Source: Alphaproteobacteria bacterium
Lineage (GTDB): Bacteria > Pseudomonadota > Alphaproteobacteria > UBA9219
Direction of reading: 5' to 3'
Assembly: GCA_033763555.1 (NCBI GenBank)
Contig: JANRKK010000036.1
Location: forward strand, 2,418 to 66,417
Length of the DNA stretch: 64,000 bases
Shown: positions 1 to 64,000 of the stretch, piece after piece
Layout of the letters: every line of letters begins with the position of its first letter
Numbering within the stretch: position 1 is the first letter of the stretch
Position numbers and translations under genes: made by a program
Notes under the pieces: model-generated
Databases searched by the model: none
What the model saw: the letters and a program-made list of their open reading frames with translations, nothing else
Told to the model about the DNA's origin: nothing

Positions 1-530
1 CGTTCCTGCCAGAACTCCATCCGCAGCGGCGCAAGGCGATAGCCGCCCCAGTAAGGCGGGCGCTGCACAGGCTTACCTTCATATTGTTTTTCGATCTCTT
101 TCACCCGCGTTTCGAGAGCGGCGCGGCTGGCCAAAGGCTGCGACTGCGCCGAGGCCCAAGCACCGATCTGGCTGCCGCGCGGTCGCGCCGCGAAATAGGC
201 GTCCGATTCCGCATCGCTGATCGGAACCACACTGCCTTCCACACGAATTTGTCGATCGAGCGATTTCCAGTAAAGGCATATGGCCGCCTTGGCATTTTCA
301 CTCAGCTGCTGACCCTTGCGGCTCTGGCGGTTGGAAAAAAACACCAACCCGCGCGCATCATAGCCACGCAGCAGAACCATGCGCACCGACGGCACGCCGT
401 CCCGGCCTGCGGTCGCCAACGCCATGGCGTTCGGGTCTTCGGCTTCGGATGTTTCCGCCAGCGCATACCATTCCCGGAACAAAGCCCAGGGATCGGCAGG
501 CGGTGTAAAATTGATATTTTCAGAGGCCAT
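1..530 (-). CDS. pdxH: pyridoxamine 5'-phosphate oxidase, 3'-truncated by window edge
   Basis: Minus-strand translation from ATG at 528-530 gives MASENINFTPPADPWALFREWY...MVLLRGYDARGLVFFSN...YWGGYRLAPLRMEFWQ, the classic PdxH motifs. The ORF runs off the window start, so it is absent from the ORF track. Confidence 0.85.
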   Translation of the reverse strand, partial: MASENINFTPPADPWALFREWYALAETSEAEDPNAMALATAGRDGVPSVRMVLLRGYDARGLVFFSNRQSRKGQQLSENAKAAICLYWKSLDRQIRVEGSVVPISDAESDAYFAARPRGSQIGAWASAQSQPLASRAALETRVKEIEKQYEGKPVQRPPYWGGYRLAPLRMEFWQE

Positions 531-734
531 GATGCTGTGCGTCCCAGGGCAGACCCTAAAGCCCTCTCTCTTATTTTCCAAGTGAATCAGGGAGTTGCCC
601 GGCCTTCGACCACTGAAAACAACTCAGGGTGGAGAAATATATTGTCCCCACAGGCGCATACGGCTATATGGTGCGCCGCTCCGCAAGGGGCATCCCGCCC
701 GCCTGTTTCGACCCCTCATTCCCCTATCCGCTGC

Positions 735-1475
735 ATGGCCAGGACATTCCCTGCCGGAAACCAATTTTTTGCGCGTATGGCCGCTTGCGGCCTGATGGCG
801 CTGCTGGCCGCCTGCGCTTCCAACCCGCCGAAGACCGCGCCGCTGGACAGTTTGAAAGCCGAGGCCGCAGAGCCAGCTGCACCTTATCGCATCGGCATCG
901 GCGATGAAATCGAAATCAAATTTCTGTTCGCACCCGATTTGAATGACCGCCTGACCGTCCGGCCCGACGGGAAAATCTCGGTCATGTTCGCGCAGGATGT
1001 GCAGGCCGCCGGACAAACCACCGAGGAACTCGCAGCCGCACTGAAGAAAAAACTGGCGAAGCGGGTCAAGCAGCTGGATATGCTGGTGGTCGTCCGCACT
1101 TTCGGCAGCCAGCGGGTTTTTGTCGGCGGCGAGGTGATGCGCCCGGGGCCCGTGCAGCTGGTGGGGCGCGAAAATATCCTGCAAGTCCTGAATCAGGTGG
1201 GATGGATTACACCCGAAGCGGGCGGCGATAAAATCGTGCTTGTCCGCCGCGACGCGGAAGGCCGTGAAAATCTTTATCCTGTCAATCTGGACAGGCTGGT
1301 GAAGGGCGAAGCCATGGCGCAAAATATCTTTGTCCAGGCAGGCGATGTCATTCTTGTACCGCCGTCGGATGCCGTGGAGGCCGACCGCTGGATTGACCAG
1401 AATATCCGTAAAATCCTGCCTTTCTCCACAGGCGCAAGCGTGGTTTACGGTATCAACACGCGGGGCACACCATGA
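735..1475 (+). CDS. polysaccharide biosynthesis/export protein (Wza/GumB/ExoF family)
   Basis: The ORF 84..1475 contains MARTFPAGNQFFARMAACGLMALLAAC (lipobox-like LAAC). Motifs GDEIEIKF, RPDGKISV, VGGEV.RPG and GDVILVP are typical of the Wza-type periplasmic export family. The start is ATG 735 (alternative ATG 777). The 5' portion of ORF 84.. is antisense to pdxH and was discarded. Confidence 0.75.
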   Translation: MARTFPAGNQFFARMAACGLMALLAACASNPPKTAPLDSLKAEAAEPAAPYRIGIGDEIEIKFLFAPDLNDRLTVRPDGKISVMFAQDVQAAGQTTEELAAALKKKLAKRVKQLDMLVVVRTFGSQRVFVGGEVMRPGPVQLVGRENILQVLNQVGWITPEAGGDKIVLVRRDAEGRENLYPVNLDRLVKGEAMAQNIFVQAGDVILVPPSDAVEADRWIDQNIRKILPFSTGASVVYGINTRGTP

Positions 1476-2698
1476 CGCCCTCGCGCCGCGAATGGCTGGT
1501 TTTCTATTACAAATATCGCGCGCGGCTGCTGGCGACTTTCTGGCTGCCTGTTTTGGCTTTTACCGCGCTGTCTTTTGTTCCCGCGCCGCTTTACCGGGCG
1601 GACAGCGTGCTGATCGTCCGGCTGGGCTCGGAATATGTCTATCAGCCCGAAGTAACCGCCAACCGCAATGTCACGGCATCGGCTATCCCCTTCGACCGCG
1701 AACAGATTTTCAAATCCGAAGTTGCCATTCTCGGCAGCCGCGATTTGCATGAGCAAACTATTAAGGCCATCGGCCTGCACAAAATATATCCCGAACTTTT
1801 TGAACCGGGCCTCGCGGCGCAAGCCGCCGGACGCATCAACGATATGGATTTCGGCGCAGCGGAAGCGGCGCTGGCCGCGCCACGGCGTTATCTTGACGAA
1901 GCTTTCACGGAACCCGGCGACAGCCCCGTCCTCGACCGCCAGCGTCTGGCCCGCGCGACCGACCGATTTGAACAGCATCTGGATTTATTGCTGGGTAAGG
2001 ATTCCGCCGTCATCACGCTGGGCTTCGAGCATCAAAATCCGGTCATCGCCGCACAGGCGCTGAACACGCTGCTGAAACTCTATATGGAGAAGCGCCGCGA
2101 GCTTTACATGGAGCCGCGCGTGGAACTGGCCCAGACACAAACCGACGCCGCTCGCACCCGCGCCCAAGCCGCCAATCAGGCGATCGAGGATTTCAAGCGC
2201 AAACATAAAATCTACGCTCTGGCCGATCAGCGCGGTGCGTTGCTGCAGGCACGGATTGAGGTGGACAAGCAGATGGCCGTTGTTTCCAGCCCGTCGCTGC
2301 AAGCGCGGCAGGCTTTTTTCACGCGGCAGCTGGATGTGCTGGATGCGCAGGAACGCGAACTCAGCGGACTGCAGCATGAAGCCAAAATTGCCGATGAGGA
2401 TTACGCCTTTTTCTCACACAAGCTGGCCGAGGCACGGGCGTTCGAGGCTTTGCAGCATGAACGTGCGGGCGGCGTGCGCATCATCCAGCCGCCTGCGGCC
2501 CGGGCCGAACCGCGCAACCTGCAACCCTTGATCATCCTTGCCGGATTGTTTCTTGGAATTCTCTCCGCCTTGCTGACAGCAGCGCTGACCGAATTTTTCG
2601 GCAGCGGCTTCTTGACACCCGAAAAACTGGAACGCCATGTCGGGCTTCCCGTTCTGGCGGTTCTGCCTTTCGACAAGGGCCTGCGGCGGAGAGCTTAG
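1472..2698 (+). CDS. polysaccharide chain-length determinant / co-polymerase (Wzz/GumC/ExoP N-domain-like, no kinase domain)
   Basis: It has an N-terminal TM helix ([18 protein letters not shown]), a long coiled-coil periplasmic region and a C-terminal TM helix ([20 protein letters not shown]). It overlaps the Wza-like stop by 4 nt, consistent with an operon. Confidence 0.7.
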
Positions 2699-5445
2699 CC
2701 GCCTGCCCCATGGCAATGCTTGTATTTTTTGCCGGAACCGCAAGGGCAAGGTGCATTGCGCGATGTCTGACCCCAGGTTTCCGGGTTTTGCGCATCGAAA
2801 ATATTCTTTACAGGCCTCAACCCGCCGCGCGGATTGGCCGGATGGCGCAACACCACACCTTCCGGCAGAGGCTCGCCGCCGAATTCAGCAGGCAGCGCGG
2901 CATCGGGACCATGCAATTCCTGCATCGCCGTCTGACGCTGCGCCATGATTTCTTCCAGTGACGGCAGGCGCAATTCGGTATGCATCAGCATCCGCGTCAC
3001 CTGCTCGCGGATGGTATCGAGCATGATCTGGAACAGGCCGAAAGCTTCGCGGCTATATTCGTTCAGCGGGTCGCGCTGGCCATAGCCGCGCAGATGAATG
3101 CCCTGCCGCAGATGGTCAAGCGCCAACAGATGGTCTTTCCAGCTTTGATCCAGCACGCTGAGCAAGGCGGCCTTTTGCGTCCGCAGCCGCGCATCATCCG
3201 TTAAAATCGCCATATTGGCGGTCATTTTTTCGGCGGCAGCCTCCTGAATGCGCTTTTCAATTTCTGGCGCGGCGACATTGTTTTCCTGCGCCCAGGCTTC
3301 GATCGGCAGATCAAGCGCCAGAATTTCCTTCGTGCGTTCCTTCAGGCCCGATAAATCCCATTGCTCGACATAGGAATGCTGTGGAATGGCTTGCGCGACA
3401 AGCGTATGCACAACCTCTTCGCGTAAATCATCGATGGTTTCTGATACATCCGCGGCTGCCATAATGTCGCGGCGCTGTTCATAGATCACCTTGCGCTGAT
3501 CATTCATTACATTGTCGAATTTCAGCAGGTTTTTGCGGATGTCGAAGTTGCGGGCCTCGACCTTTTCCTGTGCCTTGGCCAGCGCCGTGGTAATCCAGGG
3601 ATGGGCGATTTTTTCGCCGTCGCGCAAACCGAGGCGTGACAGAATTTCCTGCGTCCGGTTATGCGCACCGAAGATACGCATGAGATCATCTTCCAGCGAC
3701 AGGAAGAAAATCGAGGCGCCCGGGTCGCCTTGGCGGCCCGAGCGGCCGCGCAGCTGATTGTCGATGCGGCGGGATTCATGCCGCTCGGTGCCGATGACGA
3801 AAAGACCGCCCGCTTCGCGCACTTGTTCGCGGAATTCTTCCGTTTCCTTGCGGATGGCGGCTTCGCGTTGCGCACGTGCGCCTTCCTCGGTGATATCCTG
3901 CAATTCATTCTGCAAGCGCATATCCAGATTGCCGCCCAGCTGAATATCCGTGCCGCGGCCCGCCATATTGGTGGCGATGGTCACCGCGCCGGGACGGCCC
4001 GCCTGCGCAATAATACTGGCTTCCTGCTCGTGATACCGGGCGTTCAAGACATTATGCGGAACCTTATGTTTCTTGAGTTTTTCCGACAGCAATTCCGACT
4101 TTTCGATGGAAACGGTGCCGACCAGAACGGGTTGGCCACGGTCGCGGCATTCTTCGATGCGGGCGATGATGGCGTCATATTTTTCGGCCATCGTGCCATA
4201 GACTTCGTCATGCATATCGTCGCGCTGGACGGGCACATTGGTTGGAATCTCAAGAACCTCCAGCCCGTAAATTTCGGCGAATTCCGCCGCTTCGGTCAGC
4301 GCCGTTCCGGTCATGCCCGCCAGCTTGGGGTAGAGACGGAAATAATTCTGGAAAGTGATGGAGGCGAGCGTCTGGTTCTCGCGCTGGATGGAGACATGCT
4401 CCTTGGCTTCCAGCGCCTGATGAAGCCCATCCGAGAAACGGCGGCCCTCCATCATGCGGCCCGTAAATTCGTCGATAATGATAAGCTTGTCGTCCTTCAC
4501 GATGTAATCGACATCAGGGGCAAAAAGCTTGTGCGCGCGTAACGCCTGATTCACATGGTGGACAACCTGAATATTTTGCGGGTCATAAAGCCCGCCGCCC
4601 GGCGTCAGCAGTCCGGCTTCGCCCAGCAGGGTTTCGATCTTTTCGTTTCCAACTTCGGTCAGCGTCACAACGCGGGATTTTTCATCCTTTTCGTAATCTT
4701 CGGAGTCGAGGCGCGGAATAAGCGCATCGATCTTCATATAAAGCTCGGAGGAATCTTCGGCGGGGCCGGAGATAATCAGCGGCGTACGCGCTTCATCGAC
4801 CAGAATACTGTCGACTTCATCGACAATGGCATAATTAAAGGGCCGTTGCACCAGATCTTCATGCGCGAATTTCATATTGTCGCGCAGATAATCGAAGCCA
4901 AATTCATTGTTGGTGCCATAGGTGATGTCGGCACCATAGGCCGCGCGGCGCTCATCATCCTCCAGCCCATGCACGATGCAACCGACCGACAGGCCGAGGA
5001 AACCGTAGATTTTTCCCATCCAGGCGCTGTCGCGCTTGGCAAGGTAATCATTCACCGTCACGACATGCACGCCCTTGCCGCTGAGAGCATTGAGATAAAC
5101 GGGCAAAGTGGCGACCAGCGTCTTGCCTTCCCCGGTTTTCATTTCGGCGATCCGGCCGTCATGAAGCACCATGCCGCCGCGCAGCTGCACATCGAAGGGA
5201 CGCTGCCCGAGCGAGCGTTGCGCCGCTTCGCGCACCGTGGCGAAGGCTTCCGGCAGAAGCTGGTCGAGTTTTTCACCTTTGGCGATACGGGCACGGAATT
5301 CATCCGTCTTGGCGCGCAACTGATCGTCGGTAAGCTTGCGGAATTCGGGTTCCAGCGCGTTGATCTGCACGACGGTGGCGTCCTGCGCCCGCAGGATGCG
5401 GTCGTTATGAGAGCCGAAAAATTTACGGGCCAGCGAGGTCAGCAT
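2695..5445 (-). CDS. secA: preprotein translocase ATPase SecA
   Basis: [19 protein letters not shown]...[14 protein letters not shown]... and a C-terminal Zn finger [14 protein letters not shown]. The track start at 5448 is a TTG; ATG at 5445 was taken. Confidence 0.95.
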
Positions 5446-5575
5446 CAAACACCGGAATCATTAAGAATTCTGAGGGTTGTACATGGTTCTTTCCGGCCAG
5501 AAAAGCAAGGGCGGAGAGCGGTTTTTGCCCTGATTTTGCCGTTTTCCGCGGCAAAAAAACCGCCTAAAAGAGGCT

Positions 5576-6775
5576 ATGTCTCGCAAAAGCGCTTTTCAGG
5601 CCGACATCATCATTGTGGGCGGCGGGCCCTCGGGCCTCAGCCTGGCCACCAGCCTCGGTGCGGCAGGGCTCGAGACTATCGTGCTGGAACGCGCGGTGCC
5701 GCCTGCAAAAAATACCCGCTTCGACGGGCGGACGCTGGCACTCTCTTTCCGCTCAGCGCAAGTGCTGAAGGCCAGCGGTGTCTGGCCGCTGATCGAACCA
5801 TCGGCCTGCCCCATTCTCGATATCCGCATTGCCGACCAGAATTCCCGCGCGTATCTCGATTTTCACCATAAAGACATCGGCAACCCTTTCGGATGGATTG
5901 TTGAACATCATCTGTTCCGCGCCGCCTTGGAAAAACGCGTCCACCCGATGAAAGCCGTACGCGTTGTTGCGCCTGCCATCGTGCGCGGCATGGATTTCGA
6001 TAGTGCTTTAGCGCGCACCACACTGGAAGACGGGCAGGTCTTTTCGGCGCCTTTAGTCATCGGCGCGGACGGGCGCAACTCGGCCTGCCGTGAAGCTGCA
6101 GGTATCGAAACCTATGGATGGGATTACGGCCAGACGGCCATCGCCTGCGTTATCCGCCACAGCCTGCCACATCAGAATATCGCGGTGGAACATTTCCATC
6201 CCGGCGGGCCTTTCGCCACCCTGCCGATGACGAAACAACGCACTTCGATTGTCTGGACAGAAAAAACAAAAACAGCCGAAGCGCTCATGGAAATGAACAG
6301 AGAAAAATTCACCAAAATTTTACAGACAAAAGTCGAAGATTGGTTGGGTGATATTGAATTGCTGGGCGAGCCTTTCGTCCATCCGGTATCGTTGCAGCAT
6401 GCAAAAACCTACACCGCGCCGCGCCTGGCGCTGATCGGCGATGCGGCGCACAGCATCCACCCTATCGCGGGACAAGGGTTTAATCTCGGCATGGGCGATA
6501 TTGAGGCGCTGACGGATGTGCTGGCAAAAGCCGTGCGGCTGGGGCTTGATCTCGGTTCGCCGGACGTCCTGCGGCGCTATGAAAAACGGCGCAAGGCAGA
6601 AAATGGTAATATGGTGCTGGCGACCGACGGATTGGTACGGCTTTTCTCCAACGCCATCCTACCTATGCAGGCCGCGCGGCGCTTCGGCCTTGGCGCTGTG
6701 CAAAATATGCCCGCGCTGAAACGCTTCTTCATGCGCACGGCGATGGGAATCGGAAAAGAAAAGCGAAGCGCCTAA
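5576..6775 (+). CDS. FAD-dependent ubiquinone-biosynthesis hydroxylase (UbiH/UbiF/VisC/COQ6 family)
   Basis: An N-terminal GxGxxG motif (IIIVGGGPSGLSLA), the pattern DGRTLALS...GADGRNS...IGDAAHSIHPIAGQGFNLG, and an RBS AAAAGAGG upstream of ATG 5576. Confidence 0.85.
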   Translation: MSRKSAFQADIIIVGGGPSGLSLATSLGAAGLETIVLERAVPPAKNTRFDGRTLALSFRSAQVLKASGVWPLIEPSACPILDIRIADQNSRAYLDFHHKDIGNPFGWIVEHHLFRAALEKRVHPMKAVRVVAPAIVRGMDFDSALARTTLEDGQVFSAPLVIGADGRNSACREAAGIETYGWDYGQTAIACVIRHSLPHQNIAVEHFHPGGPFATLPMTKQRTSIVWTEKTKTAEALMEMNREKFTKILQTKVEDWLGDIELLGEPFVHPVSLQHAKTYTAPRLALIGDAAHSIHPIAGQGFNLGMGDIEALTDVLAKAVRLGLDLGSPDVLRRYEKRRKAENGNMVLATDGLVRLFSNAILPMQAARRFGLGAVQNMPALKRFFMRTAMGIGKEKRSA

Positions 6776-7182
6776 ACTTGGGGCTGCAATCCACTGGAAA
6801 TCTGTGCCACCTGCGGCATTTCGGTAAGCCGCTTGGCTTGGTCATAAGTAAGCCTTGCGGATACGAAAAAACCTTCGGCAAGCCGCATCTGATCTTTGCT
6901 GTGTGGAGATGGAACTATTTCCGCACCCAAATTTTTATTCGTTGTGTGATGTCTGTTGCGCAGGCACGAGCAACCTTCAAACGGCTTGATCCATTGTTCG
7001 CGGCCCCTATATCGGGATAAACATGACAATCGATTACGCCGCCTCTTTTTAATTCTTTCAAAAAAACGGTTGGTATTTTCCGACGACGTTTAGAGCGTTG
7101 ACGCATAATGAATTCCCTTAAAATTTAAACCTTGGGAACTCTATAGCAAATTTTCAGGAAAGTGGACTCAAGAAATCAGACT

Positions 7183-10100
7183 CTAATTAACCTTAACATC
7201 CACCCTATCCGGGTCGCCGCTGGGCACATTGGCGCCAAGCGCCCGAACATCGATGCGCGCGCTGGAAATGCCCTTGGCAGTGAGAAAGTCGCGCACCGCA
7301 AGCGCGCGGGAAAGCGACAGGCGTCGCGCATCGCGCGGCGAGGTGCTGGTGCCAACATCGGCATAGGCGGTCAGCGTCACGCGTACATCGCCATTCGCAT
7401 TCAGTACCGAGGCCAGCTTGTCGAGATTGGGCACGGCCTTGTTGCCGATATTGTCCGAGCCGCGCGTGAAGCTGAAAGTGGAGATCGACGGATCCAGCGT
7501 GAAGTGATTGCCGGGGATGAGCGGACGACCGCCTGTGGCCTTGAGACCCGAGGAAGTTTCCGCCGTATCGCGCAGCATGGGCGCGGCCAGCGGCGTGGTT
7601 CCCGCAGGCAGGTCGGCAGCCGTCGCCGGAGCCATGGGGCTTTCACCGGGCGCAGGCACAGGCGGCAGGGCGGAAGGTTCAGGCGGCGCAGCGAAGGGCT
7701 TGGACGGTTTCAGTTGCGGCATCGTGCCTGTTTCCAGCGGCGGCAAAGGGCCTGTGGGCAGGCGCGGCGTGGTCAAAGCGCCGCCGCTGACGCTGGGGGT
7801 CGGCGCAGCCTGAGGCGCAGGAGCTTCCGCAGGCGTGGAGACGAGAGAGGGCAAGGGGCCGCCACTGGTTCCGCCTGCCAGAGGCGCCACGCAGGCGACC
7901 GCGCCGCCGCCATTGGTGCCCGAGCAGCTCCATGTCCAGGGACCGCGGCCATTAACGGCGCTGGCGATACCTGCCGAACACAGCGCGCTGCGCGGCGTGG
8001 TTAAAGTCGGCACGCCGCTGGCGGAACCGCAAACGCCCGTGATCGGCGCAGGCGGTTGCAGGGGCGCGGTGCAGCTGACGCTCATCCCGCCATTTTCGCC
8101 AAGGCAATTCCAGTTCCAGGGGCCCTGCCCGCTGACGGCTGTCGCCGTTCCCCCGGTGCAAAGATCATCCATCGGCTGCACCAGAGCGGCGACGCCATTC
8201 GCGTTGCCGCACAACCCGTTCACCGACGGGCCGGGCGGCGGCGGAGCCGGAGGCACATCTTTTTGCGCCGAGCAGGATGTCGCCGCGCCACCGTTCAGGC
8301 CGCCGCATGTCCATGTCCAGGGGCCCTGGCCATACACATTGCTGGCCACGCCGCTGTCGCAGAGATTGGCAGCAGGAGCGGAAATTGTTGTCGCACTGGC
8401 GGCAGCGCCACAGGAACCATCGACCCGCGTCTGCGCCTGCGAAGCGGCCGAGCAACTGACGCTTACGCCGCCACCGGAGCCGACACAACTCCACATCCAA
8501 GGGCCTGTGCCCTGCACGCCTGTCGCTGTGCCGGAATTGCAAAGCCCTGTGGCAGGCGCGCTGCGCTGCACGGAACCGTTGGTCGCGCCGCAAGCGGCAT
8601 CGGTGAATTTCGGCGCTTCGCACGAGGCTTTATGCTTGCCCTTGGTGCAGTTCCACTGCCATGGGCCGCTGCCGCGCACCGCGCTGGCTTTTCCGGAAGC
8701 GCACAGGCTTTCCGACGGCGCTTCAGATGTTCCCGTTCCGGATACCGTACCGCAAGCAGCCTTCTCTTCCGCCACCGTCACGGCTGCGGCAGGCGCAGCC
8801 TTGGGTGCAGGGGCTTCGGTTGTTTTGGAGGAACCGGAAGACAGGCTGCCAACTCCTTGCGAGGAGGGTGACAGAGTCGAACAGGGAATGTCATGCCCTT
8901 CGACATCGCAGCTCCAATGCCAAGGGCCGTCGCCGCGCACCGCGCCGGGCTTGCCCTTGCTGCACAAATCTTTTTCCGGCGCACCGAAGGCGATGCGCTC
9001 GGACGCCGCACCACAAGCCGGATGATGCGCTTTCGCCGCACGATGCGCGGGCGGCGCGGGTGCGGCTGTTTCTTCCGAAGTCGCGCTTTCCTGCAAAGCA
9101 GGCGCAGGAACGGGTGTGGAATCCGATGCTTCGGCCGAAGCGGGCGCGCTGCCCAAAGGCGCCGTGCAGCTTTGGCTGTCACCGCCGCCTGTGCCTGCGC
9201 AGTTCCACGACCAGGGGCCAACGCCTGTTACGCGTGATGCAGCGCCCGAAGCGCAGAGATTTTCACCCGGCGCTTCAGCGACAGGAACGCCGTTCGCGCT
9301 ACCACAAGCACCATTGATGCTGATCGGTGCGGTGCAGGAAACTGCCGCGCCGCCATTCGCGCCGCTGCACGCCCAGTTCCATGGGCCACCGCCCGTCACT
9401 GACGAAGCGCGGCCAACACTGCACAAATCCTTGATCGGCGCTTCGCGATGGCTGACGCCCGAAGCCGGGCCGCAAACCGCATCCTGCCGCGGCGCGGCCG
9501 AGCAGGTCGCCGCCGCACCGCCATGTAGACCGGAACATGTCCAGTTCCAGGGGCCGCTGCCTGTCACGGCGCTGGCGTAGCCTGCCGCGCACAAATCGCT
9601 CATCGGCATGTCGCTGGCATCGGTGTTGTTGGCCGCACCGCAAGCGCCATCGATCTTCGCCGTTGCGCTGCAAGCTGCCGCATGGCCGCCATTCTTGCCC
9701 GAGCAGGCCCAGTTCCAGGGTCCTTCGCCGCTAACGCGGCTGGGAATACCGCGGGCGCAGAGGCCGGATGTGGGGGCCTGCCCCGTCGCGCCGCCAGAAG
9801 CGGCACCGCAGACGCCATCTTCAGCCATAGGCGCGGATGGGCTGGGAGCAGTGGTGGTGGTTGCAATGGCAGGCGCGGGTGTCGCCGAAGGCAGCGCAGG
9901 CGCAGCGCAGGAAACGATCATACCGCCATTCAGGCCACGGCAGTTCCAGCGCCATGGCCCGTCGCCGCTGACACTGCTGGCTTCACCGGATGCGCATAAA
10001 TCACCATAAGGCGCGGACGCCATGGCCAACCCGTTCGCGCTGCCGCAAGCGCCATCGCCCTGCGACAAGGCCGGAGCCTGATAGGCAGGCGCCGTTTCAG

Positions 10101-11031
10101 AAGGAGCCGCAAAGCTTGTGGCCGATGATGAAGGAGCCGTCAGCGGCGCCGCGCCAGCATCACCTTCGGGCGGCGCGCAGCTGTTGCTGACCCAGACATC
10201 CTGCAAGCTGCTGCCGGGACAGGCGATGCGGGTTTCACCGCGAATCTGGCCCGTGAAGCTGGCGGGATAGCCCGCCTCGGTGCAGTTTTTCACCCAGGAT
10301 TCGGAACGCGGCGTGCAGCCATCAGCATCGGGAACGGCTGGAGCCACGGGCGCCGAAATTGTTGGCGCTGGCGACGATGAAGTTGAAGCGGGCGCCGAAG
10401 ATGAAGCGCGTGGAACCTCGACACCGCCGATAAAGGTGCCGGATGATGAAGGCGCTGCTGAAGGTTGCGACGCGATTTGCGATACGGGCGCCGCCGCGCC
10501 ATCGAGAGGCATGCCACCGGATAAATCTTTCGGTTCGCGTCCGGGTTCATACTGAACGCCAGGTTCAGGCACGGAAACGGGGCGCGGCGGAACAGCATCG
10601 GATGCAGGCGCAGACGCCGCAGCCATGCCTGCGGCACCCGGCAGCTGTGGTGGCTTGAGCGGCGTTCCGACTTCTTCACCGCTTTTCTGCAGGACAAGCT
10701 TCATGCCCTGCATCATCATCAGATTGGTGGCGCTGGATTTCGGCGCGGCGGCAAGCGAGGGTGCGACAGCAGGCGGCGTTAAGACCGATGCAGGCGGCGG
10801 TGCGGCTTTTTTCGGTGGATGGGCTGTCAGCACATCCTCAAGCGTCATCTGCCCGGCTTTCAACGGCCTGTTGAATGCCGGAACATTGGGCGGCGGGGGC
10901 GACGGCACGGCCTGCTCGAGATAGGTTTCGACAGCGGCCTGCGCTGCGCCTGTCCAGCCACAAAGAAGCACGGCCGCCAGCAAGGCGAGCCCGGTTTTTT
11001 CTGTTATTTTTGAACAGCGAAGGAAGGACAT
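7183..11031 (-). CDS. secreted cysteine-repeat protein with C-terminal OmpA-like peptidoglycan-binding domain
   Basis: ATG at 11031 gives a signal peptide MSFLRCSKITEKTGLALLAAVLLCGWTGAAQA. Pro/Ala-rich linkers separate about 11 tandem ~52-aa modules of the form CG.A...(n)LC..G.AS.V.G.GPW.W.C.G..GG....C (4 Cys each). The C-terminus LTAYADVGTSTSPRDARRLSLSRALAVRDFLTAKGISSARIDVRALGA matches the OmpA/MotB C-domain. The track ORF start at 11061 is GTG; ATG 11031 is preferred. Confidence 0.8.
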   Translation of the reverse strand: MSFLRCSKITEKTGLALLAAVLLCGWTGAAQAAVETYLEQAVPSPPPPNVPAFNRPLKAGQMTLEDVLTAHPPKKAAPPPASVLTPPAVAPSLAAAPKSSATNLMMMQGMKLVLQKSGEEVGTPLKPPQLPGAAGMAAASAPASDAVPPRPVSVPEPGVQYEPGREPKDLSGGMPLDGAAAPVSQIASQPSAAPSSSGTFIGGVEVPRASSSAPASTSSSPAPTISAPVAPAVPDADGCTPRSESWVKNCTEAGYPASFTGQIRGETRIACPGSSLQDVWVSNSCAPPEGDAGAAPLTAPSSSATSFAAPSETAPAYQAPALSQGDGACGSANGLAMASAPYGDLCASGEASSVSGDGPWRWNCRGLNGGMIVSCAAPALPSATPAPAIATTTTAPSPSAPMAEDGVCGAASGGATGQAPTSGLCARGIPSRVSGEGPWNWACSGKNGGHAAACSATAKIDGACGAANNTDASDMPMSDLCAAGYASAVTGSGPWNWTCSGLHGGAAATCSAAPRQDAVCGPASGVSHREAPIKDLCSVGRASSVTGGGPWNWACSGANGGAAVSCTAPISINGACGSANGVPVAEAPGENLCASGAASRVTGVGPWSWNCAGTGGGDSQSCTAPLGSAPASAEASDSTPVPAPALQESATSEETAAPAPPAHRAAKAHHPACGAASERIAFGAPEKDLCSKGKPGAVRGDGPWHWSCDVEGHDIPCSTLSPSSQGVGSLSSGSSKTTEAPAPKAAPAAAVTVAEEKAACGTVSGTGTSEAPSESLCASGKASAVRGSGPWQWNCTKGKHKASCEAPKFTDAACGATNGSVQRSAPATGLCNSGTATGVQGTGPWMWSCVGSGGGVSVSCSAASQAQTRVDGSCGAAASATTISAPAANLCDSGVASNVYGQGPWTWTCGGLNGGAATSCSAQKDVPPAPPPPGPSVNGLCGNANGVAALVQPMDDLCTGGTATAVSGQGPWNWNCLGENGGMSVSCTAPLQPPAPITGVCGSASGVPTLTTPRSALCSAGIASAVNGRGPWTWSCSGTNGGGAVACVAPLAGGTSGGPLPSLVSTPAEAPAPQAAPTPSVSGGALTTPRLPTGPLPPLETGTMPQLKPSKPFAAPPEPSALPPVPAPGESPMAPATAADLPAGTTPLAAPMLRDTAETSSGLKATGGRPLIPGNHFTLDPSISTFSFTRGSDNIGNKAVPNLDKLASVLNANGDVRVTLTAYADVGTSTSPRDARRLSLSRALAVRDFLTAKGISSARIDVRALGANVPSGDPDRVDVKVN

Positions 11032-11169
11032 CGGCGAACAGAACCCGTCACGAATCGACACCCAAATGTTCTAATGGCATCGGGCCGCCTAGTCGATAGC
11101 GATTATTAGGAAAAAACCGCGTATTCAGGCTTTAAAAGCAGGCTGTTGCCGCAAATCCAGAGCGCGGCC

Positions 11170-11481
11170 CTAGCGGGAGGATTCGACCATCGCTTCCCTG
11201 TATGCCAGCGGCGTCAAGGGATAGCGGTTGGCGGGGTCAACATTGATCAGGCGGTTAGGATTGACGTCTTGCGGATGGGGATAACATTCCGAATAGCCCA
11301 TGGTGGAATAGCACCAGCTTTCATGTTGGGCGATCTGGCTTTCGGTATCGGCGGGCGGTTCTTCGCCGGGCTTTGTGCCCCAGATGCCCAAGGCCGCGCC
11401 ACCAAGCCCAATGACTGTGCCATTGCAACCTGACAAAATCAGTGCAGCGAGAATAAGGGACGAAAAGGAAACGAACTTCAT
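11170..11481 (-). CDS. small lipoprotein (hypothetical)
   Basis: MKFVSFSSLILAALILSGC has a lipobox LSGC. The ORF is divergent from the large Cys-repeat gene. Confidence 0.5.
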   Translation of the reverse strand: MKFVSFSSLILAALILSGCNGTVIGLGGAALGIWGTKPGEEPPADTESQIAQHESWCYSTMGYSECYPHPQDVNPNRLINVDPANRYPLTPLAYREAMVESSR

Positions 11482-11561
11482 GGCATACCCGTTGAGGCAA
11501 TGCCCCACCCCTTCAGACTAATCCGCCCGGGTTAACGAAAGTTTAAGGTTGATTTCCGGCC

Positions 11562-12476
11562 TTAAGACACAATGTCTTGGCTGCGGTAGCCCTGCGCATA
11601 GAGCAGCGCACGCAGATCGGCACAATTCACCTGATGCGCCACGGCGGCGCGGACATGCGGCTTGGCGTGATAGGCGATGCCGAGCCCGCCACCTGCATTG
11701 CAGGCATCCAACATCGGAATGTCGTTGGCGCCATCGCCGACTGTGATGGTTTCGCTCAGCGCCACGCCATGCTGCTTGCAGGCATGTTCCAGCAGCGCTT
11801 TTTTCGTGTCCTTGTCGAGCACGGGTTCGATAACGCTGCCGGAAATGAGGTTGTTCTCGACCGCCAGCGTGTTGGCATAAGCCTCATGAAATCCCAGTTT
11901 TGCGGCCACAGGCTGGACAAAACAGGTAAAGCCGCCGGAGACAAGCCAGCAGATGGCACCATGTTTTTTCATCGTCGCGATCAGCGCCTCCGCGCCCGGC
12001 ATGGGCGTGATGCGTTCCATCACCTTGATCATAAGCGAAGCAGGCTGGCCCTGCAGCAGCGCGACGCGCTCACGCAGGGCTCCGGCAAAATCAATTTCGC
12101 CATTCATGGCGCGTGCCGTGATGGCCGCCACTTTCTCGCGCTGGCCGATCGCATCGGCCATTTCATCCAGCATTTCCTGCTGGATGATCGTCGATTCCAT
12201 ATCCGCCAGAAGAAGCTTTTTCCGGCGGCCTTCTACGGGTTGCACGATGACATCAACCTTTTGGCCTTGCAGTTTTTCGACCAGCAGCGCGCGCAGTTTT
12301 TCGGCTGCCAGCCCTTCACAGAAAAGATCGGCGGCTTCGCCTTCCGCCAGCCAGTCGATACGGATATTTTTGGCGCCCTGCCCTTCGGCATAGGCGACCA
12401 TATCTTTCAGAAGCGCGGTGGAAAGTCCGGACGGTACGCCTGCGATGAAGGACGCGACGATTGTAGCGGAGGACAT
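11562..12476 (-). CDS. serB: phosphoserine phosphatase
   Basis: An HAD fold with an ACT-like N-domain; motifs ITVGDGANDIPML and LVSGGF. Confidence 0.9.
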   Translation of the reverse strand: MSSATIVASFIAGVPSGLSTALLKDMVAYAEGQGAKNIRIDWLAEGEAADLFCEGLAAEKLRALLVEKLQGQKVDVIVQPVEGRRKKLLLADMESTIIQQEMLDEMADAIGQREKVAAITARAMNGEIDFAGALRERVALLQGQPASLMIKVMERITPMPGAEALIATMKKHGAICWLVSGGFTCFVQPVAAKLGFHEAYANTLAVENNLISGSVIEPVLDKDTKKALLEHACKQHGVALSETITVGDGANDIPMLDACNAGGGLGIAYHAKPHVRAAVAHQVNCADLRALLYAQGYRSQDIVS

Positions 12477-12485
12477 TGCGGAGAG

Positions 12486-13145
12486 TTACTCGGCCGCGGC
12501 GGCTTCCGGTTCATCCCGGATCCAGGCGGCGAAATCATCTTCATCTTCCATGCCGCCATCATCGGCATTGTCGTCTTGTTCGCGCGGCAGGTTTTCCAGC
12601 ACAGGCCGCGTATCGAGCAGCCCGGCGGCCTTAAGCTCTTCCACACCCGGCAGGTCTTTCAGCGATTCCAGATTGAAATGGCTCATGAAATCCGTAGTGG
12701 TGTGCCAGGTCAGCGGACGACCCGGCGTTTCACGGCGCTTGCCCGGCTTGATCCAGCCCAGCTCCAGCAGAATGTCCAGCGTGCCACGGCTGGTTTCCAC
12801 GCCACGAATGCTTTCGATCTCGGCGCGCGTGATCGGCTGGTGATAGGCGATGATCGCCAGAACTTCGGCAGCAGCGCGCGGTAATTTGCGGCGCGGCTGG
12901 CGCGTGATTTTCATCTGCCCAGCAAGATCGGATGCCGTGCGGAAGCTCCAATGCCCGTCGGTCTCCACCAGATTCACGCCGCGCGGCGCGTAATGGTCTT
13001 TCAGCGCGCGCAGAAGTTCCGGCACATCCGTGTCCGGCAATTGCGCGGTCAGCATCTCGGCCGACAGCGGCTCGGCGCTGGCGAACAGAATAGCTTCGAG
13101 CAGCCGATATTCCGGTGTCATTTCGAGGGAAGTTTTGCGGCTCAT
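12486..13145 (-). CDS. scpB: segregation and condensation protein B
   Basis: LLEAILFASAEPLS...AAAEVLAIIAYHQPITRAEIESIRGV is a typical ScpB winged helix, with an acidic C-tail. Confidence 0.9.
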   Translation of the reverse strand: MSRKTSLEMTPEYRLLEAILFASAEPLSAEMLTAQLPDTDVPELLRALKDHYAPRGVNLVETDGHWSFRTASDLAGQMKITRQPRRKLPRAAAEVLAIIAYHQPITRAEIESIRGVETSRGTLDILLELGWIKPGKRRETPGRPLTWHTTTDFMSHFNLESLKDLPGVEELKAAGLLDTRPVLENLPREQDDNADDGGMEDEDDFAAWIRDEPEAAAAE

Positions 13146-13951
13146 TCGTCGCTCACAATTTGCGGGGTTTCACGGCGGCGCAGATATATGGGGGCGCAAG
13201 CCCCTTCCTGCTGCAACTCCAGCACGCCGTTCTTAACAAGTTCCAGCGTCGCCGCAAAGGTCGAAGCGATGGCCGAGCGGCGCTCCAGCGGCGGAACATC
13301 TTCACCCATAAAGGGCAGGAAATTCCGCAGGGCGCTCCAGCTCGGCATGACGCCCAGCTGGTTGCGCAAACGCTCAAGGCTTTCCTCAATGCTGTAAAGC
13401 CGCGTCGGGGCGATATTGTAGGCTACAGGCTTGCGGCGGCGCAAAGGTGCAGCCAGCGCCGACAGCAAATCCTGAATGGGCAGGAAATAAATCGGCTTTT
13501 CCTCGACCTCGACCTCTTCCGGCATACCGCGCAGGAAAACATCGAAGCCCAAACGCGGCAGCGCCTGCACCTGTTGCGCGGCCTTCTGCATCGCTTCGAG
13601 CCGCAGCAGCTGGAAGCGCAGCGCTTCGGCCATTTGCGCCGGGTCGGGTTCGCCCGTGTTGGGCGTTTCAACGGGCAGCAGCAAACGCGATTTCAGGAAC
13701 GCCAGCCATGCGGCCATCACGAGATAATCAGCAGCAACTTCAAGGCGCAGTTTGCGCGCCGAGGCAATGAAGGCGAGATATTGTTCGGCCAGCGGCAGGA
13801 TGGCGATTTTGCCGAGATCAACCTTCTGCTCGCGCGCGAGATTGAGCAGCAGATCGATCGGTCCTTCAAAACCGTCGAGCGCCAGCACCAGATCCGCCGA
13901 CGTTGCCGCGGCGAAAGCCTCGCTGGTGTAGGGGGTTACATCGTCCATCAT
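13142..13951 (-). CDS. scpA: segregation and condensation protein A
   Basis: FEGPIDLLLNLAREQKVDLGKIAILPLAEQYL; the start is taken at ATG 13951 (MMDDVTPY), and it overlaps scpB by 4 nt. Confidence 0.85.
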   Translation of the reverse strand: MMDDVTPYTSEAFAAATSADLVLALDGFEGPIDLLLNLAREQKVDLGKIAILPLAEQYLAFIASARKLRLEVAADYLVMAAWLAFLKSRLLLPVETPNTGEPDPAQMAEALRFQLLRLEAMQKAAQQVQALPRLGFDVFLRGMPEEVEVEEKPIYFLPIQDLLSALAAPLRRRKPVAYNIAPTRLYSIEESLERLRNQLGVMPSWSALRNFLPFMGEDVPPLERRSAIASTFAATLELVKNGVLELQQEGACAPIYLRRRETPQIVSDE

Positions 13952-14053
13952 CACGATCAAATAGCCTGAATGAAATGCGTGTCCCACAGGGACGAATCAT
14001 CTTCAAAATCGCATAAAACAGCGCTTTCCGGCAAGTTTTATCGGGCCCAAAGG

Positions 14054-15142
14054 TTAAGCCACCGCACCCTGATCCCAGGCAAGGCCGCCCAGCAATATAT
14101 CGAGCCGGGCGTTATCCGCCGCCGGATCATAGGCTTCCGGCGTCTTAACCATCGCACGGGCATGTTCCCACCGTGCCCAGGCTGCATCCTTCATCGGCCC
14201 CAGCGCGCTGGCGACCGCCTTCATCTCCTCCAGCCTGCCGTTGCAATGAAGAACAACATCCGATCCCGCCTCCAGCGCCTTGCGCGCCAGATCGTCCGGC
14301 GTGCCGCTGAGCGCTTTCATGTTGAGATCGTCCGACAGCAGAAGCCCGTCGAATCCGAGCGTGCCGCGAATAATATCCTGATGCACATTGACCGAGAGCG
14401 AAGCCGGGTTGCGCGGATCGATGGACATAAACACCGCATGCGAATTCATGCCGATGGGCAAATCTTTTAAAAGTTCAAACGGCATGAAGTCGTCGCTTTC
14501 CAGTTCGGCGCGCGTCGCATCGATGATCGGCAGCACCAGATGCGGATCGGTCTTGAGCCGCCCATGGCCGGGAAAATGCTTGATCACGGGCAGAATGCCA
14601 TGCGCCAGAAATGTCTCCGCCCACAGGCGCGCCAGAGCCGCGACCACGGCGGGCTTGCGGCTGAGCGCGCGGTCGCCGATGGCCGAGGATGCGCCGGGGA
14701 TGAGCAAATCCACCACAGGCGCGCAATTGACGGTGAAGCCAAGCTGCACCAGCTCATGCGCCACAAGCCTTGCATAACATTGCATTGCCTCTGCGCCCCA
14801 GTCGGCATCGCGCTCATACATCGCGCCGAAAGCGCGGGCCGCCGGATGCTGTGGCCAATGCGGTGGCTGCAGGCGCGATACGCGTCCACCTTCCTGATCG
14901 ATCAAAATGGGCGCATCCTCGCGCCCGACGGCGAAACGCAATTCCTTGATCAGGCCCTTGACCTGTTCCGGGTCTTCGCAATTGCGCGCGAACAGAATGA
15001 ATCCAAACGGATTGCTTTGCTTGAAAAAAGCGCGTTCCTCGGGAAGCAAGACAGGCCGCGAGCAACCGAAGATAACGGGCAGAGGCCGTCCCGCCTGGCG
15101 GCTGGAACGGGCGCGCGGCGGGGTATCCTCAGGGCCGGACAA
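14054..15142 (-). CDS. nagZ: beta-N-acetylhexosaminidase (GH3)
   Basis: ILFARN...LIDQEGGRVSRL...KHFPGHGR is a GH3 NagZ signature. The start codon at 15142 is TTG and its exact position is uncertain. Confidence 0.9.
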   Translation of the reverse strand: MSGPEDTPPRARSSRQAGRPLPVIFGCSRPVLLPEERAFFKQSNPFGFILFARNCEDPEQVKGLIKELRFAVGREDAPILIDQEGGRVSRLQPPHWPQHPAARAFGAMYERDADWGAEAMQCYARLVAHELVQLGFTVNCAPVVDLLIPGASSAIGDRALSRKPAVVAALARLWAETFLAHGILPVIKHFPGHGRLKTDPHLVLPIIDATRAELESDDFMPFELLKDLPIGMNSHAVFMSIDPRNPASLSVNVHQDIIRGTLGFDGLLLSDDLNMKALSGTPDDLARKALEAGSDVVLHCNGRLEEMKAVASALGPMKDAAWARWEHARAMVKTPEAYDPAADNARLDILLGGLAWDQGAVA

Positions 15143-15884
15143 GGAAGCAGCTCGCCTTGGCTTTTTTCAGCGCGGCGCACAGGCTGCTGGCATGGGTTTC
15201 GGTCAGGCCCGCGCTCTGCACCCGGTAATAAACGCCCTTTCCGCCCAGATCGGCACGGATGACCTGCAATTTGGTCTCGCCCAGAATGGCGGCGTATTTT
15301 TTCTGCATCTGGCCCATGGTTTTTTGCGCGGCGGCCTGTTCGGCCAGCGATGCCAGCTGAATTTTATGCTTGCCCTTGGCGGCAGTTTTGGCGGGCGCAG
15401 GCGCTGCCGCCGGGGCAGGCGCGGGTTCCGGCGCCGCAGCGACGGGGGCTGGAGACGGCGTAGGCGCTTCTGTCACCGTTGCAGGCGGCAAAGTTTCAAT
15501 CTGGCCAGGTGCGGGTGCCGCGGATGCCGTATCGGCAGGCGCGGTTGGCGCGGCACCAGCCTGCGGCGCTTCGGGCGGCGGCAAAAGATGCTCAACCGCA
15601 GGCTTCGCAGGAGAGGCGCCGTCCAGCGATTGATAGACTTGCACATCCTGATGCGGAATATCGATGCCGCCGGGTTCTTCCGGTTTTTGTTTCCAATCGC
15701 TTTCGGCGGTGATGGTGGGAATATCTTCCGGATTGGTCGGCGTCGAACCGCCGAATTTCCAATAAACGCCACTCGCGACCACCACCGCCAACAGGGCGAT
15801 GGTTATAACGCGCCGTTTCCGCCCCGGCGGATTGATGTCGGAGCGTACGGGACGTTCAGGGAACAGTTCAGGTGGAAGGCTCAT
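15129..15884 (-). CDS. SPOR domain-containing (cell division/septal PG-binding) protein
   Basis: An N-terminal TM helix, a Pro/Ala-rich linker, and a C-terminal SPOR-like region KIQLASLAEQAAAQKTMGQMQKKY...GKGVYYRVQSAGL. ATG 15884 has the SD GAGGAG. Confidence 0.7.
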   Translation of the reverse strand: MSLPPELFPERPVRSDINPPGRKRRVITIALLAVVVASGVYWKFGGSTPTNPEDIPTITAESDWKQKPEEPGGIDIPHQDVQVYQSLDGASPAKPAVEHLLPPPEAPQAGAAPTAPADTASAAPAPGQIETLPPATVTEAPTPSPAPVAAAPEPAPAPAAAPAPAKTAAKGKHKIQLASLAEQAAAQKTMGQMQKKYAAILGETKLQVIRADLGGKGVYYRVQSAGLTETHASSLCAALKKAKASCFLVRP

Positions 15885-17637
15885 GGCGCATCTCCTCGAT
15901 CGGGGCGCAGCCCATGACAGCAAGGCCGCTTTGCAGAGTTATCTGTACTGATTTAATGAGCGCGAGGCGCGTGCGGGTCAAGGCTTTGTCGTCGGGCACG
16001 ATAAAACGCAGGGAAGCGTTCTCGTTGCCCTTGTTCCACAACCCGTGAAACAGCGCCGCCAGCTCCATCAGGTAAAAAGCGATTCGGTGCGGCTCCCGCG
16101 CCTGCGCAGCCGCCTCGACAAGGCGCGGCCAGTTGGCCATGCCCTTGATCAGCTGCAATTCCTCGGCTGAGACGATGGGTTTCAGATCGGCCTGCGCCAG
16201 CGATTCTGGCGTCAATTCGGCCACCGAAAATATTTCGGCCGCATGCCGCAGGATGGAGCAACAACGCGCATGCGCATATTGCACATAGAAAACCGGATTG
16301 TCGCGGGTTTGCTCCACCACCTTGGCGAAATCGAAATCGAGCGGCGATTTCGGATCGCGCGTCAACATGAAAAACCGCACCGCGCCGGATCCCACCTGCT
16401 CCACCATCTCGCGCAGCGTCACAAGATTGCCCGAGCGCTTGGACAATTTCACAGGCTCGCCATTTTTGAAAACCTTGACGATGTTGTTGAAGATGACATC
16501 AAGTTTCGCCTTGCCATCGCTGAAGGCAGCAATAGCGGGACGCATCTTGTCGAGATAGCCACCATGGTCGGTGCCCAACACATTGATCATGAGCGCGAAG
16601 CCACGACCGATCATCTCATAATGATAGGCAATGTCGGGCATGATGTAAGCCCATGTTCCGTCACGCTTTTTCAGGGGTCGATCGGTGCTGTCGCCGAAAT
16701 TGCTGGAGCGGAACAGCACGAGAGGCTCGGGCGTCCAGCCTTCCATTTCCTTGCCCTTGGGCGGCGGCAGGGTACCCGTGTAGATCAGCCCCTTCCCTTC
16801 CAGAATCTTGAACGCCTTTTCCAGCGTGCCGTTTTCGATCAGCTCACGCTCGTTGGAAAACACATCATGATGAATGCCTATGAGGTCGAGATCCTCGCGG
16901 ATCATCTTCATCATATACTGCACAGCAAAATCGCGGACGGGCGCGAGCCATTCGGATTCCGGCTTGCCCTGCCATTTTGTGCCGTCGCGCTGCGCCAGCG
17001 AAGCGCCGACATCTTTTAGATATTCGCCGGGATAAAGCCCTTCCGGTATCGCGCCGATGGTCTCGCCCAGCGCCTCGCGGTAACGCAGATGCGTCGTGCG
17101 CGCCAGCACATCCACCTGCGTCCCGGCATCATTGAAGTAATATTCGCGCGTGACGTCATAGCCTGCTTTTTTCATCAGGTTCGACAGCGTATCGCCCAAC
17201 ACCGCGCCGCGTACATGGCCCGCATGCATCGGCCCGGTCGGATTGGCCGAGACATATTCAACATTGACCTTTTCCTTTTTGCCCATCGCGCTGTCGCCGT
17301 AACGCAGGCCAGAGGCGAGGATTTCGCGCATTTCGGCGTGCCAGACTTCCGGCTTCAGGCGCAGATTGATGAAGCCCGGCCCGGCGATGTCGACGGATGT
17401 AACGGATGGGTTTTTTTCCAGAAGGGGTTTAAGCGCCTGCGCTGTTGCCAGCGGTTTCTGGCCCGTCGCCTTGGCCGACACCATCGCCACATTGGTTGCT
17501 ACATCACCATGTTCCACTTCACGCGGCGGCTCAACGGTGAAAGGCGGAAATTCACCATGGAGCTTCAGCGCACCCGCTTTCACGGCCTCATCAATGGCGG
17601 CGCCGACGGCGTTATGGATATTTTTAAAAACGGTCAT
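15868..17637 (-). CDS. argS: arginine--tRNA ligase
   Basis: Full-length class I aaRS; HAGH-like PMHAGHVRG and KMSK-like motifs, and the Arg-tRNA synthetase N-domain. Confidence 0.95.
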   Translation of the reverse strand: MTVFKNIHNAVGAAIDEAVKAGALKLHGEFPPFTVEPPREVEHGDVATNVAMVSAKATGQKPLATAQALKPLLEKNPSVTSVDIAGPGFINLRLKPEVWHAEMREILASGLRYGDSAMGKKEKVNVEYVSANPTGPMHAGHVRGAVLGDTLSNLMKKAGYDVTREYYFNDAGTQVDVLARTTHLRYREALGETIGAIPEGLYPGEYLKDVGASLAQRDGTKWQGKPESEWLAPVRDFAVQYMMKMIREDLDLIGIHHDVFSNERELIENGTLEKAFKILEGKGLIYTGTLPPPKGKEMEGWTPEPLVLFRSSNFGDSTDRPLKKRDGTWAYIMPDIAYHYEMIGRGFALMINVLGTDHGGYLDKMRPAIAAFSDGKAKLDVIFNNIVKVFKNGEPVKLSKRSGNLVTLREMVEQVGSGAVRFFMLTRDPKSPLDFDFAKVVEQTRDNPVFYVQYAHARCCSILRHAAEIFSVAELTPESLAQADLKPIVSAEELQLIKGMANWPRLVEAAAQAREPHRIAFYLMELAALFHGLWNKGNENASLRFIVPDDKALTRTRLALIKSVQITLQSGLAVMGCAPIEEMRHEPST

Positions 17638-17640
17638 ATT

Positions 17641-18051
17641 TCAACCAACCTTTTGCCTGCCAACAATAGTGCCCTGACACCCCGAAGAGCCGCAGCTGCA
17701 TGTCATGCGCTGACCAATTGCGATACACTCAGCGTAATCAGCCGTTATTTCTTCTCCCTCATTTATATCTTTTACGGCAATGTCACATTTATCGCCTGTT
17801 GTCGTATTGGCATTGCATGAATGATTTACAAATCTTTCCGGCTTTCCCATGAGGAAGATTTTACCGTGATTGATGTCAACGTAAGGACGTTCCGATTCGG
17901 GAAGATTTTCATATTCTTCGTTGCTCAATTCTTTTGCATTCGTCCAATGCAGCACAACTTCTCCCTGCTGAAAAAGCCTGGCGGCAAAAAGTCCTCGTCC
18001 ATGAATGGGTGAGGATTTAACAATAAATCCTGCAAAGCTTTCGGGCTGCAT
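17641..18051 (-). CDS. SET-domain protein (putative protein-lysine methyltransferase)
   Basis: RFVNHSCNANT...GEEITADY are SET motifs, and the Cys-rich post-SET tail is CSCGSSGCQG. GC is about 45% versus about 60% in the flanks. The start ATG overlaps the dgt stop (TAATG). Confidence 0.8.
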   Translation of the reverse strand: MQPESFAGFIVKSSPIHGRGLFAARLFQQGEVVLHWTNAKELSNEEYENLPESERPYVDINHGKIFLMGKPERFVNHSCNANTTTGDKCDIAVKDINEGEEITADYAECIAIGQRMTCSCGSSGCQGTIVGRQKVG

Positions 18052-19235
18052 TAGTCTATCGTCTCCGACGAAAATAATTTCCTGTGCTCGCGCATGGCGT
18101 AGCGGTCGGTCATCCCGGCAATGTAATCAGCGATCAGGCGCGCCTTGGTTGCATCGCCGCTTTCTCCGGCGCGCAAAGTTTCGTACCAGGTGCCGGGCAG
18201 ACAGCTCGGCTCCTGCATGAAAAAGCCGAACAGCTCCTTCACGATGCGTCGCGCGCGCGCGCAGACGCGGTTGACCTTGCTGTGGCGGTACATGCGCGCC
18301 TGCAGGAAGTCGCGCAGGATATTGATATTTTGATTCATATCGAAACTGAAACTAACGGCGGCCTGTTTGGCGTTGCGGATATCTGCGGCGCTTTTCGGGC
18401 CGAGGCTTTCCAGATTTTGCCGCGTTGCCTCCAGAACATCCGTGACCATAAGGCCGATCACTTCACGCACCGTTTCATACATCAGTCGGTCTTTCGATGT
18501 CTCCGGATAACGCGCCTGCATGCCAAGCAGCGCGGGGCCGAACAGCGGAAGCTCTTTCACATCCTCCAGGCGAAACAGACCCGCGCGATAGCCATCATCG
18601 ATGTCATGCGTGTTGTAGGCGATATCGTCGGCGAGCGCCGCCACCTGCGCCTCGGGCCCGGCGAAACTGCCCGGCTCCAGATCCCATTGGGTGCAGAAGC
18701 TGCGGATGCCCGGCGATAAATCTTCCAGCGCGACAGGGCCGTTATGCTTGACGACGCCTTCCAGCGTTTCCCAGCTGAGATTGAGCCCGTCGAATTTCGC
18801 GTAGCGGTTTTCCAGTTTCGTCAGGATGCGAAAGGTCTGGTCATTATGGCTGAAGCCGCCCCAGGGCCGCATGGCTTCATCCAACCCCTCCTCGCCCGCA
18901 TGGCCGAAGCAGGTATGGCCGAGATCATGCGCCAGTGCCAAAGCTTCGGTCAGATCTTCATCGACGCGCAGCGCGCGGCTGATGGAGCGCGCGATCTGCG
19001 CGACTTCCAGCGAATGCGTCAGGCGCGTGCGGTAATAGTCACCTTCGTTTTCGATAAACACTTGCGTCTTGTTCCGCAATTTGCGGAAGGCACCGGAATG
19101 GATAATGCGGTCACGGTCGCGCTGGAACTCGGTACGCGTGGCGCTGCGCGGCTCAGGCACCAGCCGCCCCCGGGTTTCCCCGGCCTTGGTGGCGTAAAGC
19201 GCCAGATTTCCCATATTTTGCAGAGAGCCGTCCAT
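18051..19235 (-). CDS. dgt: dGTPase-like deoxyguanosinetriphosphate triphosphohydrolase (HD domain)
   Basis: FQRDRDRIIHS, HSLEVAQIARSI, HDLGHTCFGH. Start choice (19235, 19214 or TTG 19280) is uncertain. Confidence 0.85.
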   Translation of the reverse strand: MDGSLQNMGNLALYATKAGETRGRLVPEPRSATRTEFQRDRDRIIHSGAFRKLRNKTQVFIENEGDYYRTRLTHSLEVAQIARSISRALRVDEDLTEALALAHDLGHTCFGHAGEEGLDEAMRPWGGFSHNDQTFRILTKLENRYAKFDGLNLSWETLEGVVKHNGPVALEDLSPGIRSFCTQWDLEPGSFAGPEAQVAALADDIAYNTHDIDDGYRAGLFRLEDVKELPLFGPALLGMQARYPETSKDRLMYETVREVIGLMVTDVLEATRQNLESLGPKSAADIRNAKQAAVSFSFDMNQNINILRDFLQARMYRHSKVNRVCARARRIVKELFGFFMQEPSCLPGTWYETLRAGESGDATKARLIADYIAGMTDRYAMREHRKLFSSETID

Positions 19236-19336
19236 GGAAGGAGGATAGACCTCCCGCGGCTCTTCCGCCAGTGCGCACAAACAAAAAGGGCGGTGGGAAA
19301 ACCCACCGCCCTGAATTGTCGTCTAACCTTCAGATT

Positions 19337-20641
19337 TTAGAAGGTCATCTTTTGCGACAGCATGATCACATAACCTTCGTTGTGATCGTTGCGGTTGGCG
19401 CTCTGGTTAAAGAACACGCCGTCAACTGCCGATGTCAGGCCGGGGAACCATGTGTAGGTCGCACCAGCGCCGTAGGCGTTGAACATGACGTAGTTCGTAC
19501 CATTGACCGTCGAGGCCGTCGTACCGCTGCCACTGCGCAGCAGGTTGCTGTAGCCTTCGCCGTTCAGCCAGTTGGCGGCAACGGACACTTTGTCCATTTC
19601 GTACTTCGCACCAGCCGTCCAGACTTCTTGTTGACGGTTCTGATCGTGCACGGTGCCGTAGCGGCCCATGTCGTTATACGAACCACCGACTGTTACGCCA
19701 GCGTAGGTCACCTGACCACCGAGGCCCCAAGCTGTGAAGTCTTGGAAAGCGGGGTTGCTGGGGTCCGGACCGATGACTGTCGGCGCGTTTTGGAACAGAA
19801 CAGGCAGTGAGCCAGTTGCACCGTCGGGGCTCGAGTCACCTGTGGTGATCTGAGCGCTCAGGACAACGCTGACCGGGTTGAAGTTACCCCAGTAAGCAAT
19901 GTCACCTTCGATGACATCCTGGTACGGCGAGTAGACACGGCTGTTTGCGCTGCCGTTGCCTGTTTCGCTGAACTTGATGATGCTTGAACCGTAGTCATAG
20001 TGGTTTGGAGCATAGGACACGCCCGCCTGCACCTTGTGATTGTCGTTGCCGACTTTCGGGGTGTAGTAGGTGATCTTCGTGCTGTGCTCGGTGTTGTCGA
20101 TGCCGCTCGGCTGGAAGCGGGCGAGGGTCATCGGATCAACGAAGTCCATGTAACGGCCGTCGATTTGGCCTTCACCGACTGTCGGGGCATAAACGAACAG
20201 GTCGGAAGCGCCATGCTCGTCACCGAACAGGGCCTTACCGAACGCGCCGGATGTCCAGACATAGGCGGAGTTGACGGTTACGTTGTTACGGCCGCCGGAC
20301 CAAGGGGTCTGTTCCGGGGAACCGATATTGTCGAAAGCCGGAACGAAGTCGCTGACTTCAGGACCATTCCAGAGACTGATGTTGGCGCCGTATTCGATGC
20401 CGTTGGCAGCTTTGCCCATAGCTTCGACGTTGATTTTGAATTCCGTCAGGAAATCGCGGCTGGAACGCTTTTCGCCGGGTTCGGTGCCGGGCGATTCACG
20501 ATAGAAGCCAGCGACGAAATCGACATAACCGCCCATGTTGACGGTGATCGGCGACGGAGCCGGGGCTGCCTGAGCCGGGCTGGTTGCACCGAAAAGAGCA
20601 ACGCCAACCAAAGCTGTTGTCGCCAGTAGAACTTTACGCAT
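19337..20641 (-). CDS. outer-membrane porin (alphaproteobacterial Porin_2/Omp2/RopA-like)
   Basis: Signal peptide MRKVLLATTALVGVALFGATSPAQA, alternating beta-strand pattern, and a C-terminal aromatic residue (MTF). The SD GGGGGA lies upstream of ATG 20641. Confidence 0.75.
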   Translation of the reverse strand: MRKVLLATTALVGVALFGATSPAQAAPAPSPITVNMGGYVDFVAGFYRESPGTEPGEKRSSRDFLTEFKINVEAMGKAANGIEYGANISLWNGPEVSDFVPAFDNIGSPEQTPWSGGRNNVTVNSAYVWTSGAFGKALFGDEHGASDLFVYAPTVGEGQIDGRYMDFVDPMTLARFQPSGIDNTEHSTKITYYTPKVGNDNHKVQAGVSYAPNHYDYGSSIIKFSETGNGSANSRVYSPYQDVIEGDIAYWGNFNPVSVVLSAQITTGDSSPDGATGSLPVLFQNAPTVIGPDPSNPAFQDFTAWGLGGQVTYAGVTVGGSYNDMGRYGTVHDQNRQQEVWTAGAKYEMDKVSVAANWLNGEGYSNLLRSGSGTTASTVNGTNYVMFNAYGAGATYTWFPGLTSAVDGVFFNQSANRNDHNEGYVIMLSQKMTF

Positions 20642-20913
20642 GTTATCCCCCTCGTGGATGGATGAATGATTGAGACTGCTAGAAGTGACAAAGAGGGCAA
20701 TGCGCCCCGTCCGCGCCAATCTGGTACAGCGAACGTGAACAGACAAGCAGGAAATCAACGAAAAAAGGATTCATCGGGGTTGTGTGGCATCCGCGCAACG
20801 CGCGGGTTAACGCCTATATGATCTTGCAAAATATCGGCTTTTCCGGCATGAGGAGGGGGCGTAAAACGAAATTGGTTAACGCCTGCCGCCGTCCCACAGC
20901 CCCGGATAAAACA

Positions 20914-21441
20914 ATGACCCTCAGGAAAATTCTTGCCGCTACAGCCCTTTTGGCCCTGTTATCCGGTTGCTCAAGCCTGGGTCTCGAAAGCGACGCCACC
21001 TATAACGATAAAGACCGTGAAAAGCTCTATAAACACGGCAGTTTGGTGAGCGAGGAAGGTGGCACCAATTTGCTGGGCGGCGATGATAAAGCCAAGGCAC
21101 TTGAAAATTCCGGCATCGGCGTCAATGGATTTCTCTGGCGCGCGACCCTCGATACCATCTCCTTTATGCCCATATCATCGGCCGATCCTTTCGGTGGCGT
21201 AATCATTACCGATTGGTATTCCACCCCCGAAACGCCGGGCGAGCGCACCAAATTGAACGTCTATATCCGTGACCGTGACCTGCGCGCCGATGGCGTCAAG
21301 GTCGTTGTGTTCCGCCAGACCAAGGAATCGAACGGCGACTGGATTGATGCCGCCATTGCACCGACCACAGGCGGTTCGCTGGAAAATGCGATCCTCACAC
21401 GCGCGCGGCAAATCCGCATGGCGCAAAAACAGTTTCAATAA
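20914..21441 (+). CDS. DUF3576-like lipoprotein
   Basis: [19 protein letters not shown] has a lipobox. The gene is conserved upstream of leuS in alphaproteobacteria. Confidence 0.6.
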
Positions 21442-21452
21442 ATCCCCTTCCT

Positions 21453-24053
21453 ATGACCGAGCGCTACAACGTCCAGGCCGCCGAAACCAAATGGCAGAAA
21501 ATCTGGGCCGACAAAAAAACTTTCCAGGCGACGGAAGATAGGACGAAGCCCAAATATTATGTGATGTCGATGTTCCCCTATCCGTCGGGGCGCATCCATA
21601 TGGGCCATGTGCGGAATTACACTTTGTCGGACGTTGTCGCGCGCTTCAAGCGTGCACAGGGATTTAATGTGTTGCACCCGATGGGCTGGGATGCTTTTGG
21701 CCTGCCCGCCGAGAATGCCGCGCGCGACCGGAAAATTCACCCGGCACAATGGACTTATGAAAACATCAAAAATATGCGAGCCGAACTGGTGCGCATGGGC
21801 CTCGCCATCGACTGGAGCCGCGAGTTCGCGACTTGCGATCCGAGTTATTACAAGCATCAGCAGAAATTATTTCTGGATTTCCTGAAAGTCGGACTCGTCG
21901 ACCGCAAGGAATCCTGGGTCAATTGGGATCCGGTCGATCACACCGTTCTGGCGAATGAACAGGTGATCGACGGCAAGGGCTGGCGCTCCGGCGCTCCGGT
22001 CGAAAAACGCCAGCTTTCACAGTGGTTTTTGAAGATCACCGCCTATGCGGATGAGCTTCTGGCGGCGCTCGGCACACTCGACCGCTGGCCGGAAAAAGTG
22101 CGCCTGATGCAGGAAAACTGGATCGGCAAATCGGCAGGCGCGCGCGTACGTTTCAGCTTAATGGAAACGGCGCAGTCACGGTTGCGCGAAGCGCAGAGTA
22201 GTCGCGCCCAAGATATAGAAGTTTTTACAACGCGCCCCGATACACTCTTCGGTGCCTCCTTCATCGCGCTGTCACCCAACCATCCGCTGGCGGCACAGCT
22301 GGCACAAAAAGACGCGAAGCTTGCGGGCTTCATCGCCGAATGCAACCGCACGGGAACCTCCGAAGCCGTCATCGAGGCCGCAGAAAAAATCGGCTATGAC
22401 ACAGGATTGAAGGCACAGCATGTGTTTGAAGGGCAGGGGGCTTTGCCCGTCTATGTCGCCAATTTCGTTCTGATGGAATATGGGACGGGCGCGATCTTCG
22501 GCTGCCCCGCGCACGACCAGCGCGATCTCGACTTCGCGCGCAAATATAAATTGCCTGTGAAACCCGTTGTGCTGCCGCCTGGCGAAGATGCGAAAAATTT
22601 TGCCGTCGGCACAGAAGCCTATACCGGACCCGGCGTTATTTATAATTCACAATTTCTCGACGGGCTGGAGGTCGAAGCGGCCAAGCAGAAAGCCATCGCC
22701 GAGATTGAAAAACGAAAAGCCGGAACCGGAACTGTGCAATTCCGCCTGCGTGACTGGGGCATCAGCCGCCAGCGTTACTGGGGCTGCCCCATTCCTATTA
22801 TCCATTGCGAAAGCTGCGGCCCGGTGCCTGTGCCGGAAAAAGACCTGCCCGTGCAATTGCCGGAAGATGTGTCTTTCGACAGACCGGGTAATCCGCTTGA
22901 TCATCATCCGACCTGGAAGAATGTCGCCTGCCCGAAATGCAATAAGCCCGCGCGGCGCGAAACGGACACCTGCGACACCTTTGTCGATTCCAGCTGGTAT
23001 TTTGCGCGTTACTGCTCGGCAACCAATTCCGACAAGCCTGTGGAGCGCTCACAGGCGGATTACTGGCTGCCCGTCGATAAATATGTCGGCGGCGTCGAGC
23101 ATGCGATCCTGCACCTGCTCTATTCGCGCTTTTTCACCCGTGCGATGAAAATCACAGGGCATGTCGGCGTTGATGAGCCTTTTGCCGGACTCTTCACGCA
23201 AGGCATGATCTGCCACGAATCCTACAAGGACGAGAAAGGCCAGTGGCTCTACCCCGAAGAGGTGCAGAAAAACGCGGATGGTACAGCGCAGCATGTAAAA
23301 ACGGAGAAGCCTGTAACCGTCGGCCGCAGCGAGACGATGAGCAAGTCGAAAAAGAATGTCGTCGACCCCGGCAAGATCATCGACAGCTACGGCGCCGACA
23401 CGGCACGTTTGTTTATGCTGTCCGACAGCCCGCCGGAGCGCGATCTGGAATGGACAGATGCAGGCGTCGACGGTGCCTGGCGCTATCTCAACCGCATTTG
23501 GCGCAAAGCCGCCGAAGCGCAGTTGCCTCCGGTGGGATCACCTTTGCCGACGCAGTTCACTGATAAGGGCCAGAAAGCCCGTCGCGCCATTCATCGCGCC
23601 ATTGCCGATGTCTCGCGCGCTTTTGAGCAGTTTCATTTCAATGTCGCCGTCGCCCGCGTGCGCGAATTATCAAATGCGCTGGATGAGCTGGATGCCCAGA
23701 GCGCAAACGATATGCATGTTCTGCGCGAAGGGCTGGAAGCCCTGGCGCAGCTGGTTGGGCCGATGCTGCCGCATGTCGCCGAAGATATGTGGGAAAGGCT
23801 TGGCCATAAAACACTGTTGTGCGACACGCCCTGGCCGAAAGCCGACCCGACGCTGCTGATTGATGAAACCGTGACGATCGCCGTGCAGGTGAATGGCAAA
23901 TTGCGCGCAACGATCATGATGCCGCGCAACACGGCGCAAAAAGACGCCGAGGCCGCCGCGCTGGCTGACCCGAATGTTCAGCGTGCGATGGATGGCAAGC
24001 CCGCCAAAAAAATTATTGTCGTGCCCAATAAAATCGTCAATGTGGTGGCATGA
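21453..24053 (+). CDS. leuS: leucine--tRNA ligase
   Basis: [10 protein letters not shown] (HIGH) and KMSKS (MSKSKKN), a CP1 editing domain, 866 aa. Confidence 0.95.
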
Positions 24054-24571
24054 AGAGAACGCTTCGCCTGCACACCCGTTTCCTGTTGCCTGCCTTCTGC
24101 CTTCTGGCCGCTTGCGGATTTCAGCCGATCTATGGCGCGCAGGATAAAACGGGAACGCCCGTCGCCGGGCAGCTGAATCAGATTGCGATCGATAATATTC
24201 CCGAACGCTCCGGCCAGATTCTGCGCAATGAACTGATCGACCGCATGTATGGCCAGGGCCGCCCGCGACAACCGCTTTACAGACTCGAAGTAAAATTGCG
24301 CGCGACGCAGGAAGATCTCGGCCTCCGCGCCAACGCCACATCGACGCGAACCCTGCTGAACATGAATGCCGATTACATCCTGCGCGCAACGCAAGGCAAG
24401 GAATTGCTGCGCGGCACGGCGCACAGCATCACCAATTTCAACCGCCTGAGCACACAATACGGCAATGTCAGCGCGCTGGATGCCGCAACCGAACGCACCC
24501 TGCGCGAGGTGAGCGAGCAGATCGTCAACCGCCTCGCGCTTTATTTTGCCGAGACGGCAACGGCGAACTAG
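24050..24571 (+). CDS. lptE: LPS-assembly lipoprotein LptE
   Basis: It overlaps the leuS stop (ATGA), has the lipobox LLAAC, and its size and position after leuS are canonical. Confidence 0.75.
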
Positions 24572-24689
24572 ATATCTATAGATGCTTCCTTATAAGGTTA
24601 ACGGCAGTTGATAAGGGCTCTTTGTAAGAAAACAACTATTGATTCTAAGTGGTTAATTTCCTGTGCTTAACTTACAAGATGTGCCTGAA

Positions 24690-24731
24690 AATAAAGCTTT
24701 TTCTTGACTTATGCGCTCGCTTTACGGTAGC
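24690..24731 (+). promoter_or_regulatory. putative promoter element copy 1 (AAAGCTTTTTCTTGACTT) upstream of propeller gene 1
   Basis: An 18-nt element with a TTGACT -35-like core lies about 107 nt upstream of ATG 24800. It is 16/18 identical to the element at 26992-27009. Confidence 0.35.
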
Positions 24732-24799
24732 AACGTCCCGCCCATGGGTCACGCGAAAGATTGACCTTGAACTTATAAATTATTGCAAAGTGAGGAATC

Positions 24800-25834
24800 A
24801 TGCGCATCCAGAAATTATTTAAAGCTGTAAAAGATTCTATCTGCGGGCTTGCCGCCCTGTCAGCTGTTGCCCTGTCGCCATACGCAGCACGCGCTCAGGA
24901 TATTATAGAAGTTGAGATTCCCAAGGCTGACGGGGCCGATGTATCCGGACCCACCAGCGCTGGACGCAACATCATATTCCCTATCAACAGGCCTGGCACC
25001 ACAGGTCATCGAATTGGAGTGTTCACGCCGGAGGGACGCCCCTTTGCTGTCTTCGTGCCGACGACTCATGAAGAACAACTTGAAGGCGCCGATGTTAAAA
25101 ACGTCGCCAAAGGCCCTGGCGGTGCCTGGGGTACGCGCTACGATGCAAACGATGTTATCAAGCTCAATCTTGGCAGCGGAAGATTTAAAAAATTTGCCCT
25201 TCCGCCGAACAGCGGTCCTTTTGATCTGGTTCAGGGATCTGGAGGAATGTTTGTTACGCTGAAAATAGCAAACCAGATCGCTAAATTAAATTCCAGGGGA
25301 CAAGTTAAGGCCACATACGATATCCCCACGCCTAACAGCGGCGTTTCCCTTATTGTCAGGGGTGGAGGAGCTTTCAGAACCAGTGTTTTCTTCCTGGAGT
25401 CCAACGTCAATAAGGTGGGTGCATTTAATACTGTTACAGAAACTTTCAATGAATACCCGCTCCCTGCGGCGTGGGGAAAACCGAAGGACATCGCTGTTGA
25501 TCCCAAGACGGGCAATCTTTTGCTCGTTACCGAAAACGGATATTTCGGCAGCATGACCCCAACAGGCAGCTTCACGGCGTTTCCAGAACCCGGTGGAACT
25601 CGCCTCACAGGCGTAGCGGTCGATCCCAAGGGTAAGGTAGCGTGCACAAGCCATCAGGGCGGCACAATCTATTGCGCAACAACCAATGGAGAGCCCCTGG
25701 TAAGCATGCAGGTTCCAACGGATGCTCCCGATCTGATAGGCGTGGCCTTCTTTAGGGGTGGAAAACCGCAGCGGGGTCTTTCTCTCGAAAGAGATCAGGG
25801 ACAAGCGGCGATTTTCCCGGTTCCCAAGCCATAA
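24800..25834 (+). CDS. secreted beta-propeller repeat protein (Vgb/streptogramin-lyase-like or NHL-like), paralog 1
   Basis: It has a signal peptide and repeated blades of the form F.LP...GP.DL..G.DG..W.T...N.I.KL...G....Y..PT..SG. It has an SD GAGGA, and GC is about 50%. Confidence 0.7.
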   Translation: MRIQKLFKAVKDSICGLAALSAVALSPYAARAQDIIEVEIPKADGADVSGPTSAGRNIIFPINRPGTTGHRIGVFTPEGRPFAVFVPTTHEEQLEGADVKNVAKGPGGAWGTRYDANDVIKLNLGSGRFKKFALPPNSGPFDLVQGSGGMFVTLKIANQIAKLNSRGQVKATYDIPTPNSGVSLIVRGGGAFRTSVFFLESNVNKVGAFNTVTETFNEYPLPAAWGKPKDIAVDPKTGNLLLVTENGYFGSMTPTGSFTAFPEPGGTRLTGVAVDPKGKVACTSHQGGTIYCATTNGEPLVSMQVPTDAPDLIGVAFFRGGKPQRGLSLERDQGQAAIFPVPKP

Positions 25835-25855
25835 GCAGCCCTAAAAGCTGCCTTA

Positions 25856-26425
25856 TTAAACTGTAGTCTCGCTGGCTGTATCCAGAGCCATGCGCGCAAT
25901 GGCCAACGAAAATCCTGCGCGCGCCAGAACGGCTAGATCCTTGCGGCGTTGATCGGGCGCAGTTTTACCAGAACGAAAAGCGCCGAGTTTTTTTCGTCGC
26001 GCCAGCTTGCGTGCCGCGGTCAGTTCGACCTCTTCTGACTCCTCGCCTTCAAAAGCCGTGCGAACGATATTCTTGGAAATACCTGCCTGTGCCAGCTTCT
26101 GCTCGATGGCGCGGCGGGAGCGCCCCGCACGGCGCAGGCTGTTCAGCTTGGTTTCCGTGAAAGCCTTGTCATTCAGCACGCCGTTTTTTGTGTGCCGCTC
26201 GATAATGTTGGTTATAGTTTCGCGTAGTTTTTTTTGCGCAACATGGTCGGAAGCGAATGCCGTATCATGCATGGCTGCACGGCGCAGGCGGTTCTCCAGC
26301 ACACGGCGCAAGGCAGCTTCCGACGCCGCATAGCGTGCGAGATAGGCAAGCGCGACCTTGGCAAGCCGTTCGGAAGTCGGGATGGCGTAGCGGCGGGATT
26401 TGCGCTTCATAAGCCCCTGAATCAT
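25856..26425 (-). CDS. recX: recombination regulator RecX
   Basis: LAYLARYAASEAALRRVL... shows the three-repeat helical RecX architecture, 189 aa. Confidence 0.85.
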   Translation of the reverse strand: MIQGLMKRKSRRYAIPTSERLAKVALAYLARYAASEAALRRVLENRLRRAAMHDTAFASDHVAQKKLRETITNIIERHTKNGVLNDKAFTETKLNSLRRAGRSRRAIEQKLAQAGISKNIVRTAFEGEESEEVELTAARKLARRKKLGAFRSGKTAPDQRRKDLAVLARAGFSLAIARMALDTASETTV

Positions 26426-26535
26426 CTTTGCAACACAGGCCGGGAAAGCGCCAAACTTAAACCATTTTTAAGTTTTATAAAGCTTAGGATAAGGCTGTTT
26501 CAGGGATTTGCCGTCATTACTGAACGGAATCCGCC

Positions 26536-26841
26536 ATGCAGAGCGATCAGCATCGTTATTTTATTGAATTACAGCCCGCTGCAGGCGCGACCGTGCCGCG
26601 CAACCGCGAAGACGAAATCCGCCGCGAGCAGGCCGCCCACTTCATCACCGCCATCTATGCCTGGCTGAAAAACAACGCGCTGGGCGACAAGGTTTCCGCC
26701 GTCGCCATGACCGCCTTTGGCCAGGTGCAGATCACCTGCGAAGCCGATGTCATCAGCCGTCTGTCGGACGAGGAAGAGCTGCAGATCGCCGCCATTCGTC
26801 CAAGCGCCCTGTATGTCGAAGGCATGGGACGGCGGTTTTAA
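26536..26841 (+). CDS. hypothetical protein
   Basis: A 101-aa ORF between recX and propeller gene 2; it has a weak RBS and no recognised domain. Confidence 0.4.
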   Translation: MQSDQHRYFIELQPAAGATVPRNREDEIRREQAAHFITAIYAWLKNNALGDKVSAVAMTAFGQVQITCEADVISRLSDEEELQIAAIRPSALYVEGMGRRF

Positions 26842-26989
26842 AAAACGGCGAAGGCAGGAATTGGACGTCAAAAAAATAAATGGCACCTTCAAAGTATCCT
26901 TAACAAAAAATGAGTATGGCCAAACGTTAGAAGAGAAATCGGCTTTGTATCATTAATTTTCTTTAACAACCTTCCCAAAACCAGCGAAA

Positions 26990-27031
26990 GCAAAGCTTTT
27001 CCTTGACCTTCATTTCGGTCATAAGCTAAGA
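26990..27031 (+). promoter_or_regulatory. putative promoter element copy 2 (AAAGCTTTTCCTTGACCT) upstream of propeller gene 2
   Basis: It is 16/18 identical to the element at 24693-24710 and lies about 95 nt upstream of ATG 27087. Confidence 0.35.
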
Positions 27032-27086
27032 ACAGCCTCGTCATGTTGGCCCGCGACGGGCTTAAAAATTATTCAGGAGATAGTCT

Positions 27087-28118
27087 ATGAAAATCAAAGA
27101 ACTTCTTACATCCACAAAACTGGCCGCCTTTGCTACCGCTGCCACTCTGCTCCTGGCACCTCAATCTTCTCGCGCTCAATGGACAAAAGAAGTTTCCGTT
27201 CCATCGGCCCTTGGCGCCATAATGTCGCCGCCCGTCAGTGTTCGACGCAGTGTAGCGTTTGCCGTGAATCACCCCACCTATCAGCAGGTTGTCGTCACAA
27301 CGAGAAATGGTGCGGTGACGTCCACGTCCATACCGGCAACGGTCAGTGAGAAAAACAAAGGACCGGCTGTGACGGATATTGCCGATGGTCCCGGTGGGAT
27401 TTGGTTTACCCAATTCCATCTCGACAAGGTTGGTAGAGCCAGCCGAAGCGGAAATGTTGTTAAATATGCTCTTCCGGAAAACAGCCGTCCGACCGGCCTG
27501 ACTGAGGGACCCAAGCACGACATGTTCGTTGTCCTCCAGGGATCCGATTCCATTGCCCGACTCAAAAGAGGTGTGGTCGTCGCCGAATACAGCGTTCCTA
27601 CGCCGGATAGCGGCTTGGTTCATATCGCCAGCGGTGCCGGCCCTTCTCGTGACAATCTCTTTTTCACAGAGTGGAGAGCCGGTCAGATTGGCATCTTGAA
27701 CGCCAAGACAAATACTATCAGTGAGTATGCGCTTCCTGCGGGATTGCATACACCCACCGATATCACGGTCGATCCGAAAACAGGAAATGCCTGGTTCCGC
27801 GTAGAGGGTGACGCGCAGATCGCCATGATAACGCCGACGGGCAATATCACCGGCTTTGTGATCTCTCCCGAAGGTTATAGCGCCTCGGGCATCGCCGTCA
27901 CCCGTGACGGGGCCGTATGTGCCCCCGTGCCGGAAGCGCATGTGATTGCCTGCATGCAGCGTGATGGAAGTCCCCTGGCCGATATTCGCATCCCGTCGGA
28001 TGGATGCCTGTCAGGCGTTGCTGCTTTCAAGGGACCGCAACACAGTCGGCGCCCCGACATCGCGGTGATTGAAAATTGCGCTGCGCGCGTAGGCTTGGCA
28101 CCAGTACCAACTCCTTAA
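27087..28118 (+). CDS. secreted beta-propeller repeat protein (Vgb/NHL-like), paralog 2
   Basis: It has a signal peptide MKIKELLTSTKLAAFATAATLLLAPQSSRA and is about 35% identical to the 24800..25834 product across shared blade motifs (PTP.SG, VDPKTGN). It has an SD AGGAGA. Confidence 0.7.
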   Translation: MKIKELLTSTKLAAFATAATLLLAPQSSRAQWTKEVSVPSALGAIMSPPVSVRRSVAFAVNHPTYQQVVVTTRNGAVTSTSIPATVSEKNKGPAVTDIADGPGGIWFTQFHLDKVGRASRSGNVVKYALPENSRPTGLTEGPKHDMFVVLQGSDSIARLKRGVVVAEYSVPTPDSGLVHIASGAGPSRDNLFFTEWRAGQIGILNAKTNTISEYALPAGLHTPTDITVDPKTGNAWFRVEGDAQIAMITPTGNITGFVISPEGYSASGIAVTRDGAVCAPVPEAHVIACMQRDGSPLADIRIPSDGCLSGVAAFKGPQHSRRPDIAVIENCAARVGLAPVPTP

Positions 28119-28156
28119 TATATTGCGGACTGCGTAAAGAACGGCGAGCGATTCTC

Positions 28157-31100
28157 TTACGAGATACGCCAGACTTCCATGATGGTGTTTTTCTTGACGG
28201 TCATCGTGCCGCTGGTGTTCTTTTGTATTTGAAGTTTTAAAGTTCCAGCCGTGTTCATGGATACATAACCCATGATTTGAATGGTGTAATTGTTGGTCGT
28301 GCCGCCCAGATTTCCTGTGAAAGATCCTGAGCCCGAAAGAACGTTGCTGGCATCGACGCCGGAGCCGCTTAGCGAAGAGAAACCGGACTCTACTGCCGTA
28401 GCTGTTGCGGCTGTCATGGCAAGCTTCCAGGTGGCGGTGTTGGAAGAGACTATGGTCCCTAAAATTCTGAATCCCCATACGGTTCCCGCGGGCAGGGAAG
28501 CTGATTCACAGCCTGTCACGTCGTAGGTCACCCCAAACGAAGCGGTCGTATAGTCGCTGCCATTGCCGCAATATCCGACCCACCGGTAGAAGCCACCTTC
28601 AGCCGTGGAGGTGTGGTTGTGCGCGGCAGGGGTGCCAGCAGCACCGATCTGGTTCCATGTGCTGCTGTAATAGACTTCCATCGTCGGCACCGTACTGTTG
28701 TACCGAACCATACCATCCGAAGGAGAACCGGGACGCTGGCCCGTCGTACCCGTAGGCAGCAGCATGGCGCCCGTGGTGTTCATGGTGATTTTGCCTGTGC
28801 CCTTCGGCGCGATATTGATATCGATATTGCTGTCCGATCCTATCGCCGAGATGGTAGGGCCATTGCCCGTTGTCGCGCCCGCAATCTGCACATAATTTAC
28901 GCCCGAAGCTGTTGATTGCAGATAGAGCGTTCGACCAGCCGTACTTGTGCTGTTTGTCATGTCTCCTAATAGCAGGTTGCCTATATTTAAATGATAACTT
29001 GTGCTGGACGCAGGCGTATCCACCAGGGCCGTCGTGCCGATCAAGATATTGTTGCTGCCTGTTGTTAAAACAATGGAGCTGACAGATGGCCCAATGGCCA
29101 CATTGTTTGACCCGGTTGTGACGGCTCCCAATGCATCATAACCTAAGGCAACGTTATAGGTTCCGGTCGTGTTTGCATCCAAAGCTGCAGAACCAACCGC
29201 TGTATTGTTGGCGCCGGTTGTACTTGCATCTAAAGCGTTATAGCCAACGGCTGTATTGTAATTTCCGCTGCCGATAGTAGCAGCGGCACCCACGACCGTA
29301 CTATAAGAACCTGTAGTTGAAGCATCCGCTCCCAGGGCAACGCTGTAAGTCGTGCCGCCTGCACTCGCCTGAAAACCAACCGCTGTGTTGTAGGTGCCCG
29401 TCGTGCTGGCCTGTGCGCTGGCGCCCACCGCTGTGTTGCGATGACCGGTTGTAGCTGATGACATTGCACTGTAACCGATCGCCGTATTCAAAATCCCCGT
29501 TGTGTTGCCCGAAAGCGCCGTCGAGCCAATGGCCGTATTAAGAGCTCCGCTCGTGTTGCCATTCAATGCATTCGCACCGAGTGCTACATTGTTTGAGCTT
29601 GATAAGAGGCCAACCCCCGGCCCTGTTATGGATGCCAAGGCACCCGTCCCTATGGCGATGTTCCACACACCGGAAAGAATACCCAAATTGGTCGTAATTG
29701 AAGGAAGAGTTGAAGCGCTTCCAACGACGGTGTTGGCGTTCGTCGTATCCTGCCAGAACATTGTGCCGCCATTGAATTGCAAGACGCCCGCAGAACCAAC
29801 AGGGGCGAAATTCATGTGCTGCGTTGCTGTGGCGCCGCCGACGGCAAGCTTCACAGCGGTGCCGCTCTTGCCCGGTGTGATGGACAGATAATCTACGCCG
29901 CTGGCAATGGTATTCCACCGCTCAACTTCGATGCCGCCTGCGGCAACATTGACGGTATTCGCGCCTGAGCTAAAGAATCCGGTTGTCGCATCGCCCGAAC
30001 GACGCGGGTTAGCTGCCGAAGCCGATGTGCCAAGATCAATGGTCGAAGAACCGCCGCCTGTGCCCAGCGAATTCCATGTGCTGTTGTAATAGGCCTCGAT
30101 AGCTGGCGTCGTGCTGTTGTAACGGATCATGCCCGCCACGCCCGTAGGACGCGTGCCCGTCGTACCAACGGGAAGCAGCACGCTGCTTGTGTGGGCGCTA
30201 ACATCAAGGGCCGTGCCTGTCGTCGGCGCGCTGGGACCGATGGAGAGAGCGCCCGATGTATTCATGACGACCCGGACGGCCGCGGCGGTTCCATCCCAGA
30301 TATAAAGATTGCTGGCATAAGGTGCGCCTGTTGCGGAACCGCCCGTCGATATATTGTAGGTACGGCTGGCCGTCTTCAGTGATAATTCGGAGAAAGCATT
30401 TGTTGCCGTAGTCTCAATAAGAGCTGGTACAGTCTGCCCACTTGCTGAGCTGTAAACATGCAGCTTGTTGCCCGGAGCCGTCGTGCCAATGCCAACCCCG
30501 CCCGTGCCCTTGGGCGTCAGCACGATACCGATATTACTGTCCGAGCCTTGCGCCGAAAGCGCGGGATGCGCCGTGGTCGCTGCGCCTGCCACTTGCAGGT
30601 AATTCACGCCCGACGCCGTCGATTGCAGATAGAGGGTTTTGTTATAGGTTCCCGTGCTGTTGGTCATATCGCCTTGCAGCAGGTTACCGATGTTCAGATT
30701 GTAATTGGTTCCCGCGGCCGCTGTGGTCACAGCGTTGGACGTACCAATCAAAATGTTGTTGCCGCCCGTCGTCAGGGTCGATGAGGCGACACCATAACCG
30801 ATCGCTACGTTATTTGTCCCGGTGGTAATGCTGGAGCCGCTCGACACGCCTATCCCCGTATTGCTGGCCCCGGTTGAATTGCTGACCAATGCGAAATGTC
30901 CAACAGCCGTGTTATCGGCACCAGTTGTGTTGCTTTTTAATGAATCGTAGCCCACAGCAGTGTTACGACTACCTGTTGTAAACGCTAACGCTTCATTACC
31001 TACGGCAACGTTACGAATGCCAGTTGAATTTGTTTTAAGAGCCCACACGCCGAGCGCCGTATTATCAGCGCCGGTCGTATTGGCAGTAAGTGCGATGGTT

Positions 31101-34100
31101 CCAATCCCTATATTTCCATAACCCGTGGTGTTGGCATTCATCGCCTGATAGCCTACGGCGATATTGCCAGAACTGTCAGCAGCCGTAGCGGCCAACGCCT
31201 GATAGCCGATGGCTATATCTATCGTACCCGGTTTCACGCCCGTACCGATGCCGATCGCGGTGGTGGTGGAGGCGGAATAAGTATCCGTCGCACTGCTGGT
31301 ACCAATCAAAATATTATTCGTGCCCGTCGCCAGGGTCGTACTGCCGACCCGATAACCAATGCCGACATTGTTGGTACCTGTGGTGTTGGTTTTTAAGGCT
31401 TCCATTCCCAAGGCCGTATTGAAAGCGCCCGTCGTGTTGCCGATAAGCGCCGATGCGCCCGCGGCCGTATTGCTGGCTCCGGTGGTCGTATTTCTCAGCG
31501 CCTGGGCACCCAGCGCTGTATTGGCTGATGCGCCCGTGGTGACAAAAAGCGCAAAAGAGCCTATCGCCGTACTGTTACCGCTCGTCGCGCTATCTTTCAT
31601 GGCCGATGCGCCAACAGCTGTATTGCTCGTGCCCGTCGTATTGGCATTCAAAGCGCTACTCCCGAGCGCCGTGTTCCAGAGGCCGTTGAAGCCGCCGCCC
31701 GCCTGGGAAATTGTTCCTGAGCCCGCACTCTGACCGACAATCGTATTGGCGGCGCCATCTGACCAGAACATATTGCGGCCGTTGAACTGCAGGGTGCTTG
31801 TGGTGCCCGCCGTGGCGAGATTCAAACCTTGTGTTGCGGTCGCGCCAGCCGCTGCTATCTTGGGATAGGTGCCGCTCTTGCCCGGTGTGATGTCAACATA
31901 ATCGACGCCTGAAGCAATGGTATTCCACCGCATCGCTTCGATGCCACCTGCCGCGACGTTCACGATGTTTGCGCCCGACGTATAGAAACCCGTCGTCGCA
32001 TCGCCCGAACGCTGCGGGTTCGCTGCCGAGGCCGAGGTACCGAGTGTCAGGTTGTTACTGAGCGTGCTGTTGCTGCTCAACAGACTGTTCCAGGTGCTGT
32101 TGTAATAGGCCTCCATGCCCGTCAGCGTTGAATTGTAGCGCACCATGCCGTTGGCAGCCGTAGGACGCTGGCCCGTCGTACCGCCCGGAAGCGTCAGGGC
32201 CGTCGTCGCACTCATGGTCAGAATGCCGGCGCCCTTCGGCGTAAAGGTCATGCTGATATCCGTATCGGAACCTTGCGCCGAAAGCACCGGCGCGGCGCCT
32301 GCCGCAGCACCAGCCACCTGCAGATAATTCACACCCGATGCCGTCGACTGAAGATACAGAGTCTTATTGTAGGTTCCCGTGCTGTTGGTCATATCGCCCT
32401 GCAGCAGGTTGCCGACATTGAGATTGTAATTGGTTCCGGCGGCCGCTGTATCCACCGCGCTCGATGTACCGACAAGGATGTTGTTGGCTCCGGTTGCCAG
32501 AGTTGTCGAAGCGACCTGATAGCCGATCGCGACGTTATTCGTACCTGTCGTGATTTTTGAACCGCCCTGGAAACCGATACCTATATTGGCGACACCTGTC
32601 GTATTGGCGACAAGGGCGCTTGTACCAAAAGCTGCATTGCCAGCGCCTGTCGTATTAGCGGCGAGGGCACTTGTGCCAACGGCTGTATTGGAAGTACCTA
32701 TTGTGTTGCTTTGTAAAGCATTGCCACCCACAGCCGTGTTGAAGAAACCCGTGGTATTGGCATTGAGGGCTTGATAGCCGACGGCTGTATCCAGCCGTCC
32801 GTTAAATCCACCGCCTGTTTGGGAAATCGTCGCAGGCGCGCCGCTGAGCCCTACGATGGTGTTGAAGTTTGTTGCATCCTGCCAGAACATCGTGCTGCCA
32901 TTGAATTGCAGGACACCTGCTGCACCCACCGGGGCAAAATTCAGATGCTGCGTTGATGTCGCGCCAGCAGCGGCGAGCGTCACGGCCGTGCCGCTCTTGC
33001 CTGGTGTAATGGAGAGGTAATCAACACCTGAGGCGATGGTGTTCCAGCGCATCGCCTCGATGCCGCCTGCAGCGACGTTGACGGTGTTCGCGCCCGATGT
33101 GAAGAAGCCGGTTGTCGCATCGCCCGAGCGCTGCGGGTTTGTATCCGAAGTTGAAGTGCCCAAAACCGTGGTTCCGCCGGGAGCGGCGCTGGTCAGCAGT
33201 TCTTCCCAGGATCCGTCGATATAGGCTTCCACGGCTGGCGTATCGCTGTTGTAGCGAATCATGCCGTCCGCTGGTGAAGCTGGCTGTTGACCCGTTGTGC
33301 CACCCGGAAGCGTCAGGGCCGTTGTTGCATTCATGGTCAGAATGCCAGCGCCCTTTGGCGTGAAGGTCATACTGATGTCTGTATCGGAACCTTGCGCTGA
33401 AAACACCGGAGCCGCGCCTGCCGCCGCGCCCGCAATTTGCAAATAATTCACCCCCGACGCTGTCGATTGCAGATAGAGGGTTTTGTTATGCGTGGCATCG
33501 CTGTTGGTCATATCGCCCTGCAGCAGATTGCCAATATTTAAATTATAATTGGTACCATCCGCCGCATCCACGGCATCCGTTGTCCCTATCAGAATATTGT
33601 TCGACCCCGAAGTTAACGTTTGCGAGCCAACGCCATACCCAATGCTCACGTTATAAGAACCATCTTCATTCGCGCCGCCAGCATCACTTCCGATGCCAAT
33701 ATTGCCAACACCGCTCGCGTTGTTCGCAAGGGCGCCGCTGCCAATGGCAGTGTTGTTCGCGCCTGTTGTGAGTTGAAAAAGAGAATTAATACCAATCGCT
33801 GTGTTATAAACACCCGTTGAATTTGCATTAAGGGCGTAATGGCCAACCGCCGTATTGTAGCTGCCTGTTGTATTGTTGTTTAAAGCAGAAAATCCCAAGC
33901 CTGTATTGTTGACACCTTCTGTGTTGAAATAGAGGACTTGAAGACCAACTGCTGTGTTGTTGATGCCCGTTGTATTCGACGCAAGGGCGAGGCCGCCTAC
34001 TGCTGTATTATAATTGCCTTCCGTGTTTGCGCCCAGGGCTTGGTTTCCTACCGCTGTATTGAGGATACCAGTTGTATTGAGCTGAAGCGCTTGCGTGCCT

Positions 34101-36802
34101 ATTGCCGTATTTTCGTAGCCCGTCGTATTCGTGAACAACGAAACAAATCCAACCGCTGTGTTACCATAACCTTCGGTATTACCCTGCATGGCTCCGGCAC
34201 CAAGAGCTGTGTTGCCTTGTCCGGTCGTGTTCGAGCCCAGTGCGGCCGCACCGATGGCCGTGTTGACGCCTCCGGTGGAGTTGACACTCAAGGTTTGAAA
34301 CCCAACAGCTGTATTGTATTTGCCGTTATTGCCACCGCCAGCCTGAGAAAGGCTTCCCGGCATACCTGTATCACCGACAGCTATATTTGCATTAACCTCA
34401 TCCTGCCAAATTCCATTGAGACCACCGAGATGCAAAGCACCCGTCACGATATTCACATTGCCTGTGCCCGCAGGGGCGAGATCGAGCGTTTGATTGCTGG
34501 TCGCACCAGCAACGGCAAGTTTGACGTTCGTACCGCTCTTGCCCGGCGTGACGGACACATAATCCACGCCGCTGGCCATCGTGTTCCAGCGCATCACTTC
34601 GATACCGCCAGCCGCAACGTTGACGGTGTTCGCACCGGATGTGAAGAAACCGGTTGTCAGATCGCCCGAGCGTTGCGGGTTTGTGTTGGCGGCTTGCGTA
34701 CCGAGTGTGATGCCGCCACTGATGGTGCCCGTGACGTTACCCGTGAGATTGCCGACGAAAGTTCCAGCCGTTACCGTGCCGCCAAACGTCGCATTGCCTG
34801 TGGAGCGCTCAATCGACAAAGGTGTACCCAGCGCCGTGCCATTGTCATGGAAGCTTTGAATGGTGAAGTTCGAGCCCGCATCGCTGCCGCCTTCCGCCGC
34901 GCTATTCGTGCTGACAACCCAGCGCTTGCTGGTCGCACCCGTCGTAAACTGAATTTCGCGGCTCGTGCCCGCGGCACCTTCGATGCGGATATTGCCGACA
35001 AGATCGAGCCGTTCATTCGGCACGGTTGTGCCGAGGCCGAGATAGCCATTCTCATCCAAAATCGCCTGATCGACGCCGCCCGTGGTGAAGGTGATACCGT
35101 CATTATTCAGCGTTACGGTCTGTCCATTGCCGTCGCTTAAAACATTGGTCGAAACATTCGTCGCATAGGTCAGACGGCCATCGGCATCGACCGTACCCCA
35201 GTTGTAGCTTCCGGGCGTAACGGTCGTTGATTCCAGCTGCAACGGCCCTACCGTGCCATCTTGAATGGCGCTTCCAGGAATTGAGTTGGTCGCAAAACGG
35301 TTGGTGTCGAGAACGCCCGTTGTCAGGTTGGCCGCGTCGTTGGCGCCGAGATTGGAACGTGCCGTCGGCGCCGTTGTCGCGCCCGTACCGCCATTGGAAA
35401 TGGCAACGACGCCGCTGACATTGGTTGCATTGCCTGTCAGGGGGCCGCTGAAATTCGCAGCCGTCACAGTGCCGGAGAAAGTCGCACCGCTGCCCGACAT
35501 GGCACCGCCGAAGGTGCTGGTACCTGTGACGCCCAAGGTGCCGCCCACCGTCGCATTGCTGCCGATAGCAGCAGAGCTCAGCGTGCTGGCTCCGGCCTCC
35601 AGTGTTCCGCCCACAATGGCATTCGTCGTAACGCCCAGAGAATCGAAGGTGCCCGCGCCGCCCGCGACCGCACCGCCAAACGTCGCATCGCCTGTGACGC
35701 CCAAGGTGCCGCCGACGGCAGCATTATTGGTGATGGTGGCGGAACTGAGTGTGCTGGCTCCGGCGCTTAAAGTGCCGCCCAGGGTCGTATTGCCTGTGAC
35801 GCCAAAAGTACCGCCAACAGTGGCGTTATTGGTCACGCCGAGGGATGAGAAAGTGCCCGCGCCGCCCGCAACAGCGCCGCCGAAAGTGGCATCACCCGTA
35901 ACACCCAAAGTGCCGCCGACGGTCGCGTTGGTTGTTACAGCGGCGGAATTCAATGTGCTTGCGCCCGCCGATAAAGCACCGGAGAAAGCGCCGCTGGCCG
36001 CCGAGATCGCGCCTGTACTGACGGCCGCCAGTGTTGAGGTGCCTTGAACGTCAAGGGTTCCCCGAACGAGCAGATTACCGCTTGAGTCGACAACCAGCTG
36101 CGAGCCGACTTGACCGAATTGCACCGATGTTGTGTTGCCACCGCTGACCGTCGCCTGCCAGACCGCCGAGCGGTTGACCGCCGTCATCACGGGCCAGGAG
36201 AGAATGATGTCATCGCCTTGCGCCGAGGCATCGCCGCATCGTGTGTTCAGAGAACCGTCCGGCCCGGCAGACAGGATCATGAAAGCAGGATCGCTTCCAG
36301 GGCTGGTAGGATTTTCCCAACGGCAATAAATGTAATAATGGCCGTAGCCGTCCATTTGCTTGAGGCCCGACCCGGCGGTGAAAACACCGACTTCCGCCGG
36401 AGAGCCGGATGAACCCGCGCTGCTGGCATTGGCGGGAAGTTGCGCCTGCCCGCTGATCGCCGCCATTTTGACTGTCGAGGATGCGCACTCCGCCGAAGCA
36501 CTGCCGCCCTGCGGCGGGCAAAGCAAGGTTGTGTCAGCGCTGAGCGTTGAAGTTGCAGCCAGGGTAGTCGCGTTGGCGTTGAGATCGCCCTTGGTCGTCA
36601 TGTCATTGGTCATCTGCACGTTGCTGCGCAGAATCTGGCTGTAACCGCTGAAGAGAACGCCCGCACCGACGCCGACAAGGCCGAGCATGTACAGAATGGG
36701 GGCAATGCCAAAGCCCGCGCGGCGGCGTACCGAAGGCGAAGACGAACATGGCCGGAAGAAAGGCCGGGAGCGGCGCGCGGCTTGTGAATCTTTCTCTGTC
36801 AT
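28157..36802 (-). CDS. giant (2881 aa) membrane-anchored fibrous repeat protein (YadA-head/Hep_Hag-like and phage tail-fibre-like repeats)
   Basis: ATG 36802 has the SD GGGAG. The N-terminus is Arg-rich, followed by a TM helix GFGIAPILYMLGLVGVGAGVLF. It has long runs of 17-aa repeats NTAVGxxALxxNTTGxx. Four roughly 450-aa super-repeats each contain ...NVAAGGIEAMRWNTIASGVDY.SITPGKSGT... and ...TLPGGTTGQRP...GM[IV]RYNST.P..EAYYNSTWN.L. It has a unique C-terminal about 200-aa domain. It is Thr/Gly/Ala/Asn/Ser-rich, and its GC is heterogeneous, at 47-58%. Confidence 0.85.
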   Translation of the reverse strand: MTEKDSQAARRSRPFFRPCSSSPSVRRRAGFGIAPILYMLGLVGVGAGVLFSGYSQILRSNVQMTNDMTTKGDLNANATTLAATSTLSADTTLLCPPQGGSASAECASSTVKMAAISGQAQLPANASSAGSSGSPAEVGVFTAGSGLKQMDGYGHYYIYCRWENPTSPGSDPAFMILSAGPDGSLNTRCGDASAQGDDIILSWPVMTAVNRSAVWQATVSGGNTTSVQFGQVGSQLVVDSSGNLLVRGTLDVQGTSTLAAVSTGAISAASGAFSGALSAGASTLNSAAVTTNATVGGTLGVTGDATFGGAVAGGAGTFSSLGVTNNATVGGTFGVTGNTTLGGTLSAGASTLSSATITNNAAVGGTLGVTGDATFGGAVAGGAGTFDSLGVTTNAIVGGTLEAGASTLSSAAIGSNATVGGTLGVTGTSTFGGAMSGSGATFSGTVTAANFSGPLTGNATNVSGVVAISNGGTGATTAPTARSNLGANDAANLTTGVLDTNRFATNSIPGSAIQDGTVGPLQLESTTVTPGSYNWGTVDADGRLTYATNVSTNVLSDGNGQTVTLNNDGITFTTGGVDQAILDENGYLGLGTTVPNERLDLVGNIRIEGAAGTSREIQFTTGATSKRWVVSTNSAAEGGSDAGSNFTIQSFHDNGTALGTPLSIERSTGNATFGGTVTAGTFVGNLTGNVTGTISGGITLGTQAANTNPQRSGDLTTGFFTSGANTVNVAAGGIEVMRWNTMASGVDYVSVTPGKSGTNVKLAVAGATSNQTLDLAPAGTGNVNIVTGALHLGGLNGIWQDEVNANIAVGDTGMPGSLSQAGGGNNGKYNTAVGFQTLSVNSTGGVNTAIGAAALGSNTTGQGNTALGAGAMQGNTEGYGNTAVGFVSLFTNTTGYENTAIGTQALQLNTTGILNTAVGNQALGANTEGNYNTAVGGLALASNTTGINNTAVGLQVLYFNTEGVNNTGLGFSALNNNTTGSYNTAVGHYALNANSTGVYNTAIGINSLFQLTTGANNTAIGSGALANNASGVGNIGIGSDAGGANEDGSYNVSIGYGVGSQTLTSGSNNILIGTTDAVDAADGTNYNLNIGNLLQGDMTNSDATHNKTLYLQSTASGVNYLQIAGAAAGAAPVFSAQGSDTDISMTFTPKGAGILTMNATTALTLPGGTTGQQPASPADGMIRYNSDTPAVEAYIDGSWEELLTSAAPGGTTVLGTSTSDTNPQRSGDATTGFFTSGANTVNVAAGGIEAMRWNTIASGVDYLSITPGKSGTAVTLAAAGATSTQHLNFAPVGAAGVLQFNGSTMFWQDATNFNTIVGLSGAPATISQTGGGFNGRLDTAVGYQALNANTTGFFNTAVGGNALQSNTIGTSNTAVGTSALAANTTGAGNAAFGTSALVANTTGVANIGIGFQGGSKITTGTNNVAIGYQVASTTLATGANNILVGTSSAVDTAAAGTNYNLNVGNLLQGDMTNSTGTYNKTLYLQSTASGVNYLQVAGAAAGAAPVLSAQGSDTDISMTFTPKGAGILTMSATTALTLPGGTTGQRPTAANGMVRYNSTLTGMEAYYNSTWNSLLSSNSTLSNNLTLGTSASAANPQRSGDATTGFYTSGANIVNVAAGGIEAMRWNTIASGVDYVDITPGKSGTYPKIAAAGATATQGLNLATAGTTSTLQFNGRNMFWSDGAANTIVGQSAGSGTISQAGGGFNGLWNTALGSSALNANTTGTSNTAVGASAMKDSATSGNSTAIGSFALFVTTGASANTALGAQALRNTTTGASNTAAGASALIGNTTGAFNTALGMEALKTNTTGTNNVGIGYRVGSTTLATGTNNILIGTSSATDTYSASTTTAIGIGTGVKPGTIDIAIGYQALAATAADSSGNIAVGYQAMNANTTGYGNIGIGTIALTANTTGADNTALGVWALKTNSTGIRNVAVGNEALAFTTGSRNTAVGYDSLKSNTTGADNTAVGHFALVSNSTGASNTGIGVSSGSSITTGTNNVAIGYGVASSTLTTGGNNILIGTSNAVTTAAAGTNYNLNIGNLLQGDMTNSTGTYNKTLYLQSTASGVNYLQVAGAATTAHPALSAQGSDSNIGIVLTPKGTGGVGIGTTAPGNKLHVYSSASGQTVPALIETTATNAFSELSLKTASRTYNISTGGSATGAPYASNLYIWDGTAAAVRVVMNTSGALSIGPSAPTTGTALDVSAHTSSVLLPVGTTGTRPTGVAGMIRYNSTTPAIEAYYNSTWNSLGTGGGSSTIDLGTSASAANPRRSGDATTGFFSSGANTVNVAAGGIEVERWNTIASGVDYLSITPGKSGTAVKLAVGGATATQHMNFAPVGSAGVLQFNGGTMFWQDTTNANTVVGSASTLPSITTNLGILSGVWNIAIGTGALASITGPGVGLLSSSNNVALGANALNGNTSGALNTAIGSTALSGNTTGILNTAIGYSAMSSATTGHRNTAVGASAQASTTGTYNTAVGFQASAGGTTYSVALGADASTTGSYSTVVGAAATIGSGNYNTAVGYNALDASTTGANNTAVGSAALDANTTGTYNVALGYDALGAVTTGSNNVAIGPSVSSIVLTTGSNNILIGTTALVDTPASSTSYHLNIGNLLLGDMTNSTSTAGRTLYLQSTASGVNYVQIAGATTGNGPTISAIGSDSNIDINIAPKGTGKITMNTTGAMLLPTGTTGQRPGSPSDGMVRYNSTVPTMEVYYSSTWNQIGAAGTPAAHNHTSTAEGGFYRWVGYCGNGSDYTTASFGVTYDVTGCESASLPAGTVWGFRILGTIVSSNTATWKLAMTAATATAVESGFSSLSGSGVDASNVLSGSGSFTGNLGGTTNNYTIQIMGYVSMNTAGTLKLQIQKNTSGTMTVKKNTIMEVWRIS
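29862..30010 (-). repeat. intragenic direct DNA repeat copy (about 150 bp) inside the giant gene
   Basis: CCGCTCTTGCCCGGTGTGAT...TCGCATCGCCCGAACG.CGCGGGTT is near-identical to the copies at 31872, 32990 and 34543. Confidence 0.8.
31872..32020 (-). repeat. intragenic direct DNA repeat copy
   Basis: As above. Confidence 0.8.
32990..33139 (-). repeat. intragenic direct DNA repeat copy
   Basis: As above. Confidence 0.8.
34543..34681 (-). repeat. intragenic direct DNA repeat copy
   Basis: As above. Confidence 0.8.
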
Positions 36803-37021
36803 AAGCTCCCACCCACGCAAGCCTTCTGCGCCCAGGGCGCATGCCGAAAAGGAAGGTGCGTTTCCTGACTGTGCGTTTGAAACGTTAAAAATTGGTCAAA
36901 CCAATGAAATTTCTGGCTTTTCGGCATGCACGCAAAAGTTGAAATGCTGGATTTTCAGCCCTTTTTTGAAGGCAATTTATTTCAAATTGTTAACATCCTG
37001 CAGGCCGTGTATTTCAACGCC

Positions 37022-37492
37022 ATGTCCGCGATCAAAAAACGCCTTGCCGAACTGGGTTTCACGCTGCCGCCGCCCGCGCCTGCCGTTGCGCTCTATGTGC
37101 CCTATGTCGTCACCGGAAATCTGGCCTTTATTTCGGGCCAGATACCGCTGGAAAACGGCCAGGTGAAGCTTACGGGGCGTCTGGGCGCGGAAGTTGATCT
37201 GGCGGCAGGCCAGAAGGCGGCGCAGCTCTGCGCATTGAACATTCTTGCGCAGCTGAACAAAGCCTGCGGTGGCGATCTCGATCGCGTCAAACGATGCGTC
37301 AAGCTGGGCGGATTCGTCGCTTCCGCACCGGATTTCTTTGATCATTCCAAAATCATCAATGGCGCATCGGACGTCATGCAGCAGGTCTTCGGCGAGACTG
37401 GACGGCATGCGCGTTTTGCTGTGGGCGTCAGTACCTTGCCGTTGAATTCAGCCGTGGAAGTCGACGCGGTTTTTGAAATCAACCCAGCCTAG
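37022..37492 (+). CDS. RidA/YjgF/Rid-family protein
   Basis: MSAIKKRLAELGFTLP...ISGQIP...GGDLDRVKRCVKLGGFV...VEVDAVFE shows the YjgF chorismate-mutase-like fold motifs. ATG 37022 was chosen over the longer track ORF. Confidence 0.8.
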   Translation: MSAIKKRLAELGFTLPPPAPAVALYVPYVVTGNLAFISGQIPLENGQVKLTGRLGAEVDLAAGQKAAQLCALNILAQLNKACGGDLDRVKRCVKLGGFVASAPDFFDHSKIINGASDVMQQVFGETGRHARFAVGVSTLPLNSAVEVDAVFEINPA

Positions 37493-39063
37493 AAATTCTG
37501 CATCAGCCGTTCGATGGCCGTGGCGGGCTGACGGTGCGGTTCGATCAGGGATGAGCTTTCGGCGCGGAGATTTTCCAGGCGCTGCTGTAATTTCAGAAAT
37601 TCCTCGCGGGCTTCATCCGCTGCGCCGGAGGAGGATAAATCGCGTATCTGCTGCAGCATGCGGCCCAGATCCTGCGGCACCAGCTTGTTGATCTGCTGCC
37701 GTGAAGCCTGGTTGGTGTTGTTCAACGGCGCGGGGCGCGAAGCGGTCGGTTTCGACAATTCGGACAAATATTTCATCAGCGCCTGATGCAAGCGGTCGAT
37801 CAGAGCATGAACCTCATCATCGCTGGCCTGACGGTCCAGAGCATCGGCCAGCTCCCGCTGCGCGGTGCGAAGATTGTTTTCGGCGATGCCGGACATGCCA
37901 TCTTCAATCCGCACGGCAGCCTGCCAGATCAGGTCATTGACGGGCGCTGCCGTCGCGCGGTCATGATCCAGAACCAGCCGCACAGCACCCGAACGCAGGC
38001 TCATCAACACGATGGGATCGCCCCGGTAAATCAGGGGCTGATGTGCAATGCCCGCCATGATATTTGCGGCTTCGTTGCGCAAAATTTCGTCGCCGGGATT
38101 AGCCATCAATTTCTTGCGTTCTTCCACCAGGGCGCGGGCAACCGGATGGAAAAAGATGCGTTCCGGCAAGGTAAATTCGATGCTGTCGCTTTCCGTAGTG
38201 TGGCCCTTAGCATCCGTGGCCACCAGCTGGAGACGCACGGGCTGGCCTGCCCAGCGATGCGCTGTCAAATCCTCGAAACTGATGCGTTTCAATTCCCTGG
38301 CGTTGGACGATGCCAAGGGAATATCGACAGGTTCATGCCCAGCCAGCGGTTTGGAATCGCGCGGGCTGATGCGCGCGATAACAGATGTCACGCCATAATC
38401 ATCCGAAGCTTCGTAAGCCAAGCGCACGGCCTGACGCGTTGTGATCGATGGCGCAGCTGTGAAGGCAACAGCAGGCGGCTGATCAGGCACCACACGGATG
38501 CGCCAGGCATGAATGTCTTTTCCGCCCTGACGCAGCGCGATCATGTCGCCTGTCTGAATGGTTTCGGTGGCGCCGAAGCCATTATGCTTGTCCGGCAGGA
38601 AAGGCTGCGTCTGGCCGTTGATGGCCAGATCCATATTGCCGCTTTTGCGTTCCGCCAGATGGCTGGTGACCACGCTGCCTTCCGGCACATCGATAATTGC
38701 GCCGTCCTGGCGGATGCCCGCGGGCGTAGCGATGATCATGGGCGGCAGGCCCGTATATTCGGGTGGCGTAATCCAGGCATCGAGCGGCGGGGTGAAAAGC
38801 TTGCCCTGCATCCGGACGATGGGGTTCAATGTCGCCATCAGTTTGCCACCGCCAAGGCTCCAGCCCAGAAGCGCGAGGACGGTAACACCGACGAGAAGCG
38901 AGGAACGGAAGGCTGGAATTTTCTTTTTTTCAGATGTGAGTCGAAGGGAACCGGAAGGATCGGTTTTTTTGAGGGAACAAGCGCTGGTCTGGCGCGTCAA
39001 CATCTCAAAGCCCTGGTCAACTTCGTTTTCGCGGCCGCCTTGTCTGCCAAAGCAAGCCTTCAC
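37489..39063 (-). CDS. DUF4175/TIGR02302-like membrane protein (lysA-neighbour family)
   Basis: A TM segment LLVGVTVLALLGWSL precedes WITPPEYTGLPPM. It sits downstream of lysA, as in many alphaproteobacteria. The start (GTG 39063 or ATG 39003) is uncertain. At 524 aa it is shorter than I would expect for this family. Confidence 0.6.
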   Translation of the reverse strand: MKACFGRQGGRENEVDQGFEMLTRQTSACSLKKTDPSGSLRLTSEKKKIPAFRSSLLVGVTVLALLGWSLGGGKLMATLNPIVRMQGKLFTPPLDAWITPPEYTGLPPMIIATPAGIRQDGAIIDVPEGSVVTSHLAERKSGNMDLAINGQTQPFLPDKHNGFGATETIQTGDMIALRQGGKDIHAWRIRVVPDQPPAVAFTAAPSITTRQAVRLAYEASDDYGVTSVIARISPRDSKPLAGHEPVDIPLASSNARELKRISFEDLTAHRWAGQPVRLQLVATDAKGHTTESDSIEFTLPERIFFHPVARALVEERKKLMANPGDEILRNEAANIMAGIAHQPLIYRGDPIVLMSLRSGAVRLVLDHDRATAAPVNDLIWQAAVRIEDGMSGIAENNLRTAQRELADALDRQASDDEVHALIDRLHQALMKYLSELSKPTASRPAPLNNTNQASRQQINKLVPQDLGRMLQQIRDLSSSGAADEAREEFLKLQQRLENLRAESSSLIEPHRQPATAIERLMQNF

Positions 39064-39197
39064 AACCCGAGTATGCCGGGGAAAGGCTAAAAAAAAGATT
39101 AGGATTTGCCTGCTTTTTAGAGGTCCGTTTCGCAGCTGCGAAAGCCGGAAAAGCCTTGTGCGATGCGATAAACTTGAATGTTCAGGGAATCCGTGGG

Positions 39198-40469
39198 TTA
39201 CCCGGCTTGGGCGGATGCCGCCCAGGGTGGCAGGGCTTCCCAGCCCATCTGCTCGGCCACCGAAATGCGGCGGCGCACCACGGCATAATCACCCCCCGAG
39301 ACCATGATTTCGGGGATAAGGGCACGGCCGTTATAGGCCGAAGCCATGGCGCTGCCATAGGCCCCCGCGAAGGCAATTGCCACCAGATCGCCCGCCGCCA
39401 GATCTGGCAATTCGTAAGCCTCGCCGAACAAATCGGCCGTCTCGCAAACCGGGCCAACGACATCCCATGTCAGGCGCGATGCGGAAGATTCACGCACGGG
39501 CTGGATGCCATGCCGTGCGCCATACATGGCCGGACGCACCAGATCATTCATGCCTGCATCGATGATAAGGAAGTTTTTGGTAACGGCTTTTTTCGCATGG
39601 GTGACACGGCTGACCAGCATGCCTGCCGTCCCCACCAGCAAACGTCCCGGCTCGAAAGCCAATTTGCAATTCAGGGGGCCCAGAATATCGCGCACGAGTT
39701 TTGCGTAATCCGCCAGCGATGCGACTTTCTCGCCGCGATAGGGAATATTCAACCCGCCACCGAGATCAAGCCGCTCGATCGTCACGCCACACGTGCGCCA
39801 GTCCTGCACCAGTCTGGCCAGACGCTCGAACGCTATGCGAAAAGGGCCGTGATCGCTGACATTCGAGCCGATATGCATGGCAAAGCCTTTGAAAGCGAGG
39901 TCGGGCAGGGTGGTTGCCAGCTTCACGGCTTCATCCAGTTGTGCAGGCTCGATGCCGAATTTGCTTTCCTTATGGCCCGTCGCGGTTTTGTCCCAGGTTC
40001 CAGCGGCAACATCCGGATTGACGCGCAACGCCACGGGCGCCGTGCGGCCCAGTTCCACCGCAACCTGGCTGATCAAACGCAATTCGGGAATGGATTCGAC
40101 ATTCAGCTGGTGCAACCCGGCGATCAGGGCTGCCGTGATTTCATTGCGATCTTTGCCGACGCCGGAGAAAACGATTTTTTCAGGATGCACGCCGGCCGCC
40201 AGCGCGCGCTCCATCTCGCCGATGGACGTAATGTCGGCTCCTGCGCCGCATGCGGCCAGTGTTTGAATCACCGCCTGATTGGCATTGGCCTTGACGGCAT
40301 AGCAGATCAGCGGTTTTTCGCCCGCAAAAGCATCGGCGAAGTTTTTGTAATTCGCCTGCAACTGCGCCGTGGAATAAACATAGAAAGGCGTGCCGACCTC
40401 AGCCGCCAGCGCCTCAAGCGAAACCGATTCAGCGGACAGAGCCCCGCCGCGATAGGAAAAAGCGGTCAT
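39198..40469 (-). CDS. lysA: diaminopimelate decarboxylase
   Basis: YAVKAN (PLP Lys), GGGLNIPY and EPGR..VG motifs, 423 aa. Confidence 0.9.
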   Translation of the reverse strand: MTAFSYRGGALSAESVSLEALAAEVGTPFYVYSTAQLQANYKNFADAFAGEKPLICYAVKANANQAVIQTLAACGAGADITSIGEMERALAAGVHPEKIVFSGVGKDRNEITAALIAGLHQLNVESIPELRLISQVAVELGRTAPVALRVNPDVAAGTWDKTATGHKESKFGIEPAQLDEAVKLATTLPDLAFKGFAMHIGSNVSDHGPFRIAFERLARLVQDWRTCGVTIERLDLGGGLNIPYRGEKVASLADYAKLVRDILGPLNCKLAFEPGRLLVGTAGMLVSRVTHAKKAVTKNFLIIDAGMNDLVRPAMYGARHGIQPVRESSASRLTWDVVGPVCETADLFGEAYELPDLAAGDLVAIAFAGAYGSAMASAYNGRALIPEIMVSGGDYAVVRRRISVAEQMGWEALPPWAASAQAG

Positions 40470-40476
40470 TAAACTC

Positions 40477-40659
40477 TCAGGGTTTCGGATCAGTGGCCGG
40501 ATCGGGATAGGTCAGCGGAAAATTGTCGTTGGTCGTGCCGGGCGGCGGATCGACCGCGCCGGGCTTCTTGCCGCAGGAAGCCAACATCAACCCGAACGCC
40601 ACAAGCGCCAGGGCACGCAACGCCCGGTTTGCTTGTTCTTTGCGCGTATCGTCTGGCAT
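40477..40659 (-). CDS. small lipoprotein (hypothetical)
   Basis: 60 aa with the lipobox LMLASC; it lies immediately upstream of lysA. Confidence 0.45.
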   Translation of the reverse strand: MPDDTRKEQANRALRALALVAFGLMLASCGKKPGAVDPPPGTTNDNFPLTYPDPATDPKP

Positions 40660-40694
40660 AATGCGGCCTCTTCAGGATGGAGGGGCAGCATAAA

Positions 40695-41237
40695 ATGTTC
40701 CGGCGGCTTTTCGCAATCACTCTCTTTCTGGCATGCACAGGCATGGCACAGCCTGCCGGAGCCAATGATTTCGCGGGCCGCTTCGCACTGGCCGAGGTGC
40801 GCAAACCCGTTCCCTCCTTCATTTTTCAGGACGGCCAGGGCCGTGAAACCGACCTCAAGGCTTTCCGCGGGCGCTATGTCTTGCTGAATCTCTGGGCCAC
40901 ATGGTGCGCGCCCTGCGTGCGGGAAATGCCTGCGCTTGATGCGCTGCAGGCCCGTTTCGGCAAACAGAGACTAAGCGTGATCGCACTGACGCAGGATCGC
41001 GACGGGCTGGCCGTGGCCAAGGGTTTTTTCAACCGCTATGACATTAAAAATCTGGGCGTTTATGCCGACGGCGCAGGGCGTGCGGGCTCCATTCTTGGTA
41101 TTTCCGGATTGCCGACGACTCTGCTTATCGACCCGCAGGGGCGTGAGATCGGGCGCGTTTCCGGCAACGCCGAATGGGACGCCCCGGACACCATCGCCTT
41201 TCTTGAAGCGCGGATGTTGAAGGTCGCTACAAGATAA
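40695..41237 (+). CDS. thioredoxin-fold thiol:disulfide interchange protein (TlpA/ResA family)
   Basis: WATWCAPC active site, a signal/anchor sequence at the N-terminus, and the SD GGAGGGG upstream of ATG 40695. Confidence 0.8.
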
Positions 41238-42543
41238 ATTTCGACAGGTCGGTGTTTTTGGCGAAATCGCCCAGCTTGCCCTGCACATAGGCAGCATCGA
41301 TCGTCACCGCGGATTTCAGCTTGTCGCTAGCCTCGAAGCTGATGTCCTCCAGCAAACGTTCCAGCAAAGTGTGCAGGCGCCGGGCGCCTATATTTTCAAC
41401 GCTGGTATTCACCTCGGCCGCGAGACGGGCGATTTCGTCAATCGCATCTTCCGTGAAATCGAGCGTAACATTCTCCGTCGCCATCAGCGCCTTGTACTGC
41501 TTCACAAGGCTGGCTTCCGGTTCGGTCAGAATGCGGCGGAAATCCTCGCGTGTCAGAGCTTTCAACTCCACACGGATCGGCAGGCGGCCCTGCAATTCCG
41601 GCAGCAGATCCGACGGCTTCGCCAGATGGAACGCGCCGGACGCGATGAAAAGAATATGGTCGGTGCGCACGGTGCCGTATTTGGTGGACACCGTGGTGCC
41701 TTCGATCAGCGGCAGCAGATCGCGTTGCACACCTTCGCGGCTGACATCGCCGCCGCGGAAATGATCGGAACGCGAGGCGATCTTGTCGATTTCGTCAAGG
41801 AAAACGATGCCGTTCTGCTCCACAGCCTCAAGCGCTGTCGCTGTTACTTTATCCTGATCCAGCAATTTGTCGGCTTCTTCTTCGCGCAAAACCTCGCGCG
41901 CTTCGGAGACTTTGAGCTTGCGCGGCTTGGTACGGTTGCCGCTGAAAGCCTTGCCCAGCATATCGCCGATATTCAGCATGCCCATCTGCGCACCCGGCAT
42001 ACCCGGCACATCGAACATCGGCATGCCTTGCGAACCGCCATCCTGCACCTGAATTTCAATCTCGCGATCGTTCAACTCGCCATCCTTCAGCATATGGCGG
42101 AATTTGGTGCGGGTTTCCGGTGTGGCGCTTTCGCCGACCAGCGCATCGATCAACCTTTCTTCGGCGGCTTCCTCAGCGCGGGCCGTGACATCCTTGCGCA
42201 TACGCTCACGCGTTGTCTTGATGGCCACTTCGACCAGATCGCGGATGATTTGCTCCACATCGCGGCCGACATAGCCGACTTCGGTGAATTTCGTCGCTTC
42301 CACTTTGAAGAAAGGCGCTTGTGCCAATCGCGCAAGACGCCGCGCGATCTCGGTCTTGCCAATGCCCGTCGGGCCAATCATCAGAATATTTTTCGGCAGC
42401 ACTTCCTCGCGCAGCCCTTCGGGCAATTGCTGCCGCCGCCAGCGGTTGCGCAAGGCCACGGCAACGGCGCGCTTGGCATCGGCCTGGCCAATGATAAAAC
42501 GGTCAAGTTCGGAAACGATTTGACGGGGCGAAAGCTGGGTCAT
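41227..42543 (-). CDS. hslU: ATP-dependent protease ATPase subunit HslU
   Basis: Walker A GPTGIGKT and the AAA+ HslU I-domain, 438 aa. Confidence 0.95.
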
Positions 42544-43104
42544 TTAGAGATCAATCGCTTCCAGAGTCACATTCGTGTTGGTGTAGACGCAAATCCCGGC
42601 GGCGATATCCAGCGCCTTGCGTGCAATCGCTTCGGCATCCATATCGGGACGGTCGATCAGCGCACGCGCCGCGGCCAGCGCATAGGGCCCGCCCGAACCG
42701 ATGCCGATGATACCGTCTTCCGGTTCCAACACATCGCCTGTGCCGGACAGGATCAGGCTGGTGGATTTATCGGCTACCGCCATCATCGCTTCCAGCCGCC
42801 GCAAATAACGGTCGGTGCGCCAGTCCTTGGCCATCTCCACACAGGCGCGCATCAGCTGGCCCGGATGTTTTTCCAGCTTGGCTTCCAGCCGCTCGAAAAG
42901 GGCAAATGCATCGGCGGTCGCGCCCGCAAAGCCAGCGATCACATCGCCGTCCGTTCCGGATTTCAAACGCCGTACCTTGCGCGCGTTTGTCTTGATGACC
43001 GTACTGCCCATGGAGACTTGCCCGTCGCCCGCGATGACGGTTTTCTTGCCCTTGCGGATACCGATGATGGTCGTGCCGTGCCAGGATGGATTTTGTTCGC
43101 TCAT
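42544..43104 (-). CDS. hslV: ATP-dependent protease subunit HslV
   Basis: [10 protein letters not shown] shows the N-terminal Thr nucleophile after Met removal, 186 aa. Confidence 0.95.
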
Positions 43105-43130
43105 AGAATTTTCCCTGTAGAACCAGAAGA

Positions 43131-43165
43131 TAAGATGGGGTCGGCGAAGGCCGCGCGCAAGGCCC
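43131..43165 (-). promoter_or_regulatory. putative sigma-32 (RpoH) heat-shock promoter for hslVU
   Basis: The minus strand reads CTTGCGC-N14-CCCCATCT, which matches the RpoH consensus TTGAAA-N13-15-CCCCATNT about 30-60 nt upstream of hslV. Confidence 0.45.
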
Positions 43166-43304
43166 GGTTAACCCCCGGTTTACCATGGCTTTCTGAAAAG
43201 CCAGATGGCTCAAGGGCTTTATGCATTCTTAAGTTTTTAGGCAAATAATCGGCATATTAGCGCCAAATCATTTTTAAGCCCGGCCGGGGCAAGGAGAGAG
43301 GGCC

Positions 43305-43538
43305 ATGACATTATCGAAAGAATCCATCGACGCCCTCAGCGACCTGATCGAAAACCGCATCGCGCTGATGCATGTCGGCGACCGCGATGATCTGCGCGAA
43401 AAAGTCACGCTGCAACGCGCCCTGTGCGAATTGCGCGGCAAAGACCCCGCCGAGGATGGCATTCTGAAGAATTTCTCGGAAATCCCCCGCCGCGGCCGCC
43501 GCCGCAAGGTCAGTGACATGCTGGGCGAGCAGGCTTAA
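43305..43538 (+). CDS. hypothetical small protein
   Basis: 77 aa with the RBS AGGAGAGAGGG; there is no recognised domain. Confidence 0.45.
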   Translation: MTLSKESIDALSDLIENRIALMHVGDRDDLREKVTLQRALCELRGKDPAEDGILKNFSEIPRRGRRRKVSDMLGEQA

Positions 43539-44566
43539 AGGCCGAGTTTCTGGCCGACTTTTGCCGCAACTTCCGGCAGCTCATCAACATAAGGGCGTTG
43601 CGCCCGGTTTTTAGTTGGCCTTAGACTTTCACTATATGTGTAGCGATCCATCCAGCCCCATCGCTCCATTGTTTGGATGGTTTCATAAAGAGGATGACCC
43701 GACAATTCTCTCCGGAAATCGTAAAACCAAACTGGTTTTCTCGTGGCAAGGGCTTCTGACATCATGGAAAGCGAATCTGCTGTCACAAGAAAATGATCGG
43801 CCTGCCCAAGCAAGGCTTCGTAAGAGAAACGCTGATCGTCCAGGAAAATTCTGGGATTTCCACTTGTGTAGGAATGCAAAATATCCCGGCCAATCTCGCC
43901 CGTGCGCCGTGAGGTCAGTACAAAAAGAGATCCGTCAAAATGTTCGGCAAGTTCACGCAGGTCTATGCCGAAATTCTGAAACATTTTTTCGGTAATATCG
44001 GCATGTTCGTCAGAGCCTCCGACCAGAACAGCCATAATGGGACGGCGCATGGGGCTGAACAGATTTTCAGCCGCCGCGCGGAAGTGAGACAAAATATTTG
44101 GCGTCAAGCCATGGAGCGCAAGGCGTGTCGGAACAACATTGTCTCCATCTATCTTTTCGTGGGGCTGTGGAACAATGACATCAAACCGATTCAGATCGAA
44201 ACGGTAATGCCCTGCCGTTCCGTTGGGATGCTGAATATGAACGATCTTCGTTGTGTTGCCACTTGCTTCCTTGATGCTGAGTGCCAGCGCCGACACTTCC
44301 GGCCGGGCGCTGACGACAATATCCGGCCATGGCGGCATGAGTTTCTGATCACCTTTGCAGATAACCCGCTCAACCCCTGACGGCGCAAGGCATTCCTGCC
44401 AGGTAACAGCGGTGTTGCTGCCGCCAACAAATTGTGGCGATTGAGGAAAGCAAGATGTAACAGCGGTTTCCGAACGCAGGCCCGGTACGACCAAAGCCTC
44501 TGCCAGCGCCACGGTCTGCCTCTGCGTCGCTTTATTCCCGTCCAGCGATAAAGTCCAAATATGCAT
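43535..44566 (-). CDS. ELM1/DUF1022-family protein (mitochondrial-fission ELM1-like, glycosyltransferase-like fold)
   Basis: 343 aa with a family-like pattern ...VLVGGS...FVLTSRRT...; GC is about 48%. Confidence 0.6.
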   Translation of the reverse strand: MHIWTLSLDGNKATQRQTVALAEALVVPGLRSETAVTSCFPQSPQFVGGSNTAVTWQECLAPSGVERVICKGDQKLMPPWPDIVVSARPEVSALALSIKEASGNTTKIVHIQHPNGTAGHYRFDLNRFDVIVPQPHEKIDGDNVVPTRLALHGLTPNILSHFRAAAENLFSPMRRPIMAVLVGGSDEHADITEKMFQNFGIDLRELAEHFDGSLFVLTSRRTGEIGRDILHSYTSGNPRIFLDDQRFSYEALLGQADHFLVTADSLSMMSEALATRKPVWFYDFRRELSGHPLYETIQTMERWGWMDRYTYSESLRPTKNRAQRPYVDELPEVAAKVGQKLGL

Positions 44567-44703
44567 TGACTATAAACCTTCTCTTTTCCGGCACTATATA
44601 AGAAGAACAGCAGGTGTTTTTAGTTTCTTTTATGGTTAATGGCGGTAAAAAGGCGAAAATGGCCGGAAAAAGCACTTCACGTTAACCTCTTTTATTTATA
44701 CAG

Positions 44704-45417
44704 ATGCATCTTATGCGCCCGTTTTTTCCTGCTCTGCTTTGCATCGCATTTGTTCTGGTATCGCCTGCGCGCGCACAAAATCCGCAGGAATGCGAATCCT
44801 ATCCCGACGTTCCGGTAACGGTGAACCCGGTCTTTGAAAATCCAAAATATGATTTTTCGCAGGACATCGCCGCCATCCAGACGATGGCGAAAGACTCGCA
44901 ACGCAGCATCAGTGAAAAGCTGACACTCGGCCTGACGCGTTACGAACCGATGCTGGAGTTCCGCCTGCCGATGAAGGGCGTGATCTTCCCCAACGGCCTG
45001 GCCTGCGCCCATGCCGAGCGGGCGGAGATCACCATCGGCTACCGGAATGTAACGGTCTATGTCGCCCGCGAAGTGCCGCAGGGAAGTTGCGGCTTCGGCG
45101 AGATCATGGCGCATGAGCAGAAGCATATCGACGTCAACAAGCAACTGCTGCAGGATTATGCGCCGATGATTCAGGAAAAGCTGCGCGCCTATCTGAGACT
45201 CAATGGCGTATTCCGGGAGCGCAACCCCGATTACGCCATGCAGCTTTTGCGTGAAAAGCTGCAGGAAATCGTCAATAGCCTGGGCCTGCAAATGATGGAG
45301 GACAATCACCGCCGCCAGCAGCAGGTCGACAATATGGATGAGTATCAGCGCATCACCCTGTCCTGCAACGGCCAGATGGCCTCGATCGCCGAGCATTTCC
45401 GCATGACGGGCCATTAA
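44704..45417 (+). CDS. DUF922-like secreted putative Zn-metalloprotease
   Basis: A signal peptide and an HExxH motif (MAHEQKH), 237 aa. Confidence 0.6.
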   Translation: MHLMRPFFPALLCIAFVLVSPARAQNPQECESYPDVPVTVNPVFENPKYDFSQDIAAIQTMAKDSQRSISEKLTLGLTRYEPMLEFRLPMKGVIFPNGLACAHAERAEITIGYRNVTVYVAREVPQGSCGFGEIMAHEQKHIDVNKQLLQDYAPMIQEKLRAYLRLNGVFRERNPDYAMQLLREKLQEIVNSLGLQMMEDNHRRQQQVDNMDEYQRITLSCNGQMASIAEHFRMTGH

Positions 45418-45479
45418 TCGCCTTTTTGTCCTTGCCGCCTGTTTTACTTTTGCTCCCACTTTGCTAGTGAAGGGCGGTG

Positions 45480-48400
45480 ATGCGCGGTTTGTTTCCTGTT
45501 CTCCGGCTTTTGGCTCTCCCAGCCCTTTTGATTCTGCCCGGTTTTGCCGCGGCCCAGGAAGGCGGCGACGGAACCCTGCATGTGCTGCGCCCCGTCATTC
45601 ACGCGGAACGCGAAAAGGCCGAGCTGTGTCTGGAATTTGACCATGATCTCGATCCCGACAATGGTGCGCGGCTTGGCGCAGGCGCGCATCTGAAGGCCGG
45701 ACGCAAAACCACGGCGTTGACCTCATCAAGTGCCAGCAGCGCCGGACGGCTTCTGTGTGTGCAGGGGCTTGAGCATGGGCAGGATTACCGTCTGAGTATC
45801 GCCAGCCTGCGCGGCGCAAAGGGCGAGAAGCTGGACGGGCCTTACAATCTGAGTTTTTCCATTCCCGATCGTCGTGCTTCCTTGGTGTTTGCAGGAGCAG
45901 GTGGCGGTTTTGTGCGCTGGCAGGGGAAAAACCCGGTGCTGCGCGCCATGAATGTACCGCAGGCGGATATCGAGCTTTACCGCGTGAGCGACCCGGCTTT
46001 CATGGCGCAGGCCTGGCGGGAAAAACAGCAAACCTCGCTGGCGCCTTCGGAAAGCGCCTATCTCGCGCGCGAACGCGGCACCTTGCTGTGGAAGGGTGCC
46101 CTGGTTCTTGGCGATGCGCGCAATCAGGATATGGAGCAGAAAATTCCCCTGCGCGCCGTTGCGGGCGATATGCCGCCGGGGCTTTATCTGCTGGTAGCGC
46201 ATGGCGACAAGGCGGAAAGCGAAGATGAAGATTCTGGCCCCGCGCCAATGGCGGCTGTCTGGCTGCTGCATTCTGATCTGAAACTTAACGCTCTACGCGA
46301 TACAAAAGGCTTTTACGCCCTGGCGGAAACAGGGGATGCTCCCGCGAAAGATGTTCAACTGCTGGTCTTCGACCGCAAAGGGCAAAGTCTTTCGGAAGGC
46401 AAAAGCGGTGATGACGGCGTTGCGTTTTTTCCCTTCTCTGCTGACAAGGCTCCGAACGCGGCGCTGATCACGGGCCTCACCGCCGCAGGCGATGTTGATT
46501 TTGTCAATCTGGACTCAGCGGAAACACAGCGTCTGGCGCTGACACGCAGCGAGATTGCGCTAACAACCGATAAGCCTTTCTATCCGCCGGGCACGGACGC
46601 TTCGGTCACGCTGACAGCGCATGATATTTTTGGAAAAGCCATGCCTGTCTCCGGCAGCACATTAAAACTGCTGCGGCCTGACAAAAGCCTTTATGCAAGC
46701 CTGCCCGTGCCCAACGGCGACTCCTCAGGAAGCGCAAAAATCCCGCTTTCTGTTCCAGCTGCCAGCGGTGTCTGGCCTCTTGTATGGCAGAGCGCGGATG
46801 GCGCAGTACTGGCCGAAAATGTCCTGCGCGTTGCCTCAAGCCGCGATGCGCCACGTTTTGAGATGAGCGCCGACCGCGCCATGCTATCGCCGGAAGGTGA
46901 GGTTCATCTTGCGGTGAAAAGCCTGACCCATGACGAAAAGCCTGCGCCTTTTCTGCCGGGACGGATTTTTGTGTCCTGGGCTGTTCCCGACCGGGCCTTT
47001 CCCGGCTGGGACAATTACCGCTTCGGAACAGGCGCGGCCAATGCAAGCGATGCTACAGCGGTCGCTTCCTTCATCACCGATGATAAAGGCGCAGCCCATC
47101 TGCGCCTGAAACTGACACCGCCTGAAAATACTCCGGCTTTGCGCAGCGCCATTCTCAACCTGCAACCTGCGCCGGGCGCCGAAGCCGCAGCGCCGAAGCC
47201 GCTCGCGCTGCCCATGGCGCCGCGGGACTTTACCATTGGCGTCAAGCCGTTGGCCGCTGATGGGCGTTTCGCTGAAAATGGTGCGGCGCGATTCAGTATT
47301 GTGGCGCTCGATATTGAAGGCCGTCGCCGTGCCGTTGATAGTCTGACTTATCAAATCTATGAGGAAGGCCGCAGTTTTGAGTGGTATCAGAGTGAAGGGC
47401 GCTGGAGCTACAGGCCGCAGCAGCAGAAGCGCCGTATCGGCGGCGGCCCCCTGACGCTGGATGCTGATGGCGAAAACATCATCGACTGGCCCGTAACGGC
47501 GGGCAGCTACCGTTTGGAAATCACCCGCGCAACAGGCGGCATGCTGGCCGCCGTGAATTTCAGCGCGGGCTGGGCCGAAGCCGAAACACAAGCTTCCAGC
47601 CGCTTACCGCTGAATCTTTCGGCCTCCTCCAAAATTTTGAAGCCGGGACAGGCAGCGATTTTGCGCTTCACGCTCGACAAGCCTTCCATGGTCAATATTT
47701 TTATCGGCGATGATCATGTTCGCAAGGTTGCGCATCAGTTCATGCCCGCGGGCGCACATGAATTTTCCTTCACGCCCGAGAAAAACTGGGGACGGCAGAT
47801 CACGGCACGAGTTGAAATGCGCGGCTTTGCAGGCGAACTGATCCTGCCCCTCACGCCCGATGGAAAAGAACCTGCTGAAACAACGGCAGAAGAATCAGGT
47901 GAAGCCCTGAAGCTCAGCGCGCAATTCCCCGCTTTTCTTCGCGCGGGGGATTCCGCAAATCTTTCCCTGAGGCTGGAAGGCGGCAAGATTCCAGAAGGCT
48001 CGTACCGCTATGCGGTGAGCGCCGGAGCCGATGGCAAAATCACGAATGGCGGCGGCACCGTGGCTCTCGCGCCCGGACGGGCAAGGGATATCGTTTTTAC
48101 CCTGAAAGCCTCACAACCCGGCACCGCATCGATCAAGGCGGAAATCTCAGGTCCTGCGCGCATGCATGCCAGCGCCACATGGTCGCTTCCCATTGCTGGG
48201 CAGGATACGGTTTTGAAAGTCGTTGGCGAAGATACCTTAAGGCCGGAAGAATCCTGGCCGCCTGCGGCGGGCAAAAAAAGCGCGGCGAAAACTTTGGGTG
48301 ATTTTATCCTGATTGGTGCGCGGCCTTTGTTTGATACGCCGATTTTGCTCTCAGATGTCCTGAACGCACCGCCTGTGACGACCGCGCAGATAGCAGGGCG

Positions 48401-49652
48401 CATGGACATGCTGCGCCTCTGGCGTGATGTCATTCTGGCGACGAAGCTGCTTTCGGAATCGGTTCTGGATGCCAAGCGCCGTGATCTCCGTCTCCGCCTG
48501 CTGGCACGGCAGATGCCGGATGGCGGCTTTCCTTCCTTACCCGGCGCAGTGGCGGATATGCCCGCAACCGCAGCAGCTCTGGTTGCGCTGGCGCAGGATA
48601 CGCCCGATGCCGCCAGACTGGGGCTGGAACAGGCCGCCAGCTGGCTGCAGCATCGTCTGGAAAACAGCTGGTTCGAGGAAGGTGAACGGCCCCAGCGTGC
48701 CGCCGCCTATGCGGCGCTCGCATCCGCCGGACGGCTGAACATCGCCAATCTGCATTATTTTGCCGACACCAGCGCGGATAAATCCCTTCCGCCTCTGGCA
48801 GCGCTGCAGCTGGCTTATGCTTTCGCCCATATTGACGATCAGAACAAAACACAATTCTGGCTGAACGCGGCGGCCGTCAATAAGGATTCGCCGGATATTT
48901 CCGTAACGGCCCTGCCGCTGCTGGCTGAAAACCGTTTCTTTGATCCGCAGGTGCTTTTGCCCGCGCTGGAAAAATCATCGGGTGCGGCGGCCAAATCCTC
49001 CGGCAGCAGTGTGGGATCGATGATCGGTCTTCTGCGTGCCATTCGTGCCGTGCATGAACGCGCCGGAGGATGGCGTGTCACGATCGGCAACGACAAGCGC
49101 AGCCCAAAAACTGTTTTGACCGTTCCCGTGCCGGAAAAAACCACTGGCTTTTCCATCCGCAACACAAACGACGCGCCTTTGTTTTTTGCCGCTGTGAAAA
49201 GCGCCAATGCGACAGGCGCGCCCGTCCTCGCGCGCCGCATTTATAAAATGAACGGAACCGAAGCCGCCGCCGAAGCGCTGCTGAGTGAGAAAGAAACCTA
49301 TCTGGTCGTTCTGGAAGGTCCGTGGACAGGCAACAGCGATGCGCCCCTGCACCTGCATGATGCGCCCGGCCCCGGCCTGCGCCCGGCGGGGTGCTTGCCG
49401 GAAGCGCCGCTTGAGGTTGGCGAATCCCTCGCCTGGCTGCGCAGCCATCCACCTGGTCCCGCACCTCTGTGCGAGATCTGGGGCGGTTCGGTTGATTTCA
49501 TGCTGACGCGCGCCGAAGGCCCGGCCATGTGGCGTGCCGCCTATCTGGCACGCGCCGATCAAAGCGGCGAGTTTGCCTGGCCCGCGCCATGGGCGCAGCA
49601 GGGGCAAAACGAACCTATTCAGGGATTAAAAAGCCGGATTACAATCCGTTGA
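45480..49652 (+). CDS. bacterial alpha-2-macroglobulin family protein
   Basis: 1390 aa with a signal peptide and the MG-domain/bait/TED-like architecture typical of YfhM-type A2M. No obvious CGEQ thioester was seen. Confidence 0.8.
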   Translation: MRGLFPVLRLLALPALLILPGFAAAQEGGDGTLHVLRPVIHAEREKAELCLEFDHDLDPDNGARLGAGAHLKAGRKTTALTSSSASSAGRLLCVQGLEHGQDYRLSIASLRGAKGEKLDGPYNLSFSIPDRRASLVFAGAGGGFVRWQGKNPVLRAMNVPQADIELYRVSDPAFMAQAWREKQQTSLAPSESAYLARERGTLLWKGALVLGDARNQDMEQKIPLRAVAGDMPPGLYLLVAHGDKAESEDEDSGPAPMAAVWLLHSDLKLNALRDTKGFYALAETGDAPAKDVQLLVFDRKGQSLSEGKSGDDGVAFFPFSADKAPNAALITGLTAAGDVDFVNLDSAETQRLALTRSEIALTTDKPFYPPGTDASVTLTAHDIFGKAMPVSGSTLKLLRPDKSLYASLPVPNGDSSGSAKIPLSVPAASGVWPLVWQSADGAVLAENVLRVASSRDAPRFEMSADRAMLSPEGEVHLAVKSLTHDEKPAPFLPGRIFVSWAVPDRAFPGWDNYRFGTGAANASDATAVASFITDDKGAAHLRLKLTPPENTPALRSAILNLQPAPGAEAAAPKPLALPMAPRDFTIGVKPLAADGRFAENGAARFSIVALDIEGRRRAVDSLTYQIYEEGRSFEWYQSEGRWSYRPQQQKRRIGGGPLTLDADGENIIDWPVTAGSYRLEITRATGGMLAAVNFSAGWAEAETQASSRLPLNLSASSKILKPGQAAILRFTLDKPSMVNIFIGDDHVRKVAHQFMPAGAHEFSFTPEKNWGRQITARVEMRGFAGELILPLTPDGKEPAETTAEESGEALKLSAQFPAFLRAGDSANLSLRLEGGKIPEGSYRYAVSAGADGKITNGGGTVALAPGRARDIVFTLKASQPGTASIKAEISGPARMHASATWSLPIAGQDTVLKVVGEDTLRPEESWPPAAGKKSAAKTLGDFILIGARPLFDTPILLSDVLNAPPVTTAQIAGRMDMLRLWRDVILATKLLSESVLDAKRRDLRLRLLARQMPDGGFPSLPGAVADMPATAAALVALAQDTPDAARLGLEQAASWLQHRLENSWFEEGERPQRAAAYAALASAGRLNIANLHYFADTSADKSLPPLAALQLAYAFAHIDDQNKTQFWLNAAAVNKDSPDISVTALPLLAENRFFDPQVLLPALEKSSGAAAKSSGSSVGSMIGLLRAIRAVHERAGGWRVTIGNDKRSPKTVLTVPVPEKTTGFSIRNTNDAPLFFAAVKSANATGAPVLARRIYKMNGTEAAAEALLSEKETYLVVLEGPWTGNSDAPLHLHDAPGPGLRPAGCLPEAPLEVGESLAWLRSHPPGPAPLCEIWGGSVDFMLTRAEGPAMWRAAYLARADQSGEFAWPAPWAQQGQNEPIQGLKSRITIR

Positions 49653-50192
49653 TCAACCGATCAGTTCGACCGACGTCGCTTCGCGGCCCTTGGCCGCTGT
49701 CTGCACATGCATGCGTACGCGCTGGCCGGAATCCAGCTGCTGCACGCCTGCGCGCAACAGCACCGAGCGATGCACAAACACATCACGGTCACCGTCATCC
49801 GGCGTGACAAAACCGAAACCCTTGTCGACCTTGTACCATTTGACGGTACCATCCATCTGGGTTTCGGGCCCCGTGGGCGGCGGACGGCCGGGACGCGGCA
49901 CATCAACCACGCCCATGACCTGAAGAATACTGGCGACCTGACGGCCCTTGGGCCCGTCGGTGATTTCCACGAGCATTTTGGTGCCTTCGGGGACATCGCG
50001 AAGGCCCGCGCGGGTGACAACGGAAGAATGCATGAAAGCATCGGAGGTGCCATCAGCGGGAGCGACGAATCCGAATCCCTTCACGAGACTGAACCACTTT
50101 ACGACAGCCTCGGTCTGAAAGCCTTGAGCGGAGGACGGAGATTGATCGTACGACACAGTACTTATCCTCACCACATCTGCCGCATCTTTCAT
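49653..50192 (-). CDS. tandem cold-shock-domain protein (two CSDs)
   Basis: There are two copies of the VKWF..KGFGF[VI] RNP1 motif. A long AT-containing 5' leader (50193-50380) is typical of csp genes. Confidence 0.8.
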   Translation of the reverse strand: MKDAADVVRISTVSYDQSPSSAQGFQTEAVVKWFSLVKGFGFVAPADGTSDAFMHSSVVTRAGLRDVPEGTKMLVEITDGPKGRQVASILQVMGVVDVPRPGRPPPTGPETQMDGTVKWYKVDKGFGFVTPDDGDRDVFVHRSVLLRAGVQQLDSGQRVRMHVQTAAKGREATSVELIG

Positions 50193-50382
50193 AATCCCTT
50201 TTGGGGGGTCACACAAGCGCCCGGCCAGCACAAGCGGGGATGCGGTCTAACCGCTTGCCAGGCCAATGGAAACATCGAAATGGGTCAAAATTTAGGCCAA
50301 TTTCGAGGCTTCAGGATTTGTTAGCCATCCAGCGCTAATCTTTATAAAGGGTCTATGTGAATCCTTTGAGAAAGTTGCCGCC

Positions 50383-51171
50383 ATGAAGTTTATGGCTGTC
50401 CTGTCTGTTACCCTTTCGGCGCTGTTGATCGCTCCCGCCGCGCCAGCGCATGCCGCGAATAATCTCGATCCGTTCCAGCTCGATACCGGGCACTGGATGT
50501 CGTATCAGCGTTACAAGGAAAAAGCGGACAACCCTGAATCCTTCGCGCAAGAAGCTGCGCCCGTGGAACAGGAAGAGATTGCCGCCGCACCTGTCGAGGA
50601 GCCGCCCAAGCCTGTCGCCCCTCCGGCAATGCCCGGGATGAACAAGGGCTATAACGTGCAAATCAACTCGACTGAAGATGACGTCAAACGCCAGACCCCC
50701 AAGATCACACGCATGGAAAGCGAGCCGGAAATGCAACTGCCATCGCAAAGCTGGCAGAAGGCCGATGATGCCGCACGCCGTTCCGCCCAGAACAGCAATC
50801 TCAACGAGGAAGAAATCACGCCGCTTGATATCCGCATGAGCATGCTGCCCAGCCTGCAGGCCGCAGCGCCGCCGACGCGCGACAATAAAAAGAAAATGAT
50901 GACCGAGCTTATCAAGGCGCCGCCCAAGCCCACCGACCTGGATGCCGCTGCCTGCGCTGCTATTGATGCCTACAAAAAGCGGGAGCTTGATGCCATCCAG
51001 CGCGACCGCGAAACGCTGGCCGCCCTGCAGACCGCGATTTCCCAGCTGGGCCTGCAGAAGGAATTGAGTTTTCTGACGGACAATAACAGCAAAATGAATA
51101 TGCCTGCGGACAATCCTGTGTTGTCCGACGCGCCGGGCGCTTCGCCCACGCTTTTTGAAAAAGCTCCCTAA
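50383..51171 (+). CDS. hypothetical secreted protein
   Basis: The signal peptide is MKFMAVLSVTLSALLIAPAAPAHA; the protein is Pro/Glu-rich with no recognised domain. Confidence 0.5.
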   Translation: MKFMAVLSVTLSALLIAPAAPAHAANNLDPFQLDTGHWMSYQRYKEKADNPESFAQEAAPVEQEEIAAAPVEEPPKPVAPPAMPGMNKGYNVQINSTEDDVKRQTPKITRMESEPEMQLPSQSWQKADDAARRSAQNSNLNEEEITPLDIRMSMLPSLQAAAPPTRDNKKKMMTELIKAPPKPTDLDAAACAAIDAYKKRELDAIQRDRETLAALQTAISQLGLQKELSFLTDNNSKMNMPADNPVLSDAPGASPTLFEKAP

Positions 51172-51174
51172 GAC

Positions 51175-51747
51175 TTAAGGATAGACACTAACGGTTATCC
51201 AGTTGGTGTAGCACGCGCCGATATAGGGATAATACCCTTCGGGATAGCTGCAGTAATAGCGCAGATTCGCCGGATAGACGGGATAGGGATAAACCGGGCG
51301 CTGGTAAAAATACCAGTTTCCGCCCAGCACCCACCACCAACCATTGCGGTTATTGTGCCAGCCGCGCTGCCAATGGCCTGTGCGCCAATGATCGCGGTCA
51401 ATATGGCGGGCTTGCGGCGGACGGCGCTGCGTCTGTGCGCGGTGATCATGGCGACGATTGTCATGGGAACGGGAATATTGCGGCTGATCGCGCCGCTCAT
51501 TACCCCGGTTATCGCTGCGGTTATTATCATTGCGGCGATGATCGTTGCGATCATTCCGGTTAGTGTCGCGGCCACCTTTGTTGCCATCCCGCTCCCTGTC
51601 GCCACGGCCCTGATTATCCTGACGGGCGGGGTTGCCGCGGCGGGAATCGCCATCCGGGCCTTTTCGGCCTGCATCCTGCGCCTGCAGGGGCGCAGCCAGC
51701 GCCAGAGTCAAAGCCGCTATCAGGAAAATGCCTGTCCGTTTTTTCAT
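51175..51747 (-). CDS. secreted low-complexity Arg/Asn/Asp-rich protein with aromatic C-terminal domain
   Basis: A strong SD AAGGAGG, the signal peptide MKKRTGIFLIAALTLALAAPLQA, a run RNDRNDHRRNDNNRSDNRGNERRD, and a Tyr/Trp/Pro-rich C-terminus. Confidence 0.55.
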   Translation of the reverse strand: MKKRTGIFLIAALTLALAAPLQAQDAGRKGPDGDSRRGNPARQDNQGRGDRERDGNKGGRDTNRNDRNDHRRNDNNRSDNRGNERRDQPQYSRSHDNRRHDHRAQTQRRPPQARHIDRDHWRTGHWQRGWHNNRNGWWWVLGGNWYFYQRPVYPYPVYPANLRYYCSYPEGYYPYIGACYTNWITVSVYP

Positions 51748-51847
51748 TGCCGCGCCTCCTTTGCGTGAGGCCATTGCGCTCTTCCGGCGCGGCAAAAGAA
51801 AGGCGGAAAAGTGACAAAATGGCGATTTCAGAGAGACATAATATGTC

Positions 51848-52516
51848 TCAGGGCCATTGATAGAGAATATCCTTGGGAGGTCTGCGGGCGTTTTTCCAGT
51901 CTGCCTCAAATTGCCGTCTATAAGTTTCGGCCAAAGATGGGTTTTGCGTAATGACAACGCGGGCGGGTGAACCCCACAAAAGAACGGCGTGCTTATCGCC
52001 ATAGATATAAGACGGAACCAACCCGAAAACTTCCTTGTCAACCCAGCGGTAAATGGACGTCTCGCGGTGACCGACAAAATACACGTCGCCTTCGCAAACC
52101 AAGAGCCGCGTCTGAATGCCCTTGTGACGACCCACTTTTTCCAGATAGGCAGCGAGATGCGGCCGCGCTTTTTTGATGAATGTCTGTTCGCTGACACCCC
52201 GAACCAGAAGCTCGCCGCCTTCTTTTTCCAGCGTGGCGTAAAAATCTTCAAAAAGTCTTTGAATTGCCTGTGGCCCTTCCAGCATATCGATCTTCAGAGC
52301 CTCACGGCGATGGCGAAGGCCAGACCCCTCGGTAAATTCAATACCCGCCTCTTCCAGCGCTTTCTGAACAGCTTCAAGCGTTTTCAGACGCGGCGTTACG
52401 GCACCGCGCTCCAGATTGCCGAGCGCGGGCAGGGAAATCCCCGCCATCTTGGCCAGCATTGCCTGATCCCAATTCAGTAGCGCCCGCGCCGCCTTGATCT
52501 GTTCGATAGAGATCAT
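51848..52516 (-). CDS. XRE-family helix-turn-helix transcriptional regulator
   Basis: An N-terminal HTH (LNWDQAMLAKMAGISLPALGNLERG) and a C-terminal domain of unknown function of about 150 aa. Confidence 0.7.
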   Translation of the reverse strand: MISIEQIKAARALLNWDQAMLAKMAGISLPALGNLERGAVTPRLKTLEAVQKALEEAGIEFTEGSGLRHRREALKIDMLEGPQAIQRLFEDFYATLEKEGGELLVRGVSEQTFIKKARPHLAAYLEKVGRHKGIQTRLLVCEGDVYFVGHRETSIYRWVDKEVFGLVPSYIYGDKHAVLLWGSPARVVITQNPSLAETYRRQFEADWKNARRPPKDILYQWP

Positions 52517-52528
52517 ATCGATCTTTCA

Positions 52529-52610
52529 CCCTGTAAAGTATATTTAAAATATATCTATGCATATTTAAACATTATTTTCTAGCTGAAAATAATTTTCTCC
52601 CTGTAATGTA
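52529..52610. promoter_or_regulatory. pair of direct repeats CCCTGTAAAGTA / CCCTGTAATGTA in the XRE-SBP divergent intergenic region
   Basis: Two 12-mers (52529-52540 and 52599-52610) lie 70 nt apart in an AT-rich spacer between the divergent regulator and SBP genes; they are candidate operator sites. Confidence 0.3.
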
Positions 52611-52615
52611 GCGGT

Positions 52616-53521
52616 ATGAAATTTTTCGGGGAGATTATTATGAAAACCATCCATATTCTGTTTTTGGTTGTTTTGGTGAGCGCCGCCAGCCTTCTCTCAG
52701 CTTCTTTGGCGCGGCGAAATATGCCCATAACCGTCACGACCGCTGCCGAGCCAACCTTTGACCGCGTGATGAAAAACAAGGAACTGCGCTGCGGCTATAT
52801 CGCCTACGCCCCCAGCATCATACGCGATCCGAACACGGGCGCCTTGTCAGGTATTGTTCATGATGTCGTGGAAACGGCGGCGGCGCGACTGAAGCTGAAA
52901 GTCGTATGGGCTGAGGAAACTGCTTGGGGTCAACATCTCGAAGGTTTGAATACAGGTCGGCATGACATGCTATGCACTGCCAGTTTTGCGTTGCCGTCTG
53001 ATGCAGCGCGGGCTGAAACCATCGGGCCGCTTTATTATTCCGCTATTGGTGTCTGGGTGCGGACGGATGACAGACGATTTACAGACAATCTTGCTTCTAT
53101 TAATCACCCGCAAACCGTCATTTCAGCCATTGATGGCACGATACCAGCCATTATCGCGCAGGAACAGTTTCCCAAGGCCAAGCTGTCCTCGCATCCGCAA
53201 TTGACGGATTATTCCACCAACATGCTGGATGTCGCGCAAGGCAAGGCCGATGTGACTTTTGTCGAGAATTATTACGGCCTCGATTACCTTGCCCATAATC
53301 CGGGGACTTTAAAGAATATCGCGGCAAAGAAGCCCCTACGAGTTTTTCACGATATGCTTCTGGTGAATAAGGGCGAGTTCAAATTGCAATCCATGTTTCA
53401 GAATGTCATCGCCGAAATGCTGAATAGTGGTGAGCTCGACGCTATTATCGACCGTTACGAGCGCTATCCTGGCGCGTTGTATCGCGTGACAAGGCCGTAT
53501 ATGGTTAAAAAAGAAGGCTGA
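52616..53521 (+). CDS. orphan periplasmic solute-binding protein (ABC transporter SBP family 3, amino-acid type)
   Basis: It has a signal peptide and an SBP_bac_3-like fold pattern. No permease or ATPase genes are adjacent. GC is about 48%. The alternative start is ATG 52640. Confidence 0.7.
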   Translation: MKFFGEIIMKTIHILFLVVLVSAASLLSASLARRNMPITVTTAAEPTFDRVMKNKELRCGYIAYAPSIIRDPNTGALSGIVHDVVETAAARLKLKVVWAEETAWGQHLEGLNTGRHDMLCTASFALPSDAARAETIGPLYYSAIGVWVRTDDRRFTDNLASINHPQTVISAIDGTIPAIIAQEQFPKAKLSSHPQLTDYSTNMLDVAQGKADVTFVENYYGLDYLAHNPGTLKNIAAKKPLRVFHDMLLVNKGEFKLQSMFQNVIAEMLNSGELDAIIDRYERYPGALYRVTRPYMVKKEG

Positions 53522-53627
53522 TAAAGAATCAGTGGAATCAGACAGTTATTTTTGATTTTGTTTTTATTGATTACTTTCATAATGCAGATATAAGATGCGG
53601 ACAAGTTACTGAAAACGGAGAGATATT

Positions 53628-54140
53628 ATGAGCGACTATAGTGATCTGGTGCCATTTCAATCGGGCGATGTCATAAAATTTCAGGTTGCCGATCGTGCGC
53701 CTGCGGCAGGCAAGCCTATGCTTGGGCCAACACATGAAAAAATATATTTAATTCTCAACATTGTCGCCAAGAATGGCGACCCCTTGCCGCAACCCGTACC
53801 GCTTGAGTGCGGCCTTTACAAAAACGAGCTGCCGCGTGGAGCCAACATACAGTGGGACGGCCAACGTTTAGTCTTTGATGATCTGGATCCCGGTAAACTC
53901 TGGACGGCGACAATGAAAGACGGGATACCGCGTGTAAGGAAAGAAAACAGAGGACGATGGATTAAAGGACAATCCGGAGCTTTTATTGATGGCGCCACGC
54001 TGGTTGTAACCGACGAAGCCGCGCCCGTTCTGGAGCGACAAGAAACAAATGTTCCGGAAACCGCAGTTCCAGAACCTATTGTTCCGCAAGGTTTGCGTAT
54101 GCGCACGCGTGAAAGGCTTGCCAAAGCTCTTGGGCGTTAA
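53628..54140 (+). CDS. hypothetical protein
   Basis: 170 aa with the RBS GGAGAG; there is no recognised domain. Confidence 0.45.
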   Translation: MSDYSDLVPFQSGDVIKFQVADRAPAAGKPMLGPTHEKIYLILNIVAKNGDPLPQPVPLECGLYKNELPRGANIQWDGQRLVFDDLDPGKLWTATMKDGIPRVRKENRGRWIKGQSGAFIDGATLVVTDEAAPVLERQETNVPETAVPEPIVPQGLRMRTRERLAKALGR

Positions 54141-54146
54141 ACCAGA

Positions 54147-56963
54147 CTAATGCGCCTCGGCCCAGTTTTGGGCGTGGCCGGATTCAGCGACAATCGGCAC
54201 TTTTAAAGTCACGGATGGCTGCGGCGCGTTTTGCATCACCTCCTTGACGAGGGCGGTGGTTTTTTCGAGTTCCTTCCTCGGCACTTCAAACACCAGCTCG
54301 TCATGCACCTGCAGCAGCAGCCTTGCGCCGAGCCCGGCTTCTGCCAACGCCGGGCCGACGCGGATCATCGCGCGTTTCATGATATCGGCGGCCGTGCCTT
54401 GCAGCGGCGCGTTGATCGCCGCGCGCTCGGCCCCCATGCGGCGCATATGCATTTTATCGTTGATACTGGCGACATGCACGCGCCGCCCGAATAGAGTTTC
54501 AACATAACCGTGAGTGCGCGCGAATTCCTTGGTCGCCTCCATCCATGTGCGCAATTCATGAAAACGGTCGAGATATTGGCGGATAAATTCATTCGCTTCA
54601 CTGGAGGCGATGCCGAGCTGCTTCGCCAGACCGAAGCCGCTGATGCCGTAGATAATGCCGAAATTAATCGCCTTGGCGGCACGGCGGCGGTCCGGTGGCA
54701 AATCCTTCAGCGGAATGCCGAACACCTGGCTGGCCGTCAACGCGTGAATATCGACACCGTCATGGAAGGCCTGGATCAGCGCCTTGATATTCGCCACCTC
54801 AGCCGCCAGCCGCAATTCGATCTGCGAATAATCGACGGAGAGCAGCGTATAACCATCCTCCGCCACAAAAGCGCGGCGGATGGCGCGACCATCCTCGGTA
54901 CGGATGGGGATATTCTGCAAATTCGGGTCGGTTGACGACAGGCGTCCCGTCGCGGCGCCGACCAATGAGAACGAAGTGTGCACGCGCCCGGTTTTGGCGT
55001 CGATCTGCGCCGGTAAAGCATCCGTGTAAGTTGATTTCAATTTCGACATGCCGCGCCACTCAAGAATCTTCGCGACAATCTCATGTTCTTCCGCCAGCGG
55101 CTCCAGCACATCAACGCTGGTGGAGTAGGCGCCTGTCTTGCCCTTGCTGCCACCCGGCAAACCCATATCGCCGAACAGCACATCGCCCAGTTGCTTCGGC
55201 GAGCCAACATTAAAGGGCCGCCCGGCCAGCTTGTGGATTTCCTCTTCCAGTTTCTGCAGCCGCTTGGCGAAACCCGCGCTTTGCCCGCGCAGAATTTCGG
55301 GGTCGATGCGAATGCCTGTGCGCTCCATCGCCGCAACGACAGGCACAAGCGGTCTTTCGATACGTTCATAAACCCGCGTCACATGCTTCTGCGCGATCTG
55401 CGGCTTCAGCACATGCCAGAGGCGCAGCGCGTAATCTGTATCTTCGGCGGCATAGGCCGTGGCCCTGTCCAGCGGCACGCGGTCGAAGGTTATTTTGCTT
55501 TTGCCACTGCCCGTAACGTCGCCATAGCTGATCATTTTATGTTTGAAATGCAGCTCGGCCAGCTCATCCAGCCCATGGCCATGCAGCCCCGCGTCCAGCA
55601 CATAGGACAGCAGCATTGTGTCGTCATAGGGTGTGACATCCAGCCCATGCTGGCCTAGCACTTGCATATCGAATTTCAGATTATGCGCAATTTTCAAAAC
55701 GGATGGGTCACGCAAAAGTTCTTTCAGATTTTTGACGATCGCGGGAAAAGGAATTTGCTTCGGCGCTTTCGCATTATCAAAAGCAAACCCACCATCCGCT
55801 GGCGCAGCATCCGGGTCGATGTGATTGACGGGAATGTAACAGGCCTTGCCCGGTTCAATCGCCAGAGAAATCCCGACCAGTTTCGCCGTCGAGGCATTGA
55901 GCGAGTCGGTTTCCGTATCGATCGCCACATGCCCCTTGGCCCGCGCGGCCTCCACCCACCATTTCAGCCGTGCTTCATCCTGTACCAATTCATAATCCTG
56001 TTTGGCGTGCATGAGTTTTTCGGCAGGCGGCGGTTCGCCACTGGCCGGGACATCCTCCAGCATTTTCGCTGCCAGTTGGGTCGGCTGCGCCTCGGCGGAT
56101 TCGCCCATACGCGTCAGCAGGGAACGGAAACCCTGCGCCTGCAAAAACGCCACCAGATCCGCCTTGTGATCGGCACGGCGCTTGAGTTCCGTCAGCGGCG
56201 TCGGCATCGGCGCCTGATCGTCCAGCACCACCAGTTTCCTGGAAATCCTCGCTTTTTCAGCATTTTCGACCAGAGCTTCGCGGCGTTTCGGCTGCTTGAT
56301 GCCGCCCGCCTGTTTCAGCAGGTTTTCAAGATCACCATACTGGTTGATCAGCTCCGCCGCCGTCTTGACGCCGATGCCTGGCACGCCGGGAATATTGTCG
56401 GTGCTGTCGCCCGCCAGCGCCTGCACATCCACCACCTTGTCCGGCGTGACGCCGAATTTCTTCATCACCTCATCCGCACCGATGGAGATGGATTTCAGCG
56501 GATCGAACATTTCCACGCCCGGACGGATCAGCTGCATCAAATCCTTGTCGCTGGAGACGATACGCACGGGCCATTTCTTCTCATGCGCCGCGCGGGCATA
56601 GGCGGCGATGAGATCATCGGCTTCGTAATTCGCGGCTTCGATGGAAGGCAGGCCAAAAGCGCGCGTTGCGTCACGGATAAGGGCGAATTGCGGCACCAGT
56701 TCGGGCGGCGGCGGCGGGCGGTGCGCTTTGTACTCGGGATAAATCTCGTTGCGGAAATTCTTGCGCGCGGAATCAAAAATCACGGCGATATGCTCGGCCT
56801 TCAACTCAGCCAGCAGCTTGTGCAGCATGTTGCAGAAGCCGTAGACGGCATTCACATGCACGCCGTCGGCCCGCGTCATGTCCGGCAGTGCGTGAAAGGC
56901 CCGGAAAATAAAGCCGGAACCATCGATGAGATAAAGCATATCAGGGGCAGGACGGGCGTTCAT
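54147..56963 (-). CDS. polA: DNA polymerase I
   Basis: 938 aa with a 5'-3' exonuclease domain, a 3'-5' exonuclease domain and pol motifs (DYSQIELR, KAINFGIIYG, QVHDELVFE). Confidence 0.95.
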   Translation of the reverse strand: MNARPAPDMLYLIDGSGFIFRAFHALPDMTRADGVHVNAVYGFCNMLHKLLAELKAEHIAVIFDSARKNFRNEIYPEYKAHRPPPPPELVPQFALIRDATRAFGLPSIEAANYEADDLIAAYARAAHEKKWPVRIVSSDKDLMQLIRPGVEMFDPLKSISIGADEVMKKFGVTPDKVVDVQALAGDSTDNIPGVPGIGVKTAAELINQYGDLENLLKQAGGIKQPKRREALVENAEKARISRKLVVLDDQAPMPTPLTELKRRADHKADLVAFLQAQGFRSLLTRMGESAEAQPTQLAAKMLEDVPASGEPPPAEKLMHAKQDYELVQDEARLKWWVEAARAKGHVAIDTETDSLNASTAKLVGISLAIEPGKACYIPVNHIDPDAAPADGGFAFDNAKAPKQIPFPAIVKNLKELLRDPSVLKIAHNLKFDMQVLGQHGLDVTPYDDTMLLSYVLDAGLHGHGLDELAELHFKHKMISYGDVTGSGKSKITFDRVPLDRATAYAAEDTDYALRLWHVLKPQIAQKHVTRVYERIERPLVPVVAAMERTGIRIDPEILRGQSAGFAKRLQKLEEEIHKLAGRPFNVGSPKQLGDVLFGDMGLPGGSKGKTGAYSTSVDVLEPLAEEHEIVAKILEWRGMSKLKSTYTDALPAQIDAKTGRVHTSFSLVGAATGRLSSTDPNLQNIPIRTEDGRAIRRAFVAEDGYTLLSVDYSQIELRLAAEVANIKALIQAFHDGVDIHALTASQVFGIPLKDLPPDRRRAAKAINFGIIYGISGFGLAKQLGIASSEANEFIRQYLDRFHELRTWMEATKEFARTHGYVETLFGRRVHVASINDKMHMRRMGAERAAINAPLQGTAADIMKRAMIRVGPALAEAGLGARLLLQVHDELVFEVPRKELEKTTALVKEVMQNAPQPSVTLKVPIVAESGHAQNWAEAH

Positions 56964-56973
56964 GCCCTCTTTA

Positions 56974-58272
56974 CTACTGCGGCGGCCACGCCCTTACAAG
57001 CCGCGCATAAGCCGGGGAATTCTCGCTGATCAGCGAAGGAACAAGCGTCAGATTTTCACCCCGCCATAACGCCGGAAGACTGGCGCGGGCGCGACCCTGC
57101 GAGATACGTTGCCGCAACCCAGGCGCAAGCCTGTCCAAAGCCTCATGTGGCGGATTGCCGAGGGGACGAAGGGTGAAAACGCCTTTCTCTTGAAGTGTAA
57201 TTTTCCAGCGCCCGTCCCAGATCACCTCTTCGTCCGCCTGAATCTCCGGTACATCGGTGATGGCGGCATATTCGCGCACCAAGGTGATTTCGGATGAAGT
57301 CCGGCTGATAAGGCAGCCATGAAGCGTCGAGGGAGTCATATCCTCCGTGCCAAGCGCCTCGATCAACCGCACCAGTGATGCATATTCCGGCGCATAATCC
57401 TGCGCGTTGATGTCCTGCAGACAGGTGATTAGGGCGCGTTGCGCAATGGCGGCTGGAAGCGCGTGAAATTTGTCAAACGCGATGCGGATAGTGCCCGCGG
57501 CATCGCGGTGCGTGGCTTCCTGCAGAAAAAGCCTTGTGTAGTGATCGAGCGTATCTTTGGCTTCTGCAGCACGCGCGCCAAGATCACTCAGTCTTTCGAC
57601 AGTCAATCCTTCTTCCGCCAACAGGGGCAGAATGCGCCGCAAGCGGCCGCGTGCGAATTTTTCCGATCGGTTGGCAGGATCCTTGATGAAGGGAAGGCGC
57701 GCAGCATGACAAGTCGCCGCCAGCCTTTCGCGCGGTACACTCAGCAAAGGCCGCAACAAACGAATGCCATCTTTCATGGTCACGGCGCGCATGCCCGCCA
57801 ATCCATCGACGCCGCTGCCTTTGGCAAGGCGCATCAGGATGGTTTCTGCCTGATCCTCGCGCTGATGCCCGAGCAGAAGATCACCCACACGGTTGCGTGC
57901 GCAGGCTTCCGCCAACAAACGGTAGCGCGCCCTGCGCGCCGTAATGTGCAGTCGCGCGATGATTGGCGGATGTTCCCAACACAGAATTTCGGACGAAATG
58001 CCAATGGCTTTCAGCCGCGTCCGGGTTTCCTCAGCCTCGTACGCCGATTCCGGCCGCAAACCATGATCAACAATAAAGGCCATCAGTTCCGCCTGATGCG
58101 CATCGGCCCAGCGTTTTGCGCAAAAGGCCAGCGCCATGCTGTCCGGCCCGCCGGAAACGGCGATACCCAGACGCTGCGCGGGCGCCAGCGGCTTCATCCA
58201 TGCGGCAAATTCTTCGGCGGTAATCGCTTCAGCGGACGGCGCGAAAGTCTCAACTTTTACTGCGCGGCGCAT
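56974..58272 (-). CDS. tilS: tRNA(Ile)-lysidine synthase
   Basis: A PP-loop SGGPDSMAL at the N-terminus. Confidence 0.85.
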   Translation of the reverse strand: MRRAVKVETFAPSAEAITAEEFAAWMKPLAPAQRLGIAVSGGPDSMALAFCAKRWADAHQAELMAFIVDHGLRPESAYEAEETRTRLKAIGISSEILCWEHPPIIARLHITARRARYRLLAEACARNRVGDLLLGHQREDQAETILMRLAKGSGVDGLAGMRAVTMKDGIRLLRPLLSVPRERLAATCHAARLPFIKDPANRSEKFARGRLRRILPLLAEEGLTVERLSDLGARAAEAKDTLDHYTRLFLQEATHRDAAGTIRIAFDKFHALPAAIAQRALITCLQDINAQDYAPEYASLVRLIEALGTEDMTPSTLHGCLISRTSSEITLVREYAAITDVPEIQADEEVIWDGRWKITLQEKGVFTLRPLGNPPHEALDRLAPGLRQRISQGRARASLPALWRGENLTLVPSLISENSPAYARLVRAWPPQ

Positions 58273-59114
58273 TTGAGTTTCGTGCGCTCTTCATTCGCGC
58301 GGGCGCGAAGAGTCGGCGAGGCATTGGGATATTTGGACTTCAGCTCGCCCAACGCGACACAGGCATCTTTCGTCTTATCAAGCCCGCCCAGCGACATCGC
58401 CAGCTTCAAAAGACTGTCAGCCGCCTTGCTGCCTTGCGGATTTTGCTGCCAGGCATCGGCAAAAGCGGGTGCGGATGCATCAAACTTGCCGCGCACATAA
58501 AGTGTTTCCGCGTACCAGTATTTGGCGTTGTCGACGAGTTTATCCTTCGGGTTTTTGTCGATGAAGGTCTTGAAGGCTTTTTCCGCGTCATCATAATTCG
58601 CCTGCCGTAACAGGCCGAAGGCGCGGTCATATTGTTCCTGCACCGTCAGGCCGTAATCCGGCGGCGTTGCCGGAAGCGGTGTGGCTTTCGGATTGTTGAA
58701 GCCGCCCGTGACTTTGCCGTTCTGTATCTTGAGCGCACCGAGACTGCCCTTCGCTTCAGCCGGAGGCACGGCCGCGCCGCCAATGGCCTGAGGCGCCTCA
58801 CCCGGCGGAGCTGCCGATGCGGCAGGTGGCGGTGGCGCAGAGGGCGTAGCCGCCGGAGGCGGTGCGGATTCCAGTTTCGTCAGGCGCGCATCCATATCGC
58901 CCTGTAGGCGCTGCAGCCCCTGATCGATACGGCGGATGGAAAATTCCATCTGCTCCAGCTTGCCGTTCAAGCCGCGCATTTCATTTTCCAAACCGGACAG
59001 CCGGGTTTCATAATTGGTTCCAGTGCCGGGCACTTGTGCCATCACCGGCATTGCGGCCAGAAGGGCCAGAACAACCGCGGCTAAAAATGTCCGAAACGAA
59101 AACACAGATGTCAT
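58257..59114 (-). CDS. ybgF: Tol-Pal system protein YbgF/CpoB
   Basis: A signal peptide, a coiled-coil (LSGLENEMRGLNGKLEQMEFSIRRIDQGLQRLQGDM), and C-terminal TPR repeats. Confidence 0.8.
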   Translation of the reverse strand: MTSVFSFRTFLAAVVLALLAAMPVMAQVPGTGTNYETRLSGLENEMRGLNGKLEQMEFSIRRIDQGLQRLQGDMDARLTKLESAPPPAATPSAPPPPAASAAPPGEAPQAIGGAAVPPAEAKGSLGALKIQNGKVTGGFNNPKATPLPATPPDYGLTVQEQYDRAFGLLRQANYDDAEKAFKTFIDKNPKDKLVDNAKYWYAETLYVRGKFDASAPAFADAWQQNPQGSKAADSLLKLAMSLGGLDKTKDACVALGELKSKYPNASPTLRARANEERTKLKCAAQ

Positions 59115-59193
59115 GGTGCGCTCATGGGGCAGGGGCGTAGGAACCGCTATTATGCCCTGAAAAACGCCAAAAGAAAGGCTGTCGATAACGGGC

Positions 59194-59751
59194 CTAAGGT
59201 ACCGGAATAAAGGATGCGGTGATGTGATTGAGGCGGCTGCTTAGCACAGGTGGCATGCCAATTCCCCATTCCCTCAAAAGCGGAATAGTCTTGGCGATCG
59301 CCTCCTTGGCCGTTTCCTTCATATCCTGAGCGGCTAAAGGCGTTTCTGTGACATCGGCTAACATCCCCATGATTTGGGGTATCGAATGTTTATGCCGAAA
59401 TTCTTTGGCTTCGCCTCGCAGGGAAGCCTCCCATGTGTTTAAAACTTTCTCCAGAAGCTCCGGATGAATGCCGCTCCCGTCAAAAGTTCTTACACTTCCT
59501 TCGTTTTTAATTGTTTCAGGCTGAATAAGAATTACCACGGTTTGTTGCGTATGGACCGGGTCTTCCGGCATTTCTGCGGCGGGAGCAATGAGAATGCCGT
59601 AATCTAAAAGATCTCTTTCCACTTTTGCCCGCAGATAGGGATGCCTTGCTAAGTTTTCTAGAATATTGTCCATGAGCCAGTAATTATTGCGTTTTAAAAT
59701 TTCTTCCTTGGCTACTTTCCACTCTGCAAACTTAACCAATGCTCTGATCAT
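59194..59751 (-). CDS. hypothetical protein (low-GC insertion between ybgF and pal)
   Basis: 185 aa with the SD AGGAGA. GC is about 45%. There is no recognised domain. Confidence 0.55.
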   Translation of the reverse strand: MIRALVKFAEWKVAKEEILKRNNYWLMDNILENLARHPYLRAKVERDLLDYGILIAPAAEMPEDPVHTQQTVVILIQPETIKNEGSVRTFDGSGIHPELLEKVLNTWEASLRGEAKEFRHKHSIPQIMGMLADVTETPLAAQDMKETAKEAIAKTIPLLREWGIGMPPVLSSRLNHITASFIPVP

Positions 59752-59842
59752 AATTTTCTCCTACCGATTCAATATATCCCGCTGTTATTAAGGCGCGCTC
59801 TTTAGGCCGTGTCAATTAAGCCGCGCAGGCGTTTTTCCAAAC

Positions 59843-59876
59843 AAAAAGGCCGCAGCCTTGCGGCTGCGGCCTTTGT
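59843..59876. terminator. intrinsic (rho-independent) terminator hairpin, bidirectional
   Basis: AAAAA-GGCCGCAGCC-TTGC-GGCTGCGGCC-TTTGT has a 10-bp perfect GC-rich stem flanked by A and T tracts, immediately downstream of pal on the minus strand. Confidence 0.6.
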
Positions 59877-59895
59877 ATCAACACTTAACCAGCGG

Positions 59896-60384
59896 TTACT
59901 GGGTAACGACAGTCACGCCGCGGCGGTTTTGCGCCCAGCTGGCTTCGTTGCTGCCCAGAACAGCGGGGCGTTCCTTGCCGTAGCTGACGGTCCGGACGCG
60001 TCCGGCGCTGATGCCGTCGGCAACCAGATAGTTCTTCACGGCGGTGGCGCGGCGTTCGCCGAGCGCCAGGTTGTACTCACGCGTGCCGCGTTCGTCACAA
60101 TGGCCTTCGATCGTTACGTTGATCGAACCGTACTTCTTCAACCAGGCAGCCTGGCGATCCAGGGTCGCGCGGGCTTCCGGCTTCAGGTCGGAATCATTGA
60201 AGTCGAAGAAAACACGGTCGCCAACATTGACCACCAGATCTTCCTGCGTGCCAGGCTTGGCAGCGCCCATACGGCCATTGGCGCCACTGCCGCCTGCGCC
60301 GCCCATGCCGTCATCGGTTCCGGTCGTGTCGCACGCTGCGACGAGAACGAGTGCCGCTGCGAGGCACAAAAATTTCTTGAACAT
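59896..60384 (-). CDS. pal: peptidoglycan-associated lipoprotein Pal
   Basis: The lipobox LVAAC, the OmpA-like C-domain (NVTIEGHCDERGTREYNLALGERRA), and the SD GGGGGAA. Confidence 0.9.
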   Translation of the reverse strand: MFKKFLCLAAALVLVAACDTTGTDDGMGGAGGSGANGRMGAAKPGTQEDLVVNVGDRVFFDFNDSDLKPEARATLDRQAAWLKKYGSINVTIEGHCDERGTREYNLALGERRATAVKNYLVADGISAGRVRTVSYGKERPAVLGSNEASWAQNRRGVTVVTQ

Positions 60385-60600
60385 GGTTTCCCCCTTGCGT
60401 GAACCTCGGGGATGTGGACGGCGGATGCCGCGCCCTAGCCGAGATCAGTTAACAGATGTTGTAACGGAAATTAGCCAGCGTAACGTAGTGAATCAACCCC
60501 GATCTTTGTAAAGATTAACAAAAGGTTAGATGGGAGTGACATGATTGCAACGCTAAATCCCTTGCAACCCTTCGCAGCCATAAAGTTGCCATAAAATTTT

Positions 60601-60990
60601 TCAGGAAACGGGCTTCACCGAAAAACGGACCGTCGTGATTTTTTCCTTGGCGCTGGTATCGATGCGAAGGCGTTCGCCTTCGCGCTCCCATGTGTGCTTG
60701 TCGATATTTTTCCAACCCAGAGGCGGCAGGCTGCGGCGGTAAAAAGCATACACCGCATCAATGGCGACGGGCCCGGCGGCTTCCGTCATGGCGATGCGCC
60801 CCGCTTGCGGCGCGCTGAACAGCACATCCTGCCCTTCCACAAGCTTGAGGCCCGGCATCAAGGGAAGATCATCAATCACCTCGGCGAATTCCGGCGCATG
60901 CGCGGCCGGAGCCTGGTTCATCACCGCGGCATGCAACGGTACAGCCGCCAGCGCGGCAATCAGGGCGAAAAAGGGCAAAAATCGGTTCAT
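60601..60990 (-). CDS. hypothetical secreted protein
   Basis: 129 aa with the signal peptide MNRFLPFFALIAALAAVPLHA. Confidence 0.5.
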   Translation of the reverse strand: MNRFLPFFALIAALAAVPLHAAVMNQAPAAHAPEFAEVIDDLPLMPGLKLVEGQDVLFSAPQAGRIAMTEAAGPVAIDAVYAFYRRSLPPLGWKNIDKHTWEREGERLRIDTSAKEKITTVRFSVKPVS

Positions 60991-61102
60991 AAACCAAGGT
61001 TAAAGCATGCCGGGCTTGGCCGCACAAGATTACGCTGGAAGATTTGACTCCTGAGCTTCAAGCCCCTATAAACACGCGGTTTTTCGATAATGAGGGCCGA
61101 CA

Positions 61103-61237
61103 ATGAAACGTACTTTCCAACCCAGCAAGCTCGTGCGCAAACGCCGCCATGGTTTCCGCGCGCGCATGAAGACCGTAGGCGGCCGCAAAGTTCTGGCCCG
61201 TCGCCGCGCCCAGGGCCGCAAGCGGCTTTCGGCTTGA
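61103..61237 (+). CDS. rpmH: 50S ribosomal protein L34
   Basis: [44 protein letters not shown] is a near-universal L34 sequence. It was missed by the ORF track because it is below the 60-aa cutoff. Confidence 0.9.
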
Positions 61238-61593
61238 GCGCTAAAAAAATACCGCTGATCGTTCTCCGTAAAAGAGCTGAATTTCTTGCTGTTGCCCAGA
61301 CGGGCCGCAAATGGGTCGCGCCCGGCCTGATCCTGCAAATGGGGGTTCCCGCTGCGTCTGGCCAATTACGCTACGGCCTGACCGCCAGCCGTAAAATCGG
61401 CAATGCCGTGACGCGCAATCGCGCCCGCCGCCGCCTGCGCGCGCTGGCGCAAGAAGTTCTGCCCCCGCATGCCGCGCCCAATGACTATGTTCTGATCGCA
61501 CGCGCAACATCGCCTTCGCGCGATTTCGACGCGCTGAGAAAAGATCTGATGATCAGCCTGCAGAAACTGGGGGCATGGCGGGATGCGGCGTGA
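61234..61593 (+). CDS. rnpA: ribonuclease P protein component
   Basis: RKRAEFLAV...[11 protein letters not shown] is the RnpA motif. The putative TTG start overlaps the rpmH stop, and the exact start is uncertain. Confidence 0.75.
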
Positions 61594-61819
61594 TTTTTCC
61601 CTGTTCGGTTTGTTCTTGCGCAGCCTGATCTGGCTTTACCGCCATAGTCTTTCCTATTTCCTTGGCCGCCAGTGCCGCTTCATGCCGACCTGTTCGGAAT
61701 ATGCCGACGAAGCCATCCGCCTTCACGGCCCCGTCAAAGGGACAGGTCTGGCGCTGCGCCGCCTGGGGCGCTGCCATCCCTGGGGCGACAGCGGATTTGA
61801 CCCTGTTCAAGGCCGCTAA
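61583..61819 (+). CDS. yidD: membrane protein insertion efficiency factor YidD
   Basis: YRHSLSYFLGRQCRFMPTCSEYADEAIRLHG is a YidD signature. Confidence 0.85.
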   Translation: MRRDFSLFGLFLRSLIWLYRHSLSYFLGRQCRFMPTCSEYADEAIRLHGPVKGTGLALRRLGRCHPWGDSGFDPVQGR

Positions 61820-61841
61820 ATCCTGCTACCTCGCTCCCGAC

Positions 61842-63560
61842 ATGGACAATAACAGCAATCTCTTCGCCGCCATTCTTTTGTCGGTTCTTATTCTGATCGG
61901 CTTTCAGTATCTCTATGTGAAGCCGCAGCAGGAACATTACCGCCAGCAGGTATTGGCGGAAAAAACCGCGATGCCCCCCAAGGCGGAAGCCGTGGCCGCG
62001 CCGGAAGTTGCGGGAACCCTACGTGACCGCGCCGCGATCATCAGCGAAAGCCCGCGCATTCCCATTTCAACGCCGCAACTGCGCGGTTCCATCAATCTCA
62101 AGGGCGCACGCCTTGATGATCTGGAGCTGGTTCAGTATCGCGAAACCATCGATCCCCATTCGCCGCGCATTACCCTGCTATCGCCTTCGGGCTCGGCTGC
62201 ACCGCATTTATCCTATTACGCCGAATTCAGCTGGCTGGGTGACGGAACCGTTTCTGTCCCCGGCGCGCAGACCGAATGGAAAGCCGACGGCAAATCGCTA
62301 TCGCCCAAAGCACCGCTGCGACTGAACTGGAGCAACGGGCAGGGATTGTCGTTCGAGCGCACCATCGCCATCGACGACAATTTCATGATCACGTTGACCG
62401 ACCGCGTACACAACACAGGCAGCGCGCCCGTCACGCTTTATCCCTTCGGCCTCATCGCGCGGCAAGGCATGCCATCCGAGCACTCAACCTACATCCTGCA
62501 TGAAGGCCCGCTCGGCGTTCTGAACGGCACGCTGGAAGAACACAAATACGCCACGTTGGCCGAAGAGGGCAAAAAGACCATGGACAGTCAGGGCGGCTGG
62601 CTTGGCATGACGGACAAATACTGGCTGGTGGCGATGGTGCCGCCACAGACTGAAAAGCTTTCCGCCACCTTCGCCCATAGCCCCGGCAAGAGTGACACGG
62701 CGCACGGATTTTTCCAGACGGATTTCCGTGGCGCGGCGATGAACGTGCCAGCAGGCGGCAGCATCGAACATACATCCCAATTGTTCGCAGGCGCCAAGCG
62801 TGTTCGCCTTTTGGATGATTACGGCAAAAAATACGACATCCCGCGCTTTGACCGCGCCATCGATTTCGGCTGGTTCTATTTCCTGACCAAGCCGTTTTTG
62901 TATTTGCTCGATTATCTCAGCGAGTCCATGGGTAGCTTTGCGCTCGCGCTTCTGGTCTTCACTGTCATGCTCAAATTGCTGACGCTGCCTTTGACGCTGA
63001 AATCCAACCATTCCATGGCGCGCATGAAAGCTCTGCAGCCGGAAATGAAGCGCATTCAGGAACGCTTCGCCGATGACCGGATGAAGCAGGGCCAGGAAAT
63101 GATGGAGCTGTACAAGCGCGAAAAAGTCAGCCCCATGTCGGGCTGTGTGCCGACCTTGATCCAGATTCCGATTTTCTTCGCGCTGTATAAGGTTCTGTAT
63201 GTCGGCATCGAAATGCGACAGGTGCCCTTCTATGGCTGGATCAAGGATATGTCCGCGCCGGATCCGACATCGGTTTTCACGCTGTTCGGTCTAATCGCCT
63301 GGACGCCGCCGATGGCCCTGCAAATCGGCATCTGGCCGATCTTGATGGGCCTCAGCATGTTCCTGCAGCAGCGCCTGTCGCCGCAGCCGCCGGACAAAAC
63401 CCAGGCGCGCATGTTCATGCTCATGCCCATCCTCTTCACCTACATGCTGTCGCATATGCCCGCCGGACTTGTGATTTACTGGACGTGGAGCAACCTGCTG
63501 TCCATCGGACAGCAATGGTTCATCATGCGGCAGGATGCGCGGCGCGCTGGCAAAACGTGA
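61842..63560 (+). CDS. yidC: membrane protein insertase YidC
   Basis: An N-terminal TM helix, a large periplasmic domain, and the C-terminal conserved 5-TM core (PLT.KS..SM..M..LQPEM..I). Confidence 0.9.
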   Translation: MDNNSNLFAAILLSVLILIGFQYLYVKPQQEHYRQQVLAEKTAMPPKAEAVAAPEVAGTLRDRAAIISESPRIPISTPQLRGSINLKGARLDDLELVQYRETIDPHSPRITLLSPSGSAAPHLSYYAEFSWLGDGTVSVPGAQTEWKADGKSLSPKAPLRLNWSNGQGLSFERTIAIDDNFMITLTDRVHNTGSAPVTLYPFGLIARQGMPSEHSTYILHEGPLGVLNGTLEEHKYATLAEEGKKTMDSQGGWLGMTDKYWLVAMVPPQTEKLSATFAHSPGKSDTAHGFFQTDFRGAAMNVPAGGSIEHTSQLFAGAKRVRLLDDYGKKYDIPRFDRAIDFGWFYFLTKPFLYLLDYLSESMGSFALALLVFTVMLKLLTLPLTLKSNHSMARMKALQPEMKRIQERFADDRMKQGQEMMELYKREKVSPMSGCVPTLIQIPIFFALYKVLYVGIEMRQVPFYGWIKDMSAPDPTSVFTLFGLIAWTPPMALQIGIWPILMGLSMFLQQRLSPQPPDKTQARMFMLMPILFTYMLSHMPAGLVIYWTWSNLLSIGQQWFIMRQDARRAGKT

Positions 63561-63643
63561 TGTTTATTGTGCCGCGTTGACGCCTGAGTGTGATTCCAGC
63601 ATCATGGCCATACTTCGTTCTTCCTTTTTGAAGGAGAAATGTG

Positions 63644-63802
63644 ATGGGTCTGCGTACATCTAAAAAATTAAGATCACCTGCGTCACGAAACGCGGCCGCC
63701 TCAGCTGAAGATCGCGCTGATCTAGAAATAGCCAGGCAGCGCCTTAGATCTGAACGCCCCATCCCTTATGAGCGGGCCAGAAAAAAGTTAGGTCTCACCT
63801 AA
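63644..63802 (+). CDS. small hypothetical ORF (52 aa)
   Basis: It has a strong SD AAGGAGAA 6 nt upstream of the ATG; the product is basic (MGLRTSKKLRSPASRN...). It falls below the ORF-track cutoff. Confidence 0.3.
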   Translation: MGLRTSKKLRSPASRNAAASAEDRADLEIARQRLRSERPIPYERARKKLGLT

Positions 63803-63822
63803 ACAGGGTTTGGTAGTGCCCC

Positions 63823-64000
63823 TCAAGCCGCAGCGCAGCTCTCAAACCCTTCGCGCAAAATCTTCTCATCCAGATTGCGGCCGATGAAAACGATACGGCT
63901 GCGGCGCACACCATCGCCCCACGGCGCGAGATTGCTGCCCTCCATCATCATATGCACACCCTGAATGGCCAGCGGCTTACTGTTGCCTTTGATGTCGAGA
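63823..64000 (-). CDS. CobW/YjiA-family GTPase, C-terminal domain (5'-truncated by window edge)
   Basis: Minus-strand translation gives ...LDIKGNSKPLAIQGVHMMMEGSNLAPWGDGVRRSRIVFIGRNLDEKILREGFESCAAA*, a CobW C-terminal domain. Confidence 0.7.
   Translation of the reverse strand, partial: LDIKGNSKPLAIQGVHMMMEGSNLAPWGDGVRRSRIVFIGRNLDEKILREGFESCAAA

Follow-up and report, generated by a model that had tools for sequence, protein, structure and literature searches.

A small gene for a SET-domain protein lies between dgt and argS in a metagenomic contig from an uncultured alphaproteobacterium, which raises the questions of how it came to be there and what its product does. The window, i.e., the whole stretch of DNA that was analysed, is 64,000 nt in length, and the features described below are on its minus strand. 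The likely answer, in our view, is that its product is a working enzyme, a stand-alone protein made up of minimal SET/post-SET, and that the gene was acquired horizontally from a lower-GC donor, was inserted at the dgt-argS junction and is co-expressed with the operon.

The SET gene is located at positions 17641..18051 and encodes 136 aa, with an ATG start and a TGA stop. The initial annotation had placed it at 17641–18053; position 17641 is correct, but the other end is 18051, as 18053 includes the stop codon of dgt. The product matches the Pfam SET profile PF00856 with E=1.4e-13 and 51.6 bits (gathering cut-off 22.4), it covers profile positions 1–104 of 105, and SET is its sole Pfam domain. 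The motifs named in the initial annotation are all found in the translation: NHSCNAN (aa 76–82, within RFVNHSCNAN at aa 73–82), EEITADY (aa 100–106, within GEEITADY at aa 99–106) and a Cys-rich tail (CSCGSSGC, aa 118–125). IHGRGLF is present at aa 16–22. The set of SAM-binding and catalytic motifs defined for SET domains, GxG, (R)FxNHxC and ELxF/YDY with its conserved Tyr (PMC3980110), is present and aligns to the motifs of MLL1. A putative zinc cluster is formed by the post-SET motif CxCxxxxC (C118-S-C120-GSSG-C125), with C79 of NHSC as the fourth ligand. These four Cys residues are invariant in a 22-sequence family alignment, and the protein keeps 12 of the 12 invariant columns of this alignment. 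They also align to the post-SET CNCGAKKC of MLL1. At the Phe/Tyr-switch position the protein has a non-aromatic residue, Ala104. There is little sequence outside of SET and post-SET: the protein starts at the SET-N strand, approximately nine residues lead up to the first strand, and the chain runs on for 11 residues after the last Cys.

An AlphaFold (AF2) model of the protein has a pLDDT of 90.5 and a pTM of 0.81, and is all-beta with two short helices. A Foldseek search with this model gives a probability of 1.00 and TM values of 0.66–0.78 against many solved SET domains; the best matches are the SET domains of MLL1, MLL4, ASH1L and SETD2, and vSET is also matched. The predicted fold is therefore that of a SET domain, and SAM-binding residues, the possible lack of which had been raised at the outset, appear to be in place. 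As read from sequence and model, the product combines SET and post-SET, and its motifs for SAM binding and catalysis are intact. In the public NCBI record it has already been auto-annotated as a SET-domain lysine methyltransferase.

The gene upstream is dgt, which encodes a dGTP triphosphohydrolase (positions 18051..19235, Pfam HD and HD_assoc). It scores 505 bits against the NCBIfam dGTPase equivalog NF002328 (cut-off 467). Dgt also matches the generic dGTPase model of PADLOC, but it passes the housekeeping equivalog and is below the cut-off of the NCBIfam anti-phage dGTPase (259 vs 400). The public annotation P0023 and the relatives agree on the 394-aa form starting with MDGSLQ; the longest ORF, from a TTG at 19280, would run into a terminator upstream. 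This is a strong intrinsic-terminator-like hairpin of 11 pairs, nine of them G-C, with a T-run (positions 19287..19312, found by scan). It follows a porin gene and delimits the presumed dgt-SET-argS transcription unit on its upstream side. The gene downstream is argS, which encodes arginine-tRNA ligase (positions 15868..17637; TIGR00456, 339 bits, cut-off 262), with an N-terminus, MTVFKNIH, that aligns with the MTIFK... of relatives. Both neighbours are thus those originally proposed. A gene for a SPOR-domain protein (15129..15923) and a nagZ-like GH3 gene (14054..15142), assigned by ORF and Pfam, follow as overlapping genes in the same apparent operon, and this gene order recurs in the related loci L005, L008 and L155. 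A scan of the window with Rfam produced no matches.

The SET gene fits very tightly between its neighbours. At its 5' end is the sequence TAATG (18049..18053), in which the dgt stop codon TAA (18053..18051) has one base in common with the SET start codon ATG (18051..18049), as had been described initially. At its 3' end the sequence is TGA-AAT-ATG (17635..17643), i.e., the SET stop codon TGA (17643..17641), the spacer AAT and the argS start codon ATG (17637..17635); the gap is 3 nt and not the 4 nt first reported.

The base composition of the gene differs from that of both neighbours. Its GC is 0.450 and its GC3 is 0.401, vs 0.598 and 0.727 for dgt and 0.575 and 0.698 for argS, in agreement with the initial estimates of about 45% and 60%. 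The GC3 is the lowest among the 43 window ORFs of at least 100 aa, and typical neighbouring genes have values of 0.60–0.73 vs 0.40 here. Compared with all 411-nt windows, the GC of the SET gene has a z of -2.8, and 1.3% of these windows are equally low; the others are mostly intergenic or inside two other orphan low-GC ORFs. The SET gene is compositionally foreign to its host. Elsewhere, the difference between the GC of a homologous gene and that of its host has a mean of -0.024 (sd 0.03, minimum -0.109, n=107), whereas the difference here is approximately -0.13 and lies beyond that minimum. The SET homolog L014, in a high-GC host, has a GC3 of 0.95, which shows that low GC is not imposed by the SET family.

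Comparison with relatives, whose dgt-argS loci were reached through Dgt homologs, points to an insertion. In four related lineages (L005, L006/L007, L008/L009 and L155), with Dgt identities of 75–80% to the window, dgt abuts or overlaps argS with nothing in between, and one of these has identical synteny. At the position of the SET gene these relatives have a dgt-stop/argS-start junction that reads TAAATG, TGATG or TTGA. In trees of Dgt and ArgS, with L153 as the outgroup, the window is nested among the four SET-less lineages. The branching among the 75–80% relatives is star-like and poorly resolved, so that the argument for the polarity of the insertion rests partly on composition. SET homologs are likewise not found next to these genes in other organisms: neither dgt nor argS is near any of approximately 130 SET-homolog loci. 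The initial annotation had suggested a check for SET genes of native GC in the same slot of relatives; this proved negative, and the proposed insertion stands. These sequence comparisons support an insertion at dgt|argS and not an old resident.

The opposite polarity would be that the SET gene is ancestral at dgt|argS and was lost in relatives, with a low GC that reflects a family-specific composition. A single early loss would be compatible with parsimony alone, given that the relatives examined are only 75–80% identical and poorly resolved. However, the nested position of the window means that the gene would be missing from four lineages around it, and every loss would need to re-create a flawless overlap of stop and start. 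In addition, SET homologs in high-GC hosts have high GC, no other homolog adjoins dgt or argS, and the nearest one, at only 55% identity, has an unrelated context. We consider an ancestral origin highly improbable.

An artefact of assembly or binning, i.e., a chimeric join in the contig, is even less probable and can be nearly dismissed. The only source of the protein and of the gene arrangement is one MAG contig of 198,818 bp; the protein is a singleton, and a look-up in the contig index gave no independent copy of the exact protein. A chimera, however, needs two breakpoints 414 nt apart that make an in-frame TAATG overlap. These breakpoints must remove nothing from dgt except at most its final two codons and must rejoin argS precisely at its ATG, and no repeats able to mislead an assembler flank the SET gene.

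Insertion of the SET gene at this junction, the reading we prefer, appears to have left a clean boundary. Mobile-element scars are not found around the gene, only short repeats at chance level. There are no flanking direct or inverted repeats, attC-like site or adjacent integrase or transposase that would characterize a mobile element, an integron cassette or a genomic island; with intergenic spaces of 0 and 3 nt, there is no room for an attC. The gene would have landed exactly at the dgt stop and argS start of a conserved gene pair, without its own promoter, terminator or mobile-element remains.

In a more distant relative (L153/L154), the dgt|argS junction carries other low-GC cargo, an unknown ORF and a NUDIX gene, and in more distant relatives the region downstream of dgt is variable. 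The junction may therefore be permissive for foreign ORFs. The unrelated cargo and the variable region also prompt a more far-reaching reading, which we regard as speculative and rather unlikely: that dgt|argS is a recurrent capture site for promoterless foreign ORFs expressed by coupling in this alphaproteobacterial group, and that the SET protein methylates an operon-linked component (ArgRS, Dgt or some other protein of translation or of the nucleotide pool). If this were true, the methylation would be a lineage-specific regulatory modification. NUDIX genes were seen a second time, on both sides of the SET gene in L012; this may be a coincidence.

The arrangement suggests how the inserted gene may be expressed. 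A simple consensus scan, which is weak evidence, finds no minus-strand promoter-like or terminator-like sites between dgt, SET and argS. As the SET gene brought along neither promoter nor terminator nor remains of a mobile element, its transcription probably occurs within a dgt-SET-argS-SPOR-nagZ unit. A Shine-Dalgarno-like GGAG is present in the 3' end of dgt, 11 nt upstream of the SET ATG (18063..18066). This motif (ACGGAGACGAT) is kept in L005 and L008, with GGAA in L006, and in these relatives it is located before argS; this suggests that it was the ancestral ribosome-binding site of argS and now serves SET. A weaker Shine-Dalgarno-like motif, AAGGT, is in the 3' end of the SET gene, 10 nt upstream of the argS ATG (17648..17652), and may act on argS. 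Translation of SET would then occur by termination-reinitiation at TAATG, via the GGAG that ancestrally belonged to argS, and translation of argS would now begin 3 nt past the SET stop. The co-transcription proposed in the initial annotation, together with translational coupling, fits the junction geometry and the lack of internal promoter-like and terminator-like sites, and we infer it from these.

The donor would have been of lower GC and was probably bacterial. The nearest homolog, P0002/L004, is 55–56% identical, is on a 33%-GC bacterial contig in an unrelated context, and is the sister of the SET protein in a neighbour-joining tree. Also among the closest is P0005 (52% identity), whose archaeal context includes MCM, Trm5/TYW2 and DUF234. 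A scan of genome contigs with the single SET protein shows only relatives of 30–32% identity (Saprospiraceae, Promethearchaeia and Algoriphagus). An attempt was made to name the donor by Pfam scans of neighbouring genes in L004, L013 and L016; the sister contig is bacterial, but no lineage was assigned. A TIGR00027-type methyltransferase in L004 has best matches that are approximately 54% identical and carry scattered names, e.g., Methyloceanibacter and Chthoniobacter. Overall, SET homologs are widely distributed; their hosts are metagenomic bacteria of free-living type and one or more archaea. The initial annotation termed bacterial SET proteins uncommon; this is true only in a relative sense, as 2816 clusters at 50% identity match at E<=1e-3.

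A defence-system or phage origin of the gene was considered and rejected. The SET protein has no match at E<=0.01 in PADLOC or PHROGs, and its relatives on viral contigs are distant (24–41% identity only). Structural matches in BFVD with E<=0.01 are giant-virus and phage SET proteins at 10–28% identity. Phage carriage would be no more than a possible route of arrival.

With regard to function, the best match of the SET protein in both sequence and structure is the SET plus post-SET region of MLL1/KMT2A (PDB 2w5y, 5f5e, 7u5v). The family profile matches this region over its full length with E=1.4e-25, with GxG, NHSC, DY and CxCxxxxC aligned; the single SET sequence gives E=8e-11, and Foldseek gives E=3e-8 with 27–29% identity to MLL1-type domains. 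IHGRGLF, (R)F(I/V)NHSC, GEE(L/I)TxDY and CxCGxxxC are common to both proteins. The SET protein differs in having 136 aa, no further domain and a shorter SET-I insert, and according to the alignment it has Ala in place of Tyr3942, the product-specificity switch of MLL1. MLL enzymes are very large proteins of eukaryotes and require WDR5/RbBP5/ASH2L. The large multidomain organization and WDR5/RbBP5/ASH2L-dependent activation regions that define KMT2/MLL (Trithorax) H3K4 enzymes are not present in the SET protein. Identity to MLL SET domains is 24–32%, and the likeness is confined to the catalytic module and does not denote family membership.

The nearness of the catalytic domain to the eukaryotic H3K4 methyltransferases MLL1-4 may suggest a secreted effector, a nucleomodulin that methylates the histones of a eukaryotic host as do NUE, RomA/LegAS4 and BtSET. 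Bacterial SET proteins are described as acting on host or nucleoid proteins (PMC3980110), and the best-characterised ones are such effectors (PMC3980110, PMC2904774, PMC10653858). Chlamydia NUE, Legionella RomA/LegAS4, Burkholderia BtSET and Bacillus anthracis BaSET are, like the predicted product here, bacterial SET-domain lysine methyltransferases (PMC3980110, PMC2904774, PMC10653858). These effectors, however, are secreted, larger and from host-associated pathogens, and RomA has ankyrin repeats. The protein described here ends 11 residues past its post-SET motif, and no accessory or targeting region as in nucleomodulins is seen by Pfam, in the alignment or in the AF2 model. Its gene lies in a housekeeping operon from which it is probably expressed, no secretion-system genes are present among the window ORFs examined, and its homologs come from metagenomic bacteria of free-living type and from one or more archaea. 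A role as an effector is quite improbable.

A role in small-molecule methylation, in place of protein lysine methylation, is somewhat less improbable but still unlikely. BurB of Burkholderia thailandensis (PDB 9l4t) is also a stand-alone, SAM-using bacterial SET enzyme of similar size (172 aa), and it S-methylates free methionine to S-methylmethionine; it is therefore a precedent for small stand-alone bacterial SET proteins that act on metabolites (PMC12542666). The family profile matches BurB with E=6e-11, and the SET gene adjoins genes of nucleotide metabolism and tRNA charging and not chromatin genes. However, the match is confined to positions 75–132, the C-terminal half, so that full-length homology is not seen, and BurB is not found at E<=1e-3 with the single SET sequence. 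In contrast, the full-length matches, at E=1e-25, are to lysine methyltransferases of the MLL type, which also lead the structural search, and the post-SET CxCxxxxC typical of lysine methyltransferases is present.

Protein lysine is thus the most likely substrate in preference to a small molecule. By inference, the protein would be an active enzyme that uses lysine as its acceptor and acts on a target of its own cell. SAM would most likely be bound through the IHGRG and NHSC motifs, and a zinc ion would most likely be held by Cys79 and the CxCxxxxC tail. Methylation would most likely proceed via the channel of the conserved Tyr106 and modify a lysine, at its epsilon-amino group, in one of the cell's own proteins.

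This locus probably represents a tidy case of gene transfer and not a new category or system. It is a clean and well-bounded example of a bare foreign ORF that entered a conserved essential operon without harm, in that it appears to take over the ribosome-binding context of argS and to hand translation on just past its own stop codon. The protein is a divergent member, with at most 56% identity to anything known, of the little-studied minimal stand-alone prokaryotic SET methyltransferases. Hardly any physiological substrates are known for such enzymes in non-pathogenic bacteria. Being small and having a high-confidence model, the protein lends itself well to a search for its substrate.

Two other minimal SET enzymes provide a comparison. 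vSET of Paramecium bursaria chlorella virus 1 (PDB 3kma) has approximately 120 aa and is a structural match; the target-normalised TM is 0.81 and the identity 26%, over only 109 columns. It is a dimeric viral H3K27 methyltransferase that acts on host chromatin, and it is not known to have a Cys-rich post-SET region. Go1-SET of Methanosarcina mazei, compared here by its description, is also a small stand-alone prokaryotic SET protein, and the 136-aa, single-domain product of the window agrees with that description. Go1-SET methylates the endogenous chromatin protein MC1-alpha (PMC3980110). MC1 is archaeal, and an alphaproteobacterial SET enzyme would need a different substrate.

The SET gene encodes 136 aa (positions 17641–18051, minus strand, ATG start and TGA stop). 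It lies downstream of dgt (longest ORF 18051–19280, minus strand) and upstream of argS (15868–17637, minus strand). Beyond argS, overlapping genes encode a SPOR-domain protein and a NagZ-like GH3 enzyme. Read from the minus strand, the dgt/SET junction is ...TCGGAGACGATAGAC-TAATG-CAGCCC..., with one base common to the dgt stop and the SET start. The SET/argS junction is ...AAAGGTTGGT-TGA-AAT-ATG-ACCGTT.... The TAATG overlap reported in the initial annotation is present in the junction sequence, but the distance from the SET stop to the argS start, given there as 4 nt, is 3 nt. The low GC content relative to both neighbours is borne out: 0.450, vs 0.598 for dgt and 0.575 for argS. The corresponding GC3 values are 0.401, 0.727 and 0.698, and that of the SET ORF is the lowest among the 43 ORFs of at least 100 aa in the window. 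Taken as a 411-nt segment, the ORF has a z value of -2.8. Just 1.3% of all such segments are equally low, and the others are mostly intergenic or within two other orphan low-GC ORFs.

Two other low-GC ORFs, neither with a Pfam match, are at 59194–59751 (minus strand, 185 aa, GC 0.466, GC3 0.478) and 53628–54140 (plus strand, 170 aa, GC3 0.456), and may represent additional foreign genes. Across the window, GC is lowest in the 411-nt stretch beginning at 53250. GC3 is moderately low (0.517 and 0.507) in ORFs at 43535–44566 (minus strand) and 24800–25834 (plus strand); one belongs to the ELM1/Mito_fiss_Elm1 family (PF06258, E = 2.6e-49) and the other to the virginiamycin B lyase family of beta-propeller proteins. 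Composition is also unusual in a 2887-aa ORF (28157–36820, minus strand), where GC2 (0.585) exceeds GC1 (0.514). Its product consists of about 62% G/T/A/S/N and includes a hydrophobic segment at the N-terminus and recurring '...TGQRP..GMVRYNST...YYNSTWN' modules; it shows no Pfam match at E ≤ 1e-5. In a 1292-aa ORF (7183–11061, minus strand) a C-terminal OmpA domain is the sole recognised part; the very high second-position GC (0.68) suggests a long low-complexity Ala/Pro/Gly-rich region. An Rfam search of positions 1–64000 (tRNA, rRNA, riboswitch, sRNA) gave 0 families at the gathering score.

Comparison with relatives, located via Dgt homologs, supports the proposed insertion. In four related lineages that lack the SET gene, dgt abuts or overlaps argS: directly abutting (TAAATG) in L005 (Dgt 78% identical to that of the window), overlapping as TGATG in L006/L007 (80%) and as TTGA in L008/L009 (77%), and abutting in L155 (77%). 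The window, L008 and L155 have in common the full synteny leuS-DUF3576-porin-dgt-argS-SPOR-nagZ-scpA. Neighbor-joining (NJ) trees of Dgt and ArgS, with locus L153 as the outgroup, nest the window among the SET-less lineages, the internal branching being star-like. The native junction in relatives reads ...ACGGAGACGATG CTT TAA ATG ACA ATT TTT AAA. The window can be aligned with it up to ...GGAGACGAT and again from exactly ATGACCGTTTTTAAA, so the insert has taken the place of the dgt stop codon and the two codons before it. The insert would now use a GGAG motif that, in relatives, lies ahead of argS. Neither repeats nor an integrase flank the SET gene, and no attC-like space is present. An assembly chimera might produce such an arrangement, which is known from one MAG contig, but is disfavoured by this same comparison of relatives and junctions.

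Within a set of 5.8 billion proteins, the SET protein forms a cluster of its own, and the next best match is 55% identical. When 1.84 billion representatives were searched exhaustively with HMMER, the number of clusters retrieved was 5 at E ≤ 1e-30, 231 at E ≤ 1e-10 and 2816 at E ≤ 1e-3; stand-alone proteins of 125–165 aa predominate among the best of them. Homologs in the same slot had been proposed as a check; tblastn placed dgt or argS near 0 of the approximately 130 SET-homolog loci (3 genomic, 4 contig, 80 metagenomic and 60 viral). The GC of the homologs follows that of their hosts, with a mean gene-minus-flank difference of -0.024 (sd 0.030, minimum -0.109, n = 107), and the homolog of a 70%-GC host has a GC3 of 0.95; the difference for the SET gene in the window is about -0.13. 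An ancestral gene lost in the relatives is disfavoured by the SET-less relatives together with these GC and locus data. The NJ sister of the SET protein is on L004, a 33–34%-GC contig, next to a bacterial TIGR00027-type methyltransferase gene, and MCM occurs on the archaeal-type contig that carries another close homolog (P0005, 52%).

The dgt|argS junction looks permissive for foreign cargo. In the more distant relative L153 (5209–6209; also L154, 2314–3314), with Dgt identity of 67% by alignment and 68% by BLASTP, it holds a 183-aa ORF without a Pfam, PADLOC or PHROGs match and a 150-aa NUDIX hydrolase gene. Their GC is 0.415 and 0.483 vs 0.583 for dgt and 0.563 for argS. Packing is tight (spacings of +8, -4 and +27 nt), and this cargo suggests repeated acceptance of foreign ORFs at the junction. 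Relatives at approximately 70% Dgt identity have yet another gene after dgt, and this region is repeatedly rearranged in the group. In two of these relatives argS is not downstream: L156 (3501–6797) has dgt, a 341-aa ORF and then nagZ-scpA-scpB, and L158 (3501–8149) has dgt, an AAA_33-like 240-aa ORF and a convergent PPDK gene. At L012 (346–2687), a SET gene (P0008, 45% identity, 32% GC) is between two NUDIX genes, followed by small phage-like ORFs; this and the NUDIX cargo of L153 may be a coincidence or a recurring SET/NUDIX association.

The ATG at 19235 is a likelier dgt start than the TTG at 19280 (409 aa). The resulting 394-aa form (MDGSLQ...) agrees with public annotation and relatives. 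After the porin gene there is a strong terminator-like hairpin (19312–19287, minus strand), and the TTG falls in its T-tail. A minus-strand scan from this hairpin to the end of argS revealed no promoter- or terminator-like sites separating the three genes, the sole promoter-like match being within argS. With gene spacings of -1 and +3 nt, a single transcript with sequential coupled translation is the most economical reading of the geometry.

SET is the sole domain in the protein (Pfam E = 1.4e-13, far over the gathering score). A family alignment of 22 sequences has twelve invariant columns, including G20 (IHGRG), N76/H77/C79/N82 (NHSCxxN) and C118/C120/C125 (post-SET CxCxxxxC), with Y106 of the DY motif nearly invariant; the protein retains all of these residues. 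The MLL1 SET/post-SET domain matches the family profile over its full length with motifs aligned (E = 1.4e-25), and the single sequence at E = 8e-11. The AlphaFold2 model (pLDDT 90.5, pTM 0.81) matches MLL1, MLL3/4, ASH1L, SETD2, NSD and vSET in the PDB, all with Foldseek probability 1.00. Ala104 aligns with the MLL1 Phe/Tyr product-specificity switch. This position is A/S/T/V in family members, and the small residue may point to a roomy active site. The identical NCBI protein is named 'SET domain-containing protein-lysine N-methyltransferase [Alphaproteobacteria bacterium]'.

Overall, the initial observation is confirmed and its interpretation supported. The best-supported reading is of a horizontally acquired gene whose product is predicted to be a SET methyltransferase that is active and SAM-dependent; its most likely target is a lysine in an endogenous protein. 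A small-molecule substrate is a real rival because of the precedent of BurB, which S-methylates free methionine and is a bacterial SET enzyme of 172 aa (PMC12542666), but only the C-terminal half of the family profile matches BurB, and the single-sequence search misses it. A secreted histone-targeting effector, modelled on NUE, RomA/LegAS4, BtSET and BaSET (PMC3980110, PMC2904774, PMC10653858), is disfavoured since the protein has no region outside the catalytic core and its gene is wired into a housekeeping operon. The SET protein represents a divergent addition to the stand-alone prokaryotic SET-domain methyltransferases, an already recognised class, in a dgt-SET-argS genomic setting that is unusual yet explicable.

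What the first reader, a model, noticed from the sequence alone, without database searches (positions are those of the whole stretch)
24572..36925. Lower-GC accessory island after leuS-lptE: two paralogous secreted beta-propellers and a giant fibrous protein
In most Proteobacteria leuS-lptE is followed by holA. Here lptE is followed by an AT-rich break and a 12-kb block with atypical composition, about 50% GC for the propeller genes and 47-58% for the giant gene, against about 60% in the core. The block encodes two diverged paralogs of a signal-peptide-bearing Vgb/NHL-like propeller and a 2881-aa membrane-anchored fibre-like protein. No integrase or transposase is present. It could be an adhesion, surface-fibre or phage-tail-like module co-acquired as a unit.
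Basis: partly seen in the sequence, partly recalled or inferred. Interest (0 to 1): 0.8.

Follow-up and report, generated by a model that had tools for sequence, protein, structure and literature searches.

The report
Pilin-anchored giant tail-fibre protein, not island
The block is not one acquired island: its giant gene and neighbours sit at the same place in related bacteria, only the two small propeller genes are newcomers, and the giant protein joins a secretion-pilus-like anchor to a phage-tail-fibre-like shaft, a combination I found no description of.

Summary
There are two paralogous, signal-peptide-bearing Vgb-lyase-family propellers (36% identical) and a 2881-aa fibre protein with an N-terminal membrane helix. 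There is no integrase, transposase or tRNA.

A relative, L041, has leuS-lptE-recX-orf101-[Fic]-giant-Rid-DUF4175-lysA-hslUV in the same order but without propellers. Two other relatives share one side each. Only the propellers are compositionally atypical (GC3 z -3.3 and -2.3). The giant's conserved N-terminal 780 codons are core-like, and its GC dips coincide with 17-residue repeat runs. No usable propeller relative was found elsewhere, and none lies beside six examined fibre homologues.

The most likely function is a trimeric surface adhesin anchored by, or displayed through, pilin-like helices. This is inferred, not shown.

The parts
21453..24571 (+). leuS (21453-24053) and lptE (24050-24571): conserved left flank
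   Evidence: ORF and translation; Pfam LptE. The same pair is present in 36 related loci.
24572..24799 (+). AT-rich spacer (38.6% GC) holding the propeller A upstream element AAAGCTTTTTCTTGAC at 24693-24708
   Evidence: GC. The 16-nt motif occurs only here and upstream of propeller B; 0 of 100 shuffles gave two matches. Alignment of the two upstream regions.
24800..25834 (+). Propeller A: 344-aa Sec-signal Vgb_lyase-family beta-propeller. A lineage-specific insertion between the convergent 3' ends of lptE and recX.
   Evidence: PF24684 E 5.7e-19. GC3 0.507, z -3.3. Absent from L041 and L005, where lptE and recX abut.
   Evidence: PF02631 E 2.5e-7; NCBIfam RecX models hit at E 1.3e-19 but below their cut-offs. 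Orthologues lie next to lptE in L041 (60%) and L005 (54%).
26536..26841 (+). orf101: conserved 101-aa protein of unknown function, divergent from recX; part of the backbone
   Evidence: 62-65% identical copies in L041 and L002, and 55-56% in L005 and L015. No Pfam hit. Core-like codon usage.
26842..27086 (+). AT-rich spacer (40% GC) with the propeller B upstream element AAAGCTTTTCCTTGAC at 26992-27007
27087..28118 (+). Propeller B: 343-aa Sec-signal Vgb_lyase-family beta-propeller. It occupies the variable slot between orf101 and the 3' end of the giant gene.
   Evidence: PF24684 E 1.6e-32. PDB Vgb 2qc5/2z2n E 1e-28 to 1e-30. GC3 0.552. The same slot holds Fic in L041 and a 168-aa ORF in L002.
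36128..36802 (-). Giant protein residues 1-225: basic 30-aa leader ending in Gly, G|F site, 21-24 hydrophobic residues, then a GspG-like pseudopilin head (a degenerate DGYG here where most family members have DPWG; SAGPDG...GDD)
34721..36127 (-). Giant residues about 226-694: Gly/Thr/Ala-rich fibre repeats and a '...NGGTGATT..AR.NLG' segment. Together with the pseudopilin module this forms the roughly 740-aa part conserved with orthologues.
   Evidence: blastp gives 45-53% identity over residues 1-750 to P0004, P0005 and P0007. GC3 0.62-0.72.
28658..34720 (-). Giant residues about 695-2715: four super-modules starting near residues 695, 1209, 1582 and 2252. Each has a roughly 100-aa NPxRSGD domain, a run of 17-residue NTAVGxxALxxNTTGxx repeats, a 'NIGNLL...LYLQSTASGVNY...PKGxG' element and a 'GTTGQRP...RYNS' element. 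All are phage-tail-fibre-like.
   Evidence: Motif positions and the 17-residue period. DNA repeat copies 60-79% identical. PHROG 6002, 23837 and 4636 hits. tblastn to Pelagibacter, Roseobacter and E. coli phage tail fibres.
28157..28657 (-). Giant residues 2716-2881 plus stop: orphan, non-S74 C-terminal tip
   Evidence: No homologue in the 5.8-billion-protein database or among family members. No Peptidase_S74 hit, unlike most homologues. The single-sequence AF2 model has pLDDT 48 and is unusable.
36926..37492 (+). Rid/YjgF-family gene: conserved right flank, followed by DUF4175, lysA and hslU
   Evidence: Pfam. The same order lies next to the giant orthologue in L041 and L004.

Best explanation
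The interval is a conserved chromosomal neighbourhood of an uncultured alphaproteobacterial clade: leuS-lptE | recX-orf101 ... giant | Rid-DUF4175-lysA-hslUV. It has received two small, compositionally foreign genes. These encode Sec-exported Vgb-lyase-fold beta-propellers that are old paralogues of each other and share a promoter-region element.

The giant gene is native. It encodes a mosaic fibre with three parts: (1) an N-terminal class-III-like signal and GspG-like pseudopilin module; (2) phage-tail-fibre-like, presumably trimeric, beta-structure modules; (3) a private C-terminal tip in place of the S74 chaperone that most relatives carry.

Inferred mechanism:
- The prepilin-like helix inserts the protein in the inner membrane with its N-terminus inside.
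- Three chains trimerise in the periplasm.
- The three pilin-like modules either remain as the membrane anchor or seed or cap a type-4 filament or pseudopilus, which pushes the fibre through a secretin. CofB and TcpB are trimeric tip pilins that do this.
- The tip is thereby presented as a ligand-binding adhesin, functionally like the Bdellovibrio MAT fibres.

The propellers are probably periplasmic or secreted binding proteins or enzymes. They are not streptogramin lyases, and nothing shows a link to the fibre.

Shown: gene content, paralogy, synteny, composition, remote homology to GspG, and homology to phage tail fibres. Inferred: trimerisation, leader cleavage, export route and adhesin role.
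For: Synteny:
- L041 has hslVU-lysA-DUF4175-Rid-giant-Fic-orf102-RecX-LptE-LeuS-DUF3576-porin-HD-argS, with core proteins 58-75% identical to the window.
- L004 shares hslVU-lysA-DUF4175-Rid-giant.
- L005 has lptE-recX-orf101 contiguous.

Composition:
- Only the propellers are outliers.
- The first 780 codons of the giant have GC3 0.62-0.72.
- The GC3 dips fall on the repeat runs.

Propellers:
- 36% identity to each other.
- A shared 16-nt upstream element.
- No relatives found elsewhere.
- The Vgb motif E268-P-H270 is replaced by K-P-K in propeller A and T-P-T in propeller B.

Giant family:
- 136 homologues, many with Peptidase_S74.
- The N-terminal profile finds 243 clusters and is always N-terminal.
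- Across 116 members, position +1 is F in 114 and position +5 is P in 110; the Gly at -1 was required by the search pattern, but G4 and F5 are independently invariant in alignment A1.
- hhalign to GspG scores 87.6% and aligns the G|F site, the DPWG motif and the SAGPDG motif.
- Phage tail-fibre homology.

Precedents:
- Modular pilins (PMC8179133).
- The trimeric tip pilin CofB (PMC6048534).
- MAT fibres with S74 or non-S74 tips (PMC10769870).
Against: - Glu5, the residue used by canonical pilins for assembly, is Pro in 110 of 116 family members.
- Pfam N_methyl gives no hit, and T2SSG does not reach threshold for the window protein.
- No prepilin peptidase, secretin or assembly ATPase is seen in the 64-kb window or within 10 kb of six homologues.
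- One subclade has a 140-215-aa cytoplasmic extension before the G|F site. That is far longer than any prepilin leader I know of.
- Trimerisation is inferred only from homology to phage fibres and from the S74 domains in relatives.
- The synteny evidence rests on three metagenomic contigs.
- The propellers' lower GC3 could reflect weak expression rather than foreign origin.
Confidence: 0.6

Rival explanations
1. The whole 12.3-kb block (propeller A, propeller B, giant) is one horizontally acquired accessory island that displaced holA. It acts as a single adhesion or phage-tail-like module.
For: - An AT-rich break follows lptE, and GC is somewhat lower across 24-29 kb.
- holA follows lptE in most distant relatives.
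- The propellers have atypical codon usage.
- The giant's synonymous-codon score is borderline (z -2.0).
Against: - The giant, recX and orf101 are syntenic in L041, L004 and L005.
- recX and orf101 sit between the propellers and are core-like.
- The giant's conserved N-terminal part has core-like GC3.
- No propeller lies next to any of six fibre homologues.
- No flanking repeats, integrase or tRNA are present.
Confidence: 0.05
2. The N-terminal helix of the giant is only an uncleaved signal-anchor, or an ordinary export signal, that happens to resemble GspG. The fibre reaches the surface, or stays in the envelope, by a route unrelated to type-4 filaments.
For: - Pro replaces Glu5.
- No N_methyl signature is found, and no pilus or T2SS genes are nearby.
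- Some homologues have long cytoplasmic N-terminal extensions.
- Foldseek finds no match.
- In L043 the downstream fibre genes use plain Sec signals.
Against: - Alignment A1 shows invariant G4 and F5 (the G|F site) immediately before a 21-24-residue uncharged stretch, with a 54-residue helix in the model.
- hhalign aligns almost all of GspG, including the DPWG and SAGPDG motifs; the GspH control fails.
- A head domain this conserved (50% mean identity over about 215 aa) is not needed for a mere anchor.
Confidence: 0.3
3. The propellers are functional partners of the fibre, for example secreted proteins that dock on the fibre tip (as CofJ docks on CofB) or enzymes that process the fibre's target glycan. 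On this view propeller B was acquired together with the orphan tip.
For: - Propeller B is encoded 38 nt from the tip-encoding 3' end of the giant.
- The tip and the propellers are both unique to this genome.
- The slot next to the giant's 3' end is variable (propB, Fic or a 168-aa ORF), as are the tips.
- In L005 the same slot holds a large NHL-repeat propeller protein.
- CofB-CofJ is a precedent (PMC6048534).
Against: - The genes are convergent, so they are not co-transcribed.
- Propeller A is separated from the giant by recX and orf101.
- The tip region has GC3 0.58-0.70, unlike the propellers.
- No co-occurrence is seen anywhere else.
- This is purely positional evidence from one genome.
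Confidence: 0.1
4. The giant gene is a prophage or tailocin remnant: a real phage tail fibre left in the chromosome.
For: Strong PHROG and phage tblastn matches to tail fibres and tail spikes.
Against: - No other phage gene lies within 25 kb on either side.
- At 2881 aa it is far longer than the matched phage fibres.
- A conserved non-phage pseudopilin module sits at the N-terminus in 243 clusters.
- It sits at a conserved chromosomal position between housekeeping genes in three genomes.
Confidence: 0.03
5. The propellers are streptogramin B (virginiamycin B) lyase resistance genes.
For: Pfam Vgb_lyase hits and PDB Vgb hits at E 1e-28 to 1e-39.
Against: - NCBIfam Vgb(A)/Vgb(B) scores are 38-93 bits against a cut-off of 600.
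- Identity to annotated lyases is only 28-34%.
- Both paralogues carry an export signal, whereas Vgb acts in the cytoplasm (my knowledge).
- The residues aligned with Vgb E268 and H270 are K/K in propeller A and T/T in propeller B. That these are the catalytic Mg2+ ligands is from my memory of Korczynska et al. 2007; it is consistent with the H270A entry 2z2p.
Confidence: 0.02

Closest known systems
Modular type IV pilins and trimeric tip minor pilins (S. sanguinis PilB/PilC; ETEC CofB; V. cholerae TcpB; T2SS GspK)
   Same: - An N-terminal pilin module: a hydrophilic leader ending in Gly, about 21 hydrophobic residues, a long alpha-1 helix and a beta-sheet head.
- A functional module grafted C-terminally.
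- CofB homotrimerises and sits at the pilus tip, where it presents a binding domain (PMC6048534, PMC8179133).
   Different: - Pro instead of Glu at +5.
- No IPR012902/N_methyl signature.
- The head is GspG-like rather than minor-pilin-like.
- The grafted part is 2650 aa here, and family members reach 5301 aa in total, against an 860-aa maximum in the published survey.
- The grafted part is phage-tail-fibre-like.
- The gene is not in a pilus operon.
T2SS major pseudopilin GspG/EpsG/PulG
   Same: - Remote homology over almost the whole GspG sequence (hhalign 87.6%, 121 columns).
- The G|F site is aligned.
- The DPWGxxY and (S/L)xGxDGxxxT motifs are aligned.
   Different: - GspG is about 145 aa, has Glu5 and polymerises into the pseudopilus.
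- Here the module is the first 8% of a giant protein and carries two invariant Cys residues.
- It lacks Glu5.
- The match does not reach Pfam T2SSG significance for the window protein.
Bdellovibrio MAT (mosaic adhesive trimer) fibres (Caulton et al. 2024, PMC10769870)
   Same: - Chromosomally encoded phage-tail-fibre-like mosaic fibres.
- A family-invariant N-terminal anchoring domain.
- Swappable C-terminal tips, either S74 chaperone-protease or non-S74.
- Several paralogues per genome or locus.
   Different: - MATs have a cleavable Sec signal plus a roughly 130-aa beta-rich N-domain, not a pilin-like helix and head.
- MATs are about 0.6-1.2 kaa.
- The host here is not a known predator.
- No N-domain homology was tested or seen.
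Phage tail fibres and tailspikes with an S74 intramolecular chaperone (endosialidase type); Pelagibacter phage HTVC111P and Roseobacter phage CRP-1 tail fibres
   Same: - The repeat modules are 37-46% identical in segments.
- PHROG tail-spike and virion-structural families hit at E 1e-74 to 1e-90.
- Relatives end in Peptidase_S74.
   Different: - There is no phage context.
- It is several-fold longer.
- It has an N-terminal pseudopilin module instead of a virion-attachment domain.
- The window protein lacks S74.
Virginiamycin B lyase (Vgb), for the two propellers
   Same: Seven-bladed beta-propeller family: PF24684, and PDB 2qc5/2z2n at E down to 1e-39 with the two-sequence profile.
   Different: - They are exported.
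- E268 and H270 are not conserved.
- They score far below the NCBIfam cut-offs.
- Identity to annotated lyases is 28-34%.

Membership tests
Type IV pilin / type-4-filament subunit (class III signal peptide) | Hydrophilic leader ending in Gly (or Ala) directly before the hydrophobic tract | tested here: met
   G4 and F5 are invariant in the 21-sequence alignment A1. Positions -2 to -6 are rich in Arg across 116 members. The window leader is 30 aa and ends in RRRAG|F.
Type IV pilin / type-4-filament subunit (class III signal peptide) | Tract of about 21 predominantly hydrophobic residues forming the start of a roughly 50-residue alpha-1 helix, followed by a beta-sheet head | tested here: met
Type IV pilin / type-4-filament subunit (class III signal peptide) | Glu at position +5 and the N-methylation motif (IPR012902 / Pfam N_methyl) | tested here: not met
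   Position +5 is Pro in 110 of 116 members and Ala in 6. No N_methyl hit appears even at E <= 10.
Type IV pilin / type-4-filament subunit (class III signal peptide) | Cleavage by a prepilin peptidase and assembly by a T4P/T2SS/Tad machinery encoded in the genome | not testable with these tools
   No such genes lie in the 64-kb window or within 10 kb of six homologues. The rest of the genome was not available.
GspG-type major pseudopilin (Pfam T2SSG PF08334) | Sequence-profile match to T2SSG/GspG, including the DPWG and GxDG motifs | tested here: inconclusive
   hhalign of A1 against E. coli K-12 GspG gives probability 87.6%, E 3.5e-6 over 121 columns; the GspH control gives 4.4%. Pfam T2SSG is hit by 5 of 21 members, best E 0.002, and not by the window protein.
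Phage tail-fibre / tailspike-like trimeric fibre with S74 intramolecular chaperone | Homology of the shaft to phage tail-fibre or spike proteins | tested here: met
   PHROG 6002, 23837 and 4636 at E 2e-90 to 9e-74. tblastn finds 102 phage records, with annotated tail fibres at 37-46% identity.
Phage tail-fibre / tailspike-like trimeric fibre with S74 intramolecular chaperone | C-terminal Peptidase_S74 chaperone domain | tested here: not met
   The window protein has no Pfam hit. Many homologues do have it. The window tip is an orphan.
Bdellovibrio MAT superfamily | Sec signal followed by the conserved roughly 130-aa beta-rich N-terminal domain (PMC10769870) | tested here: not met
   Judged from architecture: the window protein begins with a pilin-like helix and a GspG-like head. 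No MAT sequence was available for direct comparison.
Genomic island (horizontally acquired unit) | Absent from related genomes at the same locus; uniform atypical composition; mobility genes, a tRNA or flanking repeats | tested here: not met
   The giant, recX and orf101 are present at the same locus in L041, L004 and L005. Composition is atypical only for the propellers. There is no integrase, tRNA or flanking repeat.
Virginiamycin B lyase (Vgb) | Family-level sequence match (Pfam PF24684) and equivalog-level match (NCBIfam Vgb(A)/Vgb(B)) | tested here: inconclusive
   Pfam scores are 68.5 and 112.9 bits, above the 50-bit cut-off. NCBIfam scores are 38-93 bits against a cut-off of 600. The proteins share the fold family but are not equivalogs.
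Virginiamycin B lyase (Vgb) | Conserved active-site residues (H228, E268, H270 in S. aureus Vgb; their roles are from my memory of Korczynska et al. 2007) | tested here: not met
   In the profile alignment to 2z2n, E268-P-H270 aligns with K-P-K in propeller A and T-P-T in propeller B. H228 aligns with S in A and V in B, where a His sits one residue later.

The most novel reading that the evidence does not exclude
The giant protein and its roughly 240-cluster family are giant 'tail-fibre pilins'. They would be homotrimeric phage-tail-fibre-like adhesins whose three GspG-like N-terminal modules prime or cap a type-4 filament or T2SS pseudopilus. The filament machinery would then extrude and display a fibre hundreds of nanometres long. 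This would be a new way for diderm bacteria to export and mount phage-derived receptor-binding proteins. The C-terminal membrane-tethered S74 chaperones seen in some members would hold the distal end until the fibre has folded.
Probability: 0.25. Interest if true: 0.75.

Novelty: new variant of a known kind. Interest (0 to 1): 0.45.

Why it matters
As an "island", the finding is ordinary: two orphan propeller genes dropped into a conserved locus. The by-product is more interesting.

It is a rare, uncurated family of proteins, with full-length members of roughly 0.5-5.3 kaa, in uncultured Alphaproteobacteria. The family joins a pseudopilin (GspG-like) module to a phage-tail-fibre shaft with exchangeable tips.

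If the pilin module is functional, three things follow:
- The concept of modular pilins would extend several-fold in size. The published survey's largest example was 860 aa.
- Type-4-filament machinery would be linked to the display of domesticated phage receptor-binding proteins.
- These bacteria would parallel the Bdellovibrio MAT fibres, which hints at cell-cell or host recognition in lineages with no cultured members.

The hypothesis is testable through cleavage at G|F, dependence on a secretin or ATPase, and EM of the fibres.

Tried and rejected
- Exact look-up of propeller A found nothing, probably because the deposited record uses a different start codon.
- The homologue search with propeller B returned only itself plus one hit at 26% identity.
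- A JGI metagenome scan with a propA+propB alignment gave one 53-aa partial hit on a 2-kb contig. Propeller context elsewhere could therefore not be studied.
- A homologue search with the C-terminal tip found nothing. The single-sequence AF2 model of the tip had pLDDT 48, so no fold search was run on it.
- Foldseek of the N-terminal model against the PDB gave nothing below E 0.8. The afdb50 library was unavailable.
- An HMM search of the N-terminal profile against PDB sequences gave only a spurious antibody hit.
- The 343-aa low-GC ORF at 43535-44566 was tested as a third propeller. It is unrelated and belongs to the Elm1-like family PF06258.
- No PADLOC defence hit was found for any gene in the block. 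There were also no Rfam hits, no tRNAs, no DNA tandem repeats and no insertion-flanking repeats.
- A tip+propB cassette acquisition was considered and dropped, because the tip's GC3 (0.58-0.70) is unlike that of propB.
- Literature searches for pilin-tail-fibre fusions returned nothing relevant.
- The Vgb structure paper (PMC1965523) is not held, so the catalytic residue roles rest on my memory plus the H270A entry visible.
- Pfam PF26696 (PTL_trimer), listed for many homologues, is not in the local Pfam copy.
Full report
**Gene content**

ORF listing, translation and family scans give this map:

| Coordinates | Strand | Gene |
|---|---|---|
| 21453-24053 | + | leuS |
| 24050-24571 | + | lptE |
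| 24800-25834 | + | propeller A (344 aa) |
| 25856-26425 | - | recX-like (189 aa) |
| 26536-26841 | + | orf101, a 101-aa ORF |
| 27087-28118 | + | propeller B (343 aa) |
| 28157-36802 | - | giant ORF (2881 aa from the ATG with a GGGAG ribosome-binding site) |
| 36926-37492 | + | Rid/YjgF |
| 37489-39063 | - | DUF4175 |
| 39198-40469 | - | lysA-like |
| 41227-42543 | - | hslU |

- Both propellers hit Pfam Vgb_lyase (E 5.7e-19 and 1.6e-32). They are 36% identical end to end (E 1e-59).
- Both begin with a typical Sec signal ending in ARAQ. This was judged by eye.
- The window comes from an NCBI MAG labelled "Alphaproteobacteria bacterium" (locus tags SFW62_07260 and SFW62_07265).

**Composition**

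- Per-kb GC is 52.5-55% across 24-29 kb, against about 58% for the window. Similar dips occur at 43-45, 52-54 and 59-60 kb.
- I compared each gene with 26 other window genes (GC3 0.663 +/- 0.048). Values below are GC3 z / synonymous-codon z.
  - Clear outliers: propA (-3.3 / -2.95) and propB (-2.3 / -2.9).
  - Within or near the core range: giant (-1.1 / -2.0), recX (-1.2 / -1.4) and orf101 (+1.3 / +1.9).
- Inside the giant gene, the first 780 codons have GC3 0.62-0.72.
- The low values (0.44-0.55) coincide with the runs of 17-residue repeats.
- The spacers upstream of each propeller are 38.6% and 40% GC.

**Synteny**

- A scan of species-representative genomes with LptE returned 36 loci.
- In the more distant ones (L017-L040), holA follows lptE within 300 nt in about 20 of 24.
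- In the closer clade (LptE 51-64% identical) the junction varies:
  - holA in L016, and 0.6-2.2 kb away in L009, L011 and L012;
  - glmM in L007, L008, L010 and L013;
  - recX in L005.
- The decisive locus is L041 (JGI contig Ga0206945_1001), reached through the giant homologue P0007. Its gene order is hslV-hslU-redoxin-lysA-DUF4175-Rid-giant(3228 aa)-Fic-orf102-RecX-LptE-LeuS-DUF3576-porin-HD-argS.
  - This is the window's order gene for gene, with flanking proteins 58-75% identical. It lacks the propellers and has a Fic gene where propeller B lies.
- L004 shares hslVU-lysA-DUF4175-Rid-giant.
- L005 has lptE-recX-orf101 contiguous.
- The giant, recX and orf101 are thus an ancestral arrangement of this subclade. 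The propellers are two separate insertions into convergent 3'-3' intergenic regions.
- There are no flanking repeats, tRNA or mobility genes.

**The propellers**

- Their upstream regions are alignable. They share AAAGCTTTTYCTTGAC about 100 nt before the start codon. This motif is found nowhere else in the window, and 0 of 100 shuffles gave two matches. The duplication therefore carried its regulatory region.
- No relative turned up in the word-indexed search of 5.8 billion proteins, apart from one hit at 26% identity. JGI metagenomes gave one 53-aa fragment. None lies in any of the six loci that hold fibre homologues.
- On plasmids the best matches are annotated virginiamycin B lyases at 28-34% identity.
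- The proteins are homologous to solved Vgb structures (E 1e-28 to 1e-39).
- NCBIfam Vgb models score 38-93 bits against a cut-off of 600.
- In the profile alignment to S. aureus Vgb (2z2n), the E268-P-H270 motif is K-P-K in propeller A and T-P-T in propeller B. H228 is S in A and V in B.
  - The H270A mutant entry 2z2p is visible in the same output. The catalytic roles of these residues are from my memory of Korczynska et al. 2007.
- Together with the export signal, this argues against streptogramin lyase activity. Their real function is unknown. A periplasmic or secreted binding protein, or another kind of enzyme, is the best guess.

**The giant protein**

- Pfam and NCBIfam give nothing meaningful.
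- PHROGs gives multi-segment hits to virion structural and tail-spike families (E 2e-90 to 9e-74).
- Residues 700-1900 match annotated tail fibres of Pelagibacter, Roseobacter, Methylophilales, E. coli and Bacillus phages at 37-46% identity.
- Anatomy:
  - a leader and hydrophobic helix plus a globular head, residues 1 to about 225;
  - Gly/Thr/Ala-rich fibre repeats and a "GGTGATT...NLG" segment, to about residue 694;
  - four super-modules starting near residues 695, 1209, 1582 and 2252, each with an NPxRSGD domain, 5-14 copies of a 17-residue NTAVGxxALxxNTTGxx repeat, a LYLQSTASGVNY...PKGxG element and a GTTGQRP...RYNS element;
  - a 166-aa C-terminal tip.
- DNA copies of the modules are only 60-79% identical, so an assembly artefact is unlikely.
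- The homologue search found 136 proteins of 1.6-5.0 kaa, mostly from alphaproteobacterial MAGs and metagenomes. Many carry a C-terminal Peptidase_S74 chaperone.
- Homology to the closest homologues is continuous over the first 740 or so residues (45-53% identity) and mosaic afterwards. The tips differ.
- The window's tip has no homologue anywhere, and its single-sequence model is unusable (pLDDT 48).

**The N-terminal module**

- Forty-three of the homologues share ...(R/A)G-F-(A/G/M)-(I/L)-A-P-(I/L)-L-Y... followed by an uncharged stretch and FSGYSQ(I/V)LRSN.
- A 21-sequence alignment (A1; 50% mean identity; invariant G4, F5, P9, Y12, D125, C134, W136 and C163) was used in several ways.
  1. 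Against 1.84 billion cluster representatives it finds 243 proteins at E <= 1e-3 and 143 at E <= 1e-30. The domain is always at the N-terminus. Full-length partners are roughly 500-5301 aa, and the short hits look like fragments.
  2. In 116 members, position +1 is F in 114, position +5 is P in 110, and the leader is Arg-rich. The Gly at -1 was required by the search pattern, so it is not independent evidence.
  3. AF2 on A1 gives pLDDT 80, with one helix over residues 4-57 followed by a beta-sheet.
  5. Foldseek against the PDB gives nothing significant.
  6. hhalign of A1 against E. coli K-12 GspG gives 87.6% probability and E 3.5e-6 over 121 columns. It aligns the G|F site, DPWG(N/H)xY and (L/I)SAGPDG. 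The same test with GspH gives 4.4%.
  7. T2SSG is the only Pfam family recurring among members (5 of 21, best E 0.002).
- I conclude that the module is a remote GspG-type pseudopilin homologue with a class-III-like signal. It is non-canonical: Pro replaces Glu5 and there is no N_methyl signature.

**Context of homologues**

- Besides the Rid-side locus, a second recurrent context is Pribosyltran-DUF2336-(BacA or CheY-CheZ)-giant-giant (L003, L042, L043).
- In L043 the pilin-type giant is followed by four Sec-signal fibre genes with S74 or Gly_rich_2 domains.
- L002 places the closest N-terminal homologue (69%) in a plasmid-like or defence-like region, and orf101 is still retained beside it.
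- No pilus, T2SS or prepilin-peptidase gene lies within 10 kb of any of these, nor in the window.

**Interpretation and comparison with known systems**

- The architecture is that of a modular pilin (PMC8179133). It is several times larger than the largest example in that survey (860 aa) and carries a phage-tail-fibre module.
- The homotrimeric tip pilin CofB (PMC6048534) shows that three pilin modules under a trimeric beta-rich stalk can initiate and cap a type IVb pilus. Phage-type fibres are trimeric, so the same geometry is plausible here.
- Functionally the family parallels the Bdellovibrio MAT fibres: an invariant N-domain, a mosaic trimeric shaft, and S74 or non-S74 tips (PMC10769870).
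- Against the pilus-display model:
  - the Glu5 to Pro change;
  - the lack of machinery genes nearby;
  - the modest structural scores;
  - a subclade with 140-215-aa cytoplasmic extensions before the G|F site.
- The simpler alternative is that the helix only anchors the fibre in the inner membrane. That remains a serious rival, although it leaves unexplained how a 2650-aa fibre would cross the outer membrane.
- Literature searches found no description of such a fusion. This covers only the held library.

**Verdict**

- The propellers are ordinary lineage-specific orphans.
- The giant protein is a native member of a rare, uncurated family that is best described as a new variant of modular pilins and tail-fibre-like adhesins.

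Noticed in passing
window 17641-18051 (-): A 136-aa SET-domain protein (PF00856, E 1.4e-13) has the lowest GC3 in the window (0.40, z -5.5). It is wedged between argS and the dGTPase-like HD gene. In relative L041 those two genes abut, so this looks like a small lineage-specific insertion. Bacterial SET proteins are often host-directed effectors (my knowledge).
   Followed up: partly
window 26536-26841 (+); L041 19577-19885; L005 2007-2297; L015 712-1008; L002 23245-23565: orf101 is a conserved 101-aa protein (70% mean column identity, no Pfam family). It is always divergent from recX. In L002 it sits just downstream of a giant-fibre gene in the absence of recX. Its function is unknown, and a link to the fibre gene is possible.
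   Followed up: partly
window 24693-24708 and 26992-27007: A 16-nt element, AAAGCTTTTYCTTGAC, lies about 100 nt upstream of both propeller genes and nowhere else in the 64 kb. It may be a shared promoter or operator.
   Followed up: yes
homologues P0005, P0008, P0010, P0011 (C-termini): Some family members end, after the S74 chaperone domain, with a transmembrane helix and a basic tail. Before autocleavage, both ends of the fibre would therefore be tethered to the inner membrane.
   Followed up: partly
homologues P0018, P0027, P0037-P0039, P0042, P0045-P0050 (N-termini): One subclade has a conserved 140-215-aa basic, HTH-like, repeat-containing extension in front of the RNRG|F site, with no internal Met. 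This would be an unprecedentedly long 'leader' for a pilin-like protein.
   Followed up: partly
L043 10001-23616; L042 10001-34079; L003 10001-32035: Fibre genes come in tandem arrays. A pilin-type giant is followed by further giants, or by Sec-signal fibre genes whose N-termini share ADCxTPTGVAGxQFYNTSYxxMQYCNG. A DUF2336 gene precedes the array in all three loci.
   Followed up: partly
L005 2406-6014 (-): In the relative with the closest LptE, the slot convergent with orf101 holds a protein of more than 1202 aa with NHL repeats and a lactonase-like propeller, running to near the contig end (6014 of 6120). It is a different propeller family from the window's, but sits in the same position.
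   Followed up: no
window 7183-11061 (-): A 1292-aa ORF has an unusually high second-codon-position GC (0.68). Its only Pfam hit is a C-terminal OmpA domain. It is probably a low-complexity envelope protein.
   Followed up: no
window 43535-44566 (-): A 343-aa Elm1-like protein (PF06258, Mito_fiss_Elm1) has low GC3 (0.517, z -3.1). It is another compositionally atypical gene outside the block.
   Followed up: partly
window 37489-39063 (-): The DUF4175/TIGR02302 gene is 524 aa and covers only positions 144-593 of the 825-position Pfam profile. The orthologues in L041 (511 aa) and L004 (455 aa) are similarly short, so this is a clade feature rather than a truncation.
   Followed up: partly

What the first reader, a model, noticed from the sequence alone, without database searches (positions are those of the whole stretch)
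24690..28118. Duplicated promoter and gene pair of Vgb/NHL-like secreted beta-propellers flanking recX
The two propeller genes (24800..25834 and 27087..28118) are about 35% identical paralogs. Each is preceded by a nearly identical 18-nt element, AAAGCTTTTTCTTGACTT versus AAAGCTTTTCCTTGACCT, at a similar distance from the ATG. The coding sequences have diverged while the upstream element is conserved, which suggests a shared regulatory site or promoter under selection. The core gene recX and a small ORF sit between the two copies, which is an odd place for a duplication.
Basis: seen in the sequence. Interest (0 to 1): 0.55.

Follow-up and report, generated by a model that had tools for sequence, protein, structure and literature searches.

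The report
Two inserted propeller genes sharing a promoter
Two distantly related copies of a secreted beta-propeller gene, each with its own copy of the same roughly 230-base control region, were inserted on either side of recX in one uncultured alphaproteobacterium; this is a tidy but fairly ordinary case of accessory genes that kept a shared promoter.

Summary
Two 343/344-aa paralogues are 36% identical (BLASTP E=1e-59). These are the only two matches in 64 kb.

The similarity is wider than the 18-mer. The whole 228/245-nt upstream regions align collinearly (0/300 shuffles score as well). A second conserved block, CTTAWAAATTATT, lies just before each ribosome-binding site. Synonymous sites are near saturation (dS about 2.1-2.5) and omega is about 0.3. 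So both genes and the upstream blocks appear to be under selection.

The block contains an exact CTTGAC, the alphaproteobacterial sigma-70 -35 consensus, behind an A/T tract. A weak -10 lies 18 nt downstream in both. It is most likely a shared promoter, but this is not proven.

Both proteins have the 7-bladed virginiamycin B lyase fold (Pfam PF24684; Foldseek target TM-score 0.86). They lack the catalytic histidines and score far below NCBI's Vgb cut-offs, so they are not streptogramin lyases.

recX is not an intruder. In four related lineages lptE and recX abut, and the small ORF keeps its place beside recX. The propeller genes are therefore two separate insertions. No orthologues were found in about 15 billion proteins. 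Interest is modest.

The parts
24050..24571 (+). lptE, a backbone gene. Its stop codon is the left edge of insertion 1.
   Evidence: Pfam LptE E=6.8e-8. It is 76% aa identical to L120's lptE. DNA homology to L120 runs to 24557.
24572..24799 (+). Upstream (regulatory) region carried by cassette 1. It is AT-rich and absent from relatives.
   Evidence: It has no counterpart in L120, where lptE and recX overlap by 4 nt. It is collinear with 26842-27086.
24653..24659 (+). Distal conserved block TTAATTT (7/7).
24687..24710 (+). Conserved block A, GAAAATAAAGCTTTTTCTTGACTT.
   Evidence: D4, I22. CTTGAC matches the S. meliloti sigma-70 -35 consensus CTTGAC-N17-CTATAT (PMC2873474).
24727..24732 (+). Putative weak -10, GTAGCA, 18 nt after CTTGAC (inferred).
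   Evidence: Read. It has the same spacing and the same xTAxxA pattern as copy 2. The E. coli-type scan did not call it.
24772..24784 (+). Conserved block B, CTTATAAATTATT. This is an A/U-rich stretch 8 nt upstream of the Shine-Dalgarno sequence (GAGGA 24792-24796).
24800..25834 (+). prop1: a 344-aa protein with an N-terminal signal-peptide-like sequence, in the Vgb-lyase-family beta-propeller family.
   Evidence: Pfam PF24684 scores 68.5 bits against a cut-off of 50. The AF2 model (pLDDT 65) hits Vgb first, 2qc5 E=4.7e-16. GC3 is 0.51 against 0.61-0.73 in the neighbours.
25835..25855 (+). Cassette 1 trailer: hairpin GCAGC-CCTAAAA-GCTGC followed by CTTATT. It ends at the recX stop codon.
   Evidence: Read. 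Homology to L120 resumes at the recX stop.
25856..26425 (-). recX, a backbone gene and not part of the duplication.
   Evidence: Pfam RecX_HTH2. It is 70% aa identical to P0153 in L120.
26536..26841 (+). Conserved small ORF (101 aa), a backbone gene divergently paired with recX. Its stop codon is the left edge of insertion 2.
   Evidence: It is 83% aa identical to L120's. It is present next to recX in L120-L124, L149 and L151.
26842..27086 (+). Upstream (regulatory) region carried by cassette 2.
   Evidence: In L120 only 4 nt separate the small-ORF stop from the giant-gene stop. It is collinear with 24572-24799.
26953..26959 (+). Distal conserved block TTAATTT.
26986..27009 (+). Conserved block A, GAAAGCAAAGCTTTTCCTTGACCT. 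The 18-mer is at 26992-27009 and CTTGAC at 27002-27007.
   Evidence: D4, I23.
27026..27031 (+). Putative weak -10, CTAAGA, 18 nt after CTTGAC (inferred).
   Evidence: Read.
27061..27073 (+). Conserved block B, CTTAAAAATTATT, directly upstream of the Shine-Dalgarno sequence (AGGAG 27075-27079).
27087..28118 (+). prop2: a 343-aa protein with an N-terminal signal-peptide-like sequence, a 7-bladed Vgb-lyase-family beta-propeller.
   Evidence: Pfam PF24684 scores 112.9 bits. AF2 gives pLDDT 82.9 and pTM 0.81, with residues 1-30 disordered. Foldseek hits 2z2p/2z2n at E=1.3e-18, target TM-score 0.86.
28119..28156 (+). Cassette 2 trailer, ending at the stop codon of the convergent giant gene.
   Evidence: Read. 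The giant-gene C-terminus is homologous to L120's from its stop codon onward.
28157..36820 (-). Giant 2887-aa ORF, a backbone gene and the right edge of insertion 2.
   Evidence: It has no Pfam hit. Counterparts of more than 3000 aa occur in L122/L124. L120 holds only the last ~1008 residues of its counterpart, cut by the contig end. There is partial DNA homology to L120.

Best explanation
An uncultured alphaproteobacterium carries two lineage-specific accessory gene cassettes. Each is about 1.3 kb. Each holds a 230-245-nt regulatory region, a gene for a Sec-secreted 7-bladed beta-propeller of the virginiamycin-B-lyase (Vgb) Pfam family, and a short trailer.

Each cassette sits exactly between the stop codons of a convergent gene pair. 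One lies at lptE><recX and the other at small ORF><giant gene. The backbone around them is otherwise conserved.

The two cassettes descend from one ancestral promoter-plus-gene unit. The proteins have diverged to 36% identity, yet islands of the control region have been kept by selection.

It is most likely the -35 hexamer CTTGAC of an RpoD-type promoter plus the A/T-rich tract just upstream of it. A weak -10 ([C/G]TA..A) lies 18 nt downstream. Transcription would then start near 24739 and 27038.

The second island, CTTAWAAATTATT, would be an A/U-rich leader segment next to the ribosome-binding site. Both genes would therefore be transcribed and translated under the same control.

The proteins probably bind or process an extracytoplasmic ligand. 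They are not streptogramin lyases.

Shown: the paralogy, the fold, the insertions, and conservation above neutral expectation. Inferred: promoter identity, start sites, co-regulation and protein function.
For: Paralogy and constraint:
- The proteins are 36% identical, E=1e-59.
- dN=0.64, dS=2.1-2.5 and omega about 0.3.

Fold:
- PF24684 scores are above its gathering cut-off for both.
- Vgb is the top structural hit for both models.

Secretion:
- N-terminal K/R residues, then a hydrophobic stretch, then ARA|Q / SRA|Q.
- Residues 1-30 are disordered in the model.

Insertions:
- In L120/121, L122/123, L124 and L151, lptE and recX 3' ends overlap by 4-61 nt.
- In L120 the small-ORF stop is 4 nt from the giant-gene stop.
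- blastn homology to L120 (74-79%) stops at 24557 and 26841 and resumes at 25881. Read by eye, it reaches each stop codon.
- GC3 of the two genes is 0.51-0.55 against 0.61-0.73 for the neighbours.

No orthologues:
- The word-index search found only prop2 itself and one weak partial hit.
- The full HMMER profile search of 1.84 billion representatives gave no other full-length 340-aa match in the top 150.

Regulatory region:
- The whole upstream regions are collinear, score 72.5 against 25.5 +/- 6.3.
- Block A is 20/24 identical and block B 12/13, while third codon positions are only 36% identical.
- The 18-mer is unique to these two sites in 64 kb.

Promoter reading:
- There is an exact CTTGAC, the alphaproteobacterial sigma-70 -35 consensus (PMC2873474).
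- The spacing to a TA-containing hexamer is the same (18 nt) in both copies.
- Across 140 unrelated public occurrences of AAAGCTTTTYCTTGAC, a 5/6-or-better TATAAT lies 16-18 nt downstream in 7.1%, against 1.4% at control offsets.

No RNA element:
- There are no Rfam hits.
- Folding z-scores run from -0.97 to +0.61.
- There is no consensus structure.
Against: - The -10 candidates (GTAGCA, CTAAGA) match CTATAT/TATAAT at only 2-3 of 6 positions and lack the final T. The spacer is 18 nt, not 17.
- The consensus scan did not call a promoter at either site.
- No transcript data exist.
- With only two sequences, 'selection' rests on comparison with saturated synonymous sites. A short gene-conversion tract cannot be excluded.
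- The rest of the genome could not be scanned. The motif could be more widespread in it, or part of a regulon.
- Two independent insertions of anciently diverged paralogues within 1.3 kb of each other are unexplained. No target-site duplications, terminal repeats, tRNA or recombinase were found.
Confidence: 0.6

Rival explanations
1. The conserved block is mainly the operator of a dimeric transcription factor, either a repressor or a class II-type activator, that overlaps the -35. The core is the dyad AAARNAAAG|CTTTNYNTT centred on the palindrome AAAGCTTT. The two genes would form a small dedicated regulon. This does not exclude a promoter at the same place.
For: - Both copies are imperfect 18-20-bp palindromes, 13-nt arms 85% complementary (I22 and I23).
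- Seven of 10 symmetric positions pair in each copy.
- One symmetric pair changes on both sides: A24691:T24702 in copy 1 against G26990:C27001 in copy 2 (read).
- The weak -10 fits an activator-dependent promoter.
- The dyad pattern has no other match in the window below 3 mismatches.
Against: - A/T-rich runs are easily self-complementary.
- One compensatory pair in two sequences is anecdotal.
- The 3-mismatch dyad search is not enriched: 9 found against 5.1 expected.
- No candidate regulator gene lies beside either cassette.
- The known alphaproteobacterial CtrA box TTAA-N7-TTAAC is not met; the spacers are 10 and 6.
Confidence: 0.25
2. The shared upstream blocks are not functional. They are either chance survivors of the original duplication or the product of a recent short gene-conversion tract between the two copies.
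For: - There are only two sequences, so there is no phylogenetic replication.
- Fourfold sites within conserved codons are still 42% identical against 26% expected from composition. Divergence is therefore not completely saturated.
- The copies lie only 2.3 kb apart in direct orientation, which favours conversion.
Against: - At 42% per-site identity, I calculate that a 16/18 block has a probability of about 5e-5 per position, or about 0.01 over the region. A second collinear 12/13 block makes the joint chance about 1e-3.
- The conserved blocks fall at functionally meaningful places, a -35-type hexamer and the flank of the Shine-Dalgarno sequence. They keep their order and near-identical spacing to the ATG.
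- A conversion tract would be expected to be 100% identical and to have sharp edges. Block A instead has 4 scattered differences in 24 nt.
Confidence: 0.1
3. This is the first reader's picture: a local tandem duplication of promoter plus gene, into which recX and the small ORF later moved.
For: The two copies have the same orientation, lie close together and are flanked by similar upstream regions.
Against: - recX and the small ORF keep their ancestral neighbours, order and orientation relative to lptE and the large surface-protein gene in four related lineages that have no propeller genes.
- Paralogue dS (2.1-2.5) exceeds the backbone dS between the window and L120 for lptE, small ORF and leuS (0.8-1.0); recX is the exception at 2.0. 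L120 nonetheless has neither copy.
Confidence: 0.04
4. The genes are streptogramin B (virginiamycin B) lyase resistance genes.
For: They have a Pfam Vgb_lyase hit above the cut-off. Vgb is the best PDB sequence and fold match.
Against: - NCBIfam Vgb(A)/Vgb(B) scores are 38-93 bits against a cut-off of 600.
- In HMMER's register, Vgb residue 270 (the catalytic His, Ala in 2z2p) aligns to Thr224, Glu268 to Thr222 and His228 to Val178 of prop2.
- No blade of either protein has His at the P-x-G-I-T position (by reading).
- Both proteins have export signal sequences, whereas Vgb is cytoplasmic (my own knowledge).
Confidence: 0.03

Closest known systems
Virginiamycin B (streptogramin B) lyase Vgb, S. 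aureus / S. cohnii (PDB 2z2n, 2z2o, 2z2p, 2qc5; Pfam PF24684)
   Same: It has the same 7-bladed beta-propeller fold: target TM-score 0.86, rmsd 2.8-2.9 A over about 312 columns, 22% identity for prop2. The same blade sequence motif recurs (P-x-G-I-T ... W-F-T-E ... I-G-R), giving a PDB sequence E-value of 1e-28 to 1e-30.
   Different: - The Mg2+/catalytic residues in blades 6-7 (His228, Glu268, His270; numbering from memory of Korczynska et al. 2007) are not conserved. H270 is confirmed as catalytic by the 2z2p entry title, and the blade 6-7 site by PMC8916777. Only the Glu284 equivalent is kept.
- Both window proteins carry N-terminal signal peptides, an N-terminal blade of about 70 aa and C-terminal blades without the Vgb motif.
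- NCBIfam AMR models score about a tenth of their cut-offs.
Alphaproteobacterial sigma-70 (RpoD) promoters, consensus CTTGAC-N17-CTATAT (S. meliloti; cited in PMC2873474)
   Same: There is an exact CTTGAC in both copies, preceded by an A/T-rich tract at the position of a proximal UP-element subsite. A TA-containing hexamer lies at a fixed distance downstream.
   Different: The spacer is 18 nt, not 17. The -10 matches only 2-3 of 6 positions, with no terminal T. No experimental start site exists.
Multi-domain surface proteins with repeated Vgb-like propellers (top hits of the representative search, 900-3300 aa)
   Same: They share the central four blades (profile positions about 100-285), with summed scores up to 325 bits.
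   Different: Those are giant multi-propeller proteins. The window proteins are single-propeller, 340-aa secreted proteins. Their N- and C-terminal thirds have no full-length counterpart in the top 150.

Membership tests
Pfam PF24684 Vgb_lyase family (beta-propeller) | Score above the family's gathering threshold (50 bits). | tested here: met
   prop1 scores 68.5 bits and prop2 112.9 bits.
Pfam PF24684 Vgb_lyase family (beta-propeller) | Seven-bladed beta-propeller fold superimposable on Vgb. | tested here: met
   The prop2 model (pLDDT 82.9) has 7 four-stranded blades. Foldseek hits 2z2n at E=1.4e-18, target TM-score 0.87. The prop1 model hits 2qc5 at E=4.7e-16, target TM-score 0.76, but that model is of lower confidence (pLDDT 65).
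Streptogramin B lyase Vgb(A)/Vgb(B) (functional resistance enzyme) | NCBIfam AMR model score at or above the curated cut-off (600 bits). | tested here: not met
   Scores are 38.2-93 bits.
Streptogramin B lyase Vgb(A)/Vgb(B) (functional resistance enzyme) | Catalytic/Mg2+-site residues in blades 6-7 (His228, Glu268, His270, Glu284). | tested here: not met
   In the HMMER alignment to 2z2p, H228 aligns to V178, E268 to T222, residue 270 to T224 and E284 to E240 of prop2. In the alternative, structural register the equivalent positions are Ser267, Cys307/Leu308, Ser309 and Glu329, by motif reading. prop1 has Phe, Val/Ser, Lys, Thr or Ile at the His positions. The residue-level structural alignment was not printed by the tool, so the second register rests on inspection.
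Streptogramin B lyase Vgb(A)/Vgb(B) (functional resistance enzyme) | Mg2+-dependent linearisation of streptogramin B. | not testable with these tools
   This needs a biochemical assay.
Sigma-70 (RpoD)-type promoter | A -35 hexamer matching TTGACA / CTTGAC. | tested here: met
   CTTGAC lies at 24703-24708 and 27002-27007. The consensus is taken from PMC2873474.
Sigma-70 (RpoD)-type promoter | A -10 hexamer (TATAAT / CTATAT) 16-18 nt downstream. | tested here: inconclusive
   GTAGCA and CTAAGA lie at 18 nt and match only 2-3 of 6 positions. They were not called by the consensus scan.
Sigma-70 (RpoD)-type promoter | A mapped transcription start 5-9 nt downstream of the -10. | not testable with these tools
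   No transcriptome exists for this MAG.
Structured cis-regulatory RNA (riboswitch or leader) | An Rfam match, or a stable and conserved secondary structure in the 5' UTR. | tested here: not met
   There are no Rfam hits at E<=1 over 20000-32000. Folding z-scores are +0.16, -0.66, +0.61 and -0.97. RNAalifold predicts 0 pairs.
Mobile element (IS/MITE/integron cassette/genomic islet) | Terminal inverted repeats, target-site duplication, an attC-like site, an adjacent tRNA or a recombinase. | tested here: not met
   No repeats flank the inserts. There is no tRNA in 20000-40000. No transposase or integrase ORF lies within or beside the 1.3-kb inserts.
CtrA-regulated promoter (Alphaproteobacteria) | A TTAA-N7-TTAAC box. 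| tested here: not met
   The TTAA...TTAAC spacers are 10 nt (24653/24667) and 6 nt (26953/26963). The only exact box in the window is at 11531-11546.

The most novel reading that the evidence does not exclude
The two 1.3-kb units could be copies of a previously undescribed kind of self-contained 'promoter plus gene' cassette. Such a cassette would be moved, by an unknown mechanism that leaves no repeats, precisely into the stop-to-stop junction of convergent genes. The conserved 230-nt upstream region would then serve both as the promoter and as the recognition sequence for that mobility. A milder form of this reading is that the region is the operator of a dedicated regulator. That regulator would control an orphan pair of fast-evolving secreted propellers used against a host or prey.
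Probability: 0.05. Interest if true: 0.6.

Novelty: new member of a known kind. Interest (0 to 1): 0.27.

Why it matters
The result corrects the evolutionary picture. recX is in its ancestral place, and the propeller genes are the newcomers.

It gives a small, clean example of non-coding control sequence outlasting saturated synonymous sites between paralogues. This pins down a testable promoter or operator in a lineage with no cultured member.

It also warns against annotating these genes as streptogramin-resistance lyases. They share the Vgb fold but not its catalytic site, and they are exported.

Beyond that, the finding is ordinary: accessory secreted proteins with a shared sigma-70-like promoter.

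Tried and rejected
1. I scanned 185,579 species genomes for the 18-mer. It returned at least 119 scattered hits in unrelated phyla, roughly the chance number (about 70 for uniform composition, by my calculation).
2. I scanned the metagenomes for the 22-mer GAAANNAAAGCTTTTYCTTGAC. None of the 24 hits lay next to a propeller homologue or had other similarity to the upstream regions. The hits served only as a generic test that such sequences are sometimes real -35 regions.
3. A structured RNA or riboswitch in the leaders is rejected.
4. No third paralogue exists in the window. The 343-aa ORF at 43535-44566(-) is unrelated.
5. The phage receptor-binding protein idea fails. BFVD gives only generic propellers at 8-14% identity, weaker than Vgb.
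6. A CtrA box has the wrong spacing. LexA (GTTC-N7-GTTC), Pho box, RpoH and ECF motifs were checked by eye, and none fits both copies.
7. Block B as a -10 element is unlikely. No -35-like hexamer lies at 16-18 nt in either copy. Block-B-like A/T runs also occur upstream of recX (26460-26472, -) and at 43266-43278 (-).
8. No mobile-element signatures were found at the insert edges.
9. The 1609-aa NHL/RCC1 protein in relative L151 was tested as a possible source of the propellers. It has no significant similarity to them.
10. The afdb50 fold library was unavailable. The Korczynska et al. 2007 paper is not held. A first literature search on residue names returned only irrelevant papers.

Full report
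**Observation**

The region holds two intact + strand ORFs, 24800..25834 (344 aa) and 27087..28118 (343 aa). Each has a good Shine-Dalgarno sequence. They are 36% identical over their full length, BLASTP E=1e-59.

The reported element is present at 24693-24710 (AAAGCTTTTTCTTGACTT) and 26992-27009 (AAAGCTTTTCCTTGACCT). It starts 107 and 95 nt before the start codons. At up to three mismatches these are the only two matches on either strand of the 64-kb window, against 0.08 expected. A 16/18 match between shuffled versions of the two upstream regions arose in 2 of 400 trials.

**The similarity is wider than the 18-mer**

- The block extends leftwards to 20/24 identical (24687-24710 / 26986-27009, family D4).
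- A second block, CTTAWAAATTATT (12/13), lies 26-28 nt before each ATG, next to the ribosome-binding site.
- A third block, TTAATTT, lies about 40 nt upstream of the first.
- The complete intergenic regions (228 and 245 nt) align collinearly at 61% identity. The global score is 72.5 against 25.5 +/- 6.3 for shuffles, with none of 300 as good.

The duplicated unit was therefore promoter region plus gene, not the gene alone.

**Is the non-coding conservation more than residual similarity?**

- Third codon positions are only 36% identical, against 26% expected from composition.
- Fourfold sites inside conserved codons are 42% identical.
- Nei-Gojobori dS is 2.1-2.5, near saturation, with dN 0.64 and omega about 0.3.
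- Both genes are therefore under purifying selection, and neutral sites have largely randomised.
- At 42% per-site identity I calculate a 16/18 block to have a probability of about 5e-5 per position, or about 0.01 over the region. A second collinear 12/13 block brings the joint chance to about 1e-3.

Selection on the blocks is the best reading. With only two sequences, a short gene-conversion tract cannot be ruled out.

**What the proteins are**

- Both pass the gathering threshold of Pfam PF24684, the virginiamycin B lyase family: 68.5 and 112.9 bits against 50.
- The AlphaFold model of prop2 (pLDDT 82.9, pTM 0.81) is a seven-bladed propeller with a disordered residue 1-30 segment.
- Its best PDB matches are the S. 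aureus and S. cohnii Vgb structures, E about 1e-18, target TM-score 0.86-0.87, 22% identity.
- The weaker prop1 model (pLDDT 65) gives the same top hits.
- Both N-termini have a basic stretch, a hydrophobic stretch and an ARA|Q or SRA|Q motif. I read this as a Sec signal peptide.

They are not streptogramin lyases.

- NCBI's Vgb(A)/Vgb(B) models score 38-93 bits against a cut-off of 600.
- In the HMMER alignment to 2z2p, the catalytic position 270 aligns to Thr, Glu268 to Thr and His228 to Val. Only Glu284 is kept.
- No blade of either protein has His at the corresponding P-x-G-I-T position (read).
- That the Vgb active site lies in blades 6-7 is stated in PMC8916777. H270 as catalytic is in the 2z2p entry title. 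The other residue numbers come from my memory of Korczynska et al. 2007.
- Viral structure matches are generic propellers, so a phage receptor-binding origin is not supported.

**No orthologues**

- A word-index search of 5.8 billion clusters found only prop2 itself and one weak partial hit (E=4.7e-7, 26% identity over 21% of the query).
- A full HMMER profile search of 1.84 billion representatives returned the two paralogues. After them came only giant multi-propeller proteins, or short proteins matching just the central blades.
- The window has no third copy.

The pair is an orphan subfamily, and each member is the other's closest known relative.

**Genomic history**

RecX homologues led to related contigs:

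| Locus | RecX identity to window | Source call |
|---|---|---|
| L120/L121 | 70% | 28 |
| L122/L123 | 59% | 29 |
| L124 | 60% | 30 |
| L151 | 60% | 60 |

- L122/L123 and L124 show full leuS-lptE then convergent recX, a divergent small ORF of 82-103 aa, and then a very large secreted or surface protein gene. The short L120/L121 and L151 contigs show the same order from lptE onward.
- None has a propeller gene.
- lptE and recX overlap by 4-61 nt in all four lineages.
- In L120 the small-ORF stop is 4 nt from the giant-gene stop.
- Window DNA is 74-79% identical to L120 up to 24557, from 25881 to 26841, and again inside the giant gene. By eye the homology reaches each stop codon.

The propeller cassettes (24572-25855 and 26842-28156) are therefore two separate insertions, each exactly between the stop codons of a convergent pair. 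recX and the small ORF never moved.

Paralogue dS (above 2) exceeds the backbone dS to L120 for lptE, the small ORF and leuS (0.8-1.0); recX is the exception at 2.0. The copies therefore probably diverged before this lineage split from L120's, yet L120 has neither. GC3 of the two genes (0.51 and 0.55) is below that of the neighbours (0.61-0.73).

Acquisition or relocation after the split is the parsimonious reading. The mechanism is unknown. I found no flanking repeats, tRNA or recombinase.

The slot next to the small ORF is variable in other lineages too. It holds a 68-aa ORF in L122 and a Fic gene in L124. In L151 the neighbouring large gene is an unrelated NHL/RCC1 protein.

**Mechanism of the element**

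- Both copies contain an exact CTTGAC. This is the -35 half of the alphaproteobacterial sigma-70 consensus CTTGAC-N17-CTATAT (PMC2873474).
- It is preceded by an A/T-rich tract where a proximal UP-element subsite would lie.
- Eighteen nucleotides downstream both have a TA-containing hexamer, GTAGCA at 24727-24732 and CTAAGA at 27026-27031. These are weak -10 candidates at identical spacing.
- The E. coli-style scan did not call them.
- As a generic check, I examined 140 unrelated public occurrences of AAAGCTTTTYCTTGAC gathered from two otherwise uninformative collection scans. A 5/6-or-better TATAAT lies 16-18 nt downstream in 7.1%, against 1.4% at control offsets. Such sequences are therefore sometimes used as -35 regions.
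- I put the promoter reading at about 0.55-0.6.

The main rival is not exclusive of the promoter reading. It is a dimeric regulator's operator.

- Both copies are imperfect palindromes centred on AAAG|CTTT (I22 and I23).
- One symmetric pair changes from A:T to G:C between the copies.
- The weak -10 would suit an activator-dependent promoter.
- This evidence is anecdotal.

Block B is best read as an A/U-rich leader segment beside the Shine-Dalgarno sequence, a possible translational enhancer. This is inference only.

No structured RNA is indicated.

**Verdict**

- The evolutionary story is corrected: two insertions into a conserved backbone.
- The proteins are exported Vgb-fold propellers of unknown ligand, not lyases.
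- This is a new member of known kinds, of modest interest.
- The one unexplained point is how two anciently diverged paralogues came to be inserted at two neighbouring stop-to-stop junctions.

Noticed in passing
window 28157-36820 (-): A giant 2887-aa ORF with long internal repeats and no Pfam hit. A counterpart occupies the same position next to small ORF-recX in L120 (only its last ~1008 residues, cut by the contig end), L122 and L124 (>3000 aa). In L151 the slot holds an unrelated 1609-aa NHL/RCC1 secreted protein.
   Followed up: partly
window 26536-26841 (+): A 101-aa ORF of unknown function, 83% identical to L120's. It is divergently paired with recX in every relative examined, including L149, where the rest of the synteny differs. 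A weak precomputed Pfam 'PopD' (PF27478) hit is recorded there.
   Followed up: partly
L122 9351-9557; L124 8413-9519; window 26842-28156: The junction between the giant gene and the small ORF is a variable slot across lineages. It holds 4 nt in L120, a 68-aa ORF in L122, a Fic/DUF4172 gene in L124 and prop2 in the window.
   Followed up: partly
L120 4007-4010; L122 10531-10561; L124 10525-10585; L151 6549-6552: In the relatives the convergent lptE and recX genes overlap at their 3' ends by 4-61 nt. Insertion 1 in the window separates them by 1284 nt.
   Followed up: yes
window 24574-24602: Three perfect palindromes stand back to back right after the lptE stop, at the left edge of insertion 1: ATCTATAGAT (24574-24583), CCTTATAAGG (24588-24597) and GTTAAC (24597-24602). 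The left edge of insertion 2 has no equivalent.
   Followed up: no
window 24687-24706 and 26986-27005: There is dyad symmetry around AAAG|CTTT in both copies, with 7 of 10 positions pairing. The A:T pair at 24691/24702 is replaced by a G:C pair at 26990/27001.
   Followed up: partly
window 26460-26472 (-) and 43266-43278 (-): Block-B-like A/T runs (CTTAAAAATGGTT and CTTAAAAATGATT) lie upstream of recX and in another intergenic region. The first lies in a stretch that is also conserved in L120.
   Followed up: no
window 28187-28201 (+): TGTTTTTCTTGACGG lies inside the giant gene's coding region on the opposite strand. It is a 12/15 partial match to the -35 block and is probably chance.
   Followed up: no
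window 24761-24768: prop1's leader contains a second TTGACCTT, identical to the 8-mer of prop2's block A (27003-27010). It lies 39 nt before the ATG and has no -10-like hexamer at a suitable distance.
   Followed up: no
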